Source: Planctomycetota bacterium (GTDB lineage Bacteria > Planctomycetota > UBA1135 > UBA2386). From it: DNA of 37,341 bases. The notes under the pieces are model-generated. The model did no database searches, was not told the DNA's origin, and worked only from the letters and a program-made list of their open reading frames with translations. The position numbers and the translations under genes were made by a program. The stretch is from contig JAYYEE010000227.1 of the NCBI GenBank assembly GCA_036160175.1, forward strand, positions 1 through 37,341. The letters run 5' to 3'. This document shows, one piece after another, positions 1 through 37,341 of this stretch; positions within the stretch are counted from its first letter, which is position 1, and the number at the start of each line of letters is the position of its first letter.

Positions 1-1
1 G

Positions 2-625
2 ACCGCGCGCGCGGTCGTCGAGAGCGGGACGTTCCTAGAGGTCGTGGTGGCGCCGGCGGTCGACGCGGCGGCGATCGAAGAGCTGCAGAAGGCCAAGTGG
101 GGGCCGAACGTGCGCGTGCTCGATCTCGGCGGCGTGCCGGCGACGGGGCACGCGGCGGGCCTCGTCAGCCGTGAGGTGAGCGGCGGCTTCTTGCTGCAGA
201 CGGCCGACGTGCCGCCGCAGCCGCCGGCCCAAGAGGTCGCGACCAGCCGCGCGCCAGCAGACCACGAGCGAGTTGCCTTGGCGTTCGCCTGGACGGTCTG
301 CAAGCACGTCAAGTCCAACGCGATCGTGCTGGCGCGCTCGGCCGAGGACGGCGCGTGCTACACCGTGGGGATCGGGGCCGGACAGATGAGCCGGGTCGAC
401 TCTGCCAAGATCGCCGTCGACAAAGCCGGGGACGCGACCCAGGGCTGCGTGGTGGCGAGCGACGCGTTCTTCCCGTTCGCGGACGGAATGCTGGTCTGCG
501 CCGAGGCCGGCGCGACGGCGGTCATCCAGCCGGGCGGGAGCAAGCGCGACGCAGAGGTCGTCGCGGCTGCAGAGGAGCGCGGCATGGCGATGTGGATGAC
601 CGGACAGCGGCACTTCCGCCACTAA
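2..625 (+). CDS. purH: Bifunctional AICAR transformylase/IMP cyclohydrolase PurH, C-terminal part (5' end lies outside the window)
   Basis: The frame is open from nt 2 (..[10 protein letters not shown]..). The C-terminus ..[36 protein letters not shown] is the conserved PurH end. TAA at 623-625. Confidence 0.9.
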
Positions 626-633
626 CGCGACGG

Positions 634-1005
634 ATGGTGGCCCAAAAAGACATCCAGCGCGCGGCCGACGACGTGCTGCTCGGCGCGTCGATGCGGCAGG
701 TCGCAGACGAATTCCGCGAGCGGTTGATCGAGGACTTCGGGTTCCGCCCCGAAGAGGTCACGCAAGACACGTTCAAGGACGAGGTCGGGGCCTTCATGCG
801 CGCGTTGGCGCGGCATCTCGGGGACCGGCACGCGTCCGACGCGCGGGTGGGTGAGGCCTTGGAGACGTGGGTGCGCTTCAGCGACCACTATGAGGCCTGG
901 GACGCGCTGCTCGCGGGCGCCTTCGAGATCGAGGGGCGAGACGCGTTGATTCGGCGCGGCAGGATGCTCTTTCCGGGGCCGTTGACGCGGCACTGGGACG
1001 AATGA
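634..1005 (+). CDS. Hypothetical protein (123 aa, acidic, no family recognised)
   Basis: ATG at 634 lies 8 nt after the purH stop. GC3 bias is strong. The stop overlaps the yggS start (ATGA at 1002-1005), suggesting translational coupling. Confidence 0.55.
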   Translation: MVAQKDIQRAADDVLLGASMRQVADEFRERLIEDFGFRPEEVTQDTFKDEVGAFMRALARHLGDRHASDARVGEALETWVRFSDHYEAWDALLAGAFEIEGRDALIRRGRMLFPGPLTRHWDE

Positions 1006-1712
1006 GCGCGCGCGCAGGCAACTTCGAGCGAGTGCGGGCGAAGATCGCTGCAGCCTGCGCCGTCGCCGGCCGCGAGCCCTCCGAGGTCGAGCTGGTCGCC
1101 GTCAGCAAGCGACACCCGGCGGCTGCGGTCGCGGCGGCGTTGGCGACCGGGCAGCGAGTCTTCGGAGAGAACCGGGTGCAAGAGCTCAAGGTCAAGGCGT
1201 CTGACTTCGCGGGTGCCGAGGAGCGAGGCGGCGAAACGGGCGGCATCCAGTGGCACCTCATCGGTCCGCTGCAGACCAACAAGGTGCGCGACCTGCTGCG
1301 CGTCCCGGGCCTCGCGCTGCTTCACAGCTGTGACCGCCGCAAGCTCGCGGACGTGCTGCAGCAAGAGCTCGACCAGCGGGGAGAGCGGCTCGACGTGCTG
1401 CTGCAGGTAAACACAAGCGGCGAAGAGCAGAAGCACGGCTGCACCGTCGACGAAGCGCCTGCGTTGCTAAGCCACCTGCTCGAGCGCTGCCCCGCGCTCT
1501 CCGTGCGCGGCTTAATGGCGATGGGGCCGCTGCAAGGCAGCGCGCGCCAGGTCTTCGATCGCACCGCAGCGCTCCGTGACGACCTCCGCAGCCGCTCCGG
1601 GCTCGGCCTCGAGACGCTGAGCATGGGCATGTCGGGCGACCTCGGCGACGCGATCGCGGCGGGCTCGACCATGGTACGTGTCGGCACGGCGCTGTTCGGC
1701 CCTCGTGATTGA
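1002..1712 (+). CDS. yggS: YggS-family pyridoxal-phosphate homeostasis protein (PLPBP)
   Basis: Matches include LVAVSKRHP (PLP lysine), VFGENRVQE, WHLIGPLQTNKV, LLQVNTSGEEQKHG, LSMGMSGD and VRVGTALFG. Confidence 0.9.
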   Translation: MSARAGNFERVRAKIAAACAVAGREPSEVELVAVSKRHPAAAVAAALATGQRVFGENRVQELKVKASDFAGAEERGGETGGIQWHLIGPLQTNKVRDLLRVPGLALLHSCDRRKLADVLQQELDQRGERLDVLLQVNTSGEEQKHGCTVDEAPALLSHLLERCPALSVRGLMAMGPLQGSARQVFDRTAALRDDLRSRSGLGLETLSMGMSGDLGDAIAAGSTMVRVGTALFGPRD

Positions 1713-1743
1713 GCCTCGCCAGCGCGTGCTTTAGCGTTCGCGC

Positions 1744-2565
1744 GTGGCGACCAAGAAGGCAAGCGGCGACAAGGCCAAGAAGGGTGGCGCGAAGAAGGTC
1801 GCCAAGAAGGCGCAGAAGAAGGCGACCAAGCACCGTCGCCCAGCCGCGGCCGTCGTCGCGCCGCCCGCTGGACCGCCCCCGGCGCTCCCCGCCCTGCTCG
1901 CGCGGCTTGAGCGCGCAATACCGACGCCGCGTTGCGAGCTGGACCACCGCGACGGCTGGACGCTGTTGATCGCGACGATCCTCAGCGCGCAGAGCACGGA
2001 CAAGATGATCAACACGGTGACGCCGGCGCTGTTCGAACGCTGGCCGACCCCGGAGGCGCTCGCCTCTGCCCCGCGCGAGGAGGTCGAGCAGGCCGTGCAC
2101 CGGACCGGTTTTTTCCGAAACAAAGCCAAGGCGATCCAGGGCGCGAGCCTCGCGATCCACACCGAACACGGCGGCGAGGTTCCGCGTGACCTGGACACGC
2201 TGGTCAAGCTGCCGGGCGTCGCGCGCAAGACCGCCAACGTCGTGCTGGGCATCGCCTATGGGATCCCCTCAGGGATCGCCGTGGACACCCACGTGTCGCG
2301 GGTCAGTCAACGGTTGGCGCTGACCGCCGAGAAGAACCCCGAGAAGGTCGAGCGCGCGCTGTGCGAGCTGCTCGACCAAGATCAGTGGATCGGCACTGGT
2401 CACCGGATCCTGTTGCTCGGGCGCTACGTCTGCTTGGCGAAGAATCCAGACTGCGCCAACTGTCCGATCAACGAGCTGTGCCCGTCGCGCGCGGCTGATC
2501 CGCTCGGTCCGTGGGAAGATCGCGCTGCGCACAGCGCGGTGCTCGTCGACGCGCGCGGCGCGTGA
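1744..2565 (+). CDS. nth: Endonuclease III (Nth) with a Lys/Ala-rich, histone H1-like N-terminal extension
   Basis: GTG start. HhH-GPD core: LIATILSAQSTD, LPGVARKTANVVL, IAVDTHVSRV. 4Fe-4S motif C-x6-C-x2-C-x5-C in CLAKNPDCANCPINELC. The N-terminus is MATKKASGDKAKKGGAKKVAKKAQKKATKH followed by a Pro/Ala linker. Confidence 0.9.
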   Translation: MATKKASGDKAKKGGAKKVAKKAQKKATKHRRPAAAVVAPPAGPPPALPALLARLERAIPTPRCELDHRDGWTLLIATILSAQSTDKMINTVTPALFERWPTPEALASAPREEVEQAVHRTGFFRNKAKAIQGASLAIHTEHGGEVPRDLDTLVKLPGVARKTANVVLGIAYGIPSGIAVDTHVSRVSQRLALTAEKNPEKVERALCELLDQDQWIGTGHRILLLGRYVCLAKNPDCANCPINELCPSRAADPLGPWEDRAAHSAVLVDARGA

Positions 2566-2575
2566 GCCTATTAGC

Positions 2576-3490
2576 TCAGCGGCAGGCGGCGGCGAACTCG
2601 GTCGCAGCGCAGCGCCAAGTGCGGCGGCTGCCGGGGCGCGTCGCGCGCTTCGCGCGCAGCGCATGCGGGCGCGCCAACAGCTGCCGCAGGGCGCTCGCGA
2701 CGACGTCATCCGTTGCGTCGATCGGCAAGATCGTGCGCGCGTCCTCGTCACCGAAGCTGCGCAGCTCGCCTGTGTCGAGCCCCAGCAGCGGCAGCCCCGC
2801 GGCAGCCGCCTCTGCGGCGGCCATGCCGTAAGACTCGCTCGCGCTCAGGGTCGCGAACAGGTCGTGCTCGGCGTAGAGCTCGGCGAGTGCGGTAGGCTCG
2901 ACCGCCTCTCGGATCGTCACCGGCGCGCCCAGGGCCTCTCGCCGCAGAGCCTCTACAGCTTGTGGCGCCGCGGATGTGCTCCCGACGAGCGTCAGGCGCC
3001 ACGGAAGCGCCGCGCCGCGCAGGGCCGCGAGCAGTCGGCGCGGCCCCTTGGCCTCGGGCATGGTGCCGGCGCAGATGACCGCGGGGGTGTCGTCGCCGGC
3101 GCGCGCCCGCGGCGTGAAGCAGTCGTCGACGCCTGGCCGGACGAGCGCGACGGCGTCCACCGAGGCGCGCGCGGCCGCCGCCGTGCTCGCGCCCGTCGCG
3201 ATGGCGCGGCGCACGTCTGCGGCCCAACCAGCCAGCTTCGGCTGCGTGTGCAGCAGCGGGATGACCCCGGCCGGAAACGGCCGCGCGGTCAGCTCCGCGA
3301 ACCAGCCGTCGACTACCAGAGTGAGGCCTGGCGCCGCCTCCTGGAGGGTGCGCGCGTGTTGATGAAGATGCTCTGGCCGGACGGTCTCGCGCCGGGCGTC
3401 TGTGCCGAGCGCCGCCGTGATCTGCTCTTGGTAGCGGAACCCGCCCGAGATGAGCCCTGCTGGCCGCGGCGGCTCCAGCAGCGTGATCAC
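2576..3490 (-). CDS. Glycosyltransferase, GT4 (group 1) family
   Basis: C-terminal E-x7-E signature ESYGMAAAEAAAAGLPLL. I chose the GTG start at 3490 because it overlaps the upstream stop (GTGA at 3487-3490). The longer ORF to 3583 would overlap the upstream gene by about 100 nt. Confidence 0.75.
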   Translation of the reverse strand: MITLLEPPRPAGLISGGFRYQEQITAALGTDARRETVRPEHLHQHARTLQEAAPGLTLVVDGWFAELTARPFPAGVIPLLHTQPKLAGWAADVRRAIATGASTAAAARASVDAVALVRPGVDDCFTPRARAGDDTPAVICAGTMPEAKGPRRLLAALRGAALPWRLTLVGSTSAAPQAVEALRREALGAPVTIREAVEPTALAELYAEHDLFATLSASESYGMAAAEAAAAGLPLLGLDTGELRSFGDEDARTILPIDATDDVVASALRQLLARPHALRAKRATRPGSRRTWRCAATEFAAACR

Positions 3491-3882
3491 CCGATCGGCC
3501 CCTCGTAGCTGGCCCACGCGACGCGGCTCTCTTCGAGCGTCACCTTGAGGCCGCCGGTGAAGCGGTCGCCGAGCGCGGCGCATACTTGTCCGTGGACCCA
3601 GCGCGCGAGGAATTCGGTCGTCGTGTTCTGGCCAGAGAACTGCTCGAGGTCGTCGAGGTTGGTGAAGCGCAGCGGGTCAAGCACGGCCTTCAGCGTGTCG
3701 GTAGCGAGCCCGATGTCGATGACGATGCCGTCGGCGTCGACGTCTGCGGCCGCGTACTCGGTGATGACCTCGTAGGTCGCGCCGTGGAGGCGCTGCGCTG
3801 GGCCGAAGACCGCGCCCGACAGGCTGTGGGCGATCATCACGTGGTCTTTGACTGCGACTCTGAATGCGGCGGCGTTTGGCAT
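3487..3882 (-). CDS. 6-pyruvoyl-tetrahydropterin synthase/QueD-family protein, non-canonical active site
   Basis: 131 aa with the PTPS fold pattern: F.V.V....IAHSL ... RLHGATYEV ... VTLEES. The catalytic Cys, the second His of HGH and the Asp-His pair of canonical QueD/PTPS are absent (see findings). Confidence 0.75.
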   Translation of the reverse strand: MPNAAAFRVAVKDHVMIAHSLSGAVFGPAQRLHGATYEVITEYAAADVDADGIVIDIGLATDTLKAVLDPLRFTNLDDLEQFSGQNTTTEFLARWVHGQVCAALGDRFTGGLKVTLEESRVAWASYEGPIG

Positions 3883-3891
3883 GCGGTGATC

Positions 3892-4860
3892 TTATTCGTA
3901 AGCAAAGTGCGGGCAGAGAGCGTCGAGCTCGGATTGGTAGAGCGCGGCGAAGGTCTCGGGCGCGTCGAGGAACGGCGTCGGCGGTCCGATCAGGCGGTCG
4001 AGGTCGTCGTCGCAGAGCAGCGAGAGCACCGCGCGCGTCCGCGCTGCGTGGCCCTCCGCGCGACGGGCTCGCGCGACCGCGCCTACTTGCGACGCATGAA
4101 GCCGCTTTCGCTGCGAGTGGAACGCGCCGCCGAGCTGCAGCGACACGGCTTGGTCGCCGTGCCAAGACAGCTCTACGACGAGACCCTCAAAGCCGACGGC
4201 GTCGAGGGCGAGCTGTAGGCCTGCGCCGCTGGCGCTGGCGTGTAGCGCGTGGGTGAACGCCCCAGGCTCAACCTGTTCGGGGGCCGCTACGTCACGGACC
4301 CAGGGCAGCGCCGCGGCGAACGACCGTCGCTCGGGGTCGCGATCGACGACCAGCGCCGCAGGGCGGCCAAGGTCGCGAGCGAGGACGAACGCACACAGCA
4401 GCCCGACTGGCCCGGCCCCGATGACGACCGCCCGGTCGTCACCACTCAACTCGGCGTCCCAGACCGCGTTCCGCGCGGTCTCCAGGTTCGGGAACAACGT
4501 CGCCCTGGCGTCTGGAACCTCGTCCGGGAGCCAGACCAGCTCGTCGGATGGCGCCACGGCGCGCTGTTGGTGCGGCCGCATCAAGAACGCGCGCCGCCCG
4601 CGATCTGCGCCGGACGCGACGCGCCCGACGAAGCTGTAGCCATAGAGTAGGGGCAGCTCGAAGCTCCCCTGCATGCCGCGGCAAGCCATCTCGGCGTGCA
4701 GCGACGCCGGGACGCGCGCGAGCCCGACGAGACGCTCTGTGCCAGGGCTGACGCCGGTGCAGATCGCGTCGACGGCGACGGCGCCGGGGCCGAGCGGCGG
4801 GAGGTCTACGGCGCGCAGCGCGCCGTGGCCCGCCCGTTCGATCCAGTAGCCCAGGGTCAT
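3892..4860 (-). CDS. Medium-chain (MDR) alcohol dehydrogenase-family oxidoreductase, BchC/sorbitol-DH-like
   Basis: N-terminal GroES-like part with ICTGVSPGTE. Rossmann motif VVIGAGPVGLL. I chose the ATG start at 4860, which overlaps the upstream stop (ATGA at 4857-4860). An alternative GTG lies at 4875. Confidence 0.7.
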   Translation of the reverse strand: MTLGYWIERAGHGALRAVDLPPLGPGAVAVDAICTGVSPGTERLVGLARVPASLHAEMACRGMQGSFELPLLYGYSFVGRVASGADRGRRAFLMRPHQQRAVAPSDELVWLPDEVPDARATLFPNLETARNAVWDAELSGDDRAVVIGAGPVGLLCAFVLARDLGRPAALVVDRDPERRSFAAALPWVRDVAAPEQVEPGAFTHALHASASGAGLQLALDAVGFEGLVVELSWHGDQAVSLQLGGAFHSQRKRLHASQVGAVARARRAEGHAARTRAVLSLLCDDDLDRLIGPPTPFLDAPETFAALYQSELDALCPHFAYE

Positions 4861-5837
4861 GATCCGGGCCGGCACGTGAGCAGGATGTGCCCGTCGAGGA
4901 TCGCGTGGTCCATGCGCACGCGCAGCCCGTCGTCGACGTGCTCCACCGGCGGCAAGGAGAGGCTCGGCAAGCCAGCGCCGAGGATCATCGAGGCGATGTG
5001 CACCTGGAGCAGGTTGATCGCGCGCGCTTGCAGGAACGAGGAGAGCACGCCAGCCCCGCCTTCGAGGTAGACCGAGTAGATGCCGCGGTCTCGCAGCGCC
5101 GACAAGATCGCGGCCGGCGGCAGTCGTCCGTCGACGGCTTCCACGCGGTGCATGACGACTGCGACATTGGGCGGGGCGACGCCGCGCGAGCCTTCGACGA
5201 AGACCTCGCAGCCGGGCGCTGACATCAACGCGAGGTCGCGACCTTCGGTGATCGCGCGCCCGCGGCCGCTGACAACGACGCGGCGTGGGTCTGCCCCTTC
5301 GACGTGCCGGACGGTGAGCTTGGGGTCATCGTGGAGCGCGGTCGTCGCGCCGACCATGACCCCGTCAAGGAGCGCTCGCATCCGGTGAGAGTGATGCTGG
5401 TCGGCGGCGTTCCCGATCCACTGGGACTGTCCGTTCTCACAGGCGATCCGCCCGTCGAGGGTCTGGGTGACGTGGCCTGCGACGAAGCTCTCTCCGGCGC
5501 GCCGGGCGCGCGCCGCGCCGATCAAGATAGGGAGGTAGACGCGCGCGGCAGCGGCCAGCTCAGGTTCCAGAGCGGCCCCGGCTGGGACGTGGAACACGGG
5601 GAGGCCGTCAGGGTCGCTGCGGTAGACGGGGGCGCTGTCGTCTGCTTCGTCGAGGGAGCCTGGCGCAACCTCCACGAGCAGCGCGTCGACGCTGCCGCGC
5701 GCCATCGGCTCGGTGAGCGGCTCGCAGATCCACGCTCCTCTCCGCACGAACTGAACCGCGTCCACGTCGGACTCGAGGAGGCGCCGGGCTTGCAGGAAGG
5801 CAGGCCACGGCATGCTTTGAGAGAGGTCGCAGTGCAT
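4857..5837 (-). CDS. RibD C-terminal-domain (pyrimidine reductase/DHFR-like) protein with an N-terminal extension of about 115 aa and unknown function
   Basis: RibD_C pattern from about residue 117: HVTQTLDGRIA..G.SQWI..HSHRMRALLDGVMVGATTALHDDPKLTVR..PRRVVVS..YLEGGAGVLSSFL. There is no deaminase domain. An alternative start lies at 5813. Confidence 0.75.
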   Translation of the reverse strand: MHCDLSQSMPWPAFLQARRLLESDVDAVQFVRRGAWICEPLTEPMARGSVDALLVEVAPGSLDEADDSAPVYRSDPDGLPVFHVPAGAALEPELAAAARVYLPILIGAARARRAGESFVAGHVTQTLDGRIACENGQSQWIGNAADQHHSHRMRALLDGVMVGATTALHDDPKLTVRHVEGADPRRVVVSGRGRAITEGRDLALMSAPGCEVFVEGSRGVAPPNVAVVMHRVEAVDGRLPPAAILSALRDRGIYSVYLEGGAGVLSSFLQARAINLLQVHIASMILGAGLPSLSLPPVEHVDDGLRVRMDHAILDGHILLTCRPGS

Positions 5838-5983
5838 TCAGTCGGCCGTGGTCGCTGCGCGGCAGAGGGCGCGCATAAGTCTAGCCCGTCGAGGTGCTGA
5901 CGTCGCTGCTCCGAGCGCATGCGGAGCTTGGCGTTATTCCGCGGTCCCGCCCTGGCGCCGGACTGCCGCTGCCTGAGTGGGAT

Positions 5984-6694
5984 ATGCTACATATTGTGAT
6001 CTCCGCGAGCCTGACATCCTGGTCGCGCGTCCAAGCGGTGGCATGGGTCGCTGTGCTCATTTGGAGCGCGGCGGCTGTCGACCCGGAGTCGACGCGCGGC
6101 TGCGTGGCAGCAGGTGCCAGCGTGAGTCTGATGTCCTTGGCATGGGTCCTTCGCGCGCCGCGCACGGTCGCCGACGTCATTACATTGCTCCGCGCCGCGA
6201 TCGTCGTGGCGGTGCTCTGCGCGGCGCGGTGGCTCAGCGCGTCGGAGTGGTGGCTCTGGAGCCTGCTCGGCCTCGCGCTCGCAGGCGACCTGTTAGACGG
6301 AGCCGTCGCTCGAAGGCTCGGCGCGTCGCCGAACGGCGCGTCCTTGGACATGGAGTGCGACCAGCTGAGCGTGCTGGTGATGTCCTGGTTGGTTGTCGCG
6401 CGCGGCGGCTGCGTGCACGTGCTGCTGCTCCCCGCGATGCGCTACGCGTTTGTGCTCGCGGCCTGGGTCGCTTCGGTCCCAGCGAACAACCCGAAGCCGA
6501 TCAAAGGGGACAACGCCCGCGGTCGGGTGGTGTGCGCGATGGTGGTCGTGGCGCTCTTGTCGGCCCTCGCCCCGGCGACGTCGTTGGCGTTTGCAGATGT
6601 CCTGACTGGCGCAGCTGTCCTGCTCTTGTGCTGGTCGTTCGCGAGCGATTGGAGCTACCTGTTCGCGCGGCGTCGCGCGGAGGCCGGGACATGA
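5984..6694 (+). CDS. CDP-alcohol phosphatidyltransferase-family membrane protein
   Basis: Family motif D-G-x2-A-R-x7-G-x3-D-x3-D is present as DLLDGAVARRLGASPNGASLDMECD, and the protein has multiple hydrophobic helices. The start is uncertain: GTG 5894, ATG 5984 or ATG 6131. Confidence 0.75.
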   Translation: MLHIVISASLTSWSRVQAVAWVAVLIWSAAAVDPESTRGCVAAGASVSLMSLAWVLRAPRTVADVITLLRAAIVVAVLCAARWLSASEWWLWSLLGLALAGDLLDGAVARRLGASPNGASLDMECDQLSVLVMSWLVVARGGCVHVLLLPAMRYAFVLAAWVASVPANNPKPIKGDNARGRVVCAMVVVALLSALAPATSLAFADVLTGAAVLLLCWSFASDWSYLFARRRAEAGT

Positions 6695-7308
6695 GCGTCG
6701 CGGACTACGTCGTGCTCGCGTCCTACGTCACGCTGCTGCTGGAGATCGGGCTGTTCCCGATCGCGAGCGAAGCGAGCGCCGTGCAGCTTGTAGGCGGGCG
6801 CACGGAGTCGCGCGCCCCTGCGATGATGGCCGCCCGCGCGGCCCCGCTGCCGACGCGGCTGCTGCGCTATCTCCTGCCAACCGCGCTCTGTGTTTCGCTG
6901 TTTGTGCTACCGCCCCTGGCGGTGCTGTGGCCCGCGAGCCGCATGATCCTGGCGCCGTGGTCGGCGCCTTGGCTTGTCGCGCCCGGGGTCGCAGCCGTCG
7001 TCGTCGGTCGCGCGCTGACGTTCGGCTCCGTGTTGCAGCTGCGGGCGGCCAAGCGTCGCGACGAGCTCCCCACTGGCTGTTTCCGCCACTCTCGCAATCC
7101 AGGGCTGGTCGGGATGTTCCTGATGTACGCAGGGCTCTGTGCAGCCGTCGGCGGCCCTTGGCTGTGGCTCGGCGCGCCGCTGTACTTCCTCAATATGCAC
7201 GCGCGCGTGCGGCTCGAAGAGGCCGAACTATCGGTGCGCTTCGCAGGGTCCTGGCAGGACTACGAGCGCGCAGTCCCGCGTTACCTTCCGCTCCCGGGGC
7301 TGCGTTAA
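6691..7308 (+). CDS. Membrane methyltransferase of the ICMT/PEMT (isoprenylcysteine carboxyl / phospholipid methyltransferase) family
   Basis: ATG 6691 overlaps the upstream stop (ATGA). C-terminal signature HSRNPGLVGMFLMYAGL...LYFLNMHARVRLEEAELSVRFAGSWQDYERAVPRYLP, with about 4-5 TM helices. Confidence 0.75.
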   Translation: MSVADYVVLASYVTLLLEIGLFPIASEASAVQLVGGRTESRAPAMMAARAAPLPTRLLRYLLPTALCVSLFVLPPLAVLWPASRMILAPWSAPWLVAPGVAAVVVGRALTFGSVLQLRAAKRRDELPTGCFRHSRNPGLVGMFLMYAGLCAAVGGPWLWLGAPLYFLNMHARVRLEEAELSVRFAGSWQDYERAVPRYLPLPGLR

Positions 7309-7312
7309 CGCT

Positions 7313-8032
7313 GTGTCTGCTCCTCCCGTATCGCAAGCGGACGTCGCAGCTTGGTTTGACGCGACCTATCGAGACAAGGGGCTCGGCTACCTGCGCCCGC
7401 GTCGCGCCTATCCGATCTTCGTCCAGTTGTTGGGTCTACAGCCCGGGCAGCGGCACCTCGACGTGGCCTGCGGACCGGGTCACGTGTTGACGGCGGCGCG
7501 CGAACGCGGGCTGTTGACGAGCGGCGTTGACCTGTCTGAGGCGGCGATCGCCCTGGCTCGGAAGCTACACCCCGGCGTCGACGCGCAAGTCGGTAACGCA
7601 GAAGCGCTCCCGTACGAGGGCGCGTCGTTCGACGGCGTGACGTGCATCGGCTCGATCGAGCGCTTCTTGGACCGCGAGCGCGCGCTGCGCGAGATGGTTC
7701 GGGTGGCCAAAGAAACGGCGCGGTTCTGCTTCTTGGTCCGTAACGCGAACACGCTCACTTGGCGTCTTTGGCGGCAAGCGCTCGGCCGTCGCGAGGTCGC
7801 GGGCCACCAAGATGCGCAGACTATGGACGCGTGGCGCGCGCTGTTCGGGCGCTGCGGCCTCCGTGTCGCGCGCGTCTTGCCCGATCAGTGGCCGCGGCAG
7901 CGTTGGTGGCATCTGCTGCCCGGGCAGCGACCCCAGCCAGGCCGCGCGGAGCGGGTCGCGTCGGGGTGGTTGCCGCTGCGGTGGTGCAATGAGCTGATCT
8001 TCGTGCTGGAGCGCGAGCTTGGGCATGGCTGA
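7313..8032 (+). CDS. Class I SAM-dependent methyltransferase (Methyltransf_11-like)
   Basis: Motif I is HLDVACGPGHV. Post-I is GVDLSEAAIALAR, followed by FDGVTCIGSIERF. A GTG start 4 nt after the upstream TAA is assumed. Confidence 0.7.
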   Translation: MSAPPVSQADVAAWFDATYRDKGLGYLRPRRAYPIFVQLLGLQPGQRHLDVACGPGHVLTAARERGLLTSGVDLSEAAIALARKLHPGVDAQVGNAEALPYEGASFDGVTCIGSIERFLDRERALREMVRVAKETARFCFLVRNANTLTWRLWRQALGRREVAGHQDAQTMDAWRALFGRCGLRVARVLPDQWPRQRWWHLLPGQRPQPGRAERVASGWLPLRWCNELIFVLERELGHG

Positions 8033-8867
8033 ACGCCGCGTCGATGCGCTCTATGAGAGCCTCGCGCGCTTCCAGTGGTGGCGCGCTCGTCGAGGGGTCG
8101 ACGCCGGCTCCTTGGGCGGTCTAGAGATGCGCAAGCGGCTGTTGCCTGCGCGCCGCGCGGATCGTCCCGCTGACGGCGGCGCCGGGCTCGATGCGTGGTT
8201 GGATGTGCTGGTGGGGGGATTCGCGCAGCGTCGGGTGGTGGACCTCGGCTCGGGGTTCGGTGCGTCGCTGCTGCGGGCTACGGACGCGGGCGCGAGCTCG
8301 TGCGTCGGCGTAACGGCCAGCGAGTATCAAGCAAAGCGCGCAAACCAGGTCGCGCGCGCCCGCGGGGTCGACGACCGATGTCGCTTCGAGGTCGCGCAGT
8401 TGGGTGACCCGTTGCCATCGGCGGACGTGGTGCTCGCGGTCGAGTCCTTGGGCCACGCGCCCGACTTGGCCGGAGCGCTGGCGCAGGTCGCCTCGTCGCT
8501 CAGCAGCGACGGCGTCTTTGTTTGGCTTGAGGACCTGCTCGTTGCGCCGTCGCGCGACGACCCTGACGTGACCGCGCTGGCGCGCGCGTGGGCTTCGCCG
8601 CAGCTCCGGTGCCTCAGCGAGGTCGACGGCGCGATCGCGGCTGCCGGGCTGCGCGTGACGCAGTCGGTAGACCTCACCGAGCAGGTCCCGCGCAAAGACG
8701 CGGTGAAGCTCAACCGCGCGCGTCGTCGGCTGCACGCGCTTCGCGCGATCACCCCTCTGCCCGGGGCGCGCAGGGTCCTCGACGCCTTCCTCGGCGGTCT
8801 GCACCTCGAGCGCGTCTATGCGCGCGGGCTCGCGCGCTACCAGCTCATCGTCGCGCGTCCCGCGTAG
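8025..8867 (+). CDS. Class I SAM-dependent methyltransferase (second copy, different subfamily)
   Basis: Motif I is RVVDLGSGFGASLL, followed by CVGVTASEYQAKRA and ADVVLAVESLGH. ATG 8025 overlaps the upstream gene by 8 nt. An alternative TTG lies at 8019. Confidence 0.7.
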   Translation: MAERRVDALYESLARFQWWRARRGVDAGSLGGLEMRKRLLPARRADRPADGGAGLDAWLDVLVGGFAQRRVVDLGSGFGASLLRATDAGASSCVGVTASEYQAKRANQVARARGVDDRCRFEVAQLGDPLPSADVVLAVESLGHAPDLAGALAQVASSLSSDGVFVWLEDLLVAPSRDDPDVTALARAWASPQLRCLSEVDGAIAAAGLRVTQSVDLTEQVPRKDAVKLNRARRRLHALRAITPLPGARRVLDAFLGGLHLERVYARGLARYQLIVARPA

Positions 8868-8877
8868 GGTCAAGAGC

Positions 8878-8932
8878 GCGCGTCCGCGACGACGGTGGCG
8901 TCACCGCGGCGAGGGGGCTGCTGCGGACGCGC
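8878..8932. terminator. Candidate bidirectional terminator hairpin between convergent genes
   Basis: A perfect 10-bp inverted repeat, GCGCGTCCGC (8878-8887) / GCGGACGCGC (8923-8932), sits in the 71-nt gap between the methyltransferase stop (8867) and the modC stop (8939). The loop is long (35 nt) and there is no clear U-tract. Confidence 0.35.
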
Positions 8933-8938
8933 TGTCTG

Positions 8939-9991
8939 CTAGACCGGCGCGACGCGGATTTCGGTCGCTTTGATCGCGACCCAGACGTCACCACCATCGT
9001 CGAGGCCGAGCTCCTGGACCGCAGCCTCCGTGACTTCCGCGATGACGGGGAGCGCGCCGCCGACCCGGACACGCACACAGTCGACGCTGCGTTCGGTCCC
9101 GTCCACGGGAGCGCGCCACACGTTACGCGGAGATCCGGCCGGCCGCTCTCGGAAGAGCGCGACGGCGCGCGGGTGTAGGGTCGCGATCGCGGGCCCCTCG
9201 TGCGCAGTGCCAACCTGGACGCGAGCGCCGCCATCGACCGTGAGCGTGCGACCGCTGCAGACGCCGCGGATGCAATTCAGCCCGATCAGGTCGGCGACGT
9301 AGCGCGACGCCGGCCTACGGCTGAGCGCGTCGACGGTGCCGGCCTGCACGACGCGCCCGTTCTCGAGGACCGCGATGCGGTCGGCGAGCGCCAGCGCGTC
9401 GTCGAGATCATGCGTGACGACGACGCACGCGCCGCCGAACGCCTCAAGCTGACGTCGCAGCATGCGGCGTAGGGATAGTCGCGAAGAGGCGTCGGCGGCC
9501 GCGAGGGGTTCGTCCAGGAGCAGGGTCCCGGGCTTGGTCGCGAGCGCCCGCGCCAGCGCGACCCGCTGGGCCTGACCGCCGGAGAGCGCCGCTGGGTAGG
9601 CAGCGCCGCGCTCGGCTATCCCAACGCGCTCAAGCCACTTGTCGGCGACCGCGCGCGCGAGCGTGCGCGTGACGCCGCGGCTGCGGAGGCCGTACGCGAC
9701 GTTCTCGCGAATGGTCATGCGCGGGAAGAGCATGTGGTCTTGGAACACCACGCCGATGTCGCGCTGCTCTGGCGGCACGAACGCCCCGGGGCTGCCGTCG
9801 TCGACGAGGGCGCCGGCGAGCCGGATGTGGCCGTGATCAGCGCCACAGAGCCCGGCGATCGCGCGCAGCGTGGTCGACTTGCCCGCGCCGTTGGGGCCTA
9901 CGAGCGCGACCGTCTCGCCCGCTTTGACCTGCAGCGTCGCGGCGAGGGAGAAGGTCCCCAGCTGCATCGAAAAACGTGCGTCGAGGCTCAT
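8939..9991 (-). CDS. modC: Molybdate ABC transporter ATP-binding protein ModC with a C-terminal TOBE/Mop-like domain
   Basis: Walker A GPNGAGKST, signature LSGGQAQRVALARAL, Walker B LLLDEPLAA. ATG 9991 overlaps the modB stop (ATGA). Confidence 0.9.
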   Translation of the reverse strand: MSLDARFSMQLGTFSLAATLQVKAGETVALVGPNGAGKSTTLRAIAGLCGADHGHIRLAGALVDDGSPGAFVPPEQRDIGVVFQDHMLFPRMTIRENVAYGLRSRGVTRTLARAVADKWLERVGIAERGAAYPAALSGGQAQRVALARALATKPGTLLLDEPLAAADASSRLSLRRMLRRQLEAFGGACVVVTHDLDDALALADRIAVLENGRVVQAGTVDALSRRPASRYVADLIGLNCIRGVCSGRTLTVDGGARVQVGTAHEGPAIATLHPRAVALFRERPAGSPRNVWRAPVDGTERSVDCVRVRVGGALPVIAEVTEAAVQELGLDDGGDVWVAIKATEIRVAPV

Positions 9992-10779
9992 CGTCCGAAG
10001 AACCACTGGCGGCGGAGGAGGAACAAGATCGTCGCAGAGATCGCGAGCAGGACGACGCTGAGCGCCACCGCTGAGGACGGCTGGGACTCGAGCGCGTGGT
10101 AGACCGCTCGCGGCAGAGGGCGCGTGCGCCCATCGAAGCTCCCGGCGAACGTGATGGTCGCGCCAAATTCGCCGAGCGCGCGCGCCCACGCGACCAGCAA
10201 GCCAGCGCGAAGCGACGGCGCGATCATCGGCAGGGTGACCGTCAGGAACGCGCGCCAAGGCGAGGCGCCGAGCGTGGTCGCGGCGTCGGTGTAGCGGTGG
10301 TCAAAACTGCGCATCCCGCCCTCGACGGTGAGGACGAAGAACGGCATCGAGACGTAGGTGGTCGCCAGCACCACAGCGCTGCTCGAAAACGGGACCGTGA
10401 CGCCGAACCAGCTGTCTAGCGGTCCGCCGACGACACCGCTGGGCCCGAACGCAAGGAGCAGCGCGATCCCACCGACGATCGGCGGCAGGACCATCGGCAA
10501 GGTTGTCACGACGCGCACTGCGCTGCGGAGCGCGCCTGACCCTTGCGCGAGCCACGTGGCGAGCGGCAAGCCCATCGCGAAGCACAGCACCGTCGATAAG
10601 AGCGAGCACTCGAGCGACAACGCTAACGCCCGCAGCGTCTCGGCCGTCGTAAACAGCGCCATGAGCGCCGGCCATTCGACCTCTGCCGCGAGCGCGACGA
10701 GCGGCGCCGCGAACAGCAGCGCCGGCGCGGCGGCGATCGCTAGGATCCAGCTCGGCAGGTGCTTGCGGCGGTTATTCAT
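9988..10779 (-). CDS. modB: Molybdate ABC transporter permease ModB
   Basis: Multi-TM protein with the EAA-type loop DAATTLGASPWRAFLTVTLP and RALGEFGATITFAGS. ATG 10779 overlaps the modA stop (ATGA). Confidence 0.9.
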   Translation of the reverse strand: MNNRRKHLPSWILAIAAAPALLFAAPLVALAAEVEWPALMALFTTAETLRALALSLECSLLSTVLCFAMGLPLATWLAQGSGALRSAVRVVTTLPMVLPPIVGGIALLLAFGPSGVVGGPLDSWFGVTVPFSSSAVVLATTYVSMPFFVLTVEGGMRSFDHRYTDAATTLGASPWRAFLTVTLPMIAPSLRAGLLVAWARALGEFGATITFAGSFDGRTRPLPRAVYHALESQPSSAVALSVVLLAISATILFLLRRQWFFGR

Positions 10780-11543
10780 GGAGACGAGAACCCGTGCTCC
10801 GACAGGATGCGGCGGCCGTCCGGGCTGAGGACGAAGGCGATGAACTCCTGAGCGCCCGTCGCCTGCTCGCCGGTCGAGACCGTGACGATCGGATACGTCG
10901 CCTCGACGTTCAAGCGCGCGGGGATCGGGACGTTGTGCACTCGGCCGGCGGCCGCGAGCGCGTCGGATCGGTAGACCACGCCGGCGTCGGCGACGCCCAG
11001 CTCCACTTTGCTGACGACGGCGCGGACGCTGGGCTCATCTGACGCCGACCGGGCGGGCACGCCGGCGCGCTCCAGCAGCGCTCGCGCGTAGCGGCCGGCC
11101 GGGACCTGCGGAGCGCAGAGCAAGCAGGTGAGGTCTGGGCGCGCGAGATCTTCGACCGAGCGGATCGCCTTCGGGTTTCCCGGGCGCGTCACGATGGCGA
11201 GCGAGTTACTCGCGAATCGTCGTGGTTCGTCGGCCGTCAACCCAGCGTCGACGACCGCGTGCATCTGCAGTTGGTCTGCTGACGCGAAGACGTCTGCCGG
11301 CGCTCCTTGGCGTAGCTGCATGACGAGCTGCGGCGTCCCAGCGCAGTGAAGCTCGACCCGCAGTCCCGGCCTGGCCGCCGCGAAGCTCTGAACGAGCTCT
11401 TCAAAGGGCGCGGTCAGCGATGACGCCGCGAAGATCCGCACCGTGGGGCGCTCGTCCCCCGCGCAGCAGGCGACGGCCGCTGCGAGCGCGGCGACGCCGA
11501 GCGCGGCGCGGGTTCGTCGGGCTGTGGCGGGCTCGCGGGGCAT
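10776..11543 (-). CDS. modA: Molybdate ABC transporter periplasmic binding protein ModA
   Basis: A signal peptide is followed by VRIFAASSLTAPFEEL....GAPADVFASAD and ATYPIV, which is typical of ModA. Confidence 0.85.
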   Translation of the reverse strand: MPREPATARRTRAALGVAALAAAVACCAGDERPTVRIFAASSLTAPFEELVQSFAAARPGLRVELHCAGTPQLVMQLRQGAPADVFASADQLQMHAVVDAGLTADEPRRFASNSLAIVTRPGNPKAIRSVEDLARPDLTCLLCAPQVPAGRYARALLERAGVPARSASDEPSVRAVVSKVELGVADAGVVYRSDALAAAGRVHNVPIPARLNVEATYPIVTVSTGEQATGAQEFIAFVLSPDGRRILSEHGFSSP

Positions 11544-11600
11544 CGCGGCCAGTTGATACCCCAGCGCGGGCGCAGGCGCAGCCGTTTCTTGCGGCGCGGG

Positions 11601-12468
11601 CTATGGCGCGGCGCGCGCGACCAGCCCGAACATCAGCGGCATCGTCGGCGTGCCGTCGGGCACCGTGAAGCGGCGCCCAGGGAGCGCCTGCATCCCGTCG
11701 AAGAGCTCGCAGCCGTTTGCGTAGGGGTACTCCCTGACCTGCCTGATCCGCATCCCGGCGTCTACGACTGATTGAACGAGCTGCGCTACGGTCCACTGGG
11801 AGCCGAATGACCGCTCTGAGATGGCAAAATCTGTGACGCCGGCGTCGTAGCCCGACGGCGCGAGGCCGGCGCCGGCGGAGTCTCGCACGCCGTCCTCGTC
11901 GAGCGCCTTGTCGAGGAAGTAGGGGTCGCCGGTGAGGCCGCGCGCGCCGAGGCTCCACGCGAGCGGGTGCAACTCCAGCAGCACGATCCGGCCGCCGCTG
12001 CGCAGCACGCGCGCGACGCCGCGAGCCCAGCGGTCGAGGCCGCACAGCCACCCGACCCTGCCGTACGTCGAGAAGGCGACGTCGAAGCGGTCCTCAGTCC
12101 TCGCGAGCCAATCGAAGACGTCTGCGCGGATAAAGGAAGCGCAGATCTCCGCGTCGCGTGAGAGCTCGCGCGCACGCTATCGGGGCGTCAGCGATGTCAA
12201 CGCCGGTCACCCGCGCGCCCAAGCGCGCGAGGCTGATCGAGTCCTGGCCGCAGTTGCACTGCAGGTGCACGAGGTCAGCGCCGTCGCAGTCGCCGAGCAG
12301 TTCTAGCTCGTCTGGAAACAACGTCGACCCGCCTTGCTTCAGGAACGCGGCCTAGTGGAGCTTGTGGCTGTTGTGTGCGGGCGTGGCGGCGTTCCAAGAG
12401 CGGCGGTTCTGTTCATGGAGCGCGCGGCGCTGGTCTTCGTCGAAGCGCGGCGTGGTTGCCGCTACCAT
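11601..12468 (-). pseudogene. Class I SAM-dependent methyltransferase, disrupted by an in-frame TAG and a frameshift
   Basis: Translation from ATG 12468 gives MVAATTPRFDEDQRRALHEQNRRSWNAATPAHNSHKLH-TAG(12354-12352)-AAFLKQGGSTLFPDELELLGDCDGADLVHLQCNCGQDSISLARLGARVTGVDIADAPIA. Near 12170-12176 the sensible reading jumps one frame: ..ARELSRDAEICASFIRADVFDWLARTEDRFDVAFSTYGRVGWL..VLRSGGRIVLLELHP... to the stop at 11601. Confidence 0.65.
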
Positions 12469-12478
12469 CGCACATCTG

Positions 12479-13177
12479 ATGGCTGAAGCCGACCTCTACG
12501 CCCCGGTCAAGAAGTTCCTCGAAGGGCAGGGCTACGAGGTCAAGGGGGAGATCGAAGACTGCGACATCGTCGCGGTGCGCGCGGACGAGTCGCCGGTCGT
12601 CGTCGAGCTCAAGGTGCAGCTGAACCTCGCGTTGATCCTGCAAGCCGTCGATCGGCTGGCGGTGAGCGACAGCGTCTACATCGCGTTTCGCGTCGGCAAG
12701 AAGCACAGCGCGTCGTGGCGGTCGCGCGGCAAGCAGGTCAAGAGCCTGCTGCGGCGCCTCGGGCTCGGCCTCTTGACGGTGTCGGCCCGCGGCAAGGTCG
12801 AAGCCGTCCTAGACCCGGGGCCGTATCGGCCGCGCCTAGGCAAGGAGCGCCGCGGTCGGCTGCTCAAAGAGTTCGCGGAGCGTGTCGGCGACCCGGTCGC
12901 GGGCGGGTCGGCGAACACGAAGCGCATGACGGCGTACAGGCAGGACGCGCTGCGGTGCGCGCTCGCGCTCAAGGACGGCGGCGTGACCAAGGTGAGCGAG
13001 CTGGCGAAGAAGACCGGCGTCGAGCGCGCGGGGCCGATCCTCCGCGACAATCACTACGGTTGGTTTGAGCGCGTCGAGACGGGCTACTACCAGCTGACGC
13101 CGAGCGGTCTGGCCGGGCTCACGGAGTGGGCGCACGCCGCGGGTGCGCTCGGCCGCGGCGGTGAAAGCACGGCCTGA
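12479..13177 (+). CDS. DUF2161-like protein: putative PD-(D/E)XK nuclease-fold domain plus a C-terminal winged-helix region
   Basis: MAEADLYAPVKKFLEGQGYEVKGEIEDCDIVAVRADESPVVVELK shows a D...E-x-K arrangement. The C-terminus VTKVSELAKKTGVERAGPILRDNHYGWFERV is HTH-like. I prefer ATG 12479 to the upstream GC-rich extension from 12362. Confidence 0.65.
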   Translation: MAEADLYAPVKKFLEGQGYEVKGEIEDCDIVAVRADESPVVVELKVQLNLALILQAVDRLAVSDSVYIAFRVGKKHSASWRSRGKQVKSLLRRLGLGLLTVSARGKVEAVLDPGPYRPRLGKERRGRLLKEFAERVGDPVAGGSANTKRMTAYRQDALRCALALKDGGVTKVSELAKKTGVERAGPILRDNHYGWFERVETGYYQLTPSGLAGLTEWAHAAGALGRGGESTA

Positions 13178-13187
13178 AGCGCGCGGC

Positions 13188-14294
13188 TCAGACGTTGAAG
13201 CGGAAGTGCAGGACGTCGCCGTCCGCGACGACGTACTCCTTGCCCTCGATCCGATACTTCCCCGCGTCGCGCGCAGCGGCGACGTTGCCGCACTCGATTA
13301 AGTCATCGTAGGCGACCGTCTCGGCCTTGATGAAGCCGCGCTCGAAGTCGCCGTGGATGACGCCCGCGGCCTTCGGCGCGGTGTCGCCCGCGCGGATCGT
13401 CCACGCGCGCACCTCCATCTCGCCGGCCGTAAAATACGTCCGCAGGCCGAGGAGGTGGTAGGTCGCGCGGATCAGCGCGCCGGTGCCGCTCTCAGCGACG
13501 CCGAGGTCGGCCAGGAACGCCTTGGCGTCCTCGTCGGAGAGGTCGATCAGCTCGGCTTCGATCTGGGCCGAGATCACGATCGTCTCGCAGTTAAGCGTCT
13601 GAGCGGCGTAGTCGCGCACCTTCTGCACGTAGGGGTTGTCGTCGGCCTCGGCCAGCTCGTCGTCCTTGACGTTGCAGGCGAAGATCACCGGCTTCATCGT
13701 CAAGAGCTGGAAGTGCTTGGCGATCTTCTGCTCGTCGGTGGTCAGGTCGCAGAGGTAGGCCGGCTTGCCGTCATCGAGGAGCGGCTCGAGCTTCTTCAGG
13801 ATCGGCATCTCGGCGACGGCGTCCTTGTCGCCGCGCTTGTGGAGCTTGGCTTGCTTCTCGATGCGCTTTTGAACGGACTCGAGGTCGGCCAGGACGAGCT
13901 CGGTGTTGATCACCTCGATGTCTCGCACTGGGTCGACAGAGCCCGACACGTGATGCACGTCCTCGTCCTCGAAGCAGCGCACGACCTGGACGATGGCGTC
14001 GACCTCGCGGATGTGGCTGAGGAACTTGTTGCCGAGGCCCTCGCCAGCGGCGGCGCCCGACACCAGCCCAGCGATGTCCACAAACTCGATCGTCGCAGGG
14101 ATGATCTTGTCGGTCTTGGCGATGACGCGAAGCGGTTCAAGGCGAGCGTCCGGCACGGTCACGACGCCGACGTTCGGGTCGATGGTGCAGAACGGATAGT
14201 TCGCCGCCTCAGCCTTCTGCGTGCGCGTGATCGCGTTGAACAGGGTCGACTTACCGACGTTGGGCAGGCCGACGATTCCTGCTTGGAGCACCAT
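13188..14294 (-). CDS. ychF: Ribosome-binding/redox-regulated ATPase YchF
   Basis: [35 protein letters not shown] and the C-terminal TGS-like end [11 protein letters not shown]. The ATG shares 1 nt with the etfA stop (TGATG). Confidence 0.95.
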
Positions 14295-15277
14295 CAGCTG
14301 TTGGCGACCACTTCCTGGATCGCCTTGGTGAGGGCTGGCACCACCTCGAACGCGTCGCCGACGATGCCGTAATCCGCGACCTTGAAGATCGGGGCGTCGG
14401 CGTCCTTGTTGATGGCGACGATCGTGCGCGCGGTGCGCATGCCCGCGAGGTGCTGGATCGCGCCGCTGATGCCGACTGCGATGTAGAGCGGCGGGCTGAC
14501 GACCTTGCCGGTCTGGCCGACCTGTTCGCCGTGTGGGCGCCAGCCGGCGTCTACGACCGCGCGCGACGCGCCGACCGCGGCGACGCCGGGCCCGAAGGCC
14601 GCGGCGAGCTCTTCGATGATCTTGAAGTTCTCCGGCTCCTTCAGGCCGCGGCCGCCAGAGACGACCACCTTGGCCTCTTGCAGCGGCGTCTTGTCGCCGC
14701 CCGCGGCGACGATCTCCTTGACGACCGAGAGGAGGTCGCCCGCCGGCGCGTCGACCTTTGCAACCTCTCCGCCCGGTCCGCCGCTCGCGGCGGCGAAGTT
14801 GTTCGGGCGAACGGTCGCGCAGAACGGCGACTTGGCCGCCTTGACCGTCATCGTCGCTTTCCCTGCGAAGACGGGCTTCTTGGCGCCGAACGCGCCGCCG
14901 TCGCAGCTGACGTCGACGACGTCGGTGATGACGCCGGTCTCAAGCAGCGCCGAGACGCGCGGGAGCAGGTCCTTGCCCATGGCCGTGTGGGCCATCAAGA
15001 CGGCGGCGCCGTCGTTGGCTTTGACTTGCTCGGCTACGGCGGCGGCGTAGGCGTCGCCCGAGTAGTGCTCAAACGCAGCGCCGTCGACGGCGACGACCTT
15101 GCTGACGCCGCTGTCGGCGAGCTCCTTGGCCGCGTCGTCGAGGCCGCTGCCGCATGCGACGGCGACCACGTGACCGCCGCTGCTCTGGGCGAGCTGCTGC
15201 GCGGCGGTGACGGCTTCGAGCGACGGGCGCTTCAGGGCGCCGCCGCGAACCTCAGCGATGACGATGATGTTGCTCAT
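14294..15277 (-). CDS. etfA: Electron transfer flavoprotein alpha subunit
   Basis: 327 aa. FAD-binding C-terminal block VVSGGRGL...[29 protein letters not shown]. An AGGGAG-type RBS lies in the 19-nt gap after etfB. Confidence 0.9.
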
Positions 15278-15296
15278 GGTTAGGTGCTCCCTTTGC

Positions 15297-16049
15297 TCAG
15301 ATGACCTTAGCTTCGTTGCGGAGTAGCTCGATCAGCGCAGGCACGGCGTCCGCGCCCTCGCCGACGATCTTGCCTTCGGCGCGGGCCGGCGGCAGGTCGA
15401 GCGAGACGATCTCCATGGCCGGCGCGGGCAGCTCGGCGGCGGCCTCTTCGAGCGGCTTCTTCTTGGCCGCCATGATGCTCTTCAAGTTGGCGGGCTTGGG
15501 CTCGTTGAGCCCCTTGTTGCAGCTGATGACCGCCGGCGTCTTGCAGGAGACGATCTCCCGCGCGCCTTCGATGTCACGCTCGGCGGTGAACGTGCCGTCC
15601 GCGAGCTCGAGCTTGCTAACCTCGGTCACGCAGCCGTAGCCGAGCCGCGCGGCGAGGTTCGCCGCCCTCTGGTTGTTGTCGGAGTCGGTCGCCTGCTTGC
15701 CGCAGAGCACGATCTGCGCAGGGTTTGCCTTGAGCCAGTTCGCCAGCGCGTCCGCGGTCGAGGCGCTGTCGTAGACCCACTGGTCCGTGGTGAGCAAGAC
15801 GGCCTTGTCGGCGCCGCGCGCGAGCGTGCTCCGCATCTCTTTCTGGGCGTCCTTCGGGCCGATCGTGACTGCCGTCACGCTGCCATCGCCGAGCTGCTCC
15901 TTGAGCAGTCGCGCCTGCTCGAGGGCGAACTCGTCGTAGGCGTTCATTTCGAAGCTAACGCCGTTGGTATCGATCGACTTACCGTCCGCGGCGATCTTGA
16001 TCGCCGTGTCGGTCGCCGGAACACGCTTGATGCAGACGACAATGTCCAT
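15297..16049 (-). CDS. etfB: Electron transfer flavoprotein beta subunit
   Basis: The N-terminus MDIVVCIKRVPATDT...NAYDEFALEQA is typical of EtfB. 250 aa. Confidence 0.9.
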   Translation of the reverse strand: MDIVVCIKRVPATDTAIKIAADGKSIDTNGVSFEMNAYDEFALEQARLLKEQLGDGSVTAVTIGPKDAQKEMRSTLARGADKAVLLTTDQWVYDSASTADALANWLKANPAQIVLCGKQATDSDNNQRAANLAARLGYGCVTEVSKLELADGTFTAERDIEGAREIVSCKTPAVISCNKGLNEPKPANLKSIMAAKKKPLEEAAAELPAPAMEIVSLDLPPARAEGKIVGEGADAVPALIELLRNEAKVI

Positions 16050-16228
16050 GGTCAGCTCTGGGAGGGGCCTCGTGGGGGGATTCCGTGAGTTTTGCGGGCG
16101 AGCAGTCTACAGAGGACAACCTCGCGGTCGACCTCAAATTGCGCCGCTCTGGGAAACCCGCCGGCGGCAGGAGCCGGCGCGCGCGCGCTGGGCGCCTCGG
16201 TGGCAAGGCCGCGTCGGCGCCGCGGGGT

Positions 16229-17176
16229 CTAACGCGACCACTCAGATAAGTCGCGGCCGAGGAACTCGGCGAGCTCCTGGTTGGGGCGCTCAAAGAAGGC
16301 CAGGTACTTCGCGCGCACCTCGTCCGTCATCGGCTTGGGAGAGAACGCCGCGGCGGTCGCGCGGCTCGCGCTCGTCTTCGCGAGCAGCCGATACGCCCTG
16401 TCACGCCAGGACTCAGGCATGCGCTGCGCGAGCGGACCGAGCAGCGGGATGCGCGTGAAGCGCCCGGTGATCGCTCCGCGAATCCGCGCGCTGGTGATGC
16501 GCTGGCTGACGTTGGCGTTGCGGTCATCCATGGTGCGGAGCCGGGCGCTGTCAGGGTCAATGTCGAGGAACCGGCAGATGCCCTGCAGCGTCTTGAGCGG
16601 CGCGCGCTTGAAGTCCGTCGTCAGGACGACGTGGATCGCAGAGCGCGGGTAGTGCTCTAGGTATCGCTCGATCTGCCGCATGTACAAGCTCGAGTCGATG
16701 CACATGGGGTCGCGCTGCACGTGCTCTTCGAAGGTCGCTTGGACTGGTTCACCAGGGTGCAGTTCGCGCATGTAGCGGTGCACGTAGTGCGAATAGGCGC
16801 GCTCCACGGGGTGTCGGACGAGGTAGACGAGCCGCGCGTTCGGTGCGTGCGTCGCCATCCGCGCGGCGGTCGAAGGCAGCTGCGGCCAGCGCGTGTAGTT
16901 GGTGGAGGCGTCGACGCAGAGCTCGTCGGGCCGGGCGTCCTCATACAAGCGCGTGTACCAGCTGAGGCCCTTTTGGTAGTTCTCGTCAAACGAGAAGAAC
17001 GACGGCTCCTTCTGTTGTCCGAGCTCGTCCTCCAGGTGCCGGTCGAAGATCTTCGGGTGCGTGCACAGCTGCAGGAACAGGTTGGTCGTCGCGGACTTGG
17101 CCGCGCCGATGATCATCACCTCGGGGACCCGGCCGGGTCTGCTGCCCTGTGGGGCGCGGTGTTCCGCAGGAGTCAT
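16229..17176 (-). CDS. Sulfotransferase-family protein (PAPS-dependent type)
   Basis: 5'-PSB-like loop VMIIGAAKSATTNL and 3'-PB-like motif YLVRHPVERAYSHY. An internal ATG at 17116 is an alternative start. Confidence 0.75.
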   Translation of the reverse strand: MTPAEHRAPQGSRPGRVPEVMIIGAAKSATTNLFLQLCTHPKIFDRHLEDELGQQKEPSFFSFDENYQKGLSWYTRLYEDARPDELCVDASTNYTRWPQLPSTAARMATHAPNARLVYLVRHPVERAYSHYVHRYMRELHPGEPVQATFEEHVQRDPMCIDSSLYMRQIERYLEHYPRSAIHVVLTTDFKRAPLKTLQGICRFLDIDPDSARLRTMDDRNANVSQRITSARIRGAITGRFTRIPLLGPLAQRMPESWRDRAYRLLAKTSASRATAAAFSPKPMTDEVRAKYLAFFERPNQELAEFLGRDLSEWSR

Positions 17177-17374
17177 GGGTTCCTAGTTGCCGGGCGCGAG
17201 CGGTGGATCGACGCTGTCCGTGCGTATCCTATCGAGATCTCTGGTCATCGGGGGGCGCGAGGCGGCTGGTTGCGGTGCGCCGCCAAGGTGCGGCGATCGC
17301 GGCGCAGCCTGCCTTCGCGGCGCCGTCTGCAAGCGCCGGCACAGCGCTCGTGGTGGTCCGCGGTCTCGCCAGGT

Positions 17375-19474
17375 TCAGGGCCGGAGCTCAACGGACACGG
17401 GTGCTCCTGCGTGCAGGTCCGCGCCTTGGAAGGCCATCGGGGCGAGGTGCAGGTTGGTGCCCGCGAGGCCCGCTGGCAGCGGCGCTATGGGGAGGAGCTG
17501 CATGGAAGCGCTCGCGGCGCCGTCGGCGTCGAGGACGCCGATAAAGCCGGGGAGCAGCGGGTTGGGGCCGAGCGCCGCCGTGGTGAGCCCGTCGGGCCGT
17601 AACCACAACAGGTCGCCACCGGGCAAGGGCAGAGCGGGCCCCTGACCTGACAGGCTCATGGCGACGAAGTAGACCGACGACGCCCAGGTCGGCGCGCTGC
17701 GCAACTCGACGTCCACCGTCGCGGGCGCGGAGACGGAGAGCGCAGTGGCTGCGGTCGTGAGGTCCAACTCGACGGAGTTTCGCAGCGGGAGGTCTACGAA
17801 CGACAGCGCGCCAGGGCTGTGCTCGACGTCGACGTCGTAGCCGCTCAGGTAGGGCATCGTGTGGAAGTACTCACCCTGCGGCGTGTTCACGATGTAGTGG
17901 TTGCGGACGCGGAGCTGCAGCCGGGTGCCTGCGGGGACGACGACGTCGAGCAGGTCGAGGCCGATGGACAGGGTCGTCGGCGAGGGGCCGCCGGCTTGGC
18001 GTTCGCCCGCCGCGCCGCGCCCCACGGTGACTGCGCCGCCGCTCGGCGGGATCAGGTCCAGCCGCGCCGCGACGAAGAAGCGCTGGCTCATCGGCGTCAA
18101 GGCGAGCTCGAGGGTCGGGAGGCCCGCGATCTCGAAGGTCTCGGCGAACGGCGCGCTCGTGTAGACGTGTTCGGAAAGGGGCGTCACGTTGAGCGTGGGC
18201 GCGACCGCGGTCCCGCCGCCGCTCTGGCCCCACTGGAGCGCGGTGTATCCGGGCGGGACCTGGTGGGTGATTCGCTGCGGTGCCTCGCTGGTCGTGGGGG
18301 CCTGCGTCGACAAGGCGCCGCCCGCCCGGAGGAACAGCCGGCGAGTGCTCGAGACCTGCGGGGGCAAGGAGTCGTCGGCCCGGTGTCGCCACAGCGACGT
18401 CGGGTCGGTGTAGGTCGCTGCGTCTGCGGGGAGCGCCGCCGACCGCACCAGCGGCCCATCCTCGATCGGCTCCGGATCGGCCTTGAGGAAGCGCGCGAAC
18501 CAGCGCTCGCGCATCCTCAGCTGCTGGTCGAACTCGTAGTCGTTGGGCGGCGTGTCGTGCTGTCCGGTCGTCACATAGAGGCGCTTTGGGGTCGACGCAG
18601 GCATCGACTGCAGCGCCGCGAGCGACGGGTCCGCGCCGACGCCGTTATCGCGCCACGACATCGTGACCAGGGTCGGCACCGCGCTCTGCTGGAGCTCCGC
18701 GGAGAAGTCGCGGCCAGGGTCGGTCTTCAGCCAGAGGTAGTTGCCTTCGGGGTCGTCGTTGGCGAGGAACGTGCGCCAGGTCAGCTTCACTGCCGGGTCG
18801 ACGGCCAGCATGGGGCCCGTCGGCGCGTACGCGTAGCGCGCCCAGACCGCCTTGAAGCCGGCGCCCTTGAGCGTCGCCGCGTCCGGGTGGCTCGGCGGCA
18901 TCGCCGTCGCCGCGACCGCGTTCACGGTTGGGAACGCCGTCGAACGGCGCGGGTTCGGCGGCGGCTGGCGACCGGACCACGCGGCCGCCGCCCACGCGTG
19001 CGCTCCGCCCTGGCTGACGCCGAAGACCCCGACGCGTTGGTTGTCGACGAGGTTCGGGTAGGTGGATCGCGCCCACTCGATGACCTCGAACATGTCGATC
19101 CACTCCTGGAGCGACATGATGCCCGACCCCTTGCCGGGGTTCAGCGCGATGCCGGAGCCTTGGCCGCGTACGTCATAGGCGACGACGAGGTAGCCGCGCT
19201 GCGCGAAGTCTGTGGCCCGCGCCGCTGCAGCCTGCTTGGTCGACGGGAGGCCGTGGACGGCGATCAGCAGCGGCCAACCGCAGGGTCCGGGTGCTGTGGT
19301 CGGGCGGTAGACGTCGGCCCGCGTGCGGTAGCCGTCCGTGTAGGTGAGCAGCTGGTTGGTCGCGGTCGTGATCGCGAAGCCGCTGGCAGGAGCCATCGGG
19401 TCCGAGCACTGCGCGGCCAGCTTGACGCACGCGAGCGTGATCGTCAGAGCGAGAGGCCGAACAGCGGTCAACAT
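17375..19474 (-). CDS. Secreted alpha/beta hydrolase, CocE/NonD (peptidase S15)-like, with extra C-terminal beta-rich domains
   Basis: N-terminal signal peptide. ADVYRP..PLLIAVHGL, VVAYDVRGQGSG and the nucleophile elbow GVFGVSQGG. The family call rests on these motifs only. Confidence 0.65.
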   Translation of the reverse strand: MLTAVRPLALTITLACVKLAAQCSDPMAPASGFAITTATNQLLTYTDGYRTRADVYRPTTAPGPCGWPLLIAVHGLPSTKQAAAARATDFAQRGYLVVAYDVRGQGSGIALNPGKGSGIMSLQEWIDMFEVIEWARSTYPNLVDNQRVGVFGVSQGGAHAWAAAAWSGRQPPPNPRRSTAFPTVNAVAATAMPPSHPDAATLKGAGFKAVWARYAYAPTGPMLAVDPAVKLTWRTFLANDDPEGNYLWLKTDPGRDFSAELQQSAVPTLVTMSWRDNGVGADPSLAALQSMPASTPKRLYVTTGQHDTPPNDYEFDQQLRMRERWFARFLKADPEPIEDGPLVRSAALPADAATYTDPTSLWRHRADDSLPPQVSSTRRLFLRAGGALSTQAPTTSEAPQRITHQVPPGYTALQWGQSGGGTAVAPTLNVTPLSEHVYTSAPFAETFEIAGLPTLELALTPMSQRFFVAARLDLIPPSGGAVTVGRGAAGERQAGGPSPTTLSIGLDLLDVVVPAGTRLQLRVRNHYIVNTPQGEYFHTMPYLSGYDVDVEHSPGALSFVDLPLRNSVELDLTTAATALSVSAPATVDVELRSAPTWASSVYFVAMSLSGQGPALPLPGGDLLWLRPDGLTTAALGPNPLLPGFIGVLDADGAASASMQLLPIAPLPAGLAGTNLHLAPMAFQGADLHAGAPVSVELRP

Positions 19475-19554
19475 GGTGGAGCAGGTGCTTCGCGCCGATT
19501 CGCCGAAGCTTCGAACAGGTCAGTATATACGGCGAGGCGGGGCGTGCGTGGCGC

Positions 19555-20592
19555 TCAGGGCTGGGTCCCGAGCTCGACCTTGTGGGCCGCGCCGATGACC
19601 TCGCGCACGTACCGAGGGACCCCGAAGCCCGGCAGGCGACGTCGGAGCTCGGCGATCAGCTCTAGGCCGCGCGCGACCGGGACCTCCCAGTGCTGGGCTC
19701 CCGTGACCGGGTCTAGCTGGTGGAGGTAGTAGGGCATCACGCGCGCGTCTAGCAAACGCTTGGACAGCTCGGTGAGCGTGTCGGCGTCGTCGTTGACGCC
19801 GCGGAGCAGCACGGTCTGGTTGAGTACGGGCACGCCGCTCTTCACCAGTCGCAGCAGGGCCGCGCTGCAGTCTTCGTCGAGCTCGTTGGGGTGGTTGCTG
19901 TGGACAACGACCGTCGGCGCTAGGCGCGTCGCGCGCAGCCAGCCGAGCAGCGCGTCGTCGACGCGGTCCGGGATCACGATGGGCAGGCGCGTATGGATGC
20001 GCAGCCGCCGCAGGTGGGGGATGTCCTCGAGTTGCGCGACCAGCTCGGCGAGCCACGGGTCGGGCCGCATCAGCGGATCCCCACCCGAGAGCAGCACCTC
20101 CTCTACCCCGGGGCTGCGCCGGAGCTCCTCGAGCGCGGGTCGCCACTGCGCCAGCCCGTTCGGGCTTTCGTCGTACGGGAACTCGCGTCGAAAGCAGTAG
20201 CGGCAAGCGACCGCGCAGACGCCGGCGACGATCAGCAAGGCCCGGCCGTCGTACTTCTGCAGCAACCCTGGCGCTCTCGAGGCGGCGAGGTCGCCGCACG
20301 GGTCGGCGCCGTAGCCCGCGGCGGGCGGGGACAGCTCGTCTTGCGTCGGCAGCACCTGCGCGAGCAGCGGGTCAGACGGGTCGCCTGGGCGCATCCGGCC
20401 GACGAGCGCCTCGGGCACCACCAGCGCGAAGCGATCGGCCGCGCGCCGTGCGGCCTCGCGTAAGGCCTGCGGCAGCTTCAGCCGGGCGATCAGCTCGTCA
20501 GGATCGCGAATCGCCCGCCGCAGCTGTTCGCGCCAATCGCAGCGCGCCGCGCCGGTCTGCTCGCTCGGTTCACTTGGGATTTGGCGTTCCAA
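19555..20592 (-). CDS. epmB: EF-P beta-lysylation protein EpmB (lysine 2,3-aminomutase-like radical SAM enzyme)
   Basis: Radical-SAM motif CAVACRYCFRR. Conserved PDEL...L, DPLL.QVLP and LLSGGDPL. TTG start at 20592. Confidence 0.85.
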   Translation of the reverse strand: MERQIPSEPSEQTGAARCDWREQLRRAIRDPDELIARLKLPQALREAARRAADRFALVVPEALVGRMRPGDPSDPLLAQVLPTQDELSPPAAGYGADPCGDLAASRAPGLLQKYDGRALLIVAGVCAVACRYCFRREFPYDESPNGLAQWRPALEELRRSPGVEEVLLSGGDPLMRPDPWLAELVAQLEDIPHLRRLRIHTRLPIVIPDRVDDALLGWLRATRLAPTVVVHSNHPNELDEDCSAALLRLVKSGVPVLNQTVLLRGVNDDADTLTELSKRLLDARVMPYYLHQLDPVTGAQHWEVPVARGLELIAELRRRLPGFGVPRYVREVIGAAHKVELGTQP

Positions 20593-20632
20593 TGGCGGAG
20601 TCGGGCTCGTTTCGATATTCGTATTCGCCGCT

Positions 20633-21205
20633 ATGGCTTCCTACGGCACGAGTGATTTTAAGAAGGGACTGAAGGTCCAGATCGAGAACGAACCCTACCT
20701 GATGGTCGACCTCGAGTTCATGAAGCCGGGGAAAGGCCAAGCGGTCTACCGCGTGCGGCTCAAGAGCCTGACCACTGGTCGCGTCGTGGACAAGAACTAT
20801 CGCAGCGGCGACTCGCTAGAGGCCGCGGACGTCGAAGAGAGGTCGATGCAGTTCCTCTACAAGGACGCGACCGACTTCCACTTCATGGACGGCGAGAGCT
20901 TCGAGCAGTTTCAGGTGGGCGCCGACGCGGTCGGCGACGCGGCGAAGTGGCTCAAGGATGAGATGGAGTGCGACGTCGTCATGTGGAACGGCGCGCCGAT
21001 CACGGTGACGCCGCCGGCGCACGTCGAGATGAAGGTGACCTACACCGAGCCTGGCGCGAAGGGGAACTCGACCGGCAACGTGCAGAAGCCGGCGACCGTC
21101 GAGACCGGCGCGGAGCTGATGGTGCCGATCTTCATCAACAACGACGACGTCGTCCGCGTCGACACGCGCACGGGCGAATACGTCGAGCGCGTCTCCAAAG
21201 GCTGA
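20633..21205 (+). CDS. efp: Elongation factor P
   Basis: MASYGTSDFKKGLKVQIENEPYLMVDLEFMKPGKGQA.. places the modification lysine (K34) in PGKGQA. 190 aa. Confidence 0.95.
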   Translation: MASYGTSDFKKGLKVQIENEPYLMVDLEFMKPGKGQAVYRVRLKSLTTGRVVDKNYRSGDSLEAADVEERSMQFLYKDATDFHFMDGESFEQFQVGADAVGDAAKWLKDEMECDVVMWNGAPITVTPPAHVEMKVTYTEPGAKGNSTGNVQKPATVETGAELMVPIFINNDDVVRVDTRTGEYVERVSKG

Positions 21206-21219
21206 GCCAGGGAGCTCGC

Positions 21220-22164
21220 TTGGCCGCCGATCAGATCGCGGAGTTGCGGCGCCGCGCCGGGCTGGTGGCGCAGGCGCGCCGGTTCTTCGACGAGCGCGGC
21301 GTGCTTGAGGTCACCACGCCGCTGCTCGGCGACGGCGTGGTGGTCGAGGAGCACATCGACCCGATCCCCTGCTTCGTGCGGTTGGGGCCGGGAGCGCCGG
21401 TGGAGCGCCGGCTATTGACCTCGCCGGAAGGGCCGATGAAGCGGCTGCTCGCCGCGGGCGCTGGCCCGATCTACCAATTTGCGCACGCGTTCCGGGACGG
21501 CGAGGTCGGTCGTCGGCACGCGGTCGAGTTCACGATGCTCGAGTGGTACCGCCCCGGCATCGACCACTACGCGCTGATGGACGAGGTGGAGGCGCTGGTT
21601 CAGGAGCTGTTGCCGAGCGCGGCGGGCGGGCCCTTCGACCGGGTCACCTACCGCGAGCTGTTTGTAGAGTTCGCGGCGGTCGACCCGTTCGCGGTCACGC
21701 GGGCAGAAGCGCTGAACGCGTGCGGCGCGCTCGGCGTCGACGTGCCGGACAGCTACGACGGCGGGACGCTCGACGAGGCGCTCGACCTGCTCCTGGTCAG
21801 CTACATCGAGCCGCGGCTCGCGGGGCGCGGGCCGCTGTTCGTGCACGGCTACCCGCCGTCGCAGGCCGCGCTCGCGCAGGTGCGCGTCCCGGCTGGCGGG
21901 GGACCCGCGACGGCCGACCGCTTCGAGCTCTACGTTGGCGGCGTCGAGCTCGCGAACGGCTACCACGAGCTGGCAGACGCGGTCGAGCAGCGGCGGCGCT
22001 TCGAGGCGGCCAACCGCGCCAGGGAGGCCGCTGGGCGCCGCGCGCTGCCGCTCGACGAGCCGCTGCTCGCGTCGCTCGCTGCGGGATTTCCGCCGTGCGC
22101 GGGCGTCGCGCTCGGCTTCGACCGGTTGCTGATGCTGGCTGCGGGTCGGGATCACATCGCCTGA
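21220..22164 (+). CDS. epmA: EF-P--(R)-beta-lysine ligase EpmA (GenX/PoxA, LysRS class II paralog)
   Basis: aaRS class II motifs FRDGEVGRRHAVEFTMLEWY and GVALGFDRLLML. TTG 21220, just after the efp stop, is the assumed start. The 5' part of the long ORF overlaps efp out of frame. Confidence 0.85.
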   Translation: MAADQIAELRRRAGLVAQARRFFDERGVLEVTTPLLGDGVVVEEHIDPIPCFVRLGPGAPVERRLLTSPEGPMKRLLAAGAGPIYQFAHAFRDGEVGRRHAVEFTMLEWYRPGIDHYALMDEVEALVQELLPSAAGGPFDRVTYRELFVEFAAVDPFAVTRAEALNACGALGVDVPDSYDGGTLDEALDLLLVSYIEPRLAGRGPLFVHGYPPSQAALAQVRVPAGGGPATADRFELYVGGVELANGYHELADAVEQRRRFEAANRAREAAGRRALPLDEPLLASLAAGFPPCAGVALGFDRLLMLAAGRDHIA

Positions 22165-22273
22165 GACGCACGGGCGCATCAGCGTGCGTCTGCGCCCGGG
22201 GGCTTGTTCGCGGTTGGGGGGTGGGGTCTAGCGGTCGCGCGGAGTAAAACGGGGTCTCCAGCTGGTCCGCGCC

Positions 22274-24280
22274 ATGAAGCCTCACGCCGCACATACCTCG
22301 ACGCTGCTCGCCGCGCTGCTGCTGGCGATCGCGCCGCCGGTCGCCGCGCAGGAGGATGGCGCGCCGCTCAAAGAGAAGATCGACAAGGCGATCAAGGATT
22401 ACGAGGCCGTACGGACGGACAAGACGAAGCTCGCGCAGCGGCGTCGCCTCGTCGGCTGGCTCGGCGAGATCGACCACCCGCGGGTGACCAAGTACCTCCA
22501 GAAGGAGCTCCGCAGCTACGCGAGGTTCGGCAGCGGCGTCTACGTGATCGAAGCGATGGGTAAGGTCGAGCGGCCGGAGGTCCAGGCGGACCTGATGAAG
22601 GCGGTCAAGCGACCAGACGCATACGTCTCGGTGCGGACGGCGGCGACGCAAGCGCTGGTCGCATTCGGCGATGAGGCCACCGACGAGCTGTTCGAGCTCG
22701 CGGTCGAGACGAAGAACGAAAGCATCAAGCGCGGGGTCATCGTCAGCCTCTGCGGCTGTGACTCGGCTCGCGTCAGGCGCGAGCTGGCCAAGCTGATCAC
22801 GGACGGCGAGCACGCCCACCGCCGCTACATGCTGCTCCACACGGCGACCGTCTCGTCAGACGAGGCCGTCGACCGCGCGCGCGTGCAGTGCGTAAAGGAG
22901 GGCAACCTGCTGGTCGCGGCGACGGCGTGGCGCATCCTGGCTGAGCAGGGTAGCGCGCGCGCCCTCACCCTGACGCTCGACGTGATCGAGCGGGTCTACG
23001 ACCAGCCAGACGCTGCGTCGGCCGTAGAGCTTGTCCGCGGGCTCGCGGCGGTCGGCGACGCCGACTTCTTCCCGGCCTTGCTCCGCTACGGGGCTGTTCG
23101 CGGCCGCGCGGTCAAGCAGGCGCTCAAGACGGCCGCGAAGAGCGTCGCCAAGCAGCCGGAGCTGATTCAGTTCTTGATCGAAGAGGGGCTCGAATCCGAG
23201 CTCACTCCGGAGCGGACGGCGGCCAAGATTTTGCTCGGCGAGGCGCCCGCAGAGTCGCTGCAGCCGCTCGTCGAGAAGATGCGTAAGCAGCTCCGGCGCA
23301 ACCGCAAGAAGGTCCTCGATACGGCTGCTGGGCTGCACGAGCTGCTCGTCAAGGACGCGTCGTGGGTCCAAGACCTGGCCTCGTTGGCCGCCGCGCCAGA
23401 CCTGGAGAGCCGGATGCTCGGGCTCGCGCTGCTGCTCGAGATGAAGTCGCCCGCGGCGATCACGTCTGCGCAAAAGTGCCTGAGGCACCGCGCGTGGGAG
23501 CTGCGCTCGCTCGCGTTCCGCTACCTCGCCGTCAATCGGGACGTCACCTCGATCCCGCTGTTGATCAGCCGCTACGGCGCAGAAGAAGGCCGCTTGAAGC
23601 ACGAGCTAGAGACCGCGTTGTTCTTGCATACGGGCAAGCGATGTTGGACTCGGAGTAACTGGAACAAGTGGTGGCGGAAGAGCAAAGAGGGGTTCGCGCT
23701 TCCTCACCCTGACACCGTCAAGGGCGGCGGGACCACGACTGGTGGGCAGACGGTCAGCTACTACGACATGCCGCTCGTCAGCTCGCGGATCGCCTTCGTG
23801 GTGGATCACAGCGGCTCGATGGCGGCGAAGGTTGGCACAGACAAGAAGCGCACCCGCCTCGACGTCGCCAAGGCGCAGCTGACGAACGTGGTCGAGAGCT
23901 TGCCCAAGACGCACAAGGTCAACGTCATCTTCTTCGAGTCAGCGATCACGTCCGTCTGGAAGGAGGTGAGGGCGCTGAGCGCTGGCAACCGCCGCGAGCT
24001 GCTAGATGACATCCAGGCCGTCAAGCAGACTGGCGGCACGAACCTCTATGACGCCGTCGAGTTCGCGTTCCAAGACCCCGAAGTCGACACCGTCTACCTG
24101 CTCACGGACGGCCAGCCCGGCGCCGGCAAGTACATCGAAGCCGAGGACATCGTCGAGCAAGTGCGGCTGATGAACCGCACGCGCCAGATCGTGATCCACT
24201 GCATCTCGATCGGCCGTCGCTCGACGCTGCTCAGCGACATCGCGAAGCAGTCGGGCGGGACCTACAAAGAGGTCCGCTAG
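22274..24280 (+). CDS. Secreted HEAT-repeat protein with a C-terminal von Willebrand factor A (VWA) domain
   Basis: Signal peptide ..LLLAIAPPVAAQ. There are repeated HEAT/PBS-lyase-like helices. The VWA domain has the MIDAS motif DHSGSM, then GGTNLYDAV and VYLLTDGQP. Confidence 0.75.
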   Translation: MKPHAAHTSTLLAALLLAIAPPVAAQEDGAPLKEKIDKAIKDYEAVRTDKTKLAQRRRLVGWLGEIDHPRVTKYLQKELRSYARFGSGVYVIEAMGKVERPEVQADLMKAVKRPDAYVSVRTAATQALVAFGDEATDELFELAVETKNESIKRGVIVSLCGCDSARVRRELAKLITDGEHAHRRYMLLHTATVSSDEAVDRARVQCVKEGNLLVAATAWRILAEQGSARALTLTLDVIERVYDQPDAASAVELVRGLAAVGDADFFPALLRYGAVRGRAVKQALKTAAKSVAKQPELIQFLIEEGLESELTPERTAAKILLGEAPAESLQPLVEKMRKQLRRNRKKVLDTAAGLHELLVKDASWVQDLASLAAAPDLESRMLGLALLLEMKSPAAITSAQKCLRHRAWELRSLAFRYLAVNRDVTSIPLLISRYGAEEGRLKHELETALFLHTGKRCWTRSNWNKWWRKSKEGFALPHPDTVKGGGTTTGGQTVSYYDMPLVSSRIAFVVDHSGSMAAKVGTDKKRTRLDVAKAQLTNVVESLPKTHKVNVIFFESAITSVWKEVRALSAGNRRELLDDIQAVKQTGGTNLYDAVEFAFQDPEVDTVYLLTDGQPGAGKYIEAEDIVEQVRLMNRTRQIVIHCISIGRRSTLLSDIAKQSGGTYKEVR

Positions 24281-25398
24281 AGACCCTTCACGAAGTTCTT
24301 CAGCGCGCCGACGACGTCGATCTGCTCGGCCTCGGTCAGCCCCTGGAAGATCGGCAGCGCCAGCGAGCGCCGGCTCGCTTCGTCCGCGACGGGGAAGTCC
24401 GCAGCGTCGCAGTCGAGGTAGCGGAAGCACGGCTGCCGGTGGAACGGAACAGGGTAGTAGACCGCGCAGCCGACGCCTTGCGCGCGCAGGTGCTGGATCG
24501 CCGGGTCTCGTTGATCTTCCGGGACGTGCAAAACGAACTGGTGGTAGGCGTGGCGGTCGGTGTCGGTGGGCAGCTCCGCCCACTCCAAGAGGTCGGCTTC
24601 TTCGAACAAGCGTCGGTAGTTCGCGGCGTTTTGACGTCGCCGCTCGGTGACGTCCTCCATCGAGCGCAGCTTCACCCGTAGCGCCGCGGCCTGCAGCGCG
24701 TCCATCCGGAAGTTCCCGCCGATGGTGTGGTGCAGGTACTGTTGCGCCATGCCGTGGTTGCGCAGCAGCTTGCACTGCTCATAGAAGTCGGTGTCGTTGG
24801 TGGTGAGGAAGCCGCCGTCGCCGATCCCGCCGAAGTTCTTGGTCGGGAACGTCGACCAGCCAGCGCAGAGCCCGTGGCCGCCGAGCATCCGCCCGCCGTG
24901 CTTCGACCCGATCGCCTGCGCGGCGTCTTCGATGAGCGGCACCGAGTGCTCGCGGCAGATGCGGACCACGGCGTCGACGTCGAACGCCGCGCCGAAGAGG
25001 TGCACGCCGACGACGGCCTTGGGGCGCTTGCATCCCTTGAGCGCAGCCTCGAGGCGCGCCGGGTCGATGTTCTTGAAGACGGGCTCAGAGTCGACGAACA
25101 CCGGCTTCGCGCCGGTGCGCGCGACCGTGCCTGCCGTGGCGAAGAAGGAATACGTCGGCAGGACGACCTCGTCGCCGGGCCCGATCCCGAGGGCCATCAT
25201 CGGCGCGAGCAGCGAGTCGGTGCCTGACGACATCGTGAGGGCGTGCTTGCACCCGAGGTAGGCAGCGAGCTCTTGCTCGAGGTTCTCGACTTCGGGGCCG
25301 AGGATGTACTGGCCGCTGCGCACCACGCGCACGACGGCGGCCTCAATTTCAGCGAGCTGCGCTTGGTCGCGCGTGAGATCGATCAAAGGAACCGGCAT
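24277..25398 (-). CDS. DegT/DnrJ/EryC1/StrS-family PLP-dependent (sugar) aminotransferase
   Basis: YILGPEVENLEQELAAYLG, SSGTDSLL, IEDAAQAIGS and STFPTKNFGGIGDGG (Schiff-base Lys region). Confidence 0.9.
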   Translation of the reverse strand: MPVPLIDLTRDQAQLAEIEAAVVRVVRSGQYILGPEVENLEQELAAYLGCKHALTMSSGTDSLLAPMMALGIGPGDEVVLPTYSFFATAGTVARTGAKPVFVDSEPVFKNIDPARLEAALKGCKRPKAVVGVHLFGAAFDVDAVVRICREHSVPLIEDAAQAIGSKHGGRMLGGHGLCAGWSTFPTKNFGGIGDGGFLTTNDTDFYEQCKLLRNHGMAQQYLHHTIGGNFRMDALQAAALRVKLRSMEDVTERRRQNAANYRRLFEEADLLEWAELPTDTDRHAYHQFVLHVPEDQRDPAIQHLRAQGVGCAVYYPVPFHRQPCFRYLDCDAADFPVADEASRRSLALPIFQGLTEAEQIDVVGALKNFVKGL

Positions 25399-25441
25399 TG
25401 GCGTCCGAGAGGATAGACCTCGCCGCGCCTAGCGAAAGGGC

Positions 25442-28400
25442 TCACTTGGCGTTCAGCGCGCCGTCTCGCCAGCGGTCGGCGAGCGAATAGACCGGCTCGC
25501 AGAGCAGGTCGACGACGGGCATCTCTGCGAGTAGTTCTTTGTCGAACGAGGGCTCGGTCTCGGTCACGGCGTCGGCGAGCGCTTGGTAACGGTTCCGATA
25601 GCCGCCGAGCACGCCGCAGAGCGCATCGGCCCCCAAGCGGTCATGAAAGCGCACGTGGAGCAGCGTCACCCCGACCGCGCGGTGGCCGTGCACCTCGGGG
25701 ACGATGATGACGGTGCGGTCATCGCTGCGGCCTCGCGCCACCATCAGGCGGCGCTCACTCGCCACGAGGTGCTTGGTCCCACGGAGCGTCGGGTTGGCCT
25801 CTGTCCGCGACGGGAAGTCGGCCGCGACCCCGCGCCGGTCGACGACCCGCGCGGTCGCGCTCTGCTCGTCGTCGCCATGATCGATCCGATAGCGCGTGCT
25901 GCCGAGGACTCCGCAGACCGCCGGGTCGAGGCTCGCGAGCGCCCGCAGATCCTCATATCCGAGGTGGTCGCGGGCGGCCCCTGCCGCAAGCACCTCCTGC
26001 ACCAGCGACGCGGTCAACATGGCTTCGTCGCTGCGCGAGATCCCCACGGTCACGGTCTTGGCTTGGTGCTTGATCGCGTCGACCGGTCGCGTGAGCTCGT
26101 CGATCGCGGTGGTCAGGGCCTCGGTCAGGCGGTCGACGACCGCTCCCGGCGCGCCGGGCTCGCCGAACTCGACCGGGTACGCGTCGAGCGGCGTCAGCTC
26201 CAGCGCGTAGTTGCCCAGCGACGTCAGTCGCGCAGCGGTGCGCGCCTCGAGCGTGCCGTCGTAGCGACCATTGAGCAGGTCGCCGCGGAAGGCCTCCCAG
26301 TGCGGGCGGAGCGCAGGCGCGAGCGCGCCGAGCACGCTCGTGGGCGAGTCCTCAGCGCCGAAGGTCGCTTCGATCACGCCGCGCATGCGGCGCAGCGGCG
26401 CCGCGAGCTCGTCGATGGCGAGCGCCGCGCGATAGCCGAACAGGTGGCCGGCCATCGTCGACAAGATGAAGGCCAGCGCCGGATGCGCGGGCGGGACCTC
26501 GATGACGCCGTCGGCGTCGTCGAACCGGGGTCCGCCGCGCGTCGTGATCACGATCGGGGACGCCTTGTGGGCCTTGTAGATCGCGACCTCCTTGCGGACG
26601 TCGTCTGCGGTCGACCCCGTCATGCCTGCCGCACAACACAGGATCATCGGCTCGGACGAGAGGTCGATGTGCTTCTTGTCCTCGGTCGCGTCGCAAGCGA
26701 TCGACTTGTAGCAGAGCTCCGACAGCTTGATACGGACCTCTGCCGCCGCGACCTGGTTGCGGCCGTTGCCGACCAGCGCCCAATAACGCCGCTGCGGCGC
26801 GTAGGCGCGCGCCAGATCGCGGATCTTCACGTCTTGTGCGAGGACCTCGCGCATCGCGTCAGGCAGCGCGCTCAGCGCGCTGAGCAGGGCGTGTTCTTCG
26901 CGGTCGTCGTGGCACCCGACCGCGCGCGCCAGCGCCAGCGCCAGCAGCTGACCCGCGGCGCACTGCGCGTAAAACGCCTTCGTGCTCGCGACGCTCATCT
27001 CGACGTCGCGACCGTCGGACGTGTACAGCACGCCGTCAGCCTTTTCGGTCAGGTCGCTGCCTCGGCGGTTGACGATGGCCAGGACAGCGGCGCCGCGGCT
27101 GCGCGCCAGGTCTACCGTGCGGTTCGTGTCGGTGGTGGTCCCGGACTGCGAGATGGCGACGAGCAGGGTGTCGCCCATCTCTGCGCCGAGGCCGAAGCCG
27201 GAGAGCTCCGTCGCCGGGATCGCTTCGACCTGGACGTCCGCGCGCGCGAGCGCGTCGCGGATCGCGGACGCGACCGCGCGTCCAGCGACCGCTGCGGTGC
27301 CCTGGCCGATGACCAGGATGCGCCGGACGCGTCCAGCCGCCAGGTCTGACGCCACCGCAGCGGGCAGCGACGCGTCGGGCAGCTCGACGCGGGCGCGACC
27401 GTCGACGGTGACGATGCGGCCTCGGAGCGTCTTTTGCAGCGAACTCGGCGACTCGCCGATCTCCTTCAGCAAGTAGTGCGGGTGATCGCCGCGGTCGATG
27501 TCGCGGGTCGTCACCTCGGCCGTGGTCAGGCTCGCCGCGTCGATCGGGAGCTCGCTGCCGTCGTAGGCGGCGCGCGTGACGCCAGCGAGCTCGCCGGCCC
27601 CGTCGCGTCTGAGCATGACCACTTGGCCGCGTGACCCTGTCGGGTTGTCGGGGTTGCCAGGGGTCTCGCCGTCGAGCCGCAGGTAACGGTCGCATTCTTC
27701 TACGACGCCGTAAGGTTCGCTGGCGACGACGAACGTATCTTCCGCGAAGCCGACGTAGAGCGCTTGCCCGGAGCCGCGCAAGGCGAGCGCGAGTTGGTCT
27801 GGGTGCGCGGTCGCCGCGGCGCCGATCGCGACCGATCCTTCGAGGCGCGTCACCGTGCGCGAGAACGCGTCCGCGAGGTCGTGCCCCTGACGCATTTGTC
27901 GGGAGACCATGGCCGGGATGACCTTTGCGTCGGTCGTGATCGCCGTGTGGAGCTTCAGCCCGTCTTGCTGGGCTAGGTCTTGGTGGTTGTCGACGTCACC
28001 GTTGAGCGCGCCGAGGACGTAGGGGCCGCTGCTGTCGTGCGCTTCCTCGTGATTGAGGGGGTGCGCGTTCGGCTGGCTGATGATGCCGACGCTCGCCCAG
28101 CGCGTGTGCCCGAGGACCAGGGTCTCTGCGGCTGGCTCGCGCATGGCGGTTTGCAGCAGGGTGTCCCGTCGCATGGCCTCGCGCAGCGCGGCGACGTTGT
28201 CGCCGAGCTCGCCGATCTCGGCGGCGTGCTTGTAGACGAAGTTGAGGCTGCCGTCGGCGCATCGCACCGCGCCGTCTTGGAACAGCGGGTCGTCATCGCG
28301 CGCAGCGAGCAGCTGCTGGATCGTGGGGGACTCTATGTCTAGACCGCTGACGATGATCGCGGCGCCGGCGGAGTCGCGGCCGCGGACCTCGAGGCGGTCG

Positions 28401-28870
28401 AGCGCGGCGAGCGCGGCTTCGATCGAAGAGAACGCGGCCGCGGCGCGCTGGTCAGGCAAGTCGCCGCCTGCGAGGTCTCGCACAGCCTCGGCGTGCGGGA
28501 CGCGGTCGCGGCGCAGGGCCCAGACCTGGTCCTTCAGGCGGACCATCTCGGCGTTGCGGCGTTCGACGTCGTCGCCCGCTGCGGCGCCGTCACGATCAGC
28601 TTCGACGGCGTGGGCGCGCCGATGGAGCGCGTCGGCGCGTTCGCGGAGCTCGGCGATCAGGCCCTCATGCTGCAGCAGGGCCCAGAGCCCGGGCACGCCA
28701 CGGAGCTCTCGATCGAGCGCTGCGAGCGCGTCGGCGGCGTCCGTGATCCCATCTACGGTCGGCGCGTCCGTGAGCGCCCCCTCGGCTGCAGCGAGCAGCG
28801 CGCGCAGGCGTTCTCGGCTCGGGGCCGCGCGCCGGCTTTGCCGGCGCAGCACGGCGATGATGCCACACAT
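25442..28870 (-). CDS. Giant GlmS-like protein: class II (Ntn) glutamine amidotransferase plus two SIS domains, with three additional modules (1142 aa)
   Basis: MCGII (nucleophile Cys2). LDRLEVRGRDSAG comes only after an insert of about 135 aa. Also LGHTRWASVG and NGDVDNH. SIS1: ILVIGQGTA..VAISQSGTTTDT..SVASTKAF. SIS2: YWALVGNGRNQVAAAEVRIKLSE. A GlmS-tail-like KTVTVG is followed by about 230 further aa. Confidence 0.8.
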   Translation of the reverse strand: MCGIIAVLRRQSRRAAPSRERLRALLAAAEGALTDAPTVDGITDAADALAALDRELRGVPGLWALLQHEGLIAELRERADALHRRAHAVEADRDGAAAGDDVERRNAEMVRLKDQVWALRRDRVPHAEAVRDLAGGDLPDQRAAAAFSSIEAALAALDRLEVRGRDSAGAAIIVSGLDIESPTIQQLLAARDDDPLFQDGAVRCADGSLNFVYKHAAEIGELGDNVAALREAMRRDTLLQTAMREPAAETLVLGHTRWASVGIISQPNAHPLNHEEAHDSSGPYVLGALNGDVDNHQDLAQQDGLKLHTAITTDAKVIPAMVSRQMRQGHDLADAFSRTVTRLEGSVAIGAAATAHPDQLALALRGSGQALYVGFAEDTFVVASEPYGVVEECDRYLRLDGETPGNPDNPTGSRGQVVMLRRDGAGELAGVTRAAYDGSELPIDAASLTTAEVTTRDIDRGDHPHYLLKEIGESPSSLQKTLRGRIVTVDGRARVELPDASLPAAVASDLAAGRVRRILVIGQGTAAVAGRAVASAIRDALARADVQVEAIPATELSGFGLGAEMGDTLLVAISQSGTTTDTNRTVDLARSRGAAVLAIVNRRGSDLTEKADGVLYTSDGRDVEMSVASTKAFYAQCAAGQLLALALARAVGCHDDREEHALLSALSALPDAMREVLAQDVKIRDLARAYAPQRRYWALVGNGRNQVAAAEVRIKLSELCYKSIACDATEDKKHIDLSSEPMILCCAAGMTGSTADDVRKEVAIYKAHKASPIVITTRGGPRFDDADGVIEVPPAHPALAFILSTMAGHLFGYRAALAIDELAAPLRRMRGVIEATFGAEDSPTSVLGALAPALRPHWEAFRGDLLNGRYDGTLEARTAARLTSLGNYALELTPLDAYPVEFGEPGAPGAVVDRLTEALTTAIDELTRPVDAIKHQAKTVTVGISRSDEAMLTASLVQEVLAAGAARDHLGYEDLRALASLDPAVCGVLGSTRYRIDHGDDEQSATARVVDRRGVAADFPSRTEANPTLRGTKHLVASERRLMVARGRSDDRTVIIVPEVHGHRAVGVTLLHVRFHDRLGADALCGVLGGYRNRYQALADAVTETEPSFDKELLAEMPVVDLLCEPVYSLADRWRDGALNAK

Positions 28871-28897
28871 CGGTTGGGAAGATCTCCTGGGTGGGCG

Positions 28898-30115
28898 CTA
28901 GCGCCCGTCGAACTGCCCGAGGCCGCGCCGAAGGTCTGCAGCGCGCTGGGTCTCTCCAGCATCATCGAGCATTTGGGCGAGCCGCTTGAGCCAGTCCGCC
29001 GCTGCTGGGGGCAGCGACGCGGGCGCGGCCTTGGCGTTGGTCTTGGGGGCCGCCTGCGAGATCCGCAGGCTGTCGCAAATCACCACACCGACGCTCTTCT
29101 CGAGCGCGATGGCTGCGCGATCTTGGAACAGCTCGGACCAAGCGTCGCCGCGGAGCGTGGCCGAATGCCCGCCGTCGAGGCCGAAGGAGACGGTGCCGTC
29201 TTCGCCCCATTGGAGGAACTGGTCGCCGTGCTTGCACGAGAGGAGCTCGACGCCGCCGACCGCGTCCGTGACGAGGTCGCGCTTGCGCTCTGGCGCCAGC
29301 AGCGTCTCTCCGGTCTTGGCTTCTAATACGGGGAGGAGCGCGGCGATCGCCGCGCGCTTGTCGCCCGCTTCAAACTTGGGGAACTGGTCTCCCAGCCAGC
29401 GACGCAGCGCCTTGCTCGACTCCGTCGCGAGGTTGGCGCCCCATGGGGTGCCCAAGAAGCTGCGCTCATCGGCGAGCGCGTCGACCAGGGGCTGCATCGG
29501 CGGCGTCACGCCGGACGTCAGCAGCAGCGTCGCGAGGCGGACGCGCGCGCGGGGGTCTGGCTCGCTCAGCCAGAACACCTCGTCGATCGGCTTGCCGCCC
29601 AAGATCATGCCGAGCCTCGCGTGCGCGCGCATCAGCCAGGCGGGGTCGTTCTCGGCGCGCACGGACATCAGGTAGTCGACCTGCGCCGGCGGGAGCCCGG
29701 GCGGCGTGCCGTCTTCTTCCGCGGACTTGTAGCGGGGTACGCGCAACGCGACCCCGCGCATCGCCGACGAGCGCCAGTAGAAGTCGGGGTTCATCGTCCA
29801 CGACCAGAGCAGCCGCGACACCTTCGGGCCGGCCTTGCCGCTGTCGGCGATCGCGTCGACGAGCGAGGCGGGCAGCGCGTTGAGGCCTTGCTCGGCCGCG
29901 TATGCCTCCACCGCCGCGACCGCCTCGTCGCCGCCGCCGGCGACCTTGCGCGCCGCCGCCAAGCGGATGCCGTAGCGCCGCGACGTGCACGCCTTCTTGA
30001 CGTGGCGCGACCAGTCCTCTGTCGCGGGGTCTTGTCGCGGCTCTACGCACAGCGCCAAGAGGGGCGCTGCGATCGCCGCGACGAGCGCGAGCCTGGAGAG
30101 CTTACCGGAGCTCAC
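28898..30115 (-). CDS. Hypothetical secreted protein, alpha-helical (HEAT/ARM-like) repeats
   Basis: N-terminal hydrophobic signal (LALVAAIAAPLLALC). GTG 30115 overlaps the upstream stop (GTGA). GC3 bias is strong. No family was recognised with confidence. Confidence 0.55.
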   Translation of the reverse strand: MSSGKLSRLALVAAIAAPLLALCVEPRQDPATEDWSRHVKKACTSRRYGIRLAAARKVAGGGDEAVAAVEAYAAEQGLNALPASLVDAIADSGKAGPKVSRLLWSWTMNPDFYWRSSAMRGVALRVPRYKSAEEDGTPPGLPPAQVDYLMSVRAENDPAWLMRAHARLGMILGGKPIDEVFWLSEPDPRARVRLATLLLTSGVTPPMQPLVDALADERSFLGTPWGANLATESSKALRRWLGDQFPKFEAGDKRAAIAALLPVLEAKTGETLLAPERKRDLVTDAVGGVELLSCKHGDQFLQWGEDGTVSFGLDGGHSATLRGDAWSELFQDRAAIALEKSVGVVICDSLRISQAAPKTNAKAAPASLPPAAADWLKRLAQMLDDAGETQRAADLRRGLGQFDGR

Positions 30116-30522
30116 TGCGACGTCGTCACCTGATCGGCGTCCATTTGGTAGATCATGATGACGTAGCCGTCTTCCTTCTCTTCGCCGATGTAGAGCTTGC
30201 CTGTGACCGTCACGATGCCCTCGTGCACGTCCTCGGTCTCGCCTTCAGGCAGCATGCAGAACACGATCTCATTCAGCTTCGGCGTGCCAGTGCAGCCGCA
30301 GTTGTCGTTGATCAGCATGAACGAGTTGACCGGGCCGTCGCCGGGGAACTCGCGGCGCATGAAGCCGCGGACCTTGACCTCCTTCTCGTCCCAGCTGGAG
30401 ACCTCCTTAGGCAAGGTCATCCCCTCGGTGTAGTCGAAGCCCGCCAGGACGTCGAAGCCGAGCGGCTCCGGCTGGCCCGCGAGGACAGACAGCACCAGGA
30501 AGGTCGAGAGCGGGCGGATCAT
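30112..30522 (-). CDS. Small secreted protein, possibly DUF3299 family
   Basis: Signal peptide MIRPLSTFLVLSVLAG. The core FMLINDNCGCTGTPKLNEIVFC resembles the Cys/His-containing core of DUF3299 proteins. The family call is tentative. Confidence 0.55.
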   Translation of the reverse strand: MIRPLSTFLVLSVLAGQPEPLGFDVLAGFDYTEGMTLPKEVSSWDEKEVKVRGFMRREFPGDGPVNSFMLINDNCGCTGTPKLNEIVFCMLPEGETEDVHEGIVTVTGKLYIGEEKEDGYVIMIYQMDADQVTTSQ

Positions 30523-30708
30523 CAGCGGATCGAAGGCAGACGTCGGCCCAACAGTGTAGCAAGCCCCCGGCGATCAGGGCGAATCTTCAAGCCCTCGCCG
30601 GCCGCCGGCCGCGCCCTTGCACCCTCTGCACCGGCGGCTTATCCCTCTGCCTGATATGAGGGGGCTAGCGTGTGCGCGTAGCCCACCTCCTCATAGAGTG
30701 GACGATCC

Positions 30709-31008
30709 ATGTATTTTTGCGCCGTCGGGCTGATCGCCCTCCTGCCCTTCGCCTACCTGTTCTGCCAGGTGTTCACCGTCGTGGTGTATGAAGGAGCGTG
30801 GCGCTGGTACTGCCTCGCGCCGCTGCCGTTGGTAGTCGGCGGCTTCTGCACCTTGTTCTACTTCGAGTCTCCGGTCGCGTTCGTGTTGGTGACGATCGGG
30901 GCGCCGACCGTCGGAATGATCGCGTTAGCGAGCGTCTGGGGTCTCTACAGCAAATCGGCAGCGGAGGCGTCGGCGGCCGCGCCCGACGGCGCGGCGGACA
31001 ACGGCTAA
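30709..31008 (+). CDS. Small Cys-containing membrane protein (99 aa, about 3 TM helices)
   Basis: Hydrophobic segments with good GC3 bias. It lies 75 nt upstream of, and co-oriented with, the DsbD-like gene. There are 4 Cys in predicted TM regions. Confidence 0.5.
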   Translation: MYFCAVGLIALLPFAYLFCQVFTVVVYEGAWRWYCLAPLPLVVGGFCTLFYFESPVAFVLVTIGAPTVGMIALASVWGLYSKSAAEASAAAPDGAADNG

Positions 31009-31083
31009 GAGCCAGCTTCACCACGGCAAGTTCTTTGGCCTGCCGCGTGTCGATCGCGCCCGGGCTCGTATCATCTCAGCCCG

Positions 31084-33519
31084 ATGCTTTCTCGACTTCG
31101 GCTGATGTGGTGCCTGCTGGTGACGTTGACGACGTCGCTGTTCGCGCAGGACGATCCCAAGTTCGTGCTCAAAGCCTCGCTTGAGCCCGCGACGGCGGCG
31201 CCCGGTGAGGCTGTGATGCTCGTGCTGCGCGCGACGACGGCTGCTGGTTGGCACGCCTACGGCACTTTGGAAACTGGCAACATCCCGGTCTCTCTCGACA
31301 CGGCAGCGCTTGAGCTGACCGGCCTGGAGCGCGCGGGCGAGGCGGACATCCCAGGCGGGTTGCAGGAGGTGTCGCCTTACGGGACGACCTATCCGCTGCC
31401 GGAGTCGTTCCGCGTGACGGTGCCGCTCAAGGTCGCGGCGGGCGCGACCGGCGCGCTCCGCGTCGCGGGCGGGCTGGGCTACCAGATCTGCATGCAGGGA
31501 TCGTGCGAGCAGCCGAACACCGCCGCGTTCGAGGCGACCGGGGAGGTCGCCGCAGCGGCGCCGGCGAGCAGCGCCGCCGTGCAGGAGCCGCCGCCGCCGA
31601 TCCCGGTGCCGGGGCTCGGCACGGTGCCAGGGCTGATGCTCGGCGGCGACGAGAAGGTGGCCGTGACCGCGAAGTTTGAACCTGCGACGGCGCGCGCCGG
31701 CGAGGTCACGACGCTGGTGCTCGACGTCAACGTCATCGACGGGTGGCACGCCTACGGCACCAAAGAGACCGGTCAGATCCCCGTCGAATACGCGCAGGAC
31801 AAGCAGGACGTCGGCAGCCTCGCGTTCGAGGGCGACCCGGTGGTGCCGCCGGGAGACCCGGTCGAGGTCTTCGACACCGTGCAGTATCAGCTGCCGCACC
31901 ACTTCGAGGTTCGACAGGCGTTCCGCGTCCCTACAGACGCGGCGCCGCGCGAGGTCACCATCGGCGGCGTGCTCGACTACCAGATCTGCAACGAGGTCGG
32001 CTGCGACCCGCCGGCAGAGGCGGAGTACGAGGCGACGCTGACGATCGAAGCGGGCGCCGCGCGCGCGGCGCAGTCGGAGGCCCCCAAGGCTACCGATCAC
32101 GCCGGCGACGACGAGGGCGTCGTGGACCCGGCCGACCCGTTCGGCAGCGGGGGGGCGCTGATCCTAGCCAGCATCGGCGGCGGCCTATTCGCGCTCGCGA
32201 TGCCGTGCACGTATCCGATGATCCCGATCACATTCAGCTTCTTCACCAAGCAGGCGGAGAAGGCCGGCGGCAACGTGCTGCCGCTGACGATCACCTACGG
32301 GCTGGGCATCATCGCGATGTTCGTGTTCGTCGGGGTCGCGTTGTCGGCGGTGATCATCGACGTCGTCAACCACTGGGCGACCAACGCCGTGATCGGCGCG
32401 ATGTTCTTCTTCTTCGCCGCGGTGCTGTTTGGATGGGTCAACCTCAACCCGCCCCAGTTCTTGCAGCGGCTGGCGACCAAGGCGCAGATGTCGGCGGCGG
32501 GCGCGCCCAGCGGCGGCTCTGGCTTGACGCTCGGCGGCCTCAGCGGCGTGTTCTTCATGGGCGCGACGCTGGTGTTGACCTCGTTCACGTGCACGGCGCC
32601 GATCGTCGGCTCGCTGATCGGCGGCATCGCCAAGCACGGCACCGCCAAGGTGGCGGTCGGCATGGGCATCTTCGGCCTGACGATGGCGATCCCGTTCATG
32701 GCGCTGTCGCTCGCCCCGACGAAGGTCAAGGCGATGCCCAAGTCGGGCGAGTGGATGGAGACGCTGAAGATCTCGCTCGGCTTCGTCGAGCTGGCGGCGG
32801 CGTTCAAGTTCGTGTCGATGGTCGACATCTACTTCGGCTGGGACGCCCTGCCGCGCGAGCTGTTCCTGATGCTGTGGGCCGCGGTCTTCGGGCTGTGGGC
32901 GCTCTACCTGTTCGGGGTGCTGCGCAAGGCCGGCACGCCGAGCATGGGCGTCGGCAACGGCAGGATGGCCGGCGGCATGATCGTCACGCTGCTCGCGACC
33001 TACTTCCTGTTCGGCGCGATGGGCAACCGGATGGACAAGATCATGACCGGCTTCGTGCCGGCCTACTCCAACCGCATCGTGATGAAGGGCGAGGGGAGCG
33101 GCCCCAAGGTCGAGGGCCACGTGATCGTCAAGGACGACCCGCAGAAGGCGATCGAGGTCGCCAAGGCCGAGGACAAGCTCGTGCTCTACAACTTCACCGG
33201 CTTCAACTGAAACAGCTGCCGGATCATGGAAGACAACATCTTCCTGGAGCAGGCGGTCGCCTCGCTCATGAAGCAGCACCTGGTCGAAGCCCGACTTCAC
33301 ACCGACTCGCCCAAGCACCTGACGGACGAGCAGTTCGCCAACAACCGCAAGGCGCAGGCCGAGCTGGCGGGCGTGAAGACCAACCCCTACTTCGTCATGG
33401 TCGACCCGAAGACCGGCGAGAAGGTAGGCGAGTTCGCGCTGTCTGGCGGCTTCGGCGCCTGGCCGGGTAAGTGGACCGAGTTCTTGCAGCGCATGGTCAA
33501 GAAGACCGGCCGCCAGTAG
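31084..33519 (+). CDS. DsbD-family thiol:disulfide interchange protein, predicted selenoprotein (Sec709 encoded by TGA 33208-33210), 811 aa if read through
   Basis: Signal peptide. Two DsbD-N/DsbC-like domains (..GWHAYGT..YQICMQGSCEQP and ..GWHAYGT..YQICNEVGCDPP). CcdA/DsbD membrane core with AMPCTYP and FTCTAP. ORFs 31084..33210 and 33226..33519 are in the same frame. Read-through yields a complete thioredoxin fold, LVLYNFTGFN-U-NSC-RIMEDNIF...GVKTNPYFVMVDPKTGE. Confidence 0.75.
33215..33257 (+). promoter_or_regulatory. Candidate bacterial SECIS hairpin downstream of the in-frame UGA
   Basis: Apical stem GGAAGA (33228-33233) / UCUUCC (33239-33244) with loop CAACA. A bulged U27 sits over UCA/UGG. 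Lower stem is CUGCC (33216-20) / GGCGG (33252-56). The loop lies about 24-28 nt 3' of the UGA. It was folded by eye and not scored against a model. Confidence 0.4.
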
Positions 33520-33568
33520 GCGGCCCGAGCGCGCGGATCCGGCGGCCCGGGCGCCGCCCCAGCCCTTC

Positions 33569-33600
33569 GGCCCGACCTCGTCGGGTCCTCCATAATAGTT
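33569..33600 (+). terminator. Weak candidate terminator hairpin after the DsbD-like gene
   Basis: CCCGAC (33571-76) ctc GTCGGG (33580-85) with flanking G/C, followed by a moderately T-rich stretch (tcctccataatagtttgtt). The stem is short. Confidence 0.25.
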
Positions 33601-33606
33601 TGTTAG

Positions 33607-33622
33607 GCAAGGTATGCCTTGC
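33607..33622. promoter_or_regulatory. Inverted repeat, candidate PadR operator
   Basis: GCAAGG-tatg-CCTTGC sits in the only AT-rich patch of the intergenic region, 23 nt upstream of the padR ATG (33645). Confidence 0.3.
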
Positions 33623-33644
33623 AAGTTATGCGAGACAAGATAAC

Positions 33645-33998
33645 ATGCCTGGCATGACCAAGGGCGGAAACTCAGATCTGGCGCGCAGCTGCACGGACCT
33701 CGTGCTGCTGACCCTGCTCCAGCAGGAGCCGATGTACGGCTACCAGATCCTGACCACGCTGCAGGACCGCGGGAACGGCGAGTTCCGCTTCAAGCAGGGC
33801 ACGCTCTATCCCGTGCTCTACCGGATGGAGCGCGAGGGCTGGATCGAGGCGACCTGGGAGGACCCGCCTGAGGGCAAGCGGCGCAAGGTCTACCGCGTCA
33901 CCGCTGACGGCCGCAAGGAGCTCGGCAAGCGCGCCGCGCAGTGGCTGCGGTTCAACGACGCGGTGCGCTCGATCCTGAAGGAGGCTGGCCATGCCTAG
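33645..33998 (+). CDS. PadR-family transcriptional regulator
   Basis: LVLLTLLQQEPMYGYQILTTLQDRGNGEFRFKQGTLYPVLYRMEREGWIEATWE....RKVYRVTADGRKEL is the canonical PadR winged helix. An alternative ATG lies at 33654. Confidence 0.85.
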   Translation: MPGMTKGGNSDLARSCTDLVLLTLLQQEPMYGYQILTTLQDRGNGEFRFKQGTLYPVLYRMEREGWIEATWEDPPEGKRRKVYRVTADGRKELGKRAAQWLRFNDAVRSILKEAGHA

Positions 33999-34983
33999 CG
34001 TCGAGCAGCGGGTGCAGGCGTTCTTCGCGTCACTAGAGAAGGCGCTCGGCGGGCCGCACGAGCAGAGCGACGCGGTGCAGGCCGAGCTGCGCGCAGACCT
34101 GGAGGCGCAGGTCGGCGACGCGGTCGCGGCCGGCGCAGACCGAGACGCGGCGTGGAGCGACGCGCTTCAAGCGATGGGGGAGCCTGAGGCGCTCGCGCGC
34201 TCGATGCGCGGCGCGCTGCCGCCGTCGATGCCGCGGACATGGGTGCGCAACCTGCGAATGATCGGCGCCGGCCTGGTCGTGGCGTGGACGATGACGATCC
34301 TGTTCCAGTTCCGCAGCTGGGACTACGGAATCGATCTGCGCATGACGTCGATCGTGCTGGGGGTGCACCTGCCGCTCGCGCTGCTGCTCTGGCCGGGCGT
34401 GATCTGGCGCTGGAACCCGCTGTTCCACACGGGCTCTTCGCTTGCGTTCATCTTCGGGCTCTTGCTGCTGGATGCGTGGGCGCGGAACACGACGATCACC
34501 CACGAGCTAGGCGCGGAGCTCGCCGTAGCGGGGGAGGCGAGCGAGGCAGGCACGGCGGCGGCGCCGCTGCTGCCGAGTTGGGAGTGGTCGGACCTAGTCC
34601 CCTGGCTGTTCGGGGCGCTGGTCGTGCTGACGTTCTGGCTGATGCAGCGGCGCAGGCAGCGCTGGCAGGCGCTCGCCTTGACGGTGGGATTGGTGGCGCC
34701 GATCGAGGCCGTCTACCAGATCGAGGAGGGCTTCTTCCGCGCCGAGGCGCAGCACGCAGCGGCCTGGGTCGAGGCCCGGTATGAAGAGCGCGGGGTGCTG
34801 CCGACCAGCGAGGAGTTCGCGCAGGAATACGAGGCGCTGTGGCTGTCGCGGCTCCACTACTACCCGAAGAAAGGAACGGACCCGGACGGCTCCCCTGCCT
34901 GGGCGCTGCACTGGGCGCGCGCGACGCAGCACAGCAGCGGGCTGGGCTACCGCTCGGACGGCAGGTTCTGGGGCAACGACTGA
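33991..34983 (+). CDS. Membrane protein partnered with PadR (N-terminal DUF1700/HAAS-like helical region, about 5 TM helices)
   Basis: The ATG overlaps the padR stop by 8 nt. The N-terminal soluble helices (VQAFFASLEKAL...ELRADLEAQV) are followed by hydrophobic helices. The family call is tentative. Confidence 0.55.
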   Translation: MPSVEQRVQAFFASLEKALGGPHEQSDAVQAELRADLEAQVGDAVAAGADRDAAWSDALQAMGEPEALARSMRGALPPSMPRTWVRNLRMIGAGLVVAWTMTILFQFRSWDYGIDLRMTSIVLGVHLPLALLLWPGVIWRWNPLFHTGSSLAFIFGLLLLDAWARNTTITHELGAELAVAGEASEAGTAAAPLLPSWEWSDLVPWLFGALVVLTFWLMQRRRQRWQALALTVGLVAPIEAVYQIEEGFFRAEAQHAAAWVEARYEERGVLPTSEEFAQEYEALWLSRLHYYPKKGTDPDGSPAWALHWARATQHSSGLGYRSDGRFWGND

Positions 34984-35152
34984 GCCGGGGCATCCGCGGC
35001 AGCTGGAAGCTTTGACGCCGTTAATATTTACACATGGCGTCCGTCGCGTCGTCGCCGAGGAAGCGGCAGCGCACATGGCCGCAGCGGCGACGTCCAAAAT
35101 GCGAGTAATCCGGGTGCTGCTTTGGGGGCCCGCCTATCGTTTCGACCGATGA

Positions 35153-35332
<180 letters not shown>

Positions 35333-35387
35333 ACGGATACTGAGGCGGAGCGACAGCTGTTCAGGGTGCGCCCGGCCGCTCCGCGCG

Positions 35388-36653
35388 CTAGTCCGCGGGC
35401 AGCTGGTAGCCGGCGCGGCGCTCGTAATCGCACAGGGCGTTCGCTTCGGCGTCGTCGACGAAGCGCCATCGGACGGGGTCCCACCGCAGCTTGCGGCGCA
35501 GCCGGTAGGCGACGTTGAGCAGGTGGCAGATCGCGACGCTGCCGGCGCCGACCTCGACGGGGCACGTGGTTTGGTCGCCGCCGCGGATGGCTTGCAGCCA
35601 GTCTTCGGCGTGGCTCTTGCGGCGCGGAAGCAGCGCGGCGTCAGCGGGGAGGGGCTCCTCAAGCAGCTTCGTTGGCTCTGCGCCGATGCGCGGTCGATCG
35701 ACCGCGAGCGTGCCCTTGGTGCCGACAAACGTCGCGCCGCTGCGCCCGCCGTGCACGACTCTTACGCCGTCGTCAAACACCACGGACGCGCCCGTCATCG
35801 CGCCGTCGACGAGCGGCGGGTGCACCTCGACCGGTCCGCTGCCGTCACGGCCAAGCGCCCACATCGCGATGTCAAAGTGGTGCGCGCCCATGTCGGCGAG
35901 TCCGCCGCCGGCGTACTCCCAGTAGCGGCGCCACGACGGATAATGCGTATGCACGCCGCGCGGTGACAGGTCGGAGTGGTAGGCGCGCATGGGCGCTGGT
36001 CCTAGCCAGCGGTCCCAGTCTAAGCCCGCCTCGGTCTCCTCGGCTGGCAGCGCGCAGGCCTTCGGCGGGTCGCCGACGCCGACGTGCACGGTGAGCACGT
36101 CGCCGATTCGGCCGTTGCGGATCAGCTCCGCAGCGCGGACGAACCGCTGCCCGAACTCGGTGCGCTGCTGGCTACCCGTTTGGAACGCGACGCCTGCCCT
36201 TTGCACCGCAGGGACGACCAACTGCGCCTCGCGCAGCGTCAGCGTCAGCGGCTTCTCGCAGTAGATGTGTTTGCCGCGCTTAGCGGCGTCGAGGATCTGA
36301 TGGCAGTGCCAGTGGTCCGGCGTCGCGATCACGACCGCGTCGACGTCGGCGCGGTCCATCGCGTCTTCGTGCCGCGTGGTCGCGTAGCAGTCGGTGTTCG
36401 GCTGCCGCGTGTCGGCGAGCTCCTTAGCGGCGTTCAGTCGCGACTTGTCGACGTCACAGACCGCGACGACCTCAAAGCCTTCGCGCAGGAACGCGCCGCG
36501 CATCAGGTTCATGCCGCGTTTGCCGGGTCCGATGACTGCGAGGCGCACGGGTGGCCGCGCGGTGTCGGTCGCTCCGGTCGAGGGCAGCGCGGCGACGAGC
36601 GCGGCCGAGGCCGCGCCGCGGTGGAATTCTCTACGCGAGAGGAGTGGGCTCAT
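35388..36653 (-). CDS. Gfo/Idh/MocA-family oxidoreductase with a twin-arginine (Tat) signal
   Basis: The N-terminus is SRREFHRGAASAALVAA. Rossmann region RLAVIGPGKRG, plus ATPDHWH and YCEKPLT, typical of the family. Confidence 0.85.
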   Translation of the reverse strand: MSPLLSRREFHRGAASAALVAALPSTGATDTARPPVRLAVIGPGKRGMNLMRGAFLREGFEVVAVCDVDKSRLNAAKELADTRQPNTDCYATTRHEDAMDRADVDAVVIATPDHWHCHQILDAAKRGKHIYCEKPLTLTLREAQLVVPAVQRAGVAFQTGSQQRTEFGQRFVRAAELIRNGRIGDVLTVHVGVGDPPKACALPAEETEAGLDWDRWLGPAPMRAYHSDLSPRGVHTHYPSWRRYWEYAGGGLADMGAHHFDIAMWALGRDGSGPVEVHPPLVDGAMTGASVVFDDGVRVVHGGRSGATFVGTKGTLAVDRPRIGAEPTKLLEEPLPADAALLPRRKSHAEDWLQAIRGGDQTTCPVEVGAGSVAICHLLNVAYRLRRKLRWDPVRWRFVDDAEANALCDYERRAGYQLPAD

Positions 36654-36741
36654 AGTTAGTCGGGGCTGCGGCGTCGTGGCCTCGACGCAGTATCTCGTCT
36701 GAGGGGCGGCGTGCCCACCCTGGGCGCCTAGGTCGCGCAGT

Positions 36742-37149
36742 TCACCGGCGCGCTGGGTCGAACGGCGCGCTGTGATCGCGGCCCATCGCTGGCTCTAGGG
36801 TGACCTTACCCGGAGTAACTCCCTCAACGACCCCGTCGATGTAGGCGACTTCGCCGACGCGACACCAGTCGGCGTGCCCTTGCCAGTCGCGGAATACCGC
36901 GGTCACGCCGCCCTCGAGCTCGACGACGCATCGCGGCGGCTCGGTGGTGTCCACGCTTACGATCGCGCCGCGCATGCTGACCTTCTGGCCGAGATATTCG
37001 CGCGCCGCTGCGGCAGCGTCGGTCGATTCGAACTGCGCAGCGGGCTCGCCGTAGTCCATCACCCAACCCTGGCAGCCCGCGGACGTCAGCAAGTAGCCAG
37101 ACAGGGCGAAGGTCATGGCGGCGAAGAGGGTGTTACGGCGTGCTCTCAT
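36742..37149 (-). CDS. Hypothetical exported protein / possible lipoprotein
   Basis: Signal-like N-terminus MRARRNTLFAAMTFALSGYLLTSAGC with Cys after SAG (an imperfect lipobox). GC3 bias is present. No family was recognised. Confidence 0.5.
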   Translation of the reverse strand: MRARRNTLFAAMTFALSGYLLTSAGCQGWVMDYGEPAAQFESTDAAAAAREYLGQKVSMRGAIVSVDTTEPPRCVVELEGGVTAVFRDWQGHADWCRVGEVAYIDGVVEGVTPGKVTLEPAMGRDHSAPFDPARR

Positions 37150-37341
37150 GGAGTTCGGGTTTGATTGATCGTTGGCGCGACGAGTCAGACCCCCGCCGCC
37201 ACCAGCAATGTCGCCGAGTTAGGCGCGCCGGTGTCGGCGTTCTCTCTTCACGCGTCGTTAAGGCGCCCTTATCGATCCTGTTTGCGCTGGCCCGTCGCCG
37301 GTCGCGGCGGCAAGTCGCAGCGGCTGCGCAGGGTCGCGATG

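Follow-up and report, generated by a model that had tools for sequence, protein, structure and literature searches.

PTPS-IV proteins form a COG0720 subfamily for which FGPAQ serves as the signature motif, and a 2017 paper noted that they are associated with GTP cyclohydrolase II (GCHII) and with RibD_C (PMC5445326). SCO6650 of S. coelicolor (PDB 3D7J) is a structurally solved orphan. A review, citing unpublished work, assigns PTPS-IV a part in F420 synthesis (PMC5041015), and pterin glycosides are known natural products made by a PTPS together with a GT-B glycosyltransferase (PMC5683033, PMC4133829). Here we describe an eight-gene cluster in a 37-kb stretch of DNA (the window) from a high-GC Planctomycetota genome, and with moderate confidence in the explanation as a whole, we consider it the Planctomycetota form of a widespread, biochemically uncharacterized PTPS-IV (SCO6650-type) gene cluster. 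The initial annotation saw no nameable pathway; no known pathway fits, but the cluster is not wholly unprecedented, as the PTPS-IV/SCO6650 subfamily had already been named (PMC5445326).

The eight open reading frames of the initial annotation were each found at their coordinates with a single stop codon, and its junctions and domain assignments were confirmed. The features are as follows:

2576..3490, minus strand: GT4 (GT-B) glycosyltransferase, 304 aa; PF13692 and PF00534 (Glycos_transf_1/Glyco_trans_1_4)
3487..3882, minus strand: PTPS-IV (SCO6650-type) T-fold protein, 131 aa; PF01242, E 8e-21
3892..4860, minus strand: divergent MDR-superfamily, NAD-type dehydrogenase, 322 aa; NCBIfam and PDB matches
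4857..5837, minus strand: RibD_C-like reductase, 326 aa, first gene of the minus-strand operon; PF01872, E 8e-31
5838..5983, no strand: divergent intergenic (promoter) region between the operons, 146 nt
5984..6694, plus strand: CDP-alcohol phosphatidyltransferase (CDP-OH) of a dedicated subfamily, 236 aa; PF01066, 37.9 bits
6691..7308, plus strand: ICMT/PEMT-fold integral-membrane methyltransferase (PEMT-like), 205 aa; PF04191, 22.7 bits
7313..8032, plus strand: class I SAM methyltransferase MT2, 239 aa; PF08241, E 2e-18
8025..8867, plus strand: class I SAM methyltransferase MT3, 280 aa; PF08241 and PF13489

As read from the sequence, the minus-strand genes are joined by ATGA at 4857-4860 (MDR start and RibD_C stop), a 9-nt gap at 3883-3891 and GTGA at 3487-3490 (GT4 start and PTPS stop). 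On the plus strand, ATGA at 6691-6694 links the first two genes, 4 nt (7309-7312) separate the second from the third, and the last two overlap by 8 nt (8025-8032). The space between the operons had been given as 56 to 146 nt; the longer value holds and the shorter is discarded, because the CDP-OH gene begins at 5984, a start supported by a 236-aa product that is on record exactly (P0216) and by orthologs of 234 to 237 aa. The 146-nt region contained no Rfam match and no sigma-70 consensus. Divergence of CDP-OH from the PTPS operon is kept in 43 of 48 loci. On one side the cluster is flanked by purH′, a yggS-like gene and nth, and on the other by modCBA; the rest of the 37 kb contained no GTP cyclohydrolase gene, GCHII included, and genes for a phosphatase, a flippase-like protein or an AlkP-like enzyme are likewise absent from the window.

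The same eight genes recur with differing flanks in L003, L004-6, L007, L010, L089, L091 and L092, and the flanks are unrelated in the Planctomycetota loci L003, L004, L089, L091 and L092. All eight are also present in Bacteroidota locus L083 in a changed order, with PEMT-MT2-MT3 inside the PTPS-IV operon, directly 3′ of GT4. A second Bacteroidota locus, L022, likewise reordered, has seven of the eight gene families and, in addition, GCHII, FkbM and a sulfotransferase; its GT4 falls in the widespread GT4 family and not in the Planctomycetota-type family seen in the window. We conclude that the eight genes are a real module and not a chance neighborhood.

The PTPS-IV signature occurs in at least 588 species genomes around a core of MDR dehydrogenase–PTPS-IV–GT4–RibD_C, and the core with the CDP-alcohol transferase was found in six phyla. 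Gene content was counted in 59 non-redundant loci, each flanked by 6 kb or more of sequence to either side. MDR was present in 57, in each case directly upstream of PTPS-IV; RibD_C and GT4 were each present in 55, RibD_C being fused to GCHII in L087. The usual companions of the core are a dedicated divergent CDP-OH gene (at least 40 loci) and GCHII (32 loci), and frequent further ones are an LtaS/EptA-like membrane AlkP enzyme (38 loci) and an MprF-type flippase-like protein (PF03706; 22 loci). At least one membrane-lipid-type gene was found in 53 of the 59, and at the thresholds used no CDP-OH gene was detected within 10 kb in about a third of related loci. To this core, Planctomycetota and Bacteroidota add the three methyltransferases. 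Separately, a creatininase gene occurs in 15 loci; it has no role in our model and does not track FAPy-type GCHII.

The gene initially called PTPS-like is, on its sequence features, a PTPS-IV protein. It shares 52% identity with SCO6650 (E 9e-34), carries FGPAQ, and has HGA in place of HGH and no catalytic Cys (alignment A1). The canonical zinc/Cys site is lost, the third zinc His and the Cys being missing from SCO6650 as well, and the Glu that recognizes 2-amino-4-oxopyrimidine is retained in PTPS-IV. The RibD_C domain spans residues 122 to 297 behind an N-terminal extension of about 120 aa of unassigned fold; the protein contains no deaminase domain, matches RibD and DARP reductases in the PDB (E 1e-15) and falls under the riboflavin equivalog cutoffs (93 versus 156 bits). 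The MDR protein had no Pfam match above threshold, and its NCBIfam matches are at the level of BchC, Tdh (threonine dehydrogenase) and IolM, with alcohol dehydrogenases in the PDB; one ortholog carries ADH_zinc_N. Invariant features of the MDR protein are the motifs GxGxxG, S-x-G-T-E, P-H-Q and E-T-A and an acidic residue that follows beta2. The GT4 protein weakly matches MshA, BshA and GlcN-PG synthase, and MshA, BshA and sucrose-phosphate synthase are its nearest solved relatives. Assignments of RibD_C, GT4, MDR and the methyltransferases all lie under equivalog thresholds, so their substrates are putative.

GT4 orthologs are fused to GCHII (L004 and L011), to GCHII and a HAD phosphatase (L010 and L091) and to a methyltransferase (L064). 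Cluster-linked GCHII proteins keep the zinc Cys triad, and Tyr105 is kept in 33 of 36 sequences. The fusions link GCHII to the cluster, and the enzyme family suggests that the chemistry starts from GTP.

CDP-OH scores above the family cutoff (37.9 versus 22 bits), and its motif D-x2-D-G-x2-A-R-x7-G-x3-D-x3-D is complete and invariant in 18 sequences. The nearest solved relative by profile is PgsA (E 5e-10), and scores are well under the pgsA, pssA and PIPS cutoffs. In a reverse test, the most distant detectable CDP-OH homologs also lay beside PTPS-IV clusters. The window PEMT match is just below threshold (22.7 versus 25) and those of its orthologs are above it; its AF2 model is all-helical (pLDDT 90), with ICMT structures 5v7p and 4a2n as best Foldseek matches, and the family, with just 95 clusters among 5.8 billion proteins, is tied to this gene cluster. 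MT2, found together with the PEMT-like gene in Planctomycetota, L022 and L083, best matches TleD, YcgJ, RebM and a glucose O-methyltransferase in the PDB. MT3 is nearest to sugar O-methyltransferases, its best match being the D-glucose O-methyltransferase 6uv6 (E 7e-17; residues 67 to 257), followed by MitM and RebM. Relatives also carry LPG_synthase_TM flippase-like proteins and TM+AlkP proteins that begin with 3 to 5 TM helices and end in an AlkP domain (invariant D, E-S-x-G, D-Q, H and G-D-H). An AlkP-like gene usually follows MT3 in Planctomycetota (L010, L011, L089, L091 and L092), and the protein shows marginal profile matches to the LTA primase LtaP and a nonsignificant similarity to the LtaS type (E 0.03).

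None of the eight genes reached the equivalog cutoff of a known pathway enzyme (NCBIfam). Riboflavin, queuosine/BH4, F420 and phosphatidylcholine (PC) synthesis were considered and rejected, each being at odds with the cluster in at least one defining feature. The initial annotation had proposed a dedicated pathway; neither computational test, synteny or known pathways, refuted this proposal, which is supported and further strengthened by the in-cluster GCHII of relatives, fused to GT4, to GT4 and HAD phosphatase or to RibD_C, and by CDP-OH and PEMT-like subfamilies that occur essentially only beside this cluster.

We give about an even chance to a model in which the cluster would build a previously undescribed phospholipid head group, sugar-bearing and methylated, from a ribityl-aminopyrimidine or pterin derived from GTP; each of its chemical steps is proposed from family membership and gene linkage, and we infer that the product is a lipid. 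GCHII, encoded in the cluster in relatives and presumably elsewhere in the source genome, would convert GTP to 2,5-diamino-6-ribosylamino-4(3H)-pyrimidinone 5′-phosphate, and the RibD_C-like enzyme would reduce ribosyl to ribityl, without deamination because the deaminase domain is absent. Speculatively, the NAD-type MDR dehydrogenase and the metal-site-deficient PTPS-IV might remodel the polyol or ring; an attractive, equally speculative variant is C2′ oxidation and ring closure onto the 5-amino group to give a dihydroneopterin-phosphate-type pterin. A HAD phosphatase (GT4-fused in some relatives) would remove the 5′-phosphate, GT4 would add a sugar, and this sugar would be methylated by MT2 and MT3, both similar to sugar methyltransferases of the RebM/AtmM type. 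The dedicated CDP-OH enzyme would then join the alcohol with CDP-diacylglycerol, and the ICMT/PEMT-fold enzyme would modify the lipid-bound head group; these lipid steps are proposed because of the intact catalytic motif, the membrane location and the absence of a cytidylyltransferase. We note that soluble phosphodiesters are also possible products of CDP-alcohol transferases. Flippase-like and LtaS/EptA-like genes in many other lineages suggest that the head group is displayed on the outer face of the membrane or handed on there, and because the window has neither, the end product here may be the lipid as such.

One alternative, which we consider unlikely, takes the lipid as a carrier or donor only, its phospho-head-group ending on an envelope polymer (LPS/lipid A, periplasmic glucans or wall glycan). 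Transfer would be by an LtaS/EptA/OpgB-like AlkP enzyme, paralleling donation of glycerol-phosphate from PG and phosphoethanolamine from PE. The frequency of the TM+AlkP protein, its usual place after MT3, the LtaP matches, the flippase-like genes and, in loci of the Halomonas group, mdoG at a distance of about 7 kb favor such a transfer, but the LtaS-type similarity is not significant, mdoG proximity is limited to one genus group, and both AlkP-like and flippase-like genes are absent from the cluster and from the rest of the 37 kb. Also rather improbable is a soluble product (a glycosylated, methylated pterin/pyrimidine cofactor, pigment, signal or DIP-like phosphodiester solute), the membrane proteins serving only export or an unrelated task. 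Whereas pterin glycosides are a precedent, the solved GT4 relatives use soluble acceptors, MT2 and MT3 are akin to small-molecule sugar methyltransferases and CDP-OH went undetected in some loci, the CDP-OH subfamily is dedicated, catalytically intact in motif and divergently co-located, an integral-membrane methyltransferase lies within the operon, and no cytidylyltransferase would supply a CDP-alcohol donor beyond the general CDP-DAG pool.

We consider it very unlikely that two unrelated operons merely share a promoter region, the minus strand making a PTPS-IV metabolite and the plus strand an ordinary phospholipid by a Pss/Pcs/PgsA-type enzyme and PE-to-PC N-methylation by PEMT/PmtA-like enzymes. 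Planctomycetota contain PC, sources annotate CDP-OH as a PGP synthase, and CDP-OH, PEMT and two class I methyltransferases could resemble a phosphatidylcholine operon. The occurrence of CDP-OH orthologs beside PTPS-IV operons in phyla without the three methyltransferases, the arrangement in L083, the PTPS-IV clusters around distant CDP-OH and PEMT-like homologs, the low pgsA, pssA and PIPS scores and the absence of psd nearby argue against that reading. A flavin or deazaflavin role, as an alternative early riboflavin branch or in F420/FO synthesis, is scarcely credible. Riboflavin synthesis does begin with GCHII and a RibD_C reductase, and an unpublished remark ties PTPS-IV to F420, but the deaminase domain is absent, the conserved neighbors do not include RibB, RibH, RibE, CofG/H, CofC, CofD or CofE, and GT4, CDP-OH, AlkP-like and flippase-like genes would be left unexplained. 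Among the lineages in which the cluster occurs, Planctomycetota, Halomonas and Burkholderiales are not known for F420.

The proposed lipid head group pathway resembles several known systems in part. Early riboflavin synthesis in the archaeal/fungal order (GCHII, then DARP reductase) shares a RibD_C-family reductase with the window and a canonical-looking GCHII with its relatives, whereas the cluster has sub-equivalog scores, encodes no deaminase, lumazine synthase, riboflavin synthase or DHBP synthase, and would continue to glycosylation, methylation and membrane steps. Pterin glycoside synthesis in cyanobacteria and Chlorobium (GCHI, PTPS, sepiapterin reductase and pteridine glycosyltransferase) is alike in its kinds of enzyme (T-fold PTPS family, dehydrogenase/reductase and GT-B), but the cluster lacks the PTPS catalytic site, its relatives use a type II and not a type I GTP cyclohydrolase, and membrane enzymes are present. 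The logic of PI/PIM and mycothiol synthesis, in which PIP synthase of the CDP-OH family, a phosphatase and GT4 PimA/MshA act on a polyol phosphate, is matched by the CDP-alcohol phosphatidyltransferase, by a GT4 with MshA among its best named models, by the proposed polyol-phosphate substrate and by the HAD phosphatase fusion in relatives; the polyol would derive from GTP and not inositol, equivalog cutoffs are unmet, and methylation, PTPS-IV and MDR have no counterpart. Like PgsA with LtaS, PE with EptA and PG with OpgB, relatives pair a CDP-OH synthase with a TM+AlkP enzyme and a flippase-like protein, but the TM+AlkP enzyme is missing from the window, LtaP similarity is marginal and the head group would be another one. 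Compared with the SCO6650 cluster, the window lacks GCHII, flippase-like and AlkP-like genes, adds the ICMT/PEMT-fold and two class I methyltransferases, and has an N-terminally extended RibD_C where actinobacterial forms are about 230 aa without the extension. The two have in common FGPAQ, loss of the third zinc His and Cys, a RibD_C neighborhood and GCHII in relatives (PMC5445326), and MDR, GT4, CDP-OH, AlkP-like and flippase-like genes are shared features of the loci in Actinomycetota.

Eight genes occupy 2576-8867 of the window (GC content about 70%) as two divergent operons, listed here with their predicted products:

4857-5837, minus strand: RibD_C-like protein
3892-4860, minus strand: MDR-like dehydrogenase (medium-chain dehydrogenase/reductase)
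3487-3882, minus strand: PTPS-like protein
2576-3490, minus strand: GT4 glycosyltransferase
5984-6694, plus strand: CDP-alcohol phosphatidyltransferase (CDP-OH)
6691-7308, plus strand: PEMT/ICMT-like membrane methyltransferase (PEMT-like)
7313-8032, plus strand: class I methyltransferase MT2
8025-8867, plus strand: class I methyltransferase MT3

The initial annotation described both operons as tightly packed, and every junction (ATGA, a 9-nt gap and GTGA on the minus strand; ATGA, a 4-nt gap and an 8-nt overlap on the plus strand) was read in the sequence. Its domain-family assignments were upheld by Pfam and NCBIfam. The divergent spacer, for which it gave 56 to 146 nt, measures 146 nt; the shorter value fell away when the CDP-OH start was placed at 5984, a position that agrees with orthologue lengths and with a 236-aa database entry of identical sequence (P0216). 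Housekeeping genes flank the cluster as claimed, with purH', a yggS-like gene and nth on one side and modCBA on the other. At 1744-1900 (plus strand), nth encodes a Lys/Ala-rich, histone-H1-like N-terminal tail (MATKKASGDKAKKGGAKKVAKKAQKKATK...; about 50 aa) that precedes its HhH-GPD domain. Rfam gave no match at its gathering threshold across the window, and 5700-6100 gave none even at E up to 1; a riboswitch or RNA leader in the divergent spacer was dropped because these searches were empty; sigma-70 and terminator scans of the spacer were uninformative.

Elsewhere in the window, a sulfotransferase gene lies at 16229-17176 (minus strand), 7 kb from the cluster. Sulfotransferase genes were also seen at two related loci in other genomes, namely, L022 from Saprospiraceae (5212-6045, within the cluster and immediately after MT3) and L003 (a Sulfotransfer_4 gene at 10639-11496, near the cluster), and the association may be a coincidence. 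A radical SAM gene (19555-20592, minus strand) and a gene for a 398-aa class II aaRS-like protein that has the tRNA-synt_2 core only (20968-22164, plus strand) form a divergent pair that resembles the EpmB/EpmA pair of EF-P lysylation. A 1142-aa ORF at 25442-28870 (minus strand) with GATase_6 (249-385) and SIS (516-646) domains is GlmS-like at about twice the usual length and may be an over-extended ORF or a fusion.

To survey the module, one genome per species was scanned with two signature peptides, which gave at least 588 confirmed loci carrying the signature of PTPS-IV, the SCO6650-type subfamily of COG0720. The best 80 of these at least 588 loci were found in Planctomycetota, Acidobacteriota, Bacteroidota, Gemmatimonadota, Actinomycetota, and Alpha-, Beta- and Gammaproteobacteria. 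Neighbor families were defined by tblastn of the window proteins, ORF clustering with a GC3 filter and Pfam annotation of family representatives, antisense shadow ORF families being discarded by hand. At least one membrane-lipid-type gene was present at 53 of the 59 loci counted.

Table. Gene families near PTPS-IV, counted over 59 non-redundant loci where PTPS-IV has 6 kb or more of sequence on both sides.
MDR: 57/59
RibD_C: 55/59
GT4: 55/59
CDP-OH: at least 40/59
AlkP-like membrane protein (TM helices plus an alkaline-phosphatase domain): 38/59
RrnaAD-like methyltransferase beside or fused to GT4: 37/59
GTP cyclohydrolase II (GCHII): 32/59
LPG_synthase_TM (MprF flippase-like): 22/59
FkbM methyltransferase: 15/59
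Creatininase (no role given in the proposed pathway): 15/59

The complete eight-gene set recurs in other genomes. The two closest syntenic loci, L001 and L002, carry all eight genes between the same nth and modABC flanks as the window, plus three extra genes. One of these, following MT3, encodes a polytopic membrane protein of 542 aa, and the other two, between GT4 and nth, encode an OpuAC-type ABC transporter; all three (3364-4992 and 11288-13620) are cleanly missing from the window, where gaps of 71 nt (8868-8938) and 10 nt (2566-2575) are left. All eight genes also occur with unrelated flanks in L003, L004 to L006, L089, L091 and L092, and L003 and L004 to L006 share the two-divergent-operon layout. 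In L083 (Marinoscillum, Bacteroidota), the genes form a single operon, RibD_C-MDR-PTPS-GT4-PEMT-MT2-MT3, on which CDP-OH and an AlkP-like gene converge; the Saprospiraceae locus L022 has another arrangement again, with seven of the eight window families and a GT4 that groups with the widespread GT4 family, not with the Planctomycetota-type family of the window. PEMT-like, MT2 and MT3 were found only in Planctomycetota and these two Bacteroidota. Synteny, which the initial annotation had proposed as a check, was thus observed with unrelated flanks in Planctomycetota and in another gene order in Bacteroidota. Because gene content is kept while order and flanks vary, we conclude that the genes constitute a functional module.

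The window holds the most reduced version of the cluster seen, lacking GCHII as well as any AlkP-like, flippase-like or ~540-aa membrane gene, and its nearest PTPS-like relatives (60-99% identity) all come from Planctomycetota metagenome-assembled genomes. Larger neighborhoods were also noted. Near the Planctomycetota cluster of L091 lie three genes of the sulfatase/AlkP family and a second one of the ICMT/PEMT family (259-2193, 10290-14518, 15154-15708), besides a GT4-GCHII-HAD fusion. In nine Halomonas/Vreelandella-group loci (among them L027, L033, L035, L044, L064, L068 and L077), mdoG, a gene of periplasmic glucan synthesis (PF04349), is found some 7 kb downstream of the cluster.

The PTPS-like protein matched the PTPS/QueD T-fold family PF01242 over residues 9-128 (E 8e-21, 74.7 bits against a cutoff of 22.4) and SCO6650 of S. 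coelicolor (PDB 3D7J, annotated as uncharacterized) over residues 6-128 (E 9e-34, 52% identity). The paper on the SCO6650 structure is said to have reported neither zinc nor PTPS activity. In the window protein, two of the three zinc-binding His residues are kept, the third is Ala (HGH to HGA, within RLHGATY, A35 being invariant) and there is no upstream catalytic Cys. The T-T-E motif is kept, including E90, the residue that holds the 2-amino-4-oxopyrimidine ring in PTPS/QueD. Canonical PTPS-I, PTPS-II and PTPS-III catalytic motifs are CxxxHGH, CxxxxxHGH or ExxHGH (PMC5041015). A canonical PTPS/QueD enzyme was rejected both on the motif, which reads HGA, not HGH, with Ala-Gln-Arg (neither Cys nor Glu) upstream of LHG, and on NCBIfam equivalog scores (QueD, 37 versus 89.25 bits; 6PTHBS, 25.8 versus 125.5 bits). 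Residues 26-30 read FGPAQ, which is invariant in alignment A1 and is given as the PTPS-IV signature, credited to Phillips 2012 (PMC5445326). We conclude that the window gene, judged by its sequence, is a member of PTPS-IV.

GTP is the proposed origin of the substrate. Occurrence of GCHII (PF00925) and RibD_C in PTPS-IV neighborhoods had already been recorded (PMC5445326). RibD_C adjoins the PTPS-IV gene in the window, and GCHII, present in the cluster at 32 of the 59 related loci and fused to other cluster genes in Planctomycetota, is absent, so it must come from elsewhere in the genome. The pathway steps are linked by gene fusions. GT4 is fused to GCHII in L004 and L011, to GCHII and a HAD phosphatase in L010 and L091, and to a methyltransferase in Halomonas-group genomes; in L087, GCHII is fused to RibD_C. 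In cluster-linked GCHII proteins the zinc Cys triad is intact, and Tyr105, whose role is reported in work by Bandarian, is present in 33 of 36 sequences; with both retained, they look canonical and would form 2,5-diamino-6-ribosylaminopyrimidinone 5'-phosphate. The other three (L032, L080 and L082, all Actinomycetota) carry His at this position (context KVRTHVLQD) and match neither Tyr nor the Met that FAPy-forming SCO6655 reportedly carries. A FAPy-type GCHII acting with the creatininase as an ArfB-like deformylase, a hypothesis reportedly raised by the SCO6655 work, was unsupported, given Tyr105 in 33 of 36 sequences and His variants that do not follow creatininase presence.

The RibD_C-like protein, for which an exact-sequence lookup returned no record, was rejected as a riboflavin RibD or DARP reductase by score (ribD_Cterm, 109.9 versus 150.15; eubact_ribD, 93 versus 156.35; archaeal reductase, 71.3 versus 186.45). 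Pfam matched no deaminase even at E up to 1, and neither a deaminase partner nor RibB, RibH or RibE was among the conserved neighbor families. For the MDR, the window protein gave no Pfam ADH match (ADH_N/ADH_zinc_N), its orthologue in L089 has PF00107, and similarities were to NCBIfam BchC (E 2e-9) and Tdh (E 9e-8) and to a PDB alcohol dehydrogenase (4cpd, E 3e-6). Within the MDR family, GxGxxG is invariant and S-x-G-T-E, P-H-Q and E-T-A motifs are conserved, and an acidic residue after beta2 points to NAD. The window MDR (3892-4860, minus strand) finds its top PDB match, above bacterial alcohol dehydrogenases, in the accessory subunit NDUEG3 of respiratory complex I from Euglena gracilis (8iuf_E3, E 9e-7, residues 60-169). 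The nearest named relatives of GT4 are MshA, BshA and sucrose-phosphate synthase, and the acceptors of these relatives are small, often phosphorylated polyols or acids. MT3 is closest to the D-glucose O-methyltransferase 6uv6 (E 7e-17), MitM and RebM, and MT2 resembles the same group; this likeness fits methylation of the sugar added by GT4.

The plus-strand operon would be the lipid half of the cluster. CDP-OH matched PF01066 (37.9 versus a cutoff of 22), and the motif D-x2-D-G-x2-A-R-x7/8-G-x3-D-x3-D, which reads DLLDGAVARRLGASPNGASLDMECD in the window, has motif residues invariant in 18 sequences from all lineages; its sequence makes the protein a member of the CDP-alcohol phosphatidyltransferase superfamily. 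Specific known enzymes were rejected by equivalog (pgsA, 30.6 versus 109.1; archaetidylinositol-P synthase, 24.3 versus 180; archaetidylserine synthase, 17.1 versus 200), and the top PDB match of the family profile was PgsA at only E 5e-10. CDP-OH is divergent from and at most 3.5 kb upstream of the PTPS operon at 43 of the 48 loci where it was detected, a layout that is the same as in the window from Actinomycetota through Planctomycetota. In the reverse test, homologues of the window CDP-OH, including the most distant detectable, all adjoined MDR-PTPS-IV operons (L087, L088 and L089).

PEMT-like scored 22.7 against a PF04191 cutoff of 25 in the window, and its orthologues pass. Its AF2 model (pLDDT 90) is all-helical, with ICMT (5v7p, 4a2n) and then steroid 5-alpha-reductases (SRD5A) as best structural matches, and the modeled fold does not reveal the substrate class. 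The family is tiny, at 95 clusters in 5.8 billion proteins. PEMT-like genes at other Planctomycetota loci lie within complete PTPS-IV clusters, as do two of the three most distant members with long contigs (L090 to L092). The third, L090, lies among transposases (DDE_Tnp_1, IS66 and Transposase_mut, within 1-16627) with GT4, an FkbM fragment and a 545-aa protein, and looks like a degraded copy of the cluster. Phosphatidylcholine (PC) synthesis by PE N-methylation (PEMT/PmtA) was judged very unlikely, as no psd gene for PE supply was found near the cluster and the members of this rare family whose context was inspected lie mostly in PTPS-IV clusters. In the AlkP-like proteins, three to five N-terminal TM helices precede a C-terminal domain whose metal-site and nucleophile-like residues are invariant; by sequence, they share the LtaS/EptA architecture, with only marginal similarity to LtaP. 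Neither they nor the ~530-aa membrane proteins fell into any Pfam or NCBIfam family, and their PDB matches were only marginal.

We infer the following as the most likely mechanism, with about an even chance of being right. GCHII would open GTP, and the RibD_C-like enzyme would reduce the ribosyl group without deamination. The NAD-dependent MDR and PTPS-IV would then remodel the polyol or the ring, possibly with ring closure to a pterin, and the 5'-phosphate would be taken off. GT4 would glycosylate the product and the soluble methyltransferases would methylate it, after which the dedicated CDP-OH transferase would phosphatidylate it from CDP-DAG and the ICMT-fold enzyme would methylate the lipid-bound form. 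Most lineages would then use a flippase-like protein and an LtaS-like enzyme, whose presence suggests exposure or onward transfer at the outer face of the membrane; in the window organism, the lipid may be the end product.

Other outcomes were considered. One, which we regard as unlikely, is that the lipid is a mere donor for envelope decoration. A soluble product, either a phosphodiester or a glycosylated pterin or pyrimidine, is similarly doubtful. Less probable again is a GCHI-independent pterin route, in which GCHII, RibD_C reduction and MDR oxidation at C2' would lead to PTPS-IV-assisted closure of a dihydroneopterin-phosphate-type ring, followed by glycosylation, methylation and phosphatidyl anchoring. 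Such a route would yield a lipid without precedent, a pterin or aminopyrimidine anchored in the membrane. It would span at least six bacterial phyla, many of which would flip the lipid and then hand it to the cell envelope through the LtaS-like enzyme.

The genes could also be two unrelated operons, the plus strand encoding ordinary PC or phospholipid synthesis, a very unlikely reading that conflicts with the linkage across phyla and with the outcome of the reverse tests. PTPS-IV was assigned to F420 synthesis in a 2016 review, as unpublished work only (PMC5041015). A riboflavin or F420 branch is highly improbable, however, as a deaminase is missing and the conserved neighbors include neither rib nor cof genes for later steps; neither CofG/CofH (FbiC) nor CofC/D/E was among families conserved within 9 kb of PTPS-IV at 87 loci. 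Toxoflavin-type (ToxA-E) and methanopterin pathways seem unlikely, as their defining genes do not appear among the conserved neighbors.

PTPS-IV/SCO6650 has been an orphan with a solved structure since 2008, and its cluster is found in hundreds of species. The orphan is now tied to a GCHII-derived precursor, through the fusions, and to a dedicated CDP-OH and membrane methyltransferase, flippase-like and LtaS-like enzymes. These links give lipidomics a concrete hypothesis to test, namely that a nucleotide is the source of a new class of phospholipid head group or envelope decoration. It is of high interest, being directly testable in cultivable hosts; tractable carriers include S. coelicolor, Micromonospora, Halomonas/Vreelandella, Variovorax and Hydrogenophaga. 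Were the hypothesis right, GTP/pterin metabolism would gain a new branch and bacterial membranes a new type of lipid, which might explain some of the "unidentified aminophosphoglycolipids" that are routine in chemotaxonomy reports.

The claim of an undescribed pathway stands in that the cluster is real and strongly conserved, and is tempered in that PTPS-IV with GCHII and RibD_C was partly anticipated in the literature (PMC5445326). Full-text literature searches found no paper characterizing the cluster or linking PTPS-IV with CDP-alcohol transferases. The further claim that no known pathway fits was borne out: no cluster protein reached a named-enzyme equivalog cutoff among Pfam and NCBIfam profiles, and the window cluster lacks at least one defining feature each of canonical PTPS/QueD, riboflavin RibD, PgsA/PssA/PIPS and PC synthesis. 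It differs from the pterin glycoside pathway, which pairs a BGluT/PGT glycosyltransferase with an active PTPS, in that the window PTPS lacks the active site. In its logic, the cluster appears most like PI/PIM or PG/LTA synthesis, with a CDP-OH synthase, a GT4 and head-group processing, and would differ from these by its nucleotide-derived alcohol. We conclude that the window cluster belongs to the PTPS-IV/SCO6650 neighborhood, a known but uncharacterized kind, and is a new variant of this orphan cluster that is rich in methyltransferases and otherwise reduced.

Follow-up and report, generated by a model that had tools for sequence, protein, structure and literature searches.

An eight-gene cluster of a Planctomycetota bacterium and related loci joins a distinct CDP-alcohol phosphatidyltransferase to riboflavin-type, glycosyltransferase and methyltransferase genes and may serve a new phospholipid head group

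The early riboflavin pathway proceeds through RibA, the reductase domain of RibD and a HAD phosphatase, and toxoflavin genes likewise include a GTP cyclohydrolase II (GCHII), a RibD-type reductase and methyltransferases. Canonical PTPS and QueD proteins have three zinc-binding histidines, including those of an H-x-H (H-G-H) motif, plus a catalytic cysteine; SCO6650 of Streptomyces coelicolor (PDB 3d7j), which belongs with SCO6655 to an orphan cluster, presumably lacks the zinc and the catalytic triad, and we take SCO6655 to be a variant GCH II paralogue and the neighbourhood to be the one named 'PTPS-IV'. CDP-alcohol phosphatidyltransferases carry the motif D-G-x2-A-R-x7,8-G-x3-D-x3-D, and in the MprF, LtaS and EptA systems a phospholipid is made or flipped and its head group used outside. 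Pterin glycosides occur in cyanobacteria and Chlorobium. The pteridine glycosyltransferases known so far are described as being of the GT-1/AviGT4-like type (PMC5683033).

The window analyzed here is the whole stretch of 37,341 nt from positions 1 to 37,341 of contig JAYYEE010000227.1 of a Planctomycetota bacterium (GCA_036160175.1). A preliminary description proposed that it carries a translationally coupled, four-gene lipid head-group module, and the open reading frames, gene identities and junctions of that module were all borne out, with four coupled genes (A to D) on the + strand at 5984-8867. They are shown below together with the operon that diverges from them (2576-5837, - strand).

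2576..3490, - strand, GT4 glycosyltransferase, 304 aa, last gene of its operon (Pfam)
3487..3840, - strand, SCO6650-type PTPS-like T-fold protein, 117 aa (Pfam PTPS, 71.8 bits)
3892..4875, - strand, divergent medium-chain dehydrogenase/reductase (MDR), BchC/threonine-dehydrogenase-like, 327 aa (NCBIfam, PDB similarity)
4857..5837, - strand, RibD_C-type reductase, 318-326 aa with the start at 5813 or 5837 (Pfam RibD_C)
5838..5983, no strand, divergent intergenic region separating both operons (sequence read)
5984..6694, + strand, gene A, CDP-alcohol phosphatidyltransferase of a small distinct subfamily, 236 aa (Pfam, motif, model)
6691..7308, + strand, gene B, integral membrane methyltransferase of the ICMT/PEMT superfamily, 205 aa (profile, fold)
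7313..8032, + strand, gene C, class I SAM methyltransferase, 239 aa (Methyltransf_11)
8025..8867, + strand, gene D, class I SAM methyltransferase of the CMAS-like periphery, 280 aa (Methyltransf_11)
8868..8938, no strand, 71-bp junction between D and the convergent modC

B begins with an ATG at 6691 that runs into the TGA of A (6692-6694), 4 nt separate the end of B (7308) from the GTG of C (7313), and D starts with an ATG at 8025 that gives an 8 nt overlap with the end of C (8032). The GC content of A to D by codon position (0.80-0.84 at the third and 0.52-0.55 at the second) is that expected of coding frames in a 70% GC genome. An Rfam search of 2000-9500 gave zero matches at E<=1. The arrangement is not due to chance, because in 15 of the 16 related loci A is followed by B, and 14 of them contain C and D. 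As for the proposed lipid head-group module, a role in membrane lipids is plausible; the idea of a self-contained four-gene unit acting on a simple head group did not stand, since the divergent operon is conserved together with A to D, which are one half of a conserved eight-gene cluster (window 2576-8867).

Gene A scored 38.4 bits with Pfam CDP-OH_P_transf (PF01066), above the gathering threshold (cut-off 22), and its motif DGAVARRLGASPNGASLDMECD (residues 105-126) is intact, as first described, with D105, G106, A109, R110, G118, D122 and D126 invariant in 20 relatives. Nor does A belong to the ordinary PgsA or PssA enzymes. With the pgsA model TIGR00560 it reached 31.1 bits, far under the equivalog cut-off of 109.1, with the pssA model TIGR00473 it gave no match at E<=0.01, and no named model reached its cut-off. 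The same genome encodes a true PgsA on another contig (C112, 143.5 bits, above the pgsA cut-off) and a PssA-like protein on a third (C290, 95.6 bits; pssA cut-off 107), and on these grounds a housekeeping function of either kind was rejected. A is, then, an extra paralogue in this genome, and its subfamily is small: 74 of 1.84 billion cluster representatives matched it at E<=1e-30. Its structure model (pLDDT 87.8) is polytopic and all-helical, and the nearest folds in Foldseek were those of the CDP-diacylglycerol users PSS (7pow), PIPS (5d92/6h53) and PgsA (7drk), with probabilities of 0.97-1.00, weak E-values of 0.05-0.13 and, for 7drk_B, a TM-score normalised by target length (TMt) of 0.69. 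The DIPPS and AF2299 structures (4mnd, 4o6m) ranked well below. Although A resembles PgsA, PIP synthase and PssA in its signature motif, its multi-TM fold and its closest structures, it is an orthologue of none of them and has two extra N-terminal helices. From this fold ranking, and from the absence of a cytidylyltransferase gene within the cluster, we infer that the donor of A is probably CDP-diacylglycerol.

The score of B with Pfam PEMT (22.7 bits) was under the gathering cut-off of 25. In spite of this, a 16-sequence profile of B matched solved ICMT structures (5vg9, E 7.5e-8; 4a2n, 3.6e-6) and its model (pLDDT 92.7) was closest to ICMT 5v7p and 4a2n, with 5v7p as the best Foldseek match (probability 1.00), so that its initial assignment to the family that includes phospholipid N-methyltransferases is supported. 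B is short for an ICMT or PEMT protein (205 aa) and shares with them a conserved C-terminal pattern (R..R.P...G ... EE..L), its invariant residues including R135, P137, G141, H170, R172, E176, E177 and L180; it carries R-N-P-G at the place where ICMT has R-H-P-x-Y. The substrate of B is not prenylcysteine and, probably, not phosphatidylethanolamine. Genes C and D passed several class I methyltransferase models (Methyltransf_11: 67.4 and 39.2 bits, respectively) and differ, as had been pointed out, in motif I (LDVACGPG in C, VDLGSGFG in D). C is the best-conserved protein of the cluster, with 68-78% identity in close Planctomycetota loci, and no named equivalog reached its cut-off; D scored 21.9 bits with CMAS, under the cut-off, and had weak matches to cyclopropane-fatty-acid synthase and GPP C-methyltransferase, and the model search gave no informative named relatives for either protein. 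Either protein might equally well work on soluble intermediates or on lipid.

In the divergent operon, the RibD_C-type reductase has an N-terminal extension of about 110 aa and no deaminase domain. It scored 107.9 bits with Pfam RibD_C (cut-off 24.1) and 109.9 bits with TIGR00227 (cut-off 150.15), and matched RibD reductase domains and 2,5-diamino-6-ribosylamino-4(3H)-pyrimidinone 5'-phosphate reductases in the PDB with an E of 1e-15. The dehydrogenase, which contains a GxGxxG motif and is 46-69% identical across Planctomycetota clusters, had no Pfam match at 1e-3, NCBIfam scores far under the cut-offs (bchC, 37 bits; tdh, 30-31 bits), and E-values of 3e-6 to 1e-3 with alcohol, butanediol and threonine dehydrogenases of the PDB. 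The T-fold protein aligned over residues 1-114 of 117 with PDB 3d7j, deposited as 'uncharacterized protein SCO6650' (E 2.7e-29). It was rejected as a canonical PTPS or QueD, because it has H-G-A-T with a nearly invariant A21, no conserved Cys, and a QueD score of 34.7 bits for a cut-off of 89.25; without the zinc and cysteine residues of PTPS, it may do no more than bind a ligand. The start of the GT4 gene and the stop of the T-fold gene overlap by 4 nt. In Pfam the GT4 protein matched Glyco_trans_1_4 with 52 bits and Glycos_transf_1 with 47 bits, and in NCBIfam and the PDB it weakly resembled GT4 enzymes with small acceptors (MshA, BshA and sucrose-phosphate synthase).

The eight genes occurred together in 9 of the 16 loci of the A family, and 13 loci had six or more of them, among these a Pseudomonadota MAG in which the gene order is rearranged. 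Taken singly, the reductase gene was found in 13, the GT4 gene in 12 and the T-fold gene in 9 of these loci; all eight genes are present in a genome of the same genus (G162), and only one locus (L009) and those cut by contig ends had the A subfamily without the divergent operon. Because this first set was seeded on A, co-occurrence with A is biased in it, and locus and genome counts are not independent, as the genomes may overlap the loci. In 401 sampled Planctomycetota genomes, A was found in 6 and the dehydrogenase in 9; the two genes adjoin in all 6 genomes with A, and the other 3 had no A-family gene at E<=1e-25, two of them (G181, G013) presenting a 20-kb dehydrogenase region without any CDP-alcohol phosphatidyltransferase. 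For a further check we seeded on the dehydrogenase instead of A, and picked 20 loci from the 74 matches obtained in 401 sampled Actinomycetes genomes. All 20 carried the T-fold and GT4 genes, 15 a CDP-alcohol phosphatidyltransferase, 15 GCHII, 16 LPG_synthase_TM and 9 an LtaS-like gene, and none of the 20 had the ICMT-like B or the methyltransferases C and D; in 5, there was no phosphatidyltransferase within 9 kb. Since such soluble-only versions exist, the GTP-derived product need not be lipid-linked. The set of dehydrogenase, T-fold, GT4 and phosphatidyltransferase genes, all within 2576-6694 of the window, was also found in L017, L018, L027 and L037, and the phosphatidyltransferase adjoins the other three in five phyla. 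The eight-gene locus is the Planctomycetota variant of a widespread orphan cluster. The SCO6650-type actinomycete loci have the same core, of dehydrogenase, T-fold, GT4, GCHII, RibD_C and CDP-alcohol phosphatidyltransferase genes, but the window has B, C and D and no cluster GCHII, whereas the actinomycetes have another methyltransferase and LPG_synthase_TM.

A dedicated GCHII was present in the clusters of five relatives (L010, L011, L012, L014 and L016). In L010 it is fused to a HAD phosphatase, and in L014 and L011 to both GT4 and HAD; that of L010 passed ribA models. Two further loci (L067, L068) displayed a tight GCHII-RibD_C-MDR-T-fold-GT4-MT operon. The window contains no cluster copy of a GCHII, HAD, flippase-like or LtaS-like gene, and in the MAG, which is 82% complete, the only GCHII found was of the housekeeping RibBA type (contig C114); GCH I lies elsewhere in four of five cluster-bearing genomes. 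The cluster and its relatives draw on the families of early riboflavin synthesis in the same logical order, the relatives' GCHII passing ribA models and the reductase being closest to diaminoribosylaminopyrimidinone reductases. In contrast to that pathway, the cluster has no deaminase domain, lumazine synthase or riboflavin synthase, its reductase scores under the ribD_Cterm cut-off, and it adds a dehydrogenase, a T-fold protein, a GT4, methyltransferases and a lipid transferase.

Other relatives connect the phosphatidyltransferase with the envelope. In L017 it is fused to an LtaS/sulfatase-like domain (Pfam), and alignment to the L017 protein disclosed the same fusion in L083 and L087. In L037, a phosphatidyltransferase ORF of 722 aa aligns with LtaS-like proteins in its distal part, and L027, a candidate for such a fusion, gave the pair of matches seen in L017. 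An LtaS-like gene lies in the cluster of all five other Planctomycetota genomes with A. In the closest relative, G162, two extra cluster genes stand at the place of the junction after D, encoding a 7-TM protein of 547 aa and an LtaS/sulfatase-like protein of 536 aa, and both are missing from the window (8868..8938). Relatives with LPG_synthase_TM and LtaS/sulfatase-like proteins recall the logic of MprF, LtaS and EptA, although similarity to LtaS-type structures is weak (E 0.003-0.006) and these genes are absent from the window.

From the observed gene families, coupling and co-conservation we infer a series of chemical steps and a product. The co-conserved divergent operon, and the GCHII, HAD and LtaS-like genes of relatives, suggest that the head group is probably a GTP-derived glycoconjugate. 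A GTP cyclohydrolase II (here the housekeeping RibBA only, in relatives the dedicated copy) would open the GTP ring, and the RibD_C-type reductase would reduce the ribosylamino-pyrimidine product. The BchC-like dehydrogenase and the SCO6650-type T-fold protein may then lead to a pyrimidine- or pterin-like polyol, to be glycosylated by GT4. A would move a phosphatidyl group from CDP-diacylglycerol to the glycosylated alcohol, yielding a new phospholipid that the ICMT-like B would methylate within the membrane, with further methyl groups contributed by C and D at a stage either preceding or following attachment to the lipid. Most relatives have, in addition, an LtaS/EptA-like enzyme, which probably hands the phospho-head group on from the lipid to an acceptor in the envelope; the genes for this last step (LtaS/EptA-like, 7-TM partner) are missing at the window locus. 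We believe, with not quite an even chance of being right, that a GTP-derived, glycosylated and methylated head group is joined by A to diacylglycerol phosphate and methylated in the membrane by B. The stronger proposal is more doubtful, namely that the cluster makes a new phospholipid class with a GTP-derived, glycosylated and multiply methylated pteridine or ribitylaminopyrimidine head group, which in the Planctomycetota variant an ICMT-like enzyme methylates in the membrane, and that in the complete versions an LtaS/EptA-like enzyme takes this lipid as the donor for decorating the envelope.

An unlikely alternative is that the soluble genes make a free pterin or pyrimidine bearing sugar and methyl groups, which would serve as cofactor, pigment or signal and be methylated by C and D, with A and B catalyzing a separate, merely co-regulated lipid reaction. 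Soluble-only operons do stand alone in L067/L068 and in the five actinomycete loci mentioned above, and in L010 and L014 C and D adjoin the RibD_C gene several kb from A and B. The GT-B, GT4-like transferase next to a PTPS-fold gene also resembles the bacterial pterin glycoside systems, whose known glycosyltransferases are GT-1/AviGT4-like (PMC5683033), although the cluster has no canonical PTPS and its entry would be by GCH II, not GCH I. However, the adjacency in five phyla, the 15 of 20 dehydrogenase-seeded loci and the fusions to an LtaS-like domain all speak against it, since one can hardly account for the phosphatidyltransferase persisting beside the soluble genes unless they have a substrate in common. 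The combination of GCHII, RibD-type reductase and several methyltransferases also recalls the toxoflavin genes, and the distribution of the cluster is patchy, with A in 6 of the 401 Planctomycetota genomes, as might suit a bioactive secondary metabolite derived from GTP, toxoflavin-like or other, with the membrane proteins acting in late tailoring, export or self-protection. We find this improbable, because neither a deaminase domain nor a transporter of the antibiotic-cluster type is conserved, and because the very stable gene content in 74 of 401 Actinomycetes genomes seems to fit envelope physiology better than it does a strain-specific antibiotic.

There is still less to expect from a choline-like lipid, in which A would attach a simple amino alcohol or similar molecule, the three methyltransferases would act stepwise and the divergent operon would be unrelated. 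The superfamily of B includes PEMT and the methyltransferases share a single coupled operon, but the divergent operon has been inherited together with A to D in different phyla and in spite of rearrangements, and the A subfamily always accompanies it with the exceptions already given. No Pcs- or PmtA-named model was returned for A, C and D, from a library that may not contain such models, and the original point that the module follows neither the Pcs nor the PmtA route is probably right; methylation in the ethanolamine-to-choline style is unlikely. The least probable explanation is a DIPPS-like activity of A, joining two soluble molecules by a phosphodiester into a compatible solute or cofactor tail with no lipid involved. 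The CDP-alcohol transferase family includes such enzymes, and 4mnd and 4o6m are among the fold matches of A; nevertheless, their low rank, the absence of any cytidylyltransferase gene from the cluster and the partners found (an integral-membrane methyltransferase, LtaS-like genes and LPG_synthase_TM proteins) argue otherwise.

If the head group is indeed GTP-derived and lipid-linked, at least five phyla, with about a fifth of the sampled Actinomycetes among the bearers, would channel an intermediate of early riboflavin type towards a component of the membrane or envelope that lipidomic studies are not known to have named. This would extend the known phospholipids by a head group that is rich in nitrogen and may be fluorescent or redox-active, put the make, flip and transfer logic of MprF, LtaS and EptA to a new use, and provide a first function for the solved but long-orphan SCO6650-type T-fold family (PDB 3d7j). 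The Planctomycetota variant is compact, with its eight genes in 6.3 kb, and makes a handy unit for heterologous expression.

The four plus-strand genes of the preliminary description, here called A to D, were found at exactly the positions claimed for them, and the junctions also agreed, with an ATGA overlap between A and B, a gap of 4 nt between B and C, and an overlap of 8 nt between C and D. Their codon-position GC (GC3 0.80-0.84, GC2 0.52-0.55, in a window of 70% GC) was that typical of real genes. Overlooked in that description was an operon on the minus strand, divergent from A to D. The eight genes are as follows.

2576-3490, minus strand: GT4 glycosyltransferase
3487-3840, minus strand: PTPS-fold (T-fold) protein, 117 aa, matching PDB 3d7j ('uncharacterized protein SCO6650') at E 2.7e-29
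3892-4875, minus strand: divergent BchC/threonine-dehydrogenase-like MDR protein
4857-5837, minus strand: RibD_C-type reductase with an N-terminal extension of ~110 aa and without a deaminase domain
5984-6694, plus strand: A, CDP-alcohol phosphatidyltransferase, 236 aa
6691-7308, plus strand: B, ICMT/PEMT-type methyltransferase, 205 aa
7313-8032, plus strand: C, class I methyltransferase, 239 aa, GTG start
8025-8867, plus strand: D, class I methyltransferase, 280 aa

A matched Pfam CDP-OH_P_transf (38.4 bits, cut-off 22) and its signature residues were unchanged across 20 relatives. The score of B against Pfam PEMT was 22.7 bits, under the cut-off of 25; a B profile of 16 sequences matched solved ICMT structures at E 7.5e-8, and the folds nearest to the B model (pLDDT 92.7) were ICMT 5v7p and 4a2n together with related steroid reductases. 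Pfam placed both C and D in the class I SAM methyltransferase family, no named equivalog model scored at its cut-off for either, and an ESM Atlas look-up of C and of the dehydrogenase returned generic names only. With regard to the divergent operon, the closest solved relatives of the RibD_C-type reductase were RibD reductase domains and diaminoribosylaminopyrimidinone 5'-phosphate reductases. The T-fold protein has no conserved cysteine and displays an H-G-A-T motif at the position where canonical PTPS/QueD enzymes have H-G-H. A search for RNA elements and riboswitches (E<=1) detected nothing between the operons or across positions 2000-9500 of the window.

The transferase proved not to be an ordinary one. 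A reached 31.1 bits against the pgsA equivalog model, whose cut-off is 109.1, and the same MAG carries on other contigs a true PgsA (C112, 143.5 bits) and a PssA-like gene (C290, 95.6 bits against a cut-off of 107). A is not a housekeeping enzyme. Its model (pLDDT 87.8) was nearest to CDP-diacylglycerol users, namely PSS (7pow), PIPS (5d92, 6h53 and 6wmv) and PgsA (7drk); 4mnd and 4o6m, whose substrates are soluble, came far down the fold ranking. The subfamily is small: 1.84 billion cluster representatives yielded 74 matches at E<=1e-30, a number that rises to 941 with the threshold relaxed to E<=1e-10.

Starting from aligned relatives of A, we retrieved 54 loci, called their gene content from ORF lists and Pfam, and compared by tblastn the 16 that carry the A subfamily (L001-L016). 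B came after A in 15 of these, C and D were present in 14, the dehydrogenase and the RibD_C gene in 13 each, GT4 in 12 and the T-fold gene in nine; the complete set of eight was found in 9/16 and at least six genes in 13/16, most of the gaps being due to contig ends (reached in L007 and L016; L015 is a 4.3-kb contig). L009 presented A and B only within 16.6 kb, with the T-fold gene on another contig, adjoining an LtaS-like gene. L010 and L014 have A and B separated by a few kb from the GT4, dehydrogenase and RibD_C genes, to which C and D are divergent, and a Pseudomonadota MAG (L013) carries all eight genes in altered order. These results show that the gene set persists through rearrangement. 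In the complete genome G162, from the same genus as the window, the eight genes have the same synteny, with protein identities of 55-81%. The four genes originally proposed as a unit are part of a unit of eight that includes the divergent operon. Coupling of B to C is not universal, unrelated genes being inserted between them in L002 (9398-11224, an alpha/beta hydrolase and an ATP-cone/AAA protein) and in L008 (7165-10686, a 3-keto-disaccharide-hydrolase/cytochrome c protein of 1173 aa).

To avoid bias from seeding with A, we added searches seeded on the dehydrogenase. Among 401 sampled Planctomycetota genomes, A was found in six and the dehydrogenase in nine; it adjoins A in all six genomes with A, and the other three displayed no A-family gene at E<=1e-25. 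Both A-less genomes whose dehydrogenase region was fetched carry a soluble-only operon. The dehydrogenase was also present in 74 of 401 sampled Actinomycetes genomes (71 of 398 without three unpublished genomes). We picked, non-randomly, 20 actinomycete hits that covered the range of E-values and lay far from the ends of long contigs, and scored the features within 9 kb of the dehydrogenase. The T-fold protein and GT4 were found in 20/20 loci, an LPG_synthase_TM-like protein in 16, a CDP-alcohol phosphatidyltransferase and GTP cyclohydrolase II (GCHII) in 15 each, a RibD_C-like gene in 13, an LtaS-like domain in nine, and homologues of B, C or D in none. The window cluster is a lineage-specific variant of an uncharacterised cluster type: the ICMT-like B and the class I pair C and D stand in place of the methyltransferase and flippase-like protein of the actinomycete clusters.

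Among the 16 loci found through A, an LtaS/sulfatase-like membrane protein gene was present in nine, and in 5/5 other Planctomycetota genomes having A such a gene was a few kb away from it at most. A word-index search for longer, fused relatives of A yielded none, which is weak evidence, and fusions turned up through the loci instead. An 876-aa fusion protein of Pseudonocardia (L017) contains both phosphatidyltransferase and LtaS/sulfatase-like Pfam domains; the same pair of hits was found in L027, also Pseudonocardia, where the fusion ORF is putative; and in a Vicinamibacterales locus (L037) the distal part of a 722-aa phosphatidyltransferase ORF aligns with LtaS-like proteins. The LtaS-like profile matched solved LtaS-type proteins weakly (E 0.003-0.006), a single-sequence query of the PDB returned nothing, and the Pfam Sulfatase scores of these proteins (21-35 bits) straddled the cut-off of 25.

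A gene for a 7-TM protein of ~547 aa follows D in G162, L001, L002 and L004-L008, and all of them except L001, whose contig ends inside that gene, also carry an LtaS-like gene in the locus. In G162 the two genes (547 aa, without Pfam hit and without similarity to LPG_synthase_TM, and 536 aa, LtaS/sulfatase-like) occupy the interval between D and modC (15736-18986 in L065, the G162 locus); the corresponding interval of the window, 8868-8938, leaves just 71 bp between D and the convergent modC. The contigs of the MAG contained no LtaS-like match at E<=1e-3 to 1e-5, and the N-terminal part of the 7-TM protein, 42% identical, was found at the extreme edge of contig C279; since the MAG is 82% complete, absence of the 7-TM and LtaS-like genes from the genome cannot be claimed.

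Five loci out of the 16 (L010, L011, L012, L014 and L016) carry a dedicated GCHII gene. In L010 (11082-12890), which lacks the T-fold gene, GCHII is fused to a HAD-IIA phosphatase and placed between the GT4 and dehydrogenase genes, and this copy passed the NCBI ribA models; L014 (9914-12358) and L011 (about 2480-4966) encode a single GT4-GCHII-HAD protein. Two large Planctomycetota genomes (L067 and L068) carry a tight operon GCHII-RibD_C-MDR-T-fold-GT4-methyltransferase, with no phosphatidyltransferase found within the 20-kb stretches. The methyltransferase of these soluble-only operons showed no similarity to C or D. In L067 (7753-13071; 39% GC, a low-GC genome) the six tightly coupled genes are followed by a CAP-domain secreted protein. 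That the cluster GCHII might be FAPy-forming variants was unsupported, as the tyrosine that we take to be decisive for such variants was retained in 5/5 cluster copies as well as in the housekeeping enzyme. That the cluster replaces GTP cyclohydrolase I (GCH I) in the folate pathway was rejected, GCH I being present in four of five cluster-bearing genomes and the cluster being rare in the phylum.

A lipid head-group role for A to D, as first proposed, is plausible. The preliminary interpretation is thereby supported in part: given the GCHII genes in the clusters of relatives, the head group is probably derived from GTP and not a simple amine. We infer every chemical step of the following route, the likeliest one. 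GCHII would convert GTP into 2,5-diamino-6-ribosylamino-4(3H)-pyrimidinone 5'-phosphate, and the RibD_C-type enzyme would turn the ribosyl into a ribityl group; since there is no deaminase, the 2-amino-4-oxo ring, the ring bound by T-fold proteins, would be kept. The BchC-like dehydrogenase would then oxidise a side-chain alcohol. If this took place at C2', the ketone could, by our own chemical reasoning, undergo ring closure onto the 5-amino group and yield a dihydroneopterin-phosphate-like pterin; the Amadori step of GTP cyclohydrolase I would then have its equivalent in two steps. The T-fold protein may bind or cyclise the intermediate, a HAD, where present, would remove a phosphate, and GT4 would add a sugar. 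A would attach a phosphatidyl group, donated by CDP-diacylglycerol, to one of the hydroxyls of the polyol, B would methylate the product in the bilayer, and C and D may methylate free or bound intermediates. In complete versions, translocation of the head group to the outer face and its transfer would fall to a flippase-like protein (the LPG_synthase_TM protein in Actinomycetes, possibly the unrelated 7-TM protein in the window's close relatives) and to the LtaS-like enzyme. Against a lipid-linked pathway, the soluble-only operons show that a GTP-derived product can occur where no lipid transferase is present, and the window itself carries no GCHII, HAD or LtaS-like gene.

Full-text searches found no literature on the cluster or SCO6650, and nothing relevant on SCO6655. 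We take SCO6650 to lack zinc and the catalytic triad and its family to be that named PTPS-IV; SCO6655, near it, is presumably a variant GCH II. Pteridine glycosyltransferases are described as GT-1/AviGT4-like in PMC5683033.

As for the flanking genes, G162 carries between nth and GT4 (L065 7067-9439) an OpuAC-type substrate-binding/permease fusion of 790 aa and an ABC ATPase-like hit, and the window (2565-2576) nothing. A modABC-type molybdate transporter operon (8939-11543; ABC ATPase with TOBE domain, permease and SBP_bac_11) is convergent with D, syntenic in G162 and outside the cluster elsewhere. At 24277-28870, a GATase_6 and SIS protein of 1142 aa (an oversized GlmS-like protein) lies beside a DegT/DnrJ aminotransferase. 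At 19555-22164, a minus-strand radical SAM gene adjoins the gene for EF-P and one for a class II tRNA-synthetase-like protein of 314 aa (tRNA-synt_2), which looks like an EpmA/EpmB-type EF-P lysylation set.

What the first reader, a model, noticed from the sequence alone, without database searches (positions are those of the whole stretch)
25442..28870. 1142-aa GlmS-like protein with three extra modules
All hallmarks of glutamine--fructose-6-phosphate amidotransferase are present: the N-terminal nucleophile MCGII, RGRDSAG, HTRWAS, two SIS domains with SQSGTTTDT / ASTKAF, and a KTVTVG tail-like element. The protein is nevertheless nearly twice the usual length of about 610 aa. An Ala/Arg/Leu/Asp-rich, probably helical insert of about 135 aa separates Cys2 from the RGRDSAG helix. 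A segment of about 100 aa separates SIS2 from the tail-like KTVTVG. An unrecognised domain of about 230 aa follows (..LGSTRYRIDHGDDEQ...VIIVPEVHGHRAVGVTLLHVRF..). This suggests a regulated or substrate-altered amidotransferase rather than housekeeping GlmS.
Basis: partly seen in the sequence, partly recalled or inferred. Interest (0 to 1): 0.65.

Follow-up and report, generated by a model that had tools for sequence, protein, structure and literature searches.

The report
Double-length GlmS with three extra modules
This gene encodes an intact but twice-normal-length version of glucosamine-6-phosphate synthase, the first enzyme of amino-sugar and cell-wall precursor synthesis. It belongs to a large, uncharacterised family that fills the housekeeping glmS slot in Acidimicrobiia, and its extra folded modules probably add regulation rather than change the chemistry.

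Summary
It is not a fusion or frameshift artefact. More than 100 independent assemblies encode colinear proteins of about 1130-1165 aa, and at least 595 GTDB species representatives carry the C-terminal module. All GlmS catalytic and fructose-6-P-binding residues are conserved in 100 family members at 31-82% identity. That includes Lys938 in the tail-like AKTVTVG, which lies in the most conserved block of the family.

AlphaFold (pLDDT 86) gives a GlmS/GFAT core plus three modules. These are a helical module inserted after strand 1, a helical insert before the tail, and a C-terminal five-stranded alpha/beta domain. The C-terminal domain resembles PAS/GAF sensor folds only weakly, and no sequence library recognises any of the three.

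In Acidimicrobiia the gene sits in the classical actinobacterial slot rplM-rpsI-glmM-[glmS]-acpS-nnr-alr (46 of 48 loci). The Planctomycetota copies, this one included, form a clade nested inside Acidimicrobiia, which suggests horizontal acquisition.

Verdict: a long-form, probably housekeeping GlcN6P synthase with accessory, probably regulatory, modules. "Substrate-altered" is not supported. Whether a normal glmS co-exists could not be tested.

The parts
25442..28870 (-). Whole long-form glmS ORF (1142 aa plus stop codon at 25442-25444)
   Evidence: Family of colinear homologues.
28844..28870 (-). aa 1-9: Met, then the nucleophile Cys2 and first beta-strand of the Ntn glutaminase domain (MCGIIAVLR)
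   Evidence: C2 is invariant in A1 and present in 95 of 100 diverse members. Strand E4-9 in the model.
28436..28843 (-). aa 10-145: module 1, a helical insert between strand 1 and helix alpha-1 of the glutaminase domain (helices 19-32, 39-56, 58-67, 69-94, 102-134)
   Evidence: No E. coli counterpart. pLDDT is mostly above 90. No Pfam or NCBIfam hit. It is the least conserved part of the protein, with only D114 and W117 at 90% or more.
27491..28435 (-). aa 146-460: glutaminase (class II, Ntn) domain core with R163, H255-T-R-W258, N290-G291 and D314, plus small lineage-specific expansions
   Evidence: Pfam GATase_6 at 249-385. Residue mapping to E. coli R26, H71-W74, N98-G99 and D123. 99-100% conserved.
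26411..27490 (-). aa 461-820: isomerase domain (two SIS subdomains) with T525, S574-Q-S576, T579, S629, K631, K715, E718 and H734
   Evidence: Pfam SIS at 516-646. E. coli GlmS alignment over 228-818. Foldseek target-normalised TM-score of 0.82-0.87 to GlmS/GFAT isomerase domains. Residues conserved.
26096..26410 (-). aa 821-925: module 2, a helical insert between SIS2 and the catalytic tail
   Evidence: No E. coli counterpart. Helices 824-838, 846-866, 876-889, 895-902 and 908-935. No library hit.
26021..26095 (-). aa 926-950: internalised GlmS C-tail (TRPVDAIKHQAKTVTVGISRSDE) with Lys938, the equivalent of E. coli Lys603
   Evidence: Aligns to E. coli ...PRNLAKSVTVE. Invariant in A1. Most conserved block of the family. 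K938 is present in 99 of 100 members. pLDDT is below 50 for 937-949 in the full model.
25445..26020 (-). aa 951-1142: module 3, the C-terminal domain. It has helices, then a five-stranded sheet (985-997, 1006-1014, [short helices], 1043-1046, 1053-1061, 1064-1075), then five helices. The topology is PAS/GAF-like.
   Evidence: Models (pLDDT about 85-95). Foldseek gives only weak matches to the ACT/PAS region of L-GDH180 and to GAF and Cache domains. Conserved G990, Y994, G1014, S1021, R1022, G1031, K1033, G1047, D1050, P1058, H1072 and E1104. Absent from natural ~950-aa members.
24277..25398 (-). Downstream gene: DegT/DnrJ/EryC1-type PLP sugar aminotransferase (373 aa), 43 nt after the glmS stop
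   Evidence: Pfam PF01041, E=3.7e-108. No NCBIfam equivalog reached. Found 0.1-5.3 kb downstream in 11 of 17 Planctomycetota loci, so the linkage is loose.
28898..30115 (-). Upstream gene: 405-aa protein of unknown function, with a hydrophobic N-terminus that looks like a signal peptide and faint HEAT-like hits in relatives. It ends 27 nt before the glmS start.
   Evidence: No Pfam or NCBIfam hit. Directly upstream of long glmS in 16 of 16 Planctomycetota loci.
30112..30522 (-). Upstream gene: DUF3299-like protein (136 aa), overlapping the 405-aa gene by 4 nt
   Evidence: Pfam DUF3299, E=3.3e-4, below the cut-off. Conserved in 16 of 16 Planctomycetota loci.

Best explanation
The gene encodes a catalytically competent, long-form glutamine:fructose-6-phosphate amidotransferase (GlcN6P synthase, GlmS). 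Shown: the two-domain GlmS core and all of its catalytic residues are intact. The family is large, and in Acidimicrobiia it occupies the housekeeping glmS locus next to glmM. Inferred: the enzyme works as canonical GlmS does. Cys2 hydrolyses glutamine. Ammonia is channelled past Trp258 to the isomerase site. There Lys715, Glu718 and His734, together with Lys938 of the tail, convert Fru6P to GlcN6P, which GlmM takes over. About 530 extra residues form three folded accessory modules: a helical insert in the glutaminase domain, a helical insert before the tail, and a C-terminal PAS/GAF-like alpha/beta domain after it. Because the mobile catalytic tail is now an internal loop bracketed by modules 2 and 3, the most likely role of these modules is cis-acting control of tail closure or domain coupling. 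That would be allosteric regulation by a metabolite, possibly combined with a change in oligomerisation. This step is inference. The Planctomycetota lineage of the window most likely acquired the gene horizontally from an Acidimicrobiia-like donor.
For: Core identity. E. coli GlmS matches at E=7.7e-39 over residues 228-818. NCBIfam glmS models score 245-263 bits. Foldseek matches GFAT1/GlmS at E about 5e-30, with the isomerase domain at target-normalised TM-score 0.82-0.87.
Catalytic residues. C2, R163, H255, R257, W258, N290, G291, D314, T525, S574 (S/T), Q575, S576, T579, S629, K631, K715, E718, H734 and K938 are 95-100% conserved in 100 members at 31-82% identity. The tail block 926-950 is the most conserved segment.
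Not an artefact. There are 120 colinear homologues, about 100 full-length 50%-identity cluster representatives, and at least 595 species representatives with the C-terminal module.
Housekeeping role. 46 of 48 Acidimicrobiia loci have glmM directly upstream on the same strand, and 45 of 56 have acpS next downstream. The order is rplM-rpsI-glmM-X-acpS-nnr-alr-tsaEBD-groES/EL. From my own knowledge, this order matches the M. tuberculosis Rv3443c-Rv3417c region, where Rv3436c is glmS. Only glmM = Rv3441c was confirmed here (PMC11303689). No second glmS-like sequence occurs in the window or in any fetched locus.
Accessory modules. All are confidently folded, with full-model pLDDT 86.4 and pTM 0.75 and pLDDT 88.6 for the C-terminal model. 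The C-terminal domain is missing in complete natural ~950-aa members, so it is not needed for the core fold. Its best structural matches are sensor folds: the ACT/PAS region of L-GDH180, GAF and Cache (PMC8175468). The tail 937-949 is the only long low-confidence stretch in the full model. From my own knowledge, the canonical C-tail is disordered until the sugar phosphate binds, which would be consistent with this.
Horizontal transfer. In bootstrap neighbour-joining trees the Planctomycetota clade is monophyletic in 84 of 100 replicates and nested within Acidimicrobiia in 87 of 100.
Against: The protein fails the curated GlmS equivalog cut-offs (245 vs 418 bits and 263 vs 381 bits). NCBI names it only 'SIS domain-containing protein'. 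No activity data exist, and I found no paper on the long form. The sensor-fold similarity is weak: no Foldseek hit at E<=1e-3, target-normalised TM-score about 0.4, and no Pfam, NCBIfam or PDB sequence hit. The regulatory role is therefore inference. In the window, the neighbours are two proteins with hydrophobic, signal-peptide-like N-termini and a DegT aminotransferase, not glmM or glmU. A specialised role in Planctomycetota is not excluded. Other lineages place the gene in different contexts: a nitrogen-assimilation cluster and a NagB-like/kinase/aminotransferase cluster. Ser303 of E. coli is Ala526 here, and the tail no longer carries a free C-terminus. Whether these genomes also have a normal glmS was not testable.
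Confidence: 0.7

Rival explanations
1. It is a specialised, substrate-altered amidotransferase that feeds a secondary amino-sugar pathway together with the adjacent DegT aminotransferase, alongside a normal housekeeping GlmS elsewhere in the genome.
For: DegT lies 43 nt downstream in the window and within 0.1-5.3 kb in 11 of 17 Planctomycetota loci. One divergent member (36% identity) sits between a NagB-like gene, an FGGY kinase, an aminotransferase and a formyltransferase. The gene appears to have been acquired horizontally in Planctomycetota, so a native glmS could persist. The GlmS equivalog cut-off is not reached.
Against: All Fru6P-, phosphate- and glutamine-binding residues are conserved, apart from Ser303, which is Ala526. 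In Acidimicrobiia the gene is coupled to glmM in the housekeeping locus. From my own knowledge, DegT-family enzymes act on NDP-4-keto sugars, not on sugar phosphates. No nucleotidyltransferase or dehydratase gene accompanies them in the window. The DegT distance is variable, which looks like lineage synteny rather than an operon.
Confidence: 0.15
2. The extra modules are purely architectural, for example a different oligomer or a scaffold for GlmM or other partners, and have no ligand-sensing or regulatory function.
For: Modules 1 and 2 are all-helical and poorly conserved in sequence, with 0-2 positions at 90% or more. That is typical of packing or oligomerisation elements. The sensor-fold similarity of module 3 is weak. 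The gene is tightly coupled to glmM (2-bp gap in L009).
Against: Module 3 keeps a set of polar and charged residues (Y994, R1022, K1033, D1050, H1072, E1104) across 31-82% identity. It also has the strand order of small-molecule-binding PAS/GAF domains. The modules bracket the one mobile catalytic element.
Confidence: 0.2
3. It is an assembly, frameshift or gene-fusion artefact, or an inactive GlmS-derived pseudoenzyme.
For: The length is twice the norm. Pfam sees only one SIS domain and one GATase domain.
Against: The same colinear architecture appears in more than 100 independent assemblies from several sources, including a 7.19-Mb chromosome record and contigs of 1.2-1.7 Mb. GC3 is uniform. 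All catalytic residues are conserved under deep divergence.
Confidence: 0.02

Closest known systems
Bacterial GlmS (glutamine--fructose-6-phosphate aminotransferase, E. coli P17169; TIGR01135 / PRK00331; PDB 2J6H, 1JXA, 3OOJ)
   Same: N-terminal Cys nucleophile. Glutaminase residues R26, R73/W74, N98-G99 and D123. Two SIS subdomains. The phosphate loop SQSGxT. K485, E488, H504 and the AK[ST]VTV tail with K603. Adjacency to glmM in Acidimicrobiia.
   Different: 1142 aa rather than 609 aa. A ~135-aa helical insert follows strand 1. A ~105-aa helical insert precedes the tail. The tail is internal rather than C-terminal and is followed by a 199-aa domain. S303 is Ala and E351 is Thr. The protein scores below the curated family cut-offs.
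Eukaryotic GFAT1/GFPT1 (PDB 6R4E, 6SVP and others)
   Same: These are the top Foldseek hits, on a par with E. coli GlmS (E of about 5e-30 vs about 1e-29). Both are GlmS enzymes enlarged by lineage-specific insertions. From my own knowledge, GFAT1 is under allosteric feedback by UDP-GlcNAc and is controlled by phosphorylation within its insert.
   Different: GFAT is only about 680-700 aa. From my own knowledge, its insert lies at a different place in the glutaminase domain. It has no insert before the tail and no domain after it, and the tail is C-terminal.
Large glutamate dehydrogenases, L-GDH180 (PDB 7JSR; PMC8175468)
   Same: The analogy is a central nitrogen-metabolism enzyme more than doubled in size by flanking segments that include ACT-like and PAS-type putative metabolic sensor domains. 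It is the best, though weak, Foldseek hit for residues 821-1142 (E=8.5e-3).
   Different: The catalytic core is unrelated. The structural match is weak (query-normalised TM-score 0.35, rmsd 22 A), and there is no sequence similarity.
PAS / GAF / Cache small-molecule-binding sensor domains
   Same: The five-stranded antiparallel sheet has a helical segment between strands 2 and 3. There are many weak Foldseek matches to GAF domains such as 3E0Y, 4G3K, 3CI6, 3TRC and 3KSF, with probability 0.9-0.97.
   Different: No hit reaches E<=1e-3, and the target-normalised TM-score is about 0.4. No Pfam PAS or GAF match appears even at E<=10. No ligand is known.
Trans-acting or RNA-based GlmS control systems (glmS ribozyme, GlmY/GlmZ-RapZ, GlmR/YvcK)
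   Same: They are possible functional analogues. Each couples GlmS output to GlcN6P or UDP-GlcNAc status (GlmR: PMC6171935, listed; the others are from my own knowledge).
   Different: Here any control would be built into the polypeptide. No glmS ribozyme or other Rfam family is present in the window. The gaps upstream of the gene are 2-100 nt in most loci.

Membership tests
GlmS (glutamine--fructose-6-phosphate aminotransferase, isomerising) | Cys immediately after the initiator Met, acting as the Ntn nucleophile | tested here: met
   The ORF starts ATG TGT. C2 is invariant in A1 and present in 95 of 100 diverse members.
GlmS (glutamine--fructose-6-phosphate aminotransferase, isomerising) | Glutaminase site residues: R26, R73/W74 (Q-loop and channel gate), N98-G99 oxyanion hole, D123 | tested here: met
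   R163, R257/W258, N290-G291 and D314 align to them and are 99-100% conserved.
GlmS (glutamine--fructose-6-phosphate aminotransferase, isomerising) | Isomerase domain made of two SIS subdomains | tested here: met
   Pfam detects one SIS domain at 516-646. The E. coli alignment spans both subdomains, 459-818. The AF2 model superposes on GlmS/GFAT isomerase domains at target-normalised TM-score 0.82-0.87.
GlmS (glutamine--fructose-6-phosphate aminotransferase, isomerising) | Sugar-phosphate binding and catalytic residues: T302/S303, S347-Q-S349, T352, K485, E488, H504 | tested here: met
   T525, S574-Q575-S576, T579, K715, E718 and H734 are conserved (S574 is S or T). The only exception is S303, which is an invariant A526.
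GlmS (glutamine--fructose-6-phosphate aminotransferase, isomerising) | C-terminal decapeptide (C-tail) with K603 that closes over the sugar site | tested here: inconclusive
   The motif HQAKTVTVG with K938 is present and is the most conserved block. It is internal, however, followed by 199 residues and preceded by a 105-aa insert. It is modelled with pLDDT below 50. Whether it closes the site as in GlmS is not shown.
GlmS (glutamine--fructose-6-phosphate aminotransferase, isomerising) | Score above the curated equivalog/subfamily HMM cut-off (TIGR01135 418 bits; NF001484 381 bits) | tested here: not met
   245.3 and 262.7 bits, aligned over 225-818 only.
GlmS (glutamine--fructose-6-phosphate aminotransferase, isomerising) | Genomic association with the UDP-GlcNAc pathway (glmM or glmU) | tested here: inconclusive
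   Met in relatives: glmM is directly upstream in 46 of 48 Acidimicrobiia loci. Not met in the window or in the 17 Planctomycetota loci.
GlmS (glutamine--fructose-6-phosphate aminotransferase, isomerising) | Glutamine-dependent conversion of Fru6P to GlcN6P | not testable with these tools
   This needs an enzyme assay or genetic complementation.
PAS/GAF-type small-molecule sensor domain (C-terminal module only) | Sequence match to a PAS, GAF or Cache profile | tested here: not met
   No Pfam hit at E<=10 for the query or for 20 members. No NCBIfam hit and no PDB sequence hit.
PAS/GAF-type small-molecule sensor domain (C-terminal module only) | Fold: antiparallel five- or six-stranded sheet with helices between strands 2 and 3, superposable on known domains | tested here: inconclusive
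   The DSSP strand and helix order fits. Foldseek hits to GAF, PAS and Cache domains have E of 0.02-0.1, probability up to 0.97 and target-normalised TM-score of about 0.4. None reaches E<=1e-3.
PAS/GAF-type small-molecule sensor domain (C-terminal module only) | Binds a small ligand that changes the output of the attached domain | not testable with these tools
   This needs binding and kinetic experiments.

The most novel reading that the evidence does not exclude
The long form is a self-regulating GlmS. The C-terminal PAS/GAF-like domain would bind a pathway or nitrogen-status metabolite, such as UDP-GlcNAc, GlcN6P, glutamine or 2-oxoglutarate. Through the helical modules that bracket the internalised catalytic tail, it would open or close the sugar site and ammonia channel. 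This would be a protein-encoded, cis-acting counterpart of the glmS ribozyme, GlmY/Z or GlmR controls. It would be used by the Acidimicrobiia lineages sampled here and would have spread horizontally to a Planctomycetota clade and perhaps to other phyla.
Probability: 0.3. Interest if true: 0.7.

Novelty: new variant of a known kind. Interest (0 to 1): 0.5.

Why it matters
GlmS is the committed step to UDP-GlcNAc, and so to peptidoglycan, and it is tightly regulated in every organism where it has been studied. Each major lineage seems to have its own solution: a ribozyme, small RNAs, GlmR, or UDP-GlcNAc feedback in eukaryotes. A form of about 1140 aa fills the housekeeping slot in Acidimicrobiia, which are abundant in soils, freshwater, oceans and activated sludge. 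That finding points to another, so far unstudied, solution. It also defines three domains with no family assignment in Pfam, NCBIfam or the PDB. A practical consequence follows: curated GlmS models miss these proteins. NCBI calls them 'SIS domain-containing protein', so automated metabolic reconstructions may wrongly score these genomes as lacking glmS.

Tried and rejected
1. Artefact or fusion: rejected, because the same architecture occurs in many independent assemblies.
2. Sequence-library identification of the three modules returned nothing usable. I tried Pfam at E<=10 on the segments and on 20 aligned members, NCBIfam at E<=1, and a PDB profile search at E<=10. The only recurrent hit was CheW in 5 of 20 members, best E=0.0095, which I treated as chance.
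3. A search with the C-terminal 321 aa for other architectures returned only fragments of the same family.
4. glmS ribozyme or other RNA element: no Rfam hit in the window. The promoter and terminator consensus scan of 24000-31100 found nothing.
5. A second glmS nearby: tblastn with E. coli GlmS found only the long gene in the window and in 85 of the 89 loci fetched up to that call.
6. Literature: six full-text searches found nothing on a long GlmS in Planctomycetes or Acidimicrobiia. One search retrieved the L-GDH180 paper used for the analogy.
7. A whole-genome test for a co-existing canonical glmS was not possible.
8. The window protein itself is not on record in the contig index, so its closest relative P0001 (81% identity) was used for synteny.
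9. Inter-module contacts could not be read, because model coordinates are not exposed. I did not attempt covariation analysis with about 300 sequences.

Full report
OBSERVATION. The window contains an uninterrupted 1142-codon ORF at 25442-28870 on the minus strand. Its third-position GC of 0.87 matches the neighbouring genes. The ORF starts ATG-TGT, with GGAG 13 nt upstream.

Pfam recognises only a class-II glutamine amidotransferase domain (249-385) and one SIS domain (516-646). The NCBIfam GlmS models align over residues 225-818 but score 245-263 bits, well below their cut-offs of 418 and 381. The best PDB sequence match is E. coli GlmS, E=7.7e-39 over residues 228-818.

An alignment that includes E. 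coli GlmS places the extra sequence at residues 10-145, 821-925 and 944-1142. Residues 44-590 agree with the alignment printed. Smaller expansions lie at about 176-232, 276-283, 401-424 and 439-448. The last module is 199 aa rather than about 230 aa. The two 'SIS' motifs quoted both lie in the first SIS subdomain.

NOT AN ARTEFACT. A search of the 5.8-billion-protein collection returned 120 listed homologues. Nearly all are 1132-1165 aa, 58-81% identical and colinear over 99-100% of the query. They come from NCBI, ENA, JGI and Logan assemblies labelled Planctomycetota or Acidimicrobiales. In a 48-sequence alignment the extra segments are conserved, with mean top-residue frequency of 0.55-0.71 against 0.78-0.83 for the catalytic domains.

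An exhaustive HMMER search of 1.84 billion cluster representatives found about 100 full-length representatives of 1100-1260 aa, down to 34-40% identity, all matching from about residue 1 to about residue 1135. Named members include Acidimicrobiaceae, Candidatus Xenobia and Desulfobacterales. The best 80 are 17 Planctomycetota, 62 Acidimicrobiia or other Actinomycetota MAGs (Microthrixaceae, Ilumatobacteraceae, Iamia, 'Ferrithrix') and one unlabelled bacterium.

THE CATALYTIC MACHINERY IS COMPLETE. The E. coli residues map as follows (mature numbering):
- Cys1 to C2
- Arg26 to R163
- His71-Thr-Arg73-Trp74 to H255-W258
- Asn98-Gly99 to N290-G291
- Asp123 to D314
- Thr302 to T525
- Ser347-Gln-Ser349 and Thr352 to S574-S576 and T579
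- Lys485 to K715
- Glu488 to E718
- His504 to H734
- Lys603 to K938

The only differences are Ser303 to Ala526 and Glu351 to Thr578. In 100 family members spanning 31-82% identity to the query, each of these positions is 95-100% conserved, with S574 being Ser or Thr. The tail block 926-950 (TRPVDAIKHQAKTVTVGISRxDE) is the most conserved stretch of the whole protein. Its mean top-residue frequency is 0.79, against 0.62 for the SIS domains. This argues strongly for an active Gln:Fru6P amidotransferase and against an altered sugar substrate or a pseudoenzyme.

STRUCTURE OF THE MODULES. AlphaFold2 on the 48-sequence alignment gave mean pLDDT 86.4 and pTM 0.75. Foldseek against the PDB returned human GFAT1 and E. 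coli GlmS at E of about 5e-30. Isolated isomerase domains superposed at target-normalised TM-score 0.82-0.87.
- Module 1 (10-145) is five helices (19-32, 39-56, 58-67, 69-94, 102-134). They are inserted between strand 1 and the canonical helix that leads into RGRDSAG. pLDDT is mostly above 90.
- Module 2 (821-925) is helical (824-838, 846-866, 876-889, 895-902, 908-935).
- The tail 937-949 is the only long segment with pLDDT below 50. From my own knowledge, the canonical C-tail is disordered until the sugar phosphate binds, and this would be consistent with that.
- Module 3 (951-1142) has helices, then strands 985-997 and 1006-1014, three short helices, strands 1043-1046, 1053-1061 and 1064-1075, and five closing helices. 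This is the strand order of PAS/GAF-type domains.

A separate model of residues 821-1142 (pLDDT 88.6) gave no Foldseek hit at E<=1e-3. Its best matches were the N-terminal regulatory region of the 180-kDa glutamate dehydrogenase 7JSR (E=8.5e-3) and a long series of GAF, Cache and PAS sensor domains (E of 0.02-0.1, probability up to 0.97, target-normalised TM-score about 0.4). [quoted passage not shown]

None of the modules matches Pfam, NCBIfam or PDB sequences, even at permissive thresholds. Across the diverse family, module 3 retains G990, Y994, G1014, S1021, R1022, G1031, K1033, G1047, D1050, P1058, H1072 (89%) and E1104. Modules 1 and 2 keep almost no invariant positions.

Four cluster representatives of about 940-1190 aa end 10-20 residues after AKTVTVG. 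One of them, P0336 (949 aa), is a complete gene inside its contig, with a convergent gene starting 10 nt after it. Module 3 is therefore a separable add-on. Modules 1 and 2 can exist without it.

GENOMIC CONTEXT. In the window, the gene is third of four same-strand genes:
- a DUF3299-like gene (30112-30522)
- a 405-aa protein of unknown function with a hydrophobic, signal-peptide-like N-terminus (28898-30115, overlapping the DUF3299-like gene by 4 nt)
- the long glmS, 27 nt later
- a DegT-family aminotransferase, 43 nt later (24277-25398)

The rest of the window is ordinary housekeeping: purH, nth, ribD, modABC, ychF, etfAB, epmB-efp-epmA, dsbD and others. It has no glmM, glmU or second glmS.

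In two Acidimicrobiales MAGs the long gene lies in rplM-rpsI-glmM-[long glmS]-acpS-nnr-alr-tsaE-tsaB-rimI-tsaD-groES-groEL, with a 2-bp gap after glmM in one of them. Across the fetched species representatives, 46 of 48 Acidimicrobiia loci with enough upstream sequence have glmM upstream on the same strand, mostly less than 300 nt away. 45 of 56 have acpS next downstream. From my own knowledge of the M. tuberculosis H37Rv map, this is the position of canonical glmS: Rv3443c rplM, Rv3442c rpsI, Rv3441c glmM, Rv3436c glmS, Rv3423c alr and Rv3418c/17c groES/EL. Only glmM = Rv3441c was confirmed here (PMC11303689). The long form is therefore the positional equivalent of housekeeping glmS in Acidimicrobiia.

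In Planctomycetota the DUF3299/405-aa pair precedes the gene in 16 of 16 loci. DegT follows at a variable distance of 0.1-5.3 kb in 11 of 17. That pattern looks like clade synteny rather than a tight functional operon with DegT.

More distant members sit elsewhere. In a Desulfobacterales contig the order is ntrC-glnA-gltB/D-[long form]-hisH-hisF-nadE. In another contig of unknown taxon the neighbours are NagB-like, FGGY kinase, aminotransferase and formyltransferase genes. Two further contexts were uninformative.

EVOLUTION. A neighbour-joining tree rooted with E. coli GlmS places the Planctomycetota sequences as one clade inside the Acidimicrobiia radiation. In 100 bootstrap replicates on 1115 columns, the Planctomycetota are monophyletic in 84. 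They are nested with some but not all Acidimicrobiia in 87. Acidimicrobiia are monophyletic to their exclusion in only 1. This is distance-based and only moderately supported. It does fit the 57-61% identity between the two phyla. It suggests horizontal transfer into the ancestor of this Planctomycetota clade.

INTERPRETATION. Shown: a real, widespread, double-length GlmS homologue with an intact catalytic apparatus, three confidently folded extra modules, and housekeeping synteny in Acidimicrobiia. Inferred: (i) it makes GlcN6P from Fru6P and glutamine by the canonical mechanism; (ii) the modules are accessory. The catalytic tail has become an internal loop clamped between module 2 and a PAS/GAF-like module 3. 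The most economical mechanism is therefore cis-acting allosteric control of tail closure or of coupling between the glutaminase and isomerase domains, possibly with an altered oligomer. The ligand is unknown. A purely architectural role remains a serious alternative.

For the Planctomycetota in the window, the horizontally acquired gene may have replaced a native glmS or may co-exist with one. I could not test this.

NOVELTY AND SCORE. Full-text searches found no description of a long-form GlmS. JGI labels these proteins GlmS. NCBI labels full-length members 'SIS domain-containing protein' and some C-terminal fragments 'glucosamine-6-phosphate synthase'. I rate it a new variant of a known kind, of moderate interest (0.5). 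It is not a new chemistry. It is an unrecognised, class-wide architecture of a heavily regulated enzyme, and it has three domains with no family assignment.

Noticed in passing
window 28898-30522 (-); L001, L005-L007, L010-L023, L026, L042, L081: A DUF3299-like gene and a ~390-405-aa protein lie directly upstream of the long glmS in 16 of 16 Planctomycetota loci. The larger protein has a hydrophobic, signal-peptide-like N-terminus and faint HEAT-like hits. The arrangement holds even where that protein is only 32% identical. The reason for this conserved trio is unknown.
   Followed up: partly
L094 2868-5717 (P0336); also P0258, P0277, P0364: Family members of about 940-1190 aa stop 10-20 residues after the AKTVTVG tail and lack the C-terminal domain. 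P0336 is a complete gene followed by a convergent gene. This is a natural 'delta-C' form, useful for comparison.
   Followed up: partly
L090 1-15413 (Desulfobacterales contig, P0299): The long form (40% identity) is embedded in a cluster of nitrogen-assimilation and glutamine-amidotransferase genes. These are a sigma-54 activator with GAF, glnA, GATase, gltB/gltD-like genes, hisH/hisF-like genes and glutamine-dependent NAD synthase. This is a hint that nitrogen status may be relevant to the family.
   Followed up: no
L093 7117-14992 (P0333): A divergent long form (36% identity, catalytic residues intact) is flanked by a NagB/6-phosphogluconolactonase-family gene, an FGGY kinase, a class-III aminotransferase and a formyltransferase. 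This may be a specialised amino-sugar pathway in that lineage.
   Followed up: no
P0127, P0152, P0190, P0206, P0218, P0219: ORFs of about 300-370 aa correspond only to the C-terminal part of the long form, yet they lie on contigs of 60-380 kb. They could be split genes or frameshifts in long-read assemblies.
   Followed up: no
P0299, P0312: Some distant members have about 45-55 residues before the catalytic Cys (...CCGLAG...PCGIAG). Either the start is mis-called or there is a propeptide that must be removed to expose the Ntn cysteine.
   Followed up: no
window 19555-22164: A radical-SAM gene (lysine 2,3-aminomutase-like, epmB), efp and a class-II tRNA-synthetase-like gene (epmA/GenX-like) lie together. 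That is the EF-P beta-lysylation set. The mechanical ORF for epmA (20968-22164) overlaps efp (20633-21205), so its true start is probably further downstream.
   Followed up: no
window 16229-17176 (-) and 22274-24280 (+): A sulfotransferase-domain protein, and a 668-aa HEAT-repeat plus VWA-domain protein with a hydrophobic, signal-peptide-like N-terminus. The latter is convergent with the DegT gene and overlaps it by 4 nt.
   Followed up: no

What the first reader, a model, noticed from the sequence alone, without database searches (positions are those of the whole stretch)
33181..33519. In-frame UGA at the first Cys position of a thioredoxin CxxC motif: predicted selenocysteine-containing DsbD-family protein split into two ORFs
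ORF 31084..33210 ends at TGA 33208-33210. ORF 33226..33519 is in the same frame, and the 15 nt between them are sense codons. Read-through gives ..AEDKLVLYNFTGFN-[UGA]-NSCRIMEDNIFLEQ..LVEARLHTD..GVKTNPYFVMVDPKTGEKVG... This is a complete thioredoxin-fold domain: beta1 LVLYNF, a redox motif U-N-S-C where C-x-x-C is expected, then a Pro-containing loop and a beta-hairpin. The upstream part has the DsbD/CcdA membrane core with both conserved Cys (AMPCTYP, FTCTAP), so a redox-active C-terminal Trx domain is the expected architecture. Without read-through the protein stops inside beta1/alpha1. The 97-aa ORF would then lack both beta1 and the first redox residue, and it has no Shine-Dalgarno-like sequence before ATG 33226. 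Sec-for-Cys replacement in thiol-disulfide oxidoreductases is an established type of bacterial selenoprotein, and standard gene callers mis-annotate such loci.
Basis: partly seen in the sequence, partly recalled or inferred. Interest (0 to 1): 0.85.

Follow-up and report, generated by a model that had tools for sequence, protein, structure and literature searches.

The report
Selenocysteine-containing DsbD reductase, mis-split gene
One 811-residue membrane disulfide reductase (DsbD type) of a marine Planctomycetota bacterium most likely carries selenocysteine, encoded by an in-frame UGA, in place of the first active-site cysteine, so gene callers wrongly split it in two; this is a sound but fairly ordinary addition to a known class of bacterial selenoproteins.

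Summary
ORF 31084-33210 ends at TGA 33208-33210, and the same frame continues (N-S-C-R-I-M...) to TAG 33519.

- All 30 related loci fetched carry TGA at this exact codon, down to about 25-30% identity, followed by x-x-Cys-Arg.
- The Cys and Arg codons change synonymously. The 15 nt "spacer" is therefore translated.
- Contiguous homologues with the same architecture have Cys at this position (FTGF-x-C-x-x-C-R-x-M-E).
- A model of a Cys homologue puts this residue at the N-terminus of helix 1 of a thioredoxin fold. The best fold match is a DsbD-like C-terminal domain.
- Downstream lies a conserved hairpin with an invariant GGUC tetraloop, the same loop as in the E. coli fdhF SECIS. It has compensatory changes and is more stable than synonymous recodings. 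It sits 44 nt after UGA, outside the usual 16-37 nt.
- TGA is the normal stop for at least 16 other genes in the window.

A UxxC "thiol:disulfide interchange protein" selenoprotein family has been listed since 2004 and 2008. This is therefore a new, widely mis-annotated member of a known kind.

The parts
31084..33519 (+). Complete read-through coding sequence of 811 codons: a DsbD-family protein with Sec at residue 709
   Evidence: frame and stops; domains; same layout in 30 other loci.
31084..31149 (+). Probable N-terminal signal peptide (MLSRLRLMWCLLVTLTTSLFAQ)
   Evidence: Read from the sequence. This is an inference; no predictor was run.
31480..31506 (+). YQIC-x4-C redox motif of the first DsbD_N-like (alpha) domain
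   Evidence: position. One search reports two PF11412 stretches.
31675..32022 (+). Second DsbD_N (alpha) domain. It contains the YQIC-x4-C motif at 31978-32004.
   Evidence: (PF11412, residues 198-313, whole-protein E 1.2e-11).
32161..32817 (+). DsbD transmembrane (beta) core with the two conserved Cys, in AMPCTYP (32197-32217) and FTCTAP (32584-32601)
   Evidence: PF02683, E 1.3e-16, above threshold; NF001419 DsbD, 95.9 bits against a 330-bit cut-off.
33142..33516 (+). C-terminal thioredoxin-fold (gamma-like) domain. It spans the UGA: beta-1 (LVLYNFT) lies before it, and helix 1 and the rest lie after it.
   Evidence: PF03190, PF13098, PF13899; PDB 3f9u, E 1.1e-5; the alignment crosses the UGA; model of Cys homologue P0050 and fold matches.
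33208..33210 (+). In-frame UGA, the predicted selenocysteine codon (U709) and first position of the U-N-S-C redox motif
   Evidence: TGA in 31 of 31 loci and 21 of 21 distinct contexts. Cys at this column in 13 long homologues.
33217..33219 (+). TGC, the resolving Cys712 of the UxxC motif
   Evidence: Cys in 21 of 21 contexts, with TGC (13) and TGT (8) both used.
33228..33244 (+). Hairpin 1: GGAAGA-CAACA-UCUUCC, with its loop 23 nt after the UGA
   Evidence: 97% paired; one A-U to G-C double change, in L029. One search shows it is no more stable than synonymous recodings (median p 0.14). Its loop sequence is not conserved.
33247..33267 (+). Hairpin 2, the best SECIS candidate: GAGCAGGC-GGUC-GCCU(C)GCUC. 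The GGUC tetraloop is at 33255-33258, 44 nt after the UGA.
   Evidence: four pairs changed on both sides; pair 47-58 is AU in 12 and CG in 7. (GGUC in the loop in 19 of 19; median p 0.014 against synonymous recodings). (synonymous diversity lowest here). (E. coli fdhF SECIS has the same GGUC loop). (only 5 such hairpins in 74.7 kb).
33215..33220 (+). 5' arm (GCUGCC) of an alternative long-range helix with 33252-33257 (GGCGGU). This helix would enclose hairpin 1 and exclude hairpin 2.
   Evidence: 94.7% paired; only one-sided, wobble-compatible changes, so it is neither supported nor excluded.

Best explanation
The two ORFs are one gene. It encodes an 811-residue DsbD-type transmembrane disulfide reductase with these parts: a signal peptide, two periplasmic DsbD_N (alpha) domains each with a C-x4-C pair, an eight-helix-type beta core with two membrane Cys, and a C-terminal thioredoxin-fold gamma-like domain.

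UGA 33208-33210 is decoded as selenocysteine. The gamma-domain active site is therefore U709-N-S-C712 rather than C-x-x-C.

The following steps are inferred:
- SelB carrying Sec-tRNA(Sec) is recruited by the structured mRNA just downstream. The most likely binding site is hairpin 2 (33247-33267), whose invariant GGUC tetraloop matches the SelB-binding loop of E. coli fdhF.
- Hairpin 1 acts as a compact spacer.
- In the protein, Sec occupies the exposed N-terminal (nucleophilic) position of the motif at the start of helix 1.
- By analogy with E. coli DsbD, electrons pass from cytoplasmic thioredoxin to the membrane Cys pair, then to the U/C pair of the gamma domain, then to the alpha domains, then to periplasmic substrates. 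Sec speeds up the thiol-disulfide (selenenylsulfide) exchange steps.
For: Shown:
1. TGA occurs at the same codon in the window and in all 30 related loci with readable upstream sequence, which gave 21 distinct contexts. These loci come from independent marine and freshwater metagenomes and from MAGs mostly labelled Planctomycetota. Some members are barely detectable by profile, such as L029/P0105 at E 3.5e-7.
2. The five codons between the UGA and the ATG are under protein-level selection. Cys is present in 21 of 21 contexts (TGC 13, TGT 8) and Arg in 21 of 21 (CGC 12, CGG 5, CGT 4).
3. A Sec/Cys pair exists. Thirteen contiguous homologues have C-x-x-C-R at this place. They include proteins of the same architecture: P0047 (760 aa, HDFTGFFCSNCRAME), P0052 (804 aa) and P0103 (910 aa).
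4. Of the 150 best cluster representatives, 121 are ORFs of about 90 aa that begin at the conserved Met just after the motif. This is the same truncation signature.
5. The fold spans the UGA. PDB 3f9u aligns DFTGYGCVNCRKME with NFTGFN[U]NSCRIME. The AlphaFold model of Cys homologue P0050 has pLDDT above 90 over the domain and places the first Cys right after beta-1, at the N-terminus of helix 1. The best fold hits are 3f9u, thioredoxins, DsbH and the E. coli DsbD C-terminal domain.
6. RNA evidence:
   - The two-hairpin structure is 93.9% paired, with 5 pairs changed on both sides, and 0 of 500 shuffles reach this.
   - Hairpin 2 keeps GGUC in its loop in 19 of 19 sequences and beats synonymous recodings (median p 0.014).
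   - Synonymous diversity drops to 0.12-0.15, against 0.3-0.4 over most of the gene, at codons +8 to +23.
   - The tripeptide A-V-A (GCG GUC GCC, the hairpin apex) occurs in 80 of 121 UGA-type but 1 of 13 Cys-type homologues (Fisher p 5.7e-5).
   - The E. coli fdhF SECIS has the same GGUC loop.
7. TGA is an ordinary stop here. At least 16 Pfam-supported genes in the window end in TGA.
8. Complete Sec machinery is documented in several Planctomycetes (PMC4807772).
Against: - No selA, selB, selD or tRNA-Sec gene is in the window or in any fetched locus. The rest of the genome could not be searched.
- The GGUC loop lies 44 nt after the UGA. It is 18 nt in fdhF, and the published bacterial SECIS model allows 16-37 nt (PMC13188914).
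- Hairpin 1 has canonical spacing, but its loop is not conserved and it is largely explained by the amino-acid sequence.
- One divergent subgroup (L028, L031) lacks the GGUC hairpin.
- An alternative pairing that excludes hairpin 2 fits the alignment about equally well.
- There is no protein-level evidence.
Confidence: 0.88

Rival explanations
1. There are two real genes. Translation terminates at the UGA and gives a DsbD without a functional gamma domain. A separate 97-residue protein is started at ATG 33226, possibly by termination-reinitiation.
For: Every gene caller splits the locus this way. The Met at 33226 is nearly invariant, ATG in 19 and GTG in 2 of 21 contexts.
Against: - The break falls between beta-1 and helix 1 of a single thioredoxin fold. 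Neither piece would fold or be redox-active alone.
- The 15 nt "spacer" is under amino-acid-level selection, with Cys and Arg invariant but synonymous codons in use.
- Contiguous Cys homologues exist.
- The Met belongs to the family motif C-x-x-C-[RK]-x-M-E, which is also present in the unsplit proteins.
- No Shine-Dalgarno-like sequence precedes the ATG.
Confidence: 0.04
2. The UGA is read through without selenium. It would be decoded as Cys, Trp or Gly by a near-cognate or suppressor tRNA, or under a reassigned code.
For: Sec machinery was not shown in this genome. Read-through as Cys would also give an active CxxC.
Against: - TGA ends at least 16 well-supported genes in the window, so the code is not reassigned.
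- A single-base change would turn TGA into TGC or TGT. Yet TGA is kept in 31 of 31 loci and apparently in 121 clusters, which argues for selection for something Cys cannot give.
- A conserved hairpin with the fdhF-type GGUC loop accompanies the UGA form specifically.
Confidence: 0.06
3. The gene is a pseudogene from a TGC-to-TGA nonsense mutation, or the TGA is a sequencing or assembly error.
For: None beyond the stop codon itself.
Against: - The same TGA occurs in 30 independent assemblies.
- Downstream amino-acid identity is 59-100% in the window's clade.
- The substitution pattern is coding-like on both sides, and no relative has additional disruptions.
Confidence: 0.01

Closest known systems
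"Thiol:disulfide interchange protein" / "Trx-like 2" selenoprotein family
   Same: - It is listed as a predicted bacterial selenoprotein with a UxxC motif in a thioredoxin-like domain.
- The review PMC13188914 (Table 1) assigns it PF13098 and credits Kryukov & Gladyshev 2004. That paper was not held here and was not read.
- The GOS study PMC2398784 assigns it cd02953 and reports 22 Sec and 2,098 Cys sequences. From my own knowledge, cd02953 is the DsbD-gamma model.
- The window's domain also hits PF13098 weakly.
   Different: - The representative sequence (WP_011366075.1) could not be obtained. Neither direct homology nor its domain architecture (full DsbD or soluble protein) was tested.
- The organisms listed for that family in PMC1794560 are Geobacter and Syntrophus, not Planctomycetota.
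- The window's domain scores best against PF03190 (DsbH/DUF255-like).
- No NCBIfam selenoprotein model covers the domain.
E. coli DsbD (alpha-beta-gamma electron transfer catalyst)
   Same: - It has the same order of modules: N-terminal DsbD_N, a DsbD_TM core with two Cys, and a C-terminal thioredoxin-fold domain with the redox motif at the start of helix 1.
- The DsbD gamma structures 2fwe, 4ip6 and 1vrs_D are among the fold matches.
   Different: - There are two tandem alpha domains instead of one.
- The gamma domain is closer to the 3f9u/DsbH/Thioredoxin_7 branch.
- The NCBIfam DsbD score is far below the cut-off (95.9 against 330 bits).
- The first active-site residue is Sec, not Cys.
E. 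coli fdhF bacterial SECIS
   Same: It is a stem-loop in the coding region downstream of the UGA, with an apical GGUC tetraloop closed by a G+C-rich stem.
   Different: - The loop starts 44 nt after the UGA, against 18 nt in fdhF.
- A second hairpin lies in between.
- Binding by SelB was not tested.
TsoB, the rhodanese/DsbD fusion-like selenoprotein (NF045694)
   Same: It shares the DsbD transmembrane core (72.8 bits over residues 359-578).
   Different: - The score is far below the 805-bit cut-off.
- The Sec motif is different (UxxxxU in a rhodanese-type region, per PMC13188914) and there is no rhodanese domain here.
- This protein is not a member of that family.

Membership tests
Bacterial selenoprotein gene (SelB/SECIS-dependent UGA decoding) | In-frame UGA conserved among orthologues, with coding sequence continuing in frame | tested here: met
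   TGA in 31 of 31 loci. The downstream frame is conserved at 59-100% amino-acid identity in the window's clade.
Bacterial selenoprotein gene (SelB/SECIS-dependent UGA decoding) | Cys-containing homologues align with the UGA (a Sec/Cys pair) | tested here: met
   Thirteen long homologues have C-x-x-C-R at the aligned position. PDB 3f9u aligns its first Cys with the UGA.
Bacterial selenoprotein gene (SelB/SECIS-dependent UGA decoding) | Downstream SECIS that fits the published model: loop 3-9 nt, stem 4-16 bp, G in the first two loop positions, 16-37 nt from the UGA, MFE at or below -7.5 kcal/mol (PMC13188914) | tested here: inconclusive
   Hairpin 2 meets the loop (GGUC), stem (8 bp) and energy (-12.3) criteria and shows covariation, but it lies 44 nt from the UGA. 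Hairpin 1 meets the spacing (23 nt) but has no conserved G in its loop and folds at -6.7 kcal/mol.
Bacterial selenoprotein gene (SelB/SECIS-dependent UGA decoding) | The genome encodes selA, selB, selD and tRNA-Sec | not testable with these tools
   None is in the window or the fetched loci.
Bacterial selenoprotein gene (SelB/SECIS-dependent UGA decoding) | Selenium shown in the protein (75Se labelling or mass spectrometry) | not testable with these tools
   This needs an experiment.
DsbD family protein-disulfide reductase | Transmembrane core (PF02683) with two conserved Cys | tested here: met
   PF02683 scores 61.1 bits against a 27.1-bit cut-off. AMPCTYP and FTCTAP are present.
DsbD family protein-disulfide reductase | Periplasmic N-terminal DsbD_N domain with a Cys pair | tested here: met
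   PF11412 scores 45.1 bits against a 25-bit cut-off, in two stretches. There are two YQIC-x4-C motifs.
DsbD family protein-disulfide reductase | C-terminal thioredoxin-fold domain with C-x-x-C at the start of helix 1 | tested here: met
   The fold is confirmed through Cys homologue P0050 and the alignment to 3f9u. The motif here is U-x-x-C.
DsbD family protein-disulfide reductase | Reaches the NCBIfam DsbD (NF001419) trusted score | tested here: not met
   It scores 95.9 bits against a 330-bit cut-off. It is a distant DsbD-family relative, not an E. coli-type DsbD equivalog.
"Thiol:disulfide interchange protein" / Trx-like 2 selenoprotein family | UxxC motif in a PF13098/cd02953-type thioredoxin-like domain | tested here: inconclusive
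   The UxxC motif is met. PF13098 scores 18.7-23.2 bits against a 27-bit cut-off.

The most novel reading that the evidence does not exclude
Two linked possibilities remain open.

First, the Sec form, not the Cys form, may be the predominant state of a large DsbD subfamily centred on Planctomycetota. In that case export of periplasmic reducing power in these abundant aquatic bacteria would depend on selenium. The basis is that 121 of the 150 best 50%-identity cluster representatives show the truncation signature.

Second, the recoding signal may be a distinct class of bacterial SECIS. It would be a tandem-hairpin element whose fdhF-type GGUC loop sits 44 nt after the UGA, outside the 16-37 nt window used by SECIS-based gene finders. 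Its apex also encodes the family's conserved P-A-V-A-G / Q-A-V-A-S peptide, so RNA structure and protein sequence would have co-evolved.
Probability: 0.4. Interest if true: 0.55.

Novelty: new member of a known kind. Interest (0 to 1): 0.4.

Why it matters
- **Annotation.** Public records split this gene into a truncated DsbD and a "hypothetical" protein of about 97 residues. Examples are the NCBI MAG proteins named, and the roughly 120 representative clusters. One profile plus a UGA rule would repair hundreds of gene models. No NCBIfam selenoprotein model currently covers the domain.
- **Biology.** This would place selenium at the key relay step of the pathway that carries electrons across the membrane to periplasmic disulfide isomerases, cytochrome c maturation and peroxide defence, in a phylum rich in exported Cys-rich proteins.
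- **Mechanism.** The long UGA-to-loop spacing with an intervening hairpin gives a natural test of how strictly SelB needs the spacing defined in E. coli.

None of this overturns current understanding. Sec-for-Cys replacement at the first position of CxxC in thioredoxin-fold oxidoreductases is the commonest kind of bacterial selenoprotein.

Tried and rejected
- **Rfam.** Searches at gathering thresholds on the whole window and at E up to 10 on 33100-33400 gave nothing relevant. The two weak hits, a miRNA and a lncRNA, are noise. No bacterial SECIS family matched, so this says nothing either way.
- **tRNA scan.** ARAGORN found no tRNA or tRNA-Sec in the window or in loci L001-L027.
- **Window annotation.** Pfam on 30 window ORFs found no sel genes.
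- I used the post-UGA alignment A1 and the Cys homologue P0050 instead.
- **Hairpin 1 as the SECIS.** I rejected it as the main determinant. Its loop sequence varies, it is no more stable than synonymous recodings, and it is weakened in L022, L024 and L025. It is, however, strengthened to 8 bp in L028 and L031.
- **Register-B version of hairpin 2.** This version (no bulge) fits only the PS/LS/LR-type sequences. The two registers share the four apical pairs.
- **Alternative long-range helix 33215-20 / 33252-57.** It could not be excluded.
- **Literature.** Kryukov & Gladyshev 2004 could not be read because it is not held. The architecture of the originally described "thiol:disulfide interchange" selenoprotein is therefore unverified.
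- **Resources.** The third homologous-protein search was left unused, because no query could tie Sec machinery to the same genome.
Full report
**Observation**

The window (69% G+C) contains a 708-codon ORF, 31084..33210, that ends at TGA 33208-33210. The same frame continues with AAC AGC TGC CGG ATC and then ATG 33226, which opens a 97-codon ORF ending at TAG 33517-33519. The read-through product is 811 residues and reads ...LVLYNFTGFN-U-NSCRIMEDNIF....

With U replaced by C, Pfam finds:
- two DsbD_N stretches (PF11412, 45.1 bits);
- the DsbD transmembrane core (PF02683, residues 360-578, 61.1 bits);
- a thioredoxin-like C-terminus at residues 687-776. The hits are PF03190, PF13098 and PF13899, near or below their thresholds.

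A composition scan of both strands found only one in-frame TGA in the window with coding-type GC3 on both sides, and it is this one.

**Conservation of the stop codon**

- A search with the 184 residues around the site returned 16 proteins at 55-98% identity. Thirteen of them end at exactly ...FTGFN or ...FTGFS.
- A search with the post-UGA part returned 19 proteins of 81-104 residues (nearly all 96-99). All of those aligned begin at the Met that follows the motif.
- I fetched DNA for 20 loci from genome and metagenome collections and 11 more by exact protein look-up. One locus (L020) had no upstream sequence.
- Every one of the 30 loci with upstream sequence has TGA at the same codon, followed by x-[S/N/T/A]-C-R-x-[M/V]-E.
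- Across 21 distinct sequence contexts the Cys codon is TGC (13) or TGT (8), and the Arg codon is CGC, CGG or CGT, while the amino acids never change. The 15 nt that gene callers treat as intergenic are therefore translated and under purifying selection.
- The genome records are mostly labelled Planctomycetota.

**Cys homologues**

A profile of the post-UGA region, run against 1.84 billion cluster representatives, found 155 proteins at E of 0.001 or better, of which the best 150 were examined.
- Thirteen are long proteins with C-x-x-C-R at the aligned position. Three have the same architecture of two alpha domains, membrane core and thioredoxin domain: P0047 of 760 aa (HDFTGFFCSNCRAME), P0052 of 804 aa (NLTGFTCNNCRMVE) and P0103 of 910 aa (NFTGLVCSNCRVME).
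- Others carry a different N-terminal region in place of the DsbD modules. That region was not run against domain models.
- 121 of the 150 are ORFs of about 90 residues that begin at the conserved Met. Four of these distant ones were checked at the DNA level and all have the TGA. A fifth, for which no DNA was returned, shows the same 15-nt gap after an upstream ORF.
- This Sec/Cys pairing is the standard SECIS-independent criterion for a selenoprotein gene (PMC13188914).

**Fold**

- PDB entry 3f9u is the C-terminal domain of an exported cytochrome c biogenesis-related protein of Bacteroides fragilis. It aligns across the UGA at E 1.1e-5, with DFTGYGCVNCRKME opposite NFTGFN[U]NSCRIME.
- The window's own read-through could not be submitted for modelling. 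I therefore modelled the Cys homologue P0050 with a 36-sequence alignment. The domain has pLDDT above 90. Beta-1 (LLIDNFT) is followed directly by the first Cys at the N-terminus of helix 1.
- Foldseek ranks 3f9u first. Thioredoxins, DsbH-type domains and the C-terminal domain of E. coli DsbD (2fwe, 4ip6, 1vrs_D) follow.
- Termination at the UGA would cut a single thioredoxin fold between beta-1 and helix 1.
- The conserved Met-Glu after the motif is part of the family signature C-x-x-C-[RK]-x-M-E. It is not evidence for an independent start.

**The recoding signal**

RNAalifold on 13 sequences predicts two adjacent hairpins closed by a short helix. On 19 distinct sequences this structure is 93.9% paired, with five pairs changed on both sides, and none of 500 column shuffles reaches any of the measures.

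Hairpin 2 (33247-33267, GAGCAGGC-GGUC-GCCU(C)GCUC) carries most of the signal:
- Pair 47-58 is A-U in 12 sequences and C-G in 7.
- The stem changes register in the divergent clade, and in L029 it reads CCCCGGC-GGUC-GCCGGGG. The GGC-GGUC-GCC apex stays fixed.
- It keeps GGUC in the loop in 19 of 19 sequences.
- It is more stable than synonymous recodings of the same peptide (mean z -2.2, median p 0.014). Hairpin 1 is not (median p 0.14).
- Synonymous diversity is at its minimum for the 250 codons examined at codons +8 to +23 after the UGA (0.12-0.15, against 0.3-0.4 over most of the gene).
- The apex encodes Ala-Val-Ala. This tripeptide occurs in 80 of 121 UGA-type representatives, often as P-A-V-A-G, which spells CCGGC-GGUC-GCCGG. 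It occurs in only 1 of 13 Cys-type proteins (Fisher p 5.7e-5). This fits a nucleotide-level constraint that exists only when the UGA is present.
- I fetched the E. coli fdhF SECIS to check my recollection. Its apex is GCA-GGUC-UGC.
- GGUC-looped hairpins with at least four contiguous Watson-Crick pairs are rare in the window, 5 in 74.7 kb of both strands.

Caveats on the signal:
- The loop begins 44 nt after the UGA. In fdhF it begins 18 nt after, and the published bacterial SECIS model allows 16-37 nt.
- Hairpin 1 lies in between. Its loop is 23 nt from the UGA but is not conserved in sequence.
- An alternative helix, 33215-20 with 33252-57, fits equally well but shows only one-sided changes.
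- The L028/L031 subgroup has an 8-bp hairpin 1 and no GGUC hairpin.

My reading is that hairpin 2 is the SelB-binding element and hairpin 1 a compact spacer. This is an inference.

**Excluding the alternatives**

- TGA is an ordinary stop codon in this genome. At least 16 Pfam-supported genes in the window end with it, so the code is not reassigned.
- Pseudogenisation and sequencing error are excluded by the conservation across 30 independent assemblies and the absence of other disruptions.
- A two-gene arrangement is contradicted by the fold, by selection on the "spacer", and by the contiguous Cys homologues.
- Selenium-independent read-through cannot be formally excluded. It would not explain why a codon one mutation away from Cys is retained everywhere together with a dedicated hairpin.

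**What could not be shown**

No selA, selB, selD or tRNA-Sec lies in the window or the fetched flanks. The literature documents complete Sec machinery in several Planctomycetes: two Porphyra-associated isolates, Gemmata obscuriglobus and Isosphaera pallida (PMC4807772).

**Comparison with what is known**

- Sec at the first position of C-x-x-C in thioredoxin-fold oxidoreductases is the commonest type of bacterial selenoprotein (PMC13188914).
- A "thiol:disulfide interchange protein" with UxxC is in that review's list (PF13098), credited there to Kryukov & Gladyshev 2004.
[quoted passage not shown] From my own knowledge, cd02953 is the DsbD-gamma model.
- In sequenced genomes that family was reported from Geobacter and Syntrophus (PMC1794560).
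- I could not obtain its representative sequence or the 2004 paper. Identity of family and of architecture is therefore untested.
- The 119-family inventory of 2026 lists no full-length DsbD selenoprotein other than TsoB, a rhodanese/DsbD fusion with a different motif.
- NCBIfam has no selenoprotein model that covers this domain.
- Public records annotate the pieces as truncated DsbD plus a hypothetical protein.

**Verdict**

It is a new and widely mis-annotated member of a known kind. Two features are of moderate interest: the apparent dominance of the Sec form in this DsbD subfamily, and a SECIS candidate with non-canonical spacing whose apex doubles as a conserved peptide motif.

Noticed in passing
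window 33253-33264 (codons A-V-A-S), and proteins P0036-P0185: The conserved peptide P-A-V-A-G / Q-A-V-A-S of the UGA-type proteins is the translation of the hairpin-2 apex (CCGGC-GGUC-GCCGG). The motif is relaxed in Cys-type homologues, where A-V-A occurs in 1 of 13 against 80 of 121. This looks like an RNA structure shaping a protein motif.
   Followed up: partly
proteins P0048, P0051, P0054: Some long homologues of the gamma-like domain have lost one or both redox residues (FNSSSGRL, FQCGNARL, FNCAGSRI). They carry a different N-terminal region in place of the DsbD modules. They may be redox-inactive or single-Cys variants.
   Followed up: no
L001 and L002: Two loci are 98-100% identical to the window's post-UGA protein region. 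One record is labelled "candidatus Brocadiaceae" and the other "Luminiphilus sp." (which I recall to be a gammaproteobacterial genus), while the other near-identical genome records are labelled Planctomycetota. Mis-binning or mislabelling of short contigs is likely.
   Followed up: no
window 19555-22164: This looks like an EF-P modification cluster. EF-P (20633-21205, +) is followed by a class II lysyl-tRNA-synthetase-like ORF (within 20968-22164, +; EpmA-like). A divergent radical SAM gene (19555-20592, -; possibly EpmB-like) lies alongside. The first two ORF calls overlap, so the second probably starts later.
   Followed up: no
window 8939-11543 (- strand): This is a molybdate/tungstate-type ABC transporter. 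It comprises a periplasmic binding protein (PF13531, 10776-11543), an unscanned ORF assumed to be the permease (9988-10779), and an ATPase with a TOBE domain (8939-10258).
   Followed up: no
window 33654-34983 (+): Directly downstream of the DsbD gene lies a PadR-family regulator, followed with overlapping stop and start by a 330-residue protein with an N-terminal HAAS domain. This neighbourhood is not conserved in the related loci examined. There, HtrA-like trypsin/PDZ proteases (L024, L026) or a sulfatase (L029) follow instead.
   Followed up: partly
window 25442-28870 (-): A very long (1142 aa) protein has a glutamine amidotransferase domain and a SIS domain (GlmS-like modules). Large regions of it have no Pfam match.
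   Followed up: no
window 33215-33220 with 33252-33257: An alternative 6-bp helix would enclose hairpin 1 and sequester the GGU of the hairpin-2 loop. It stays pairable in 94.7% of cells through C-to-U wobble changes. It may be a competing conformer.
   Followed up: partly
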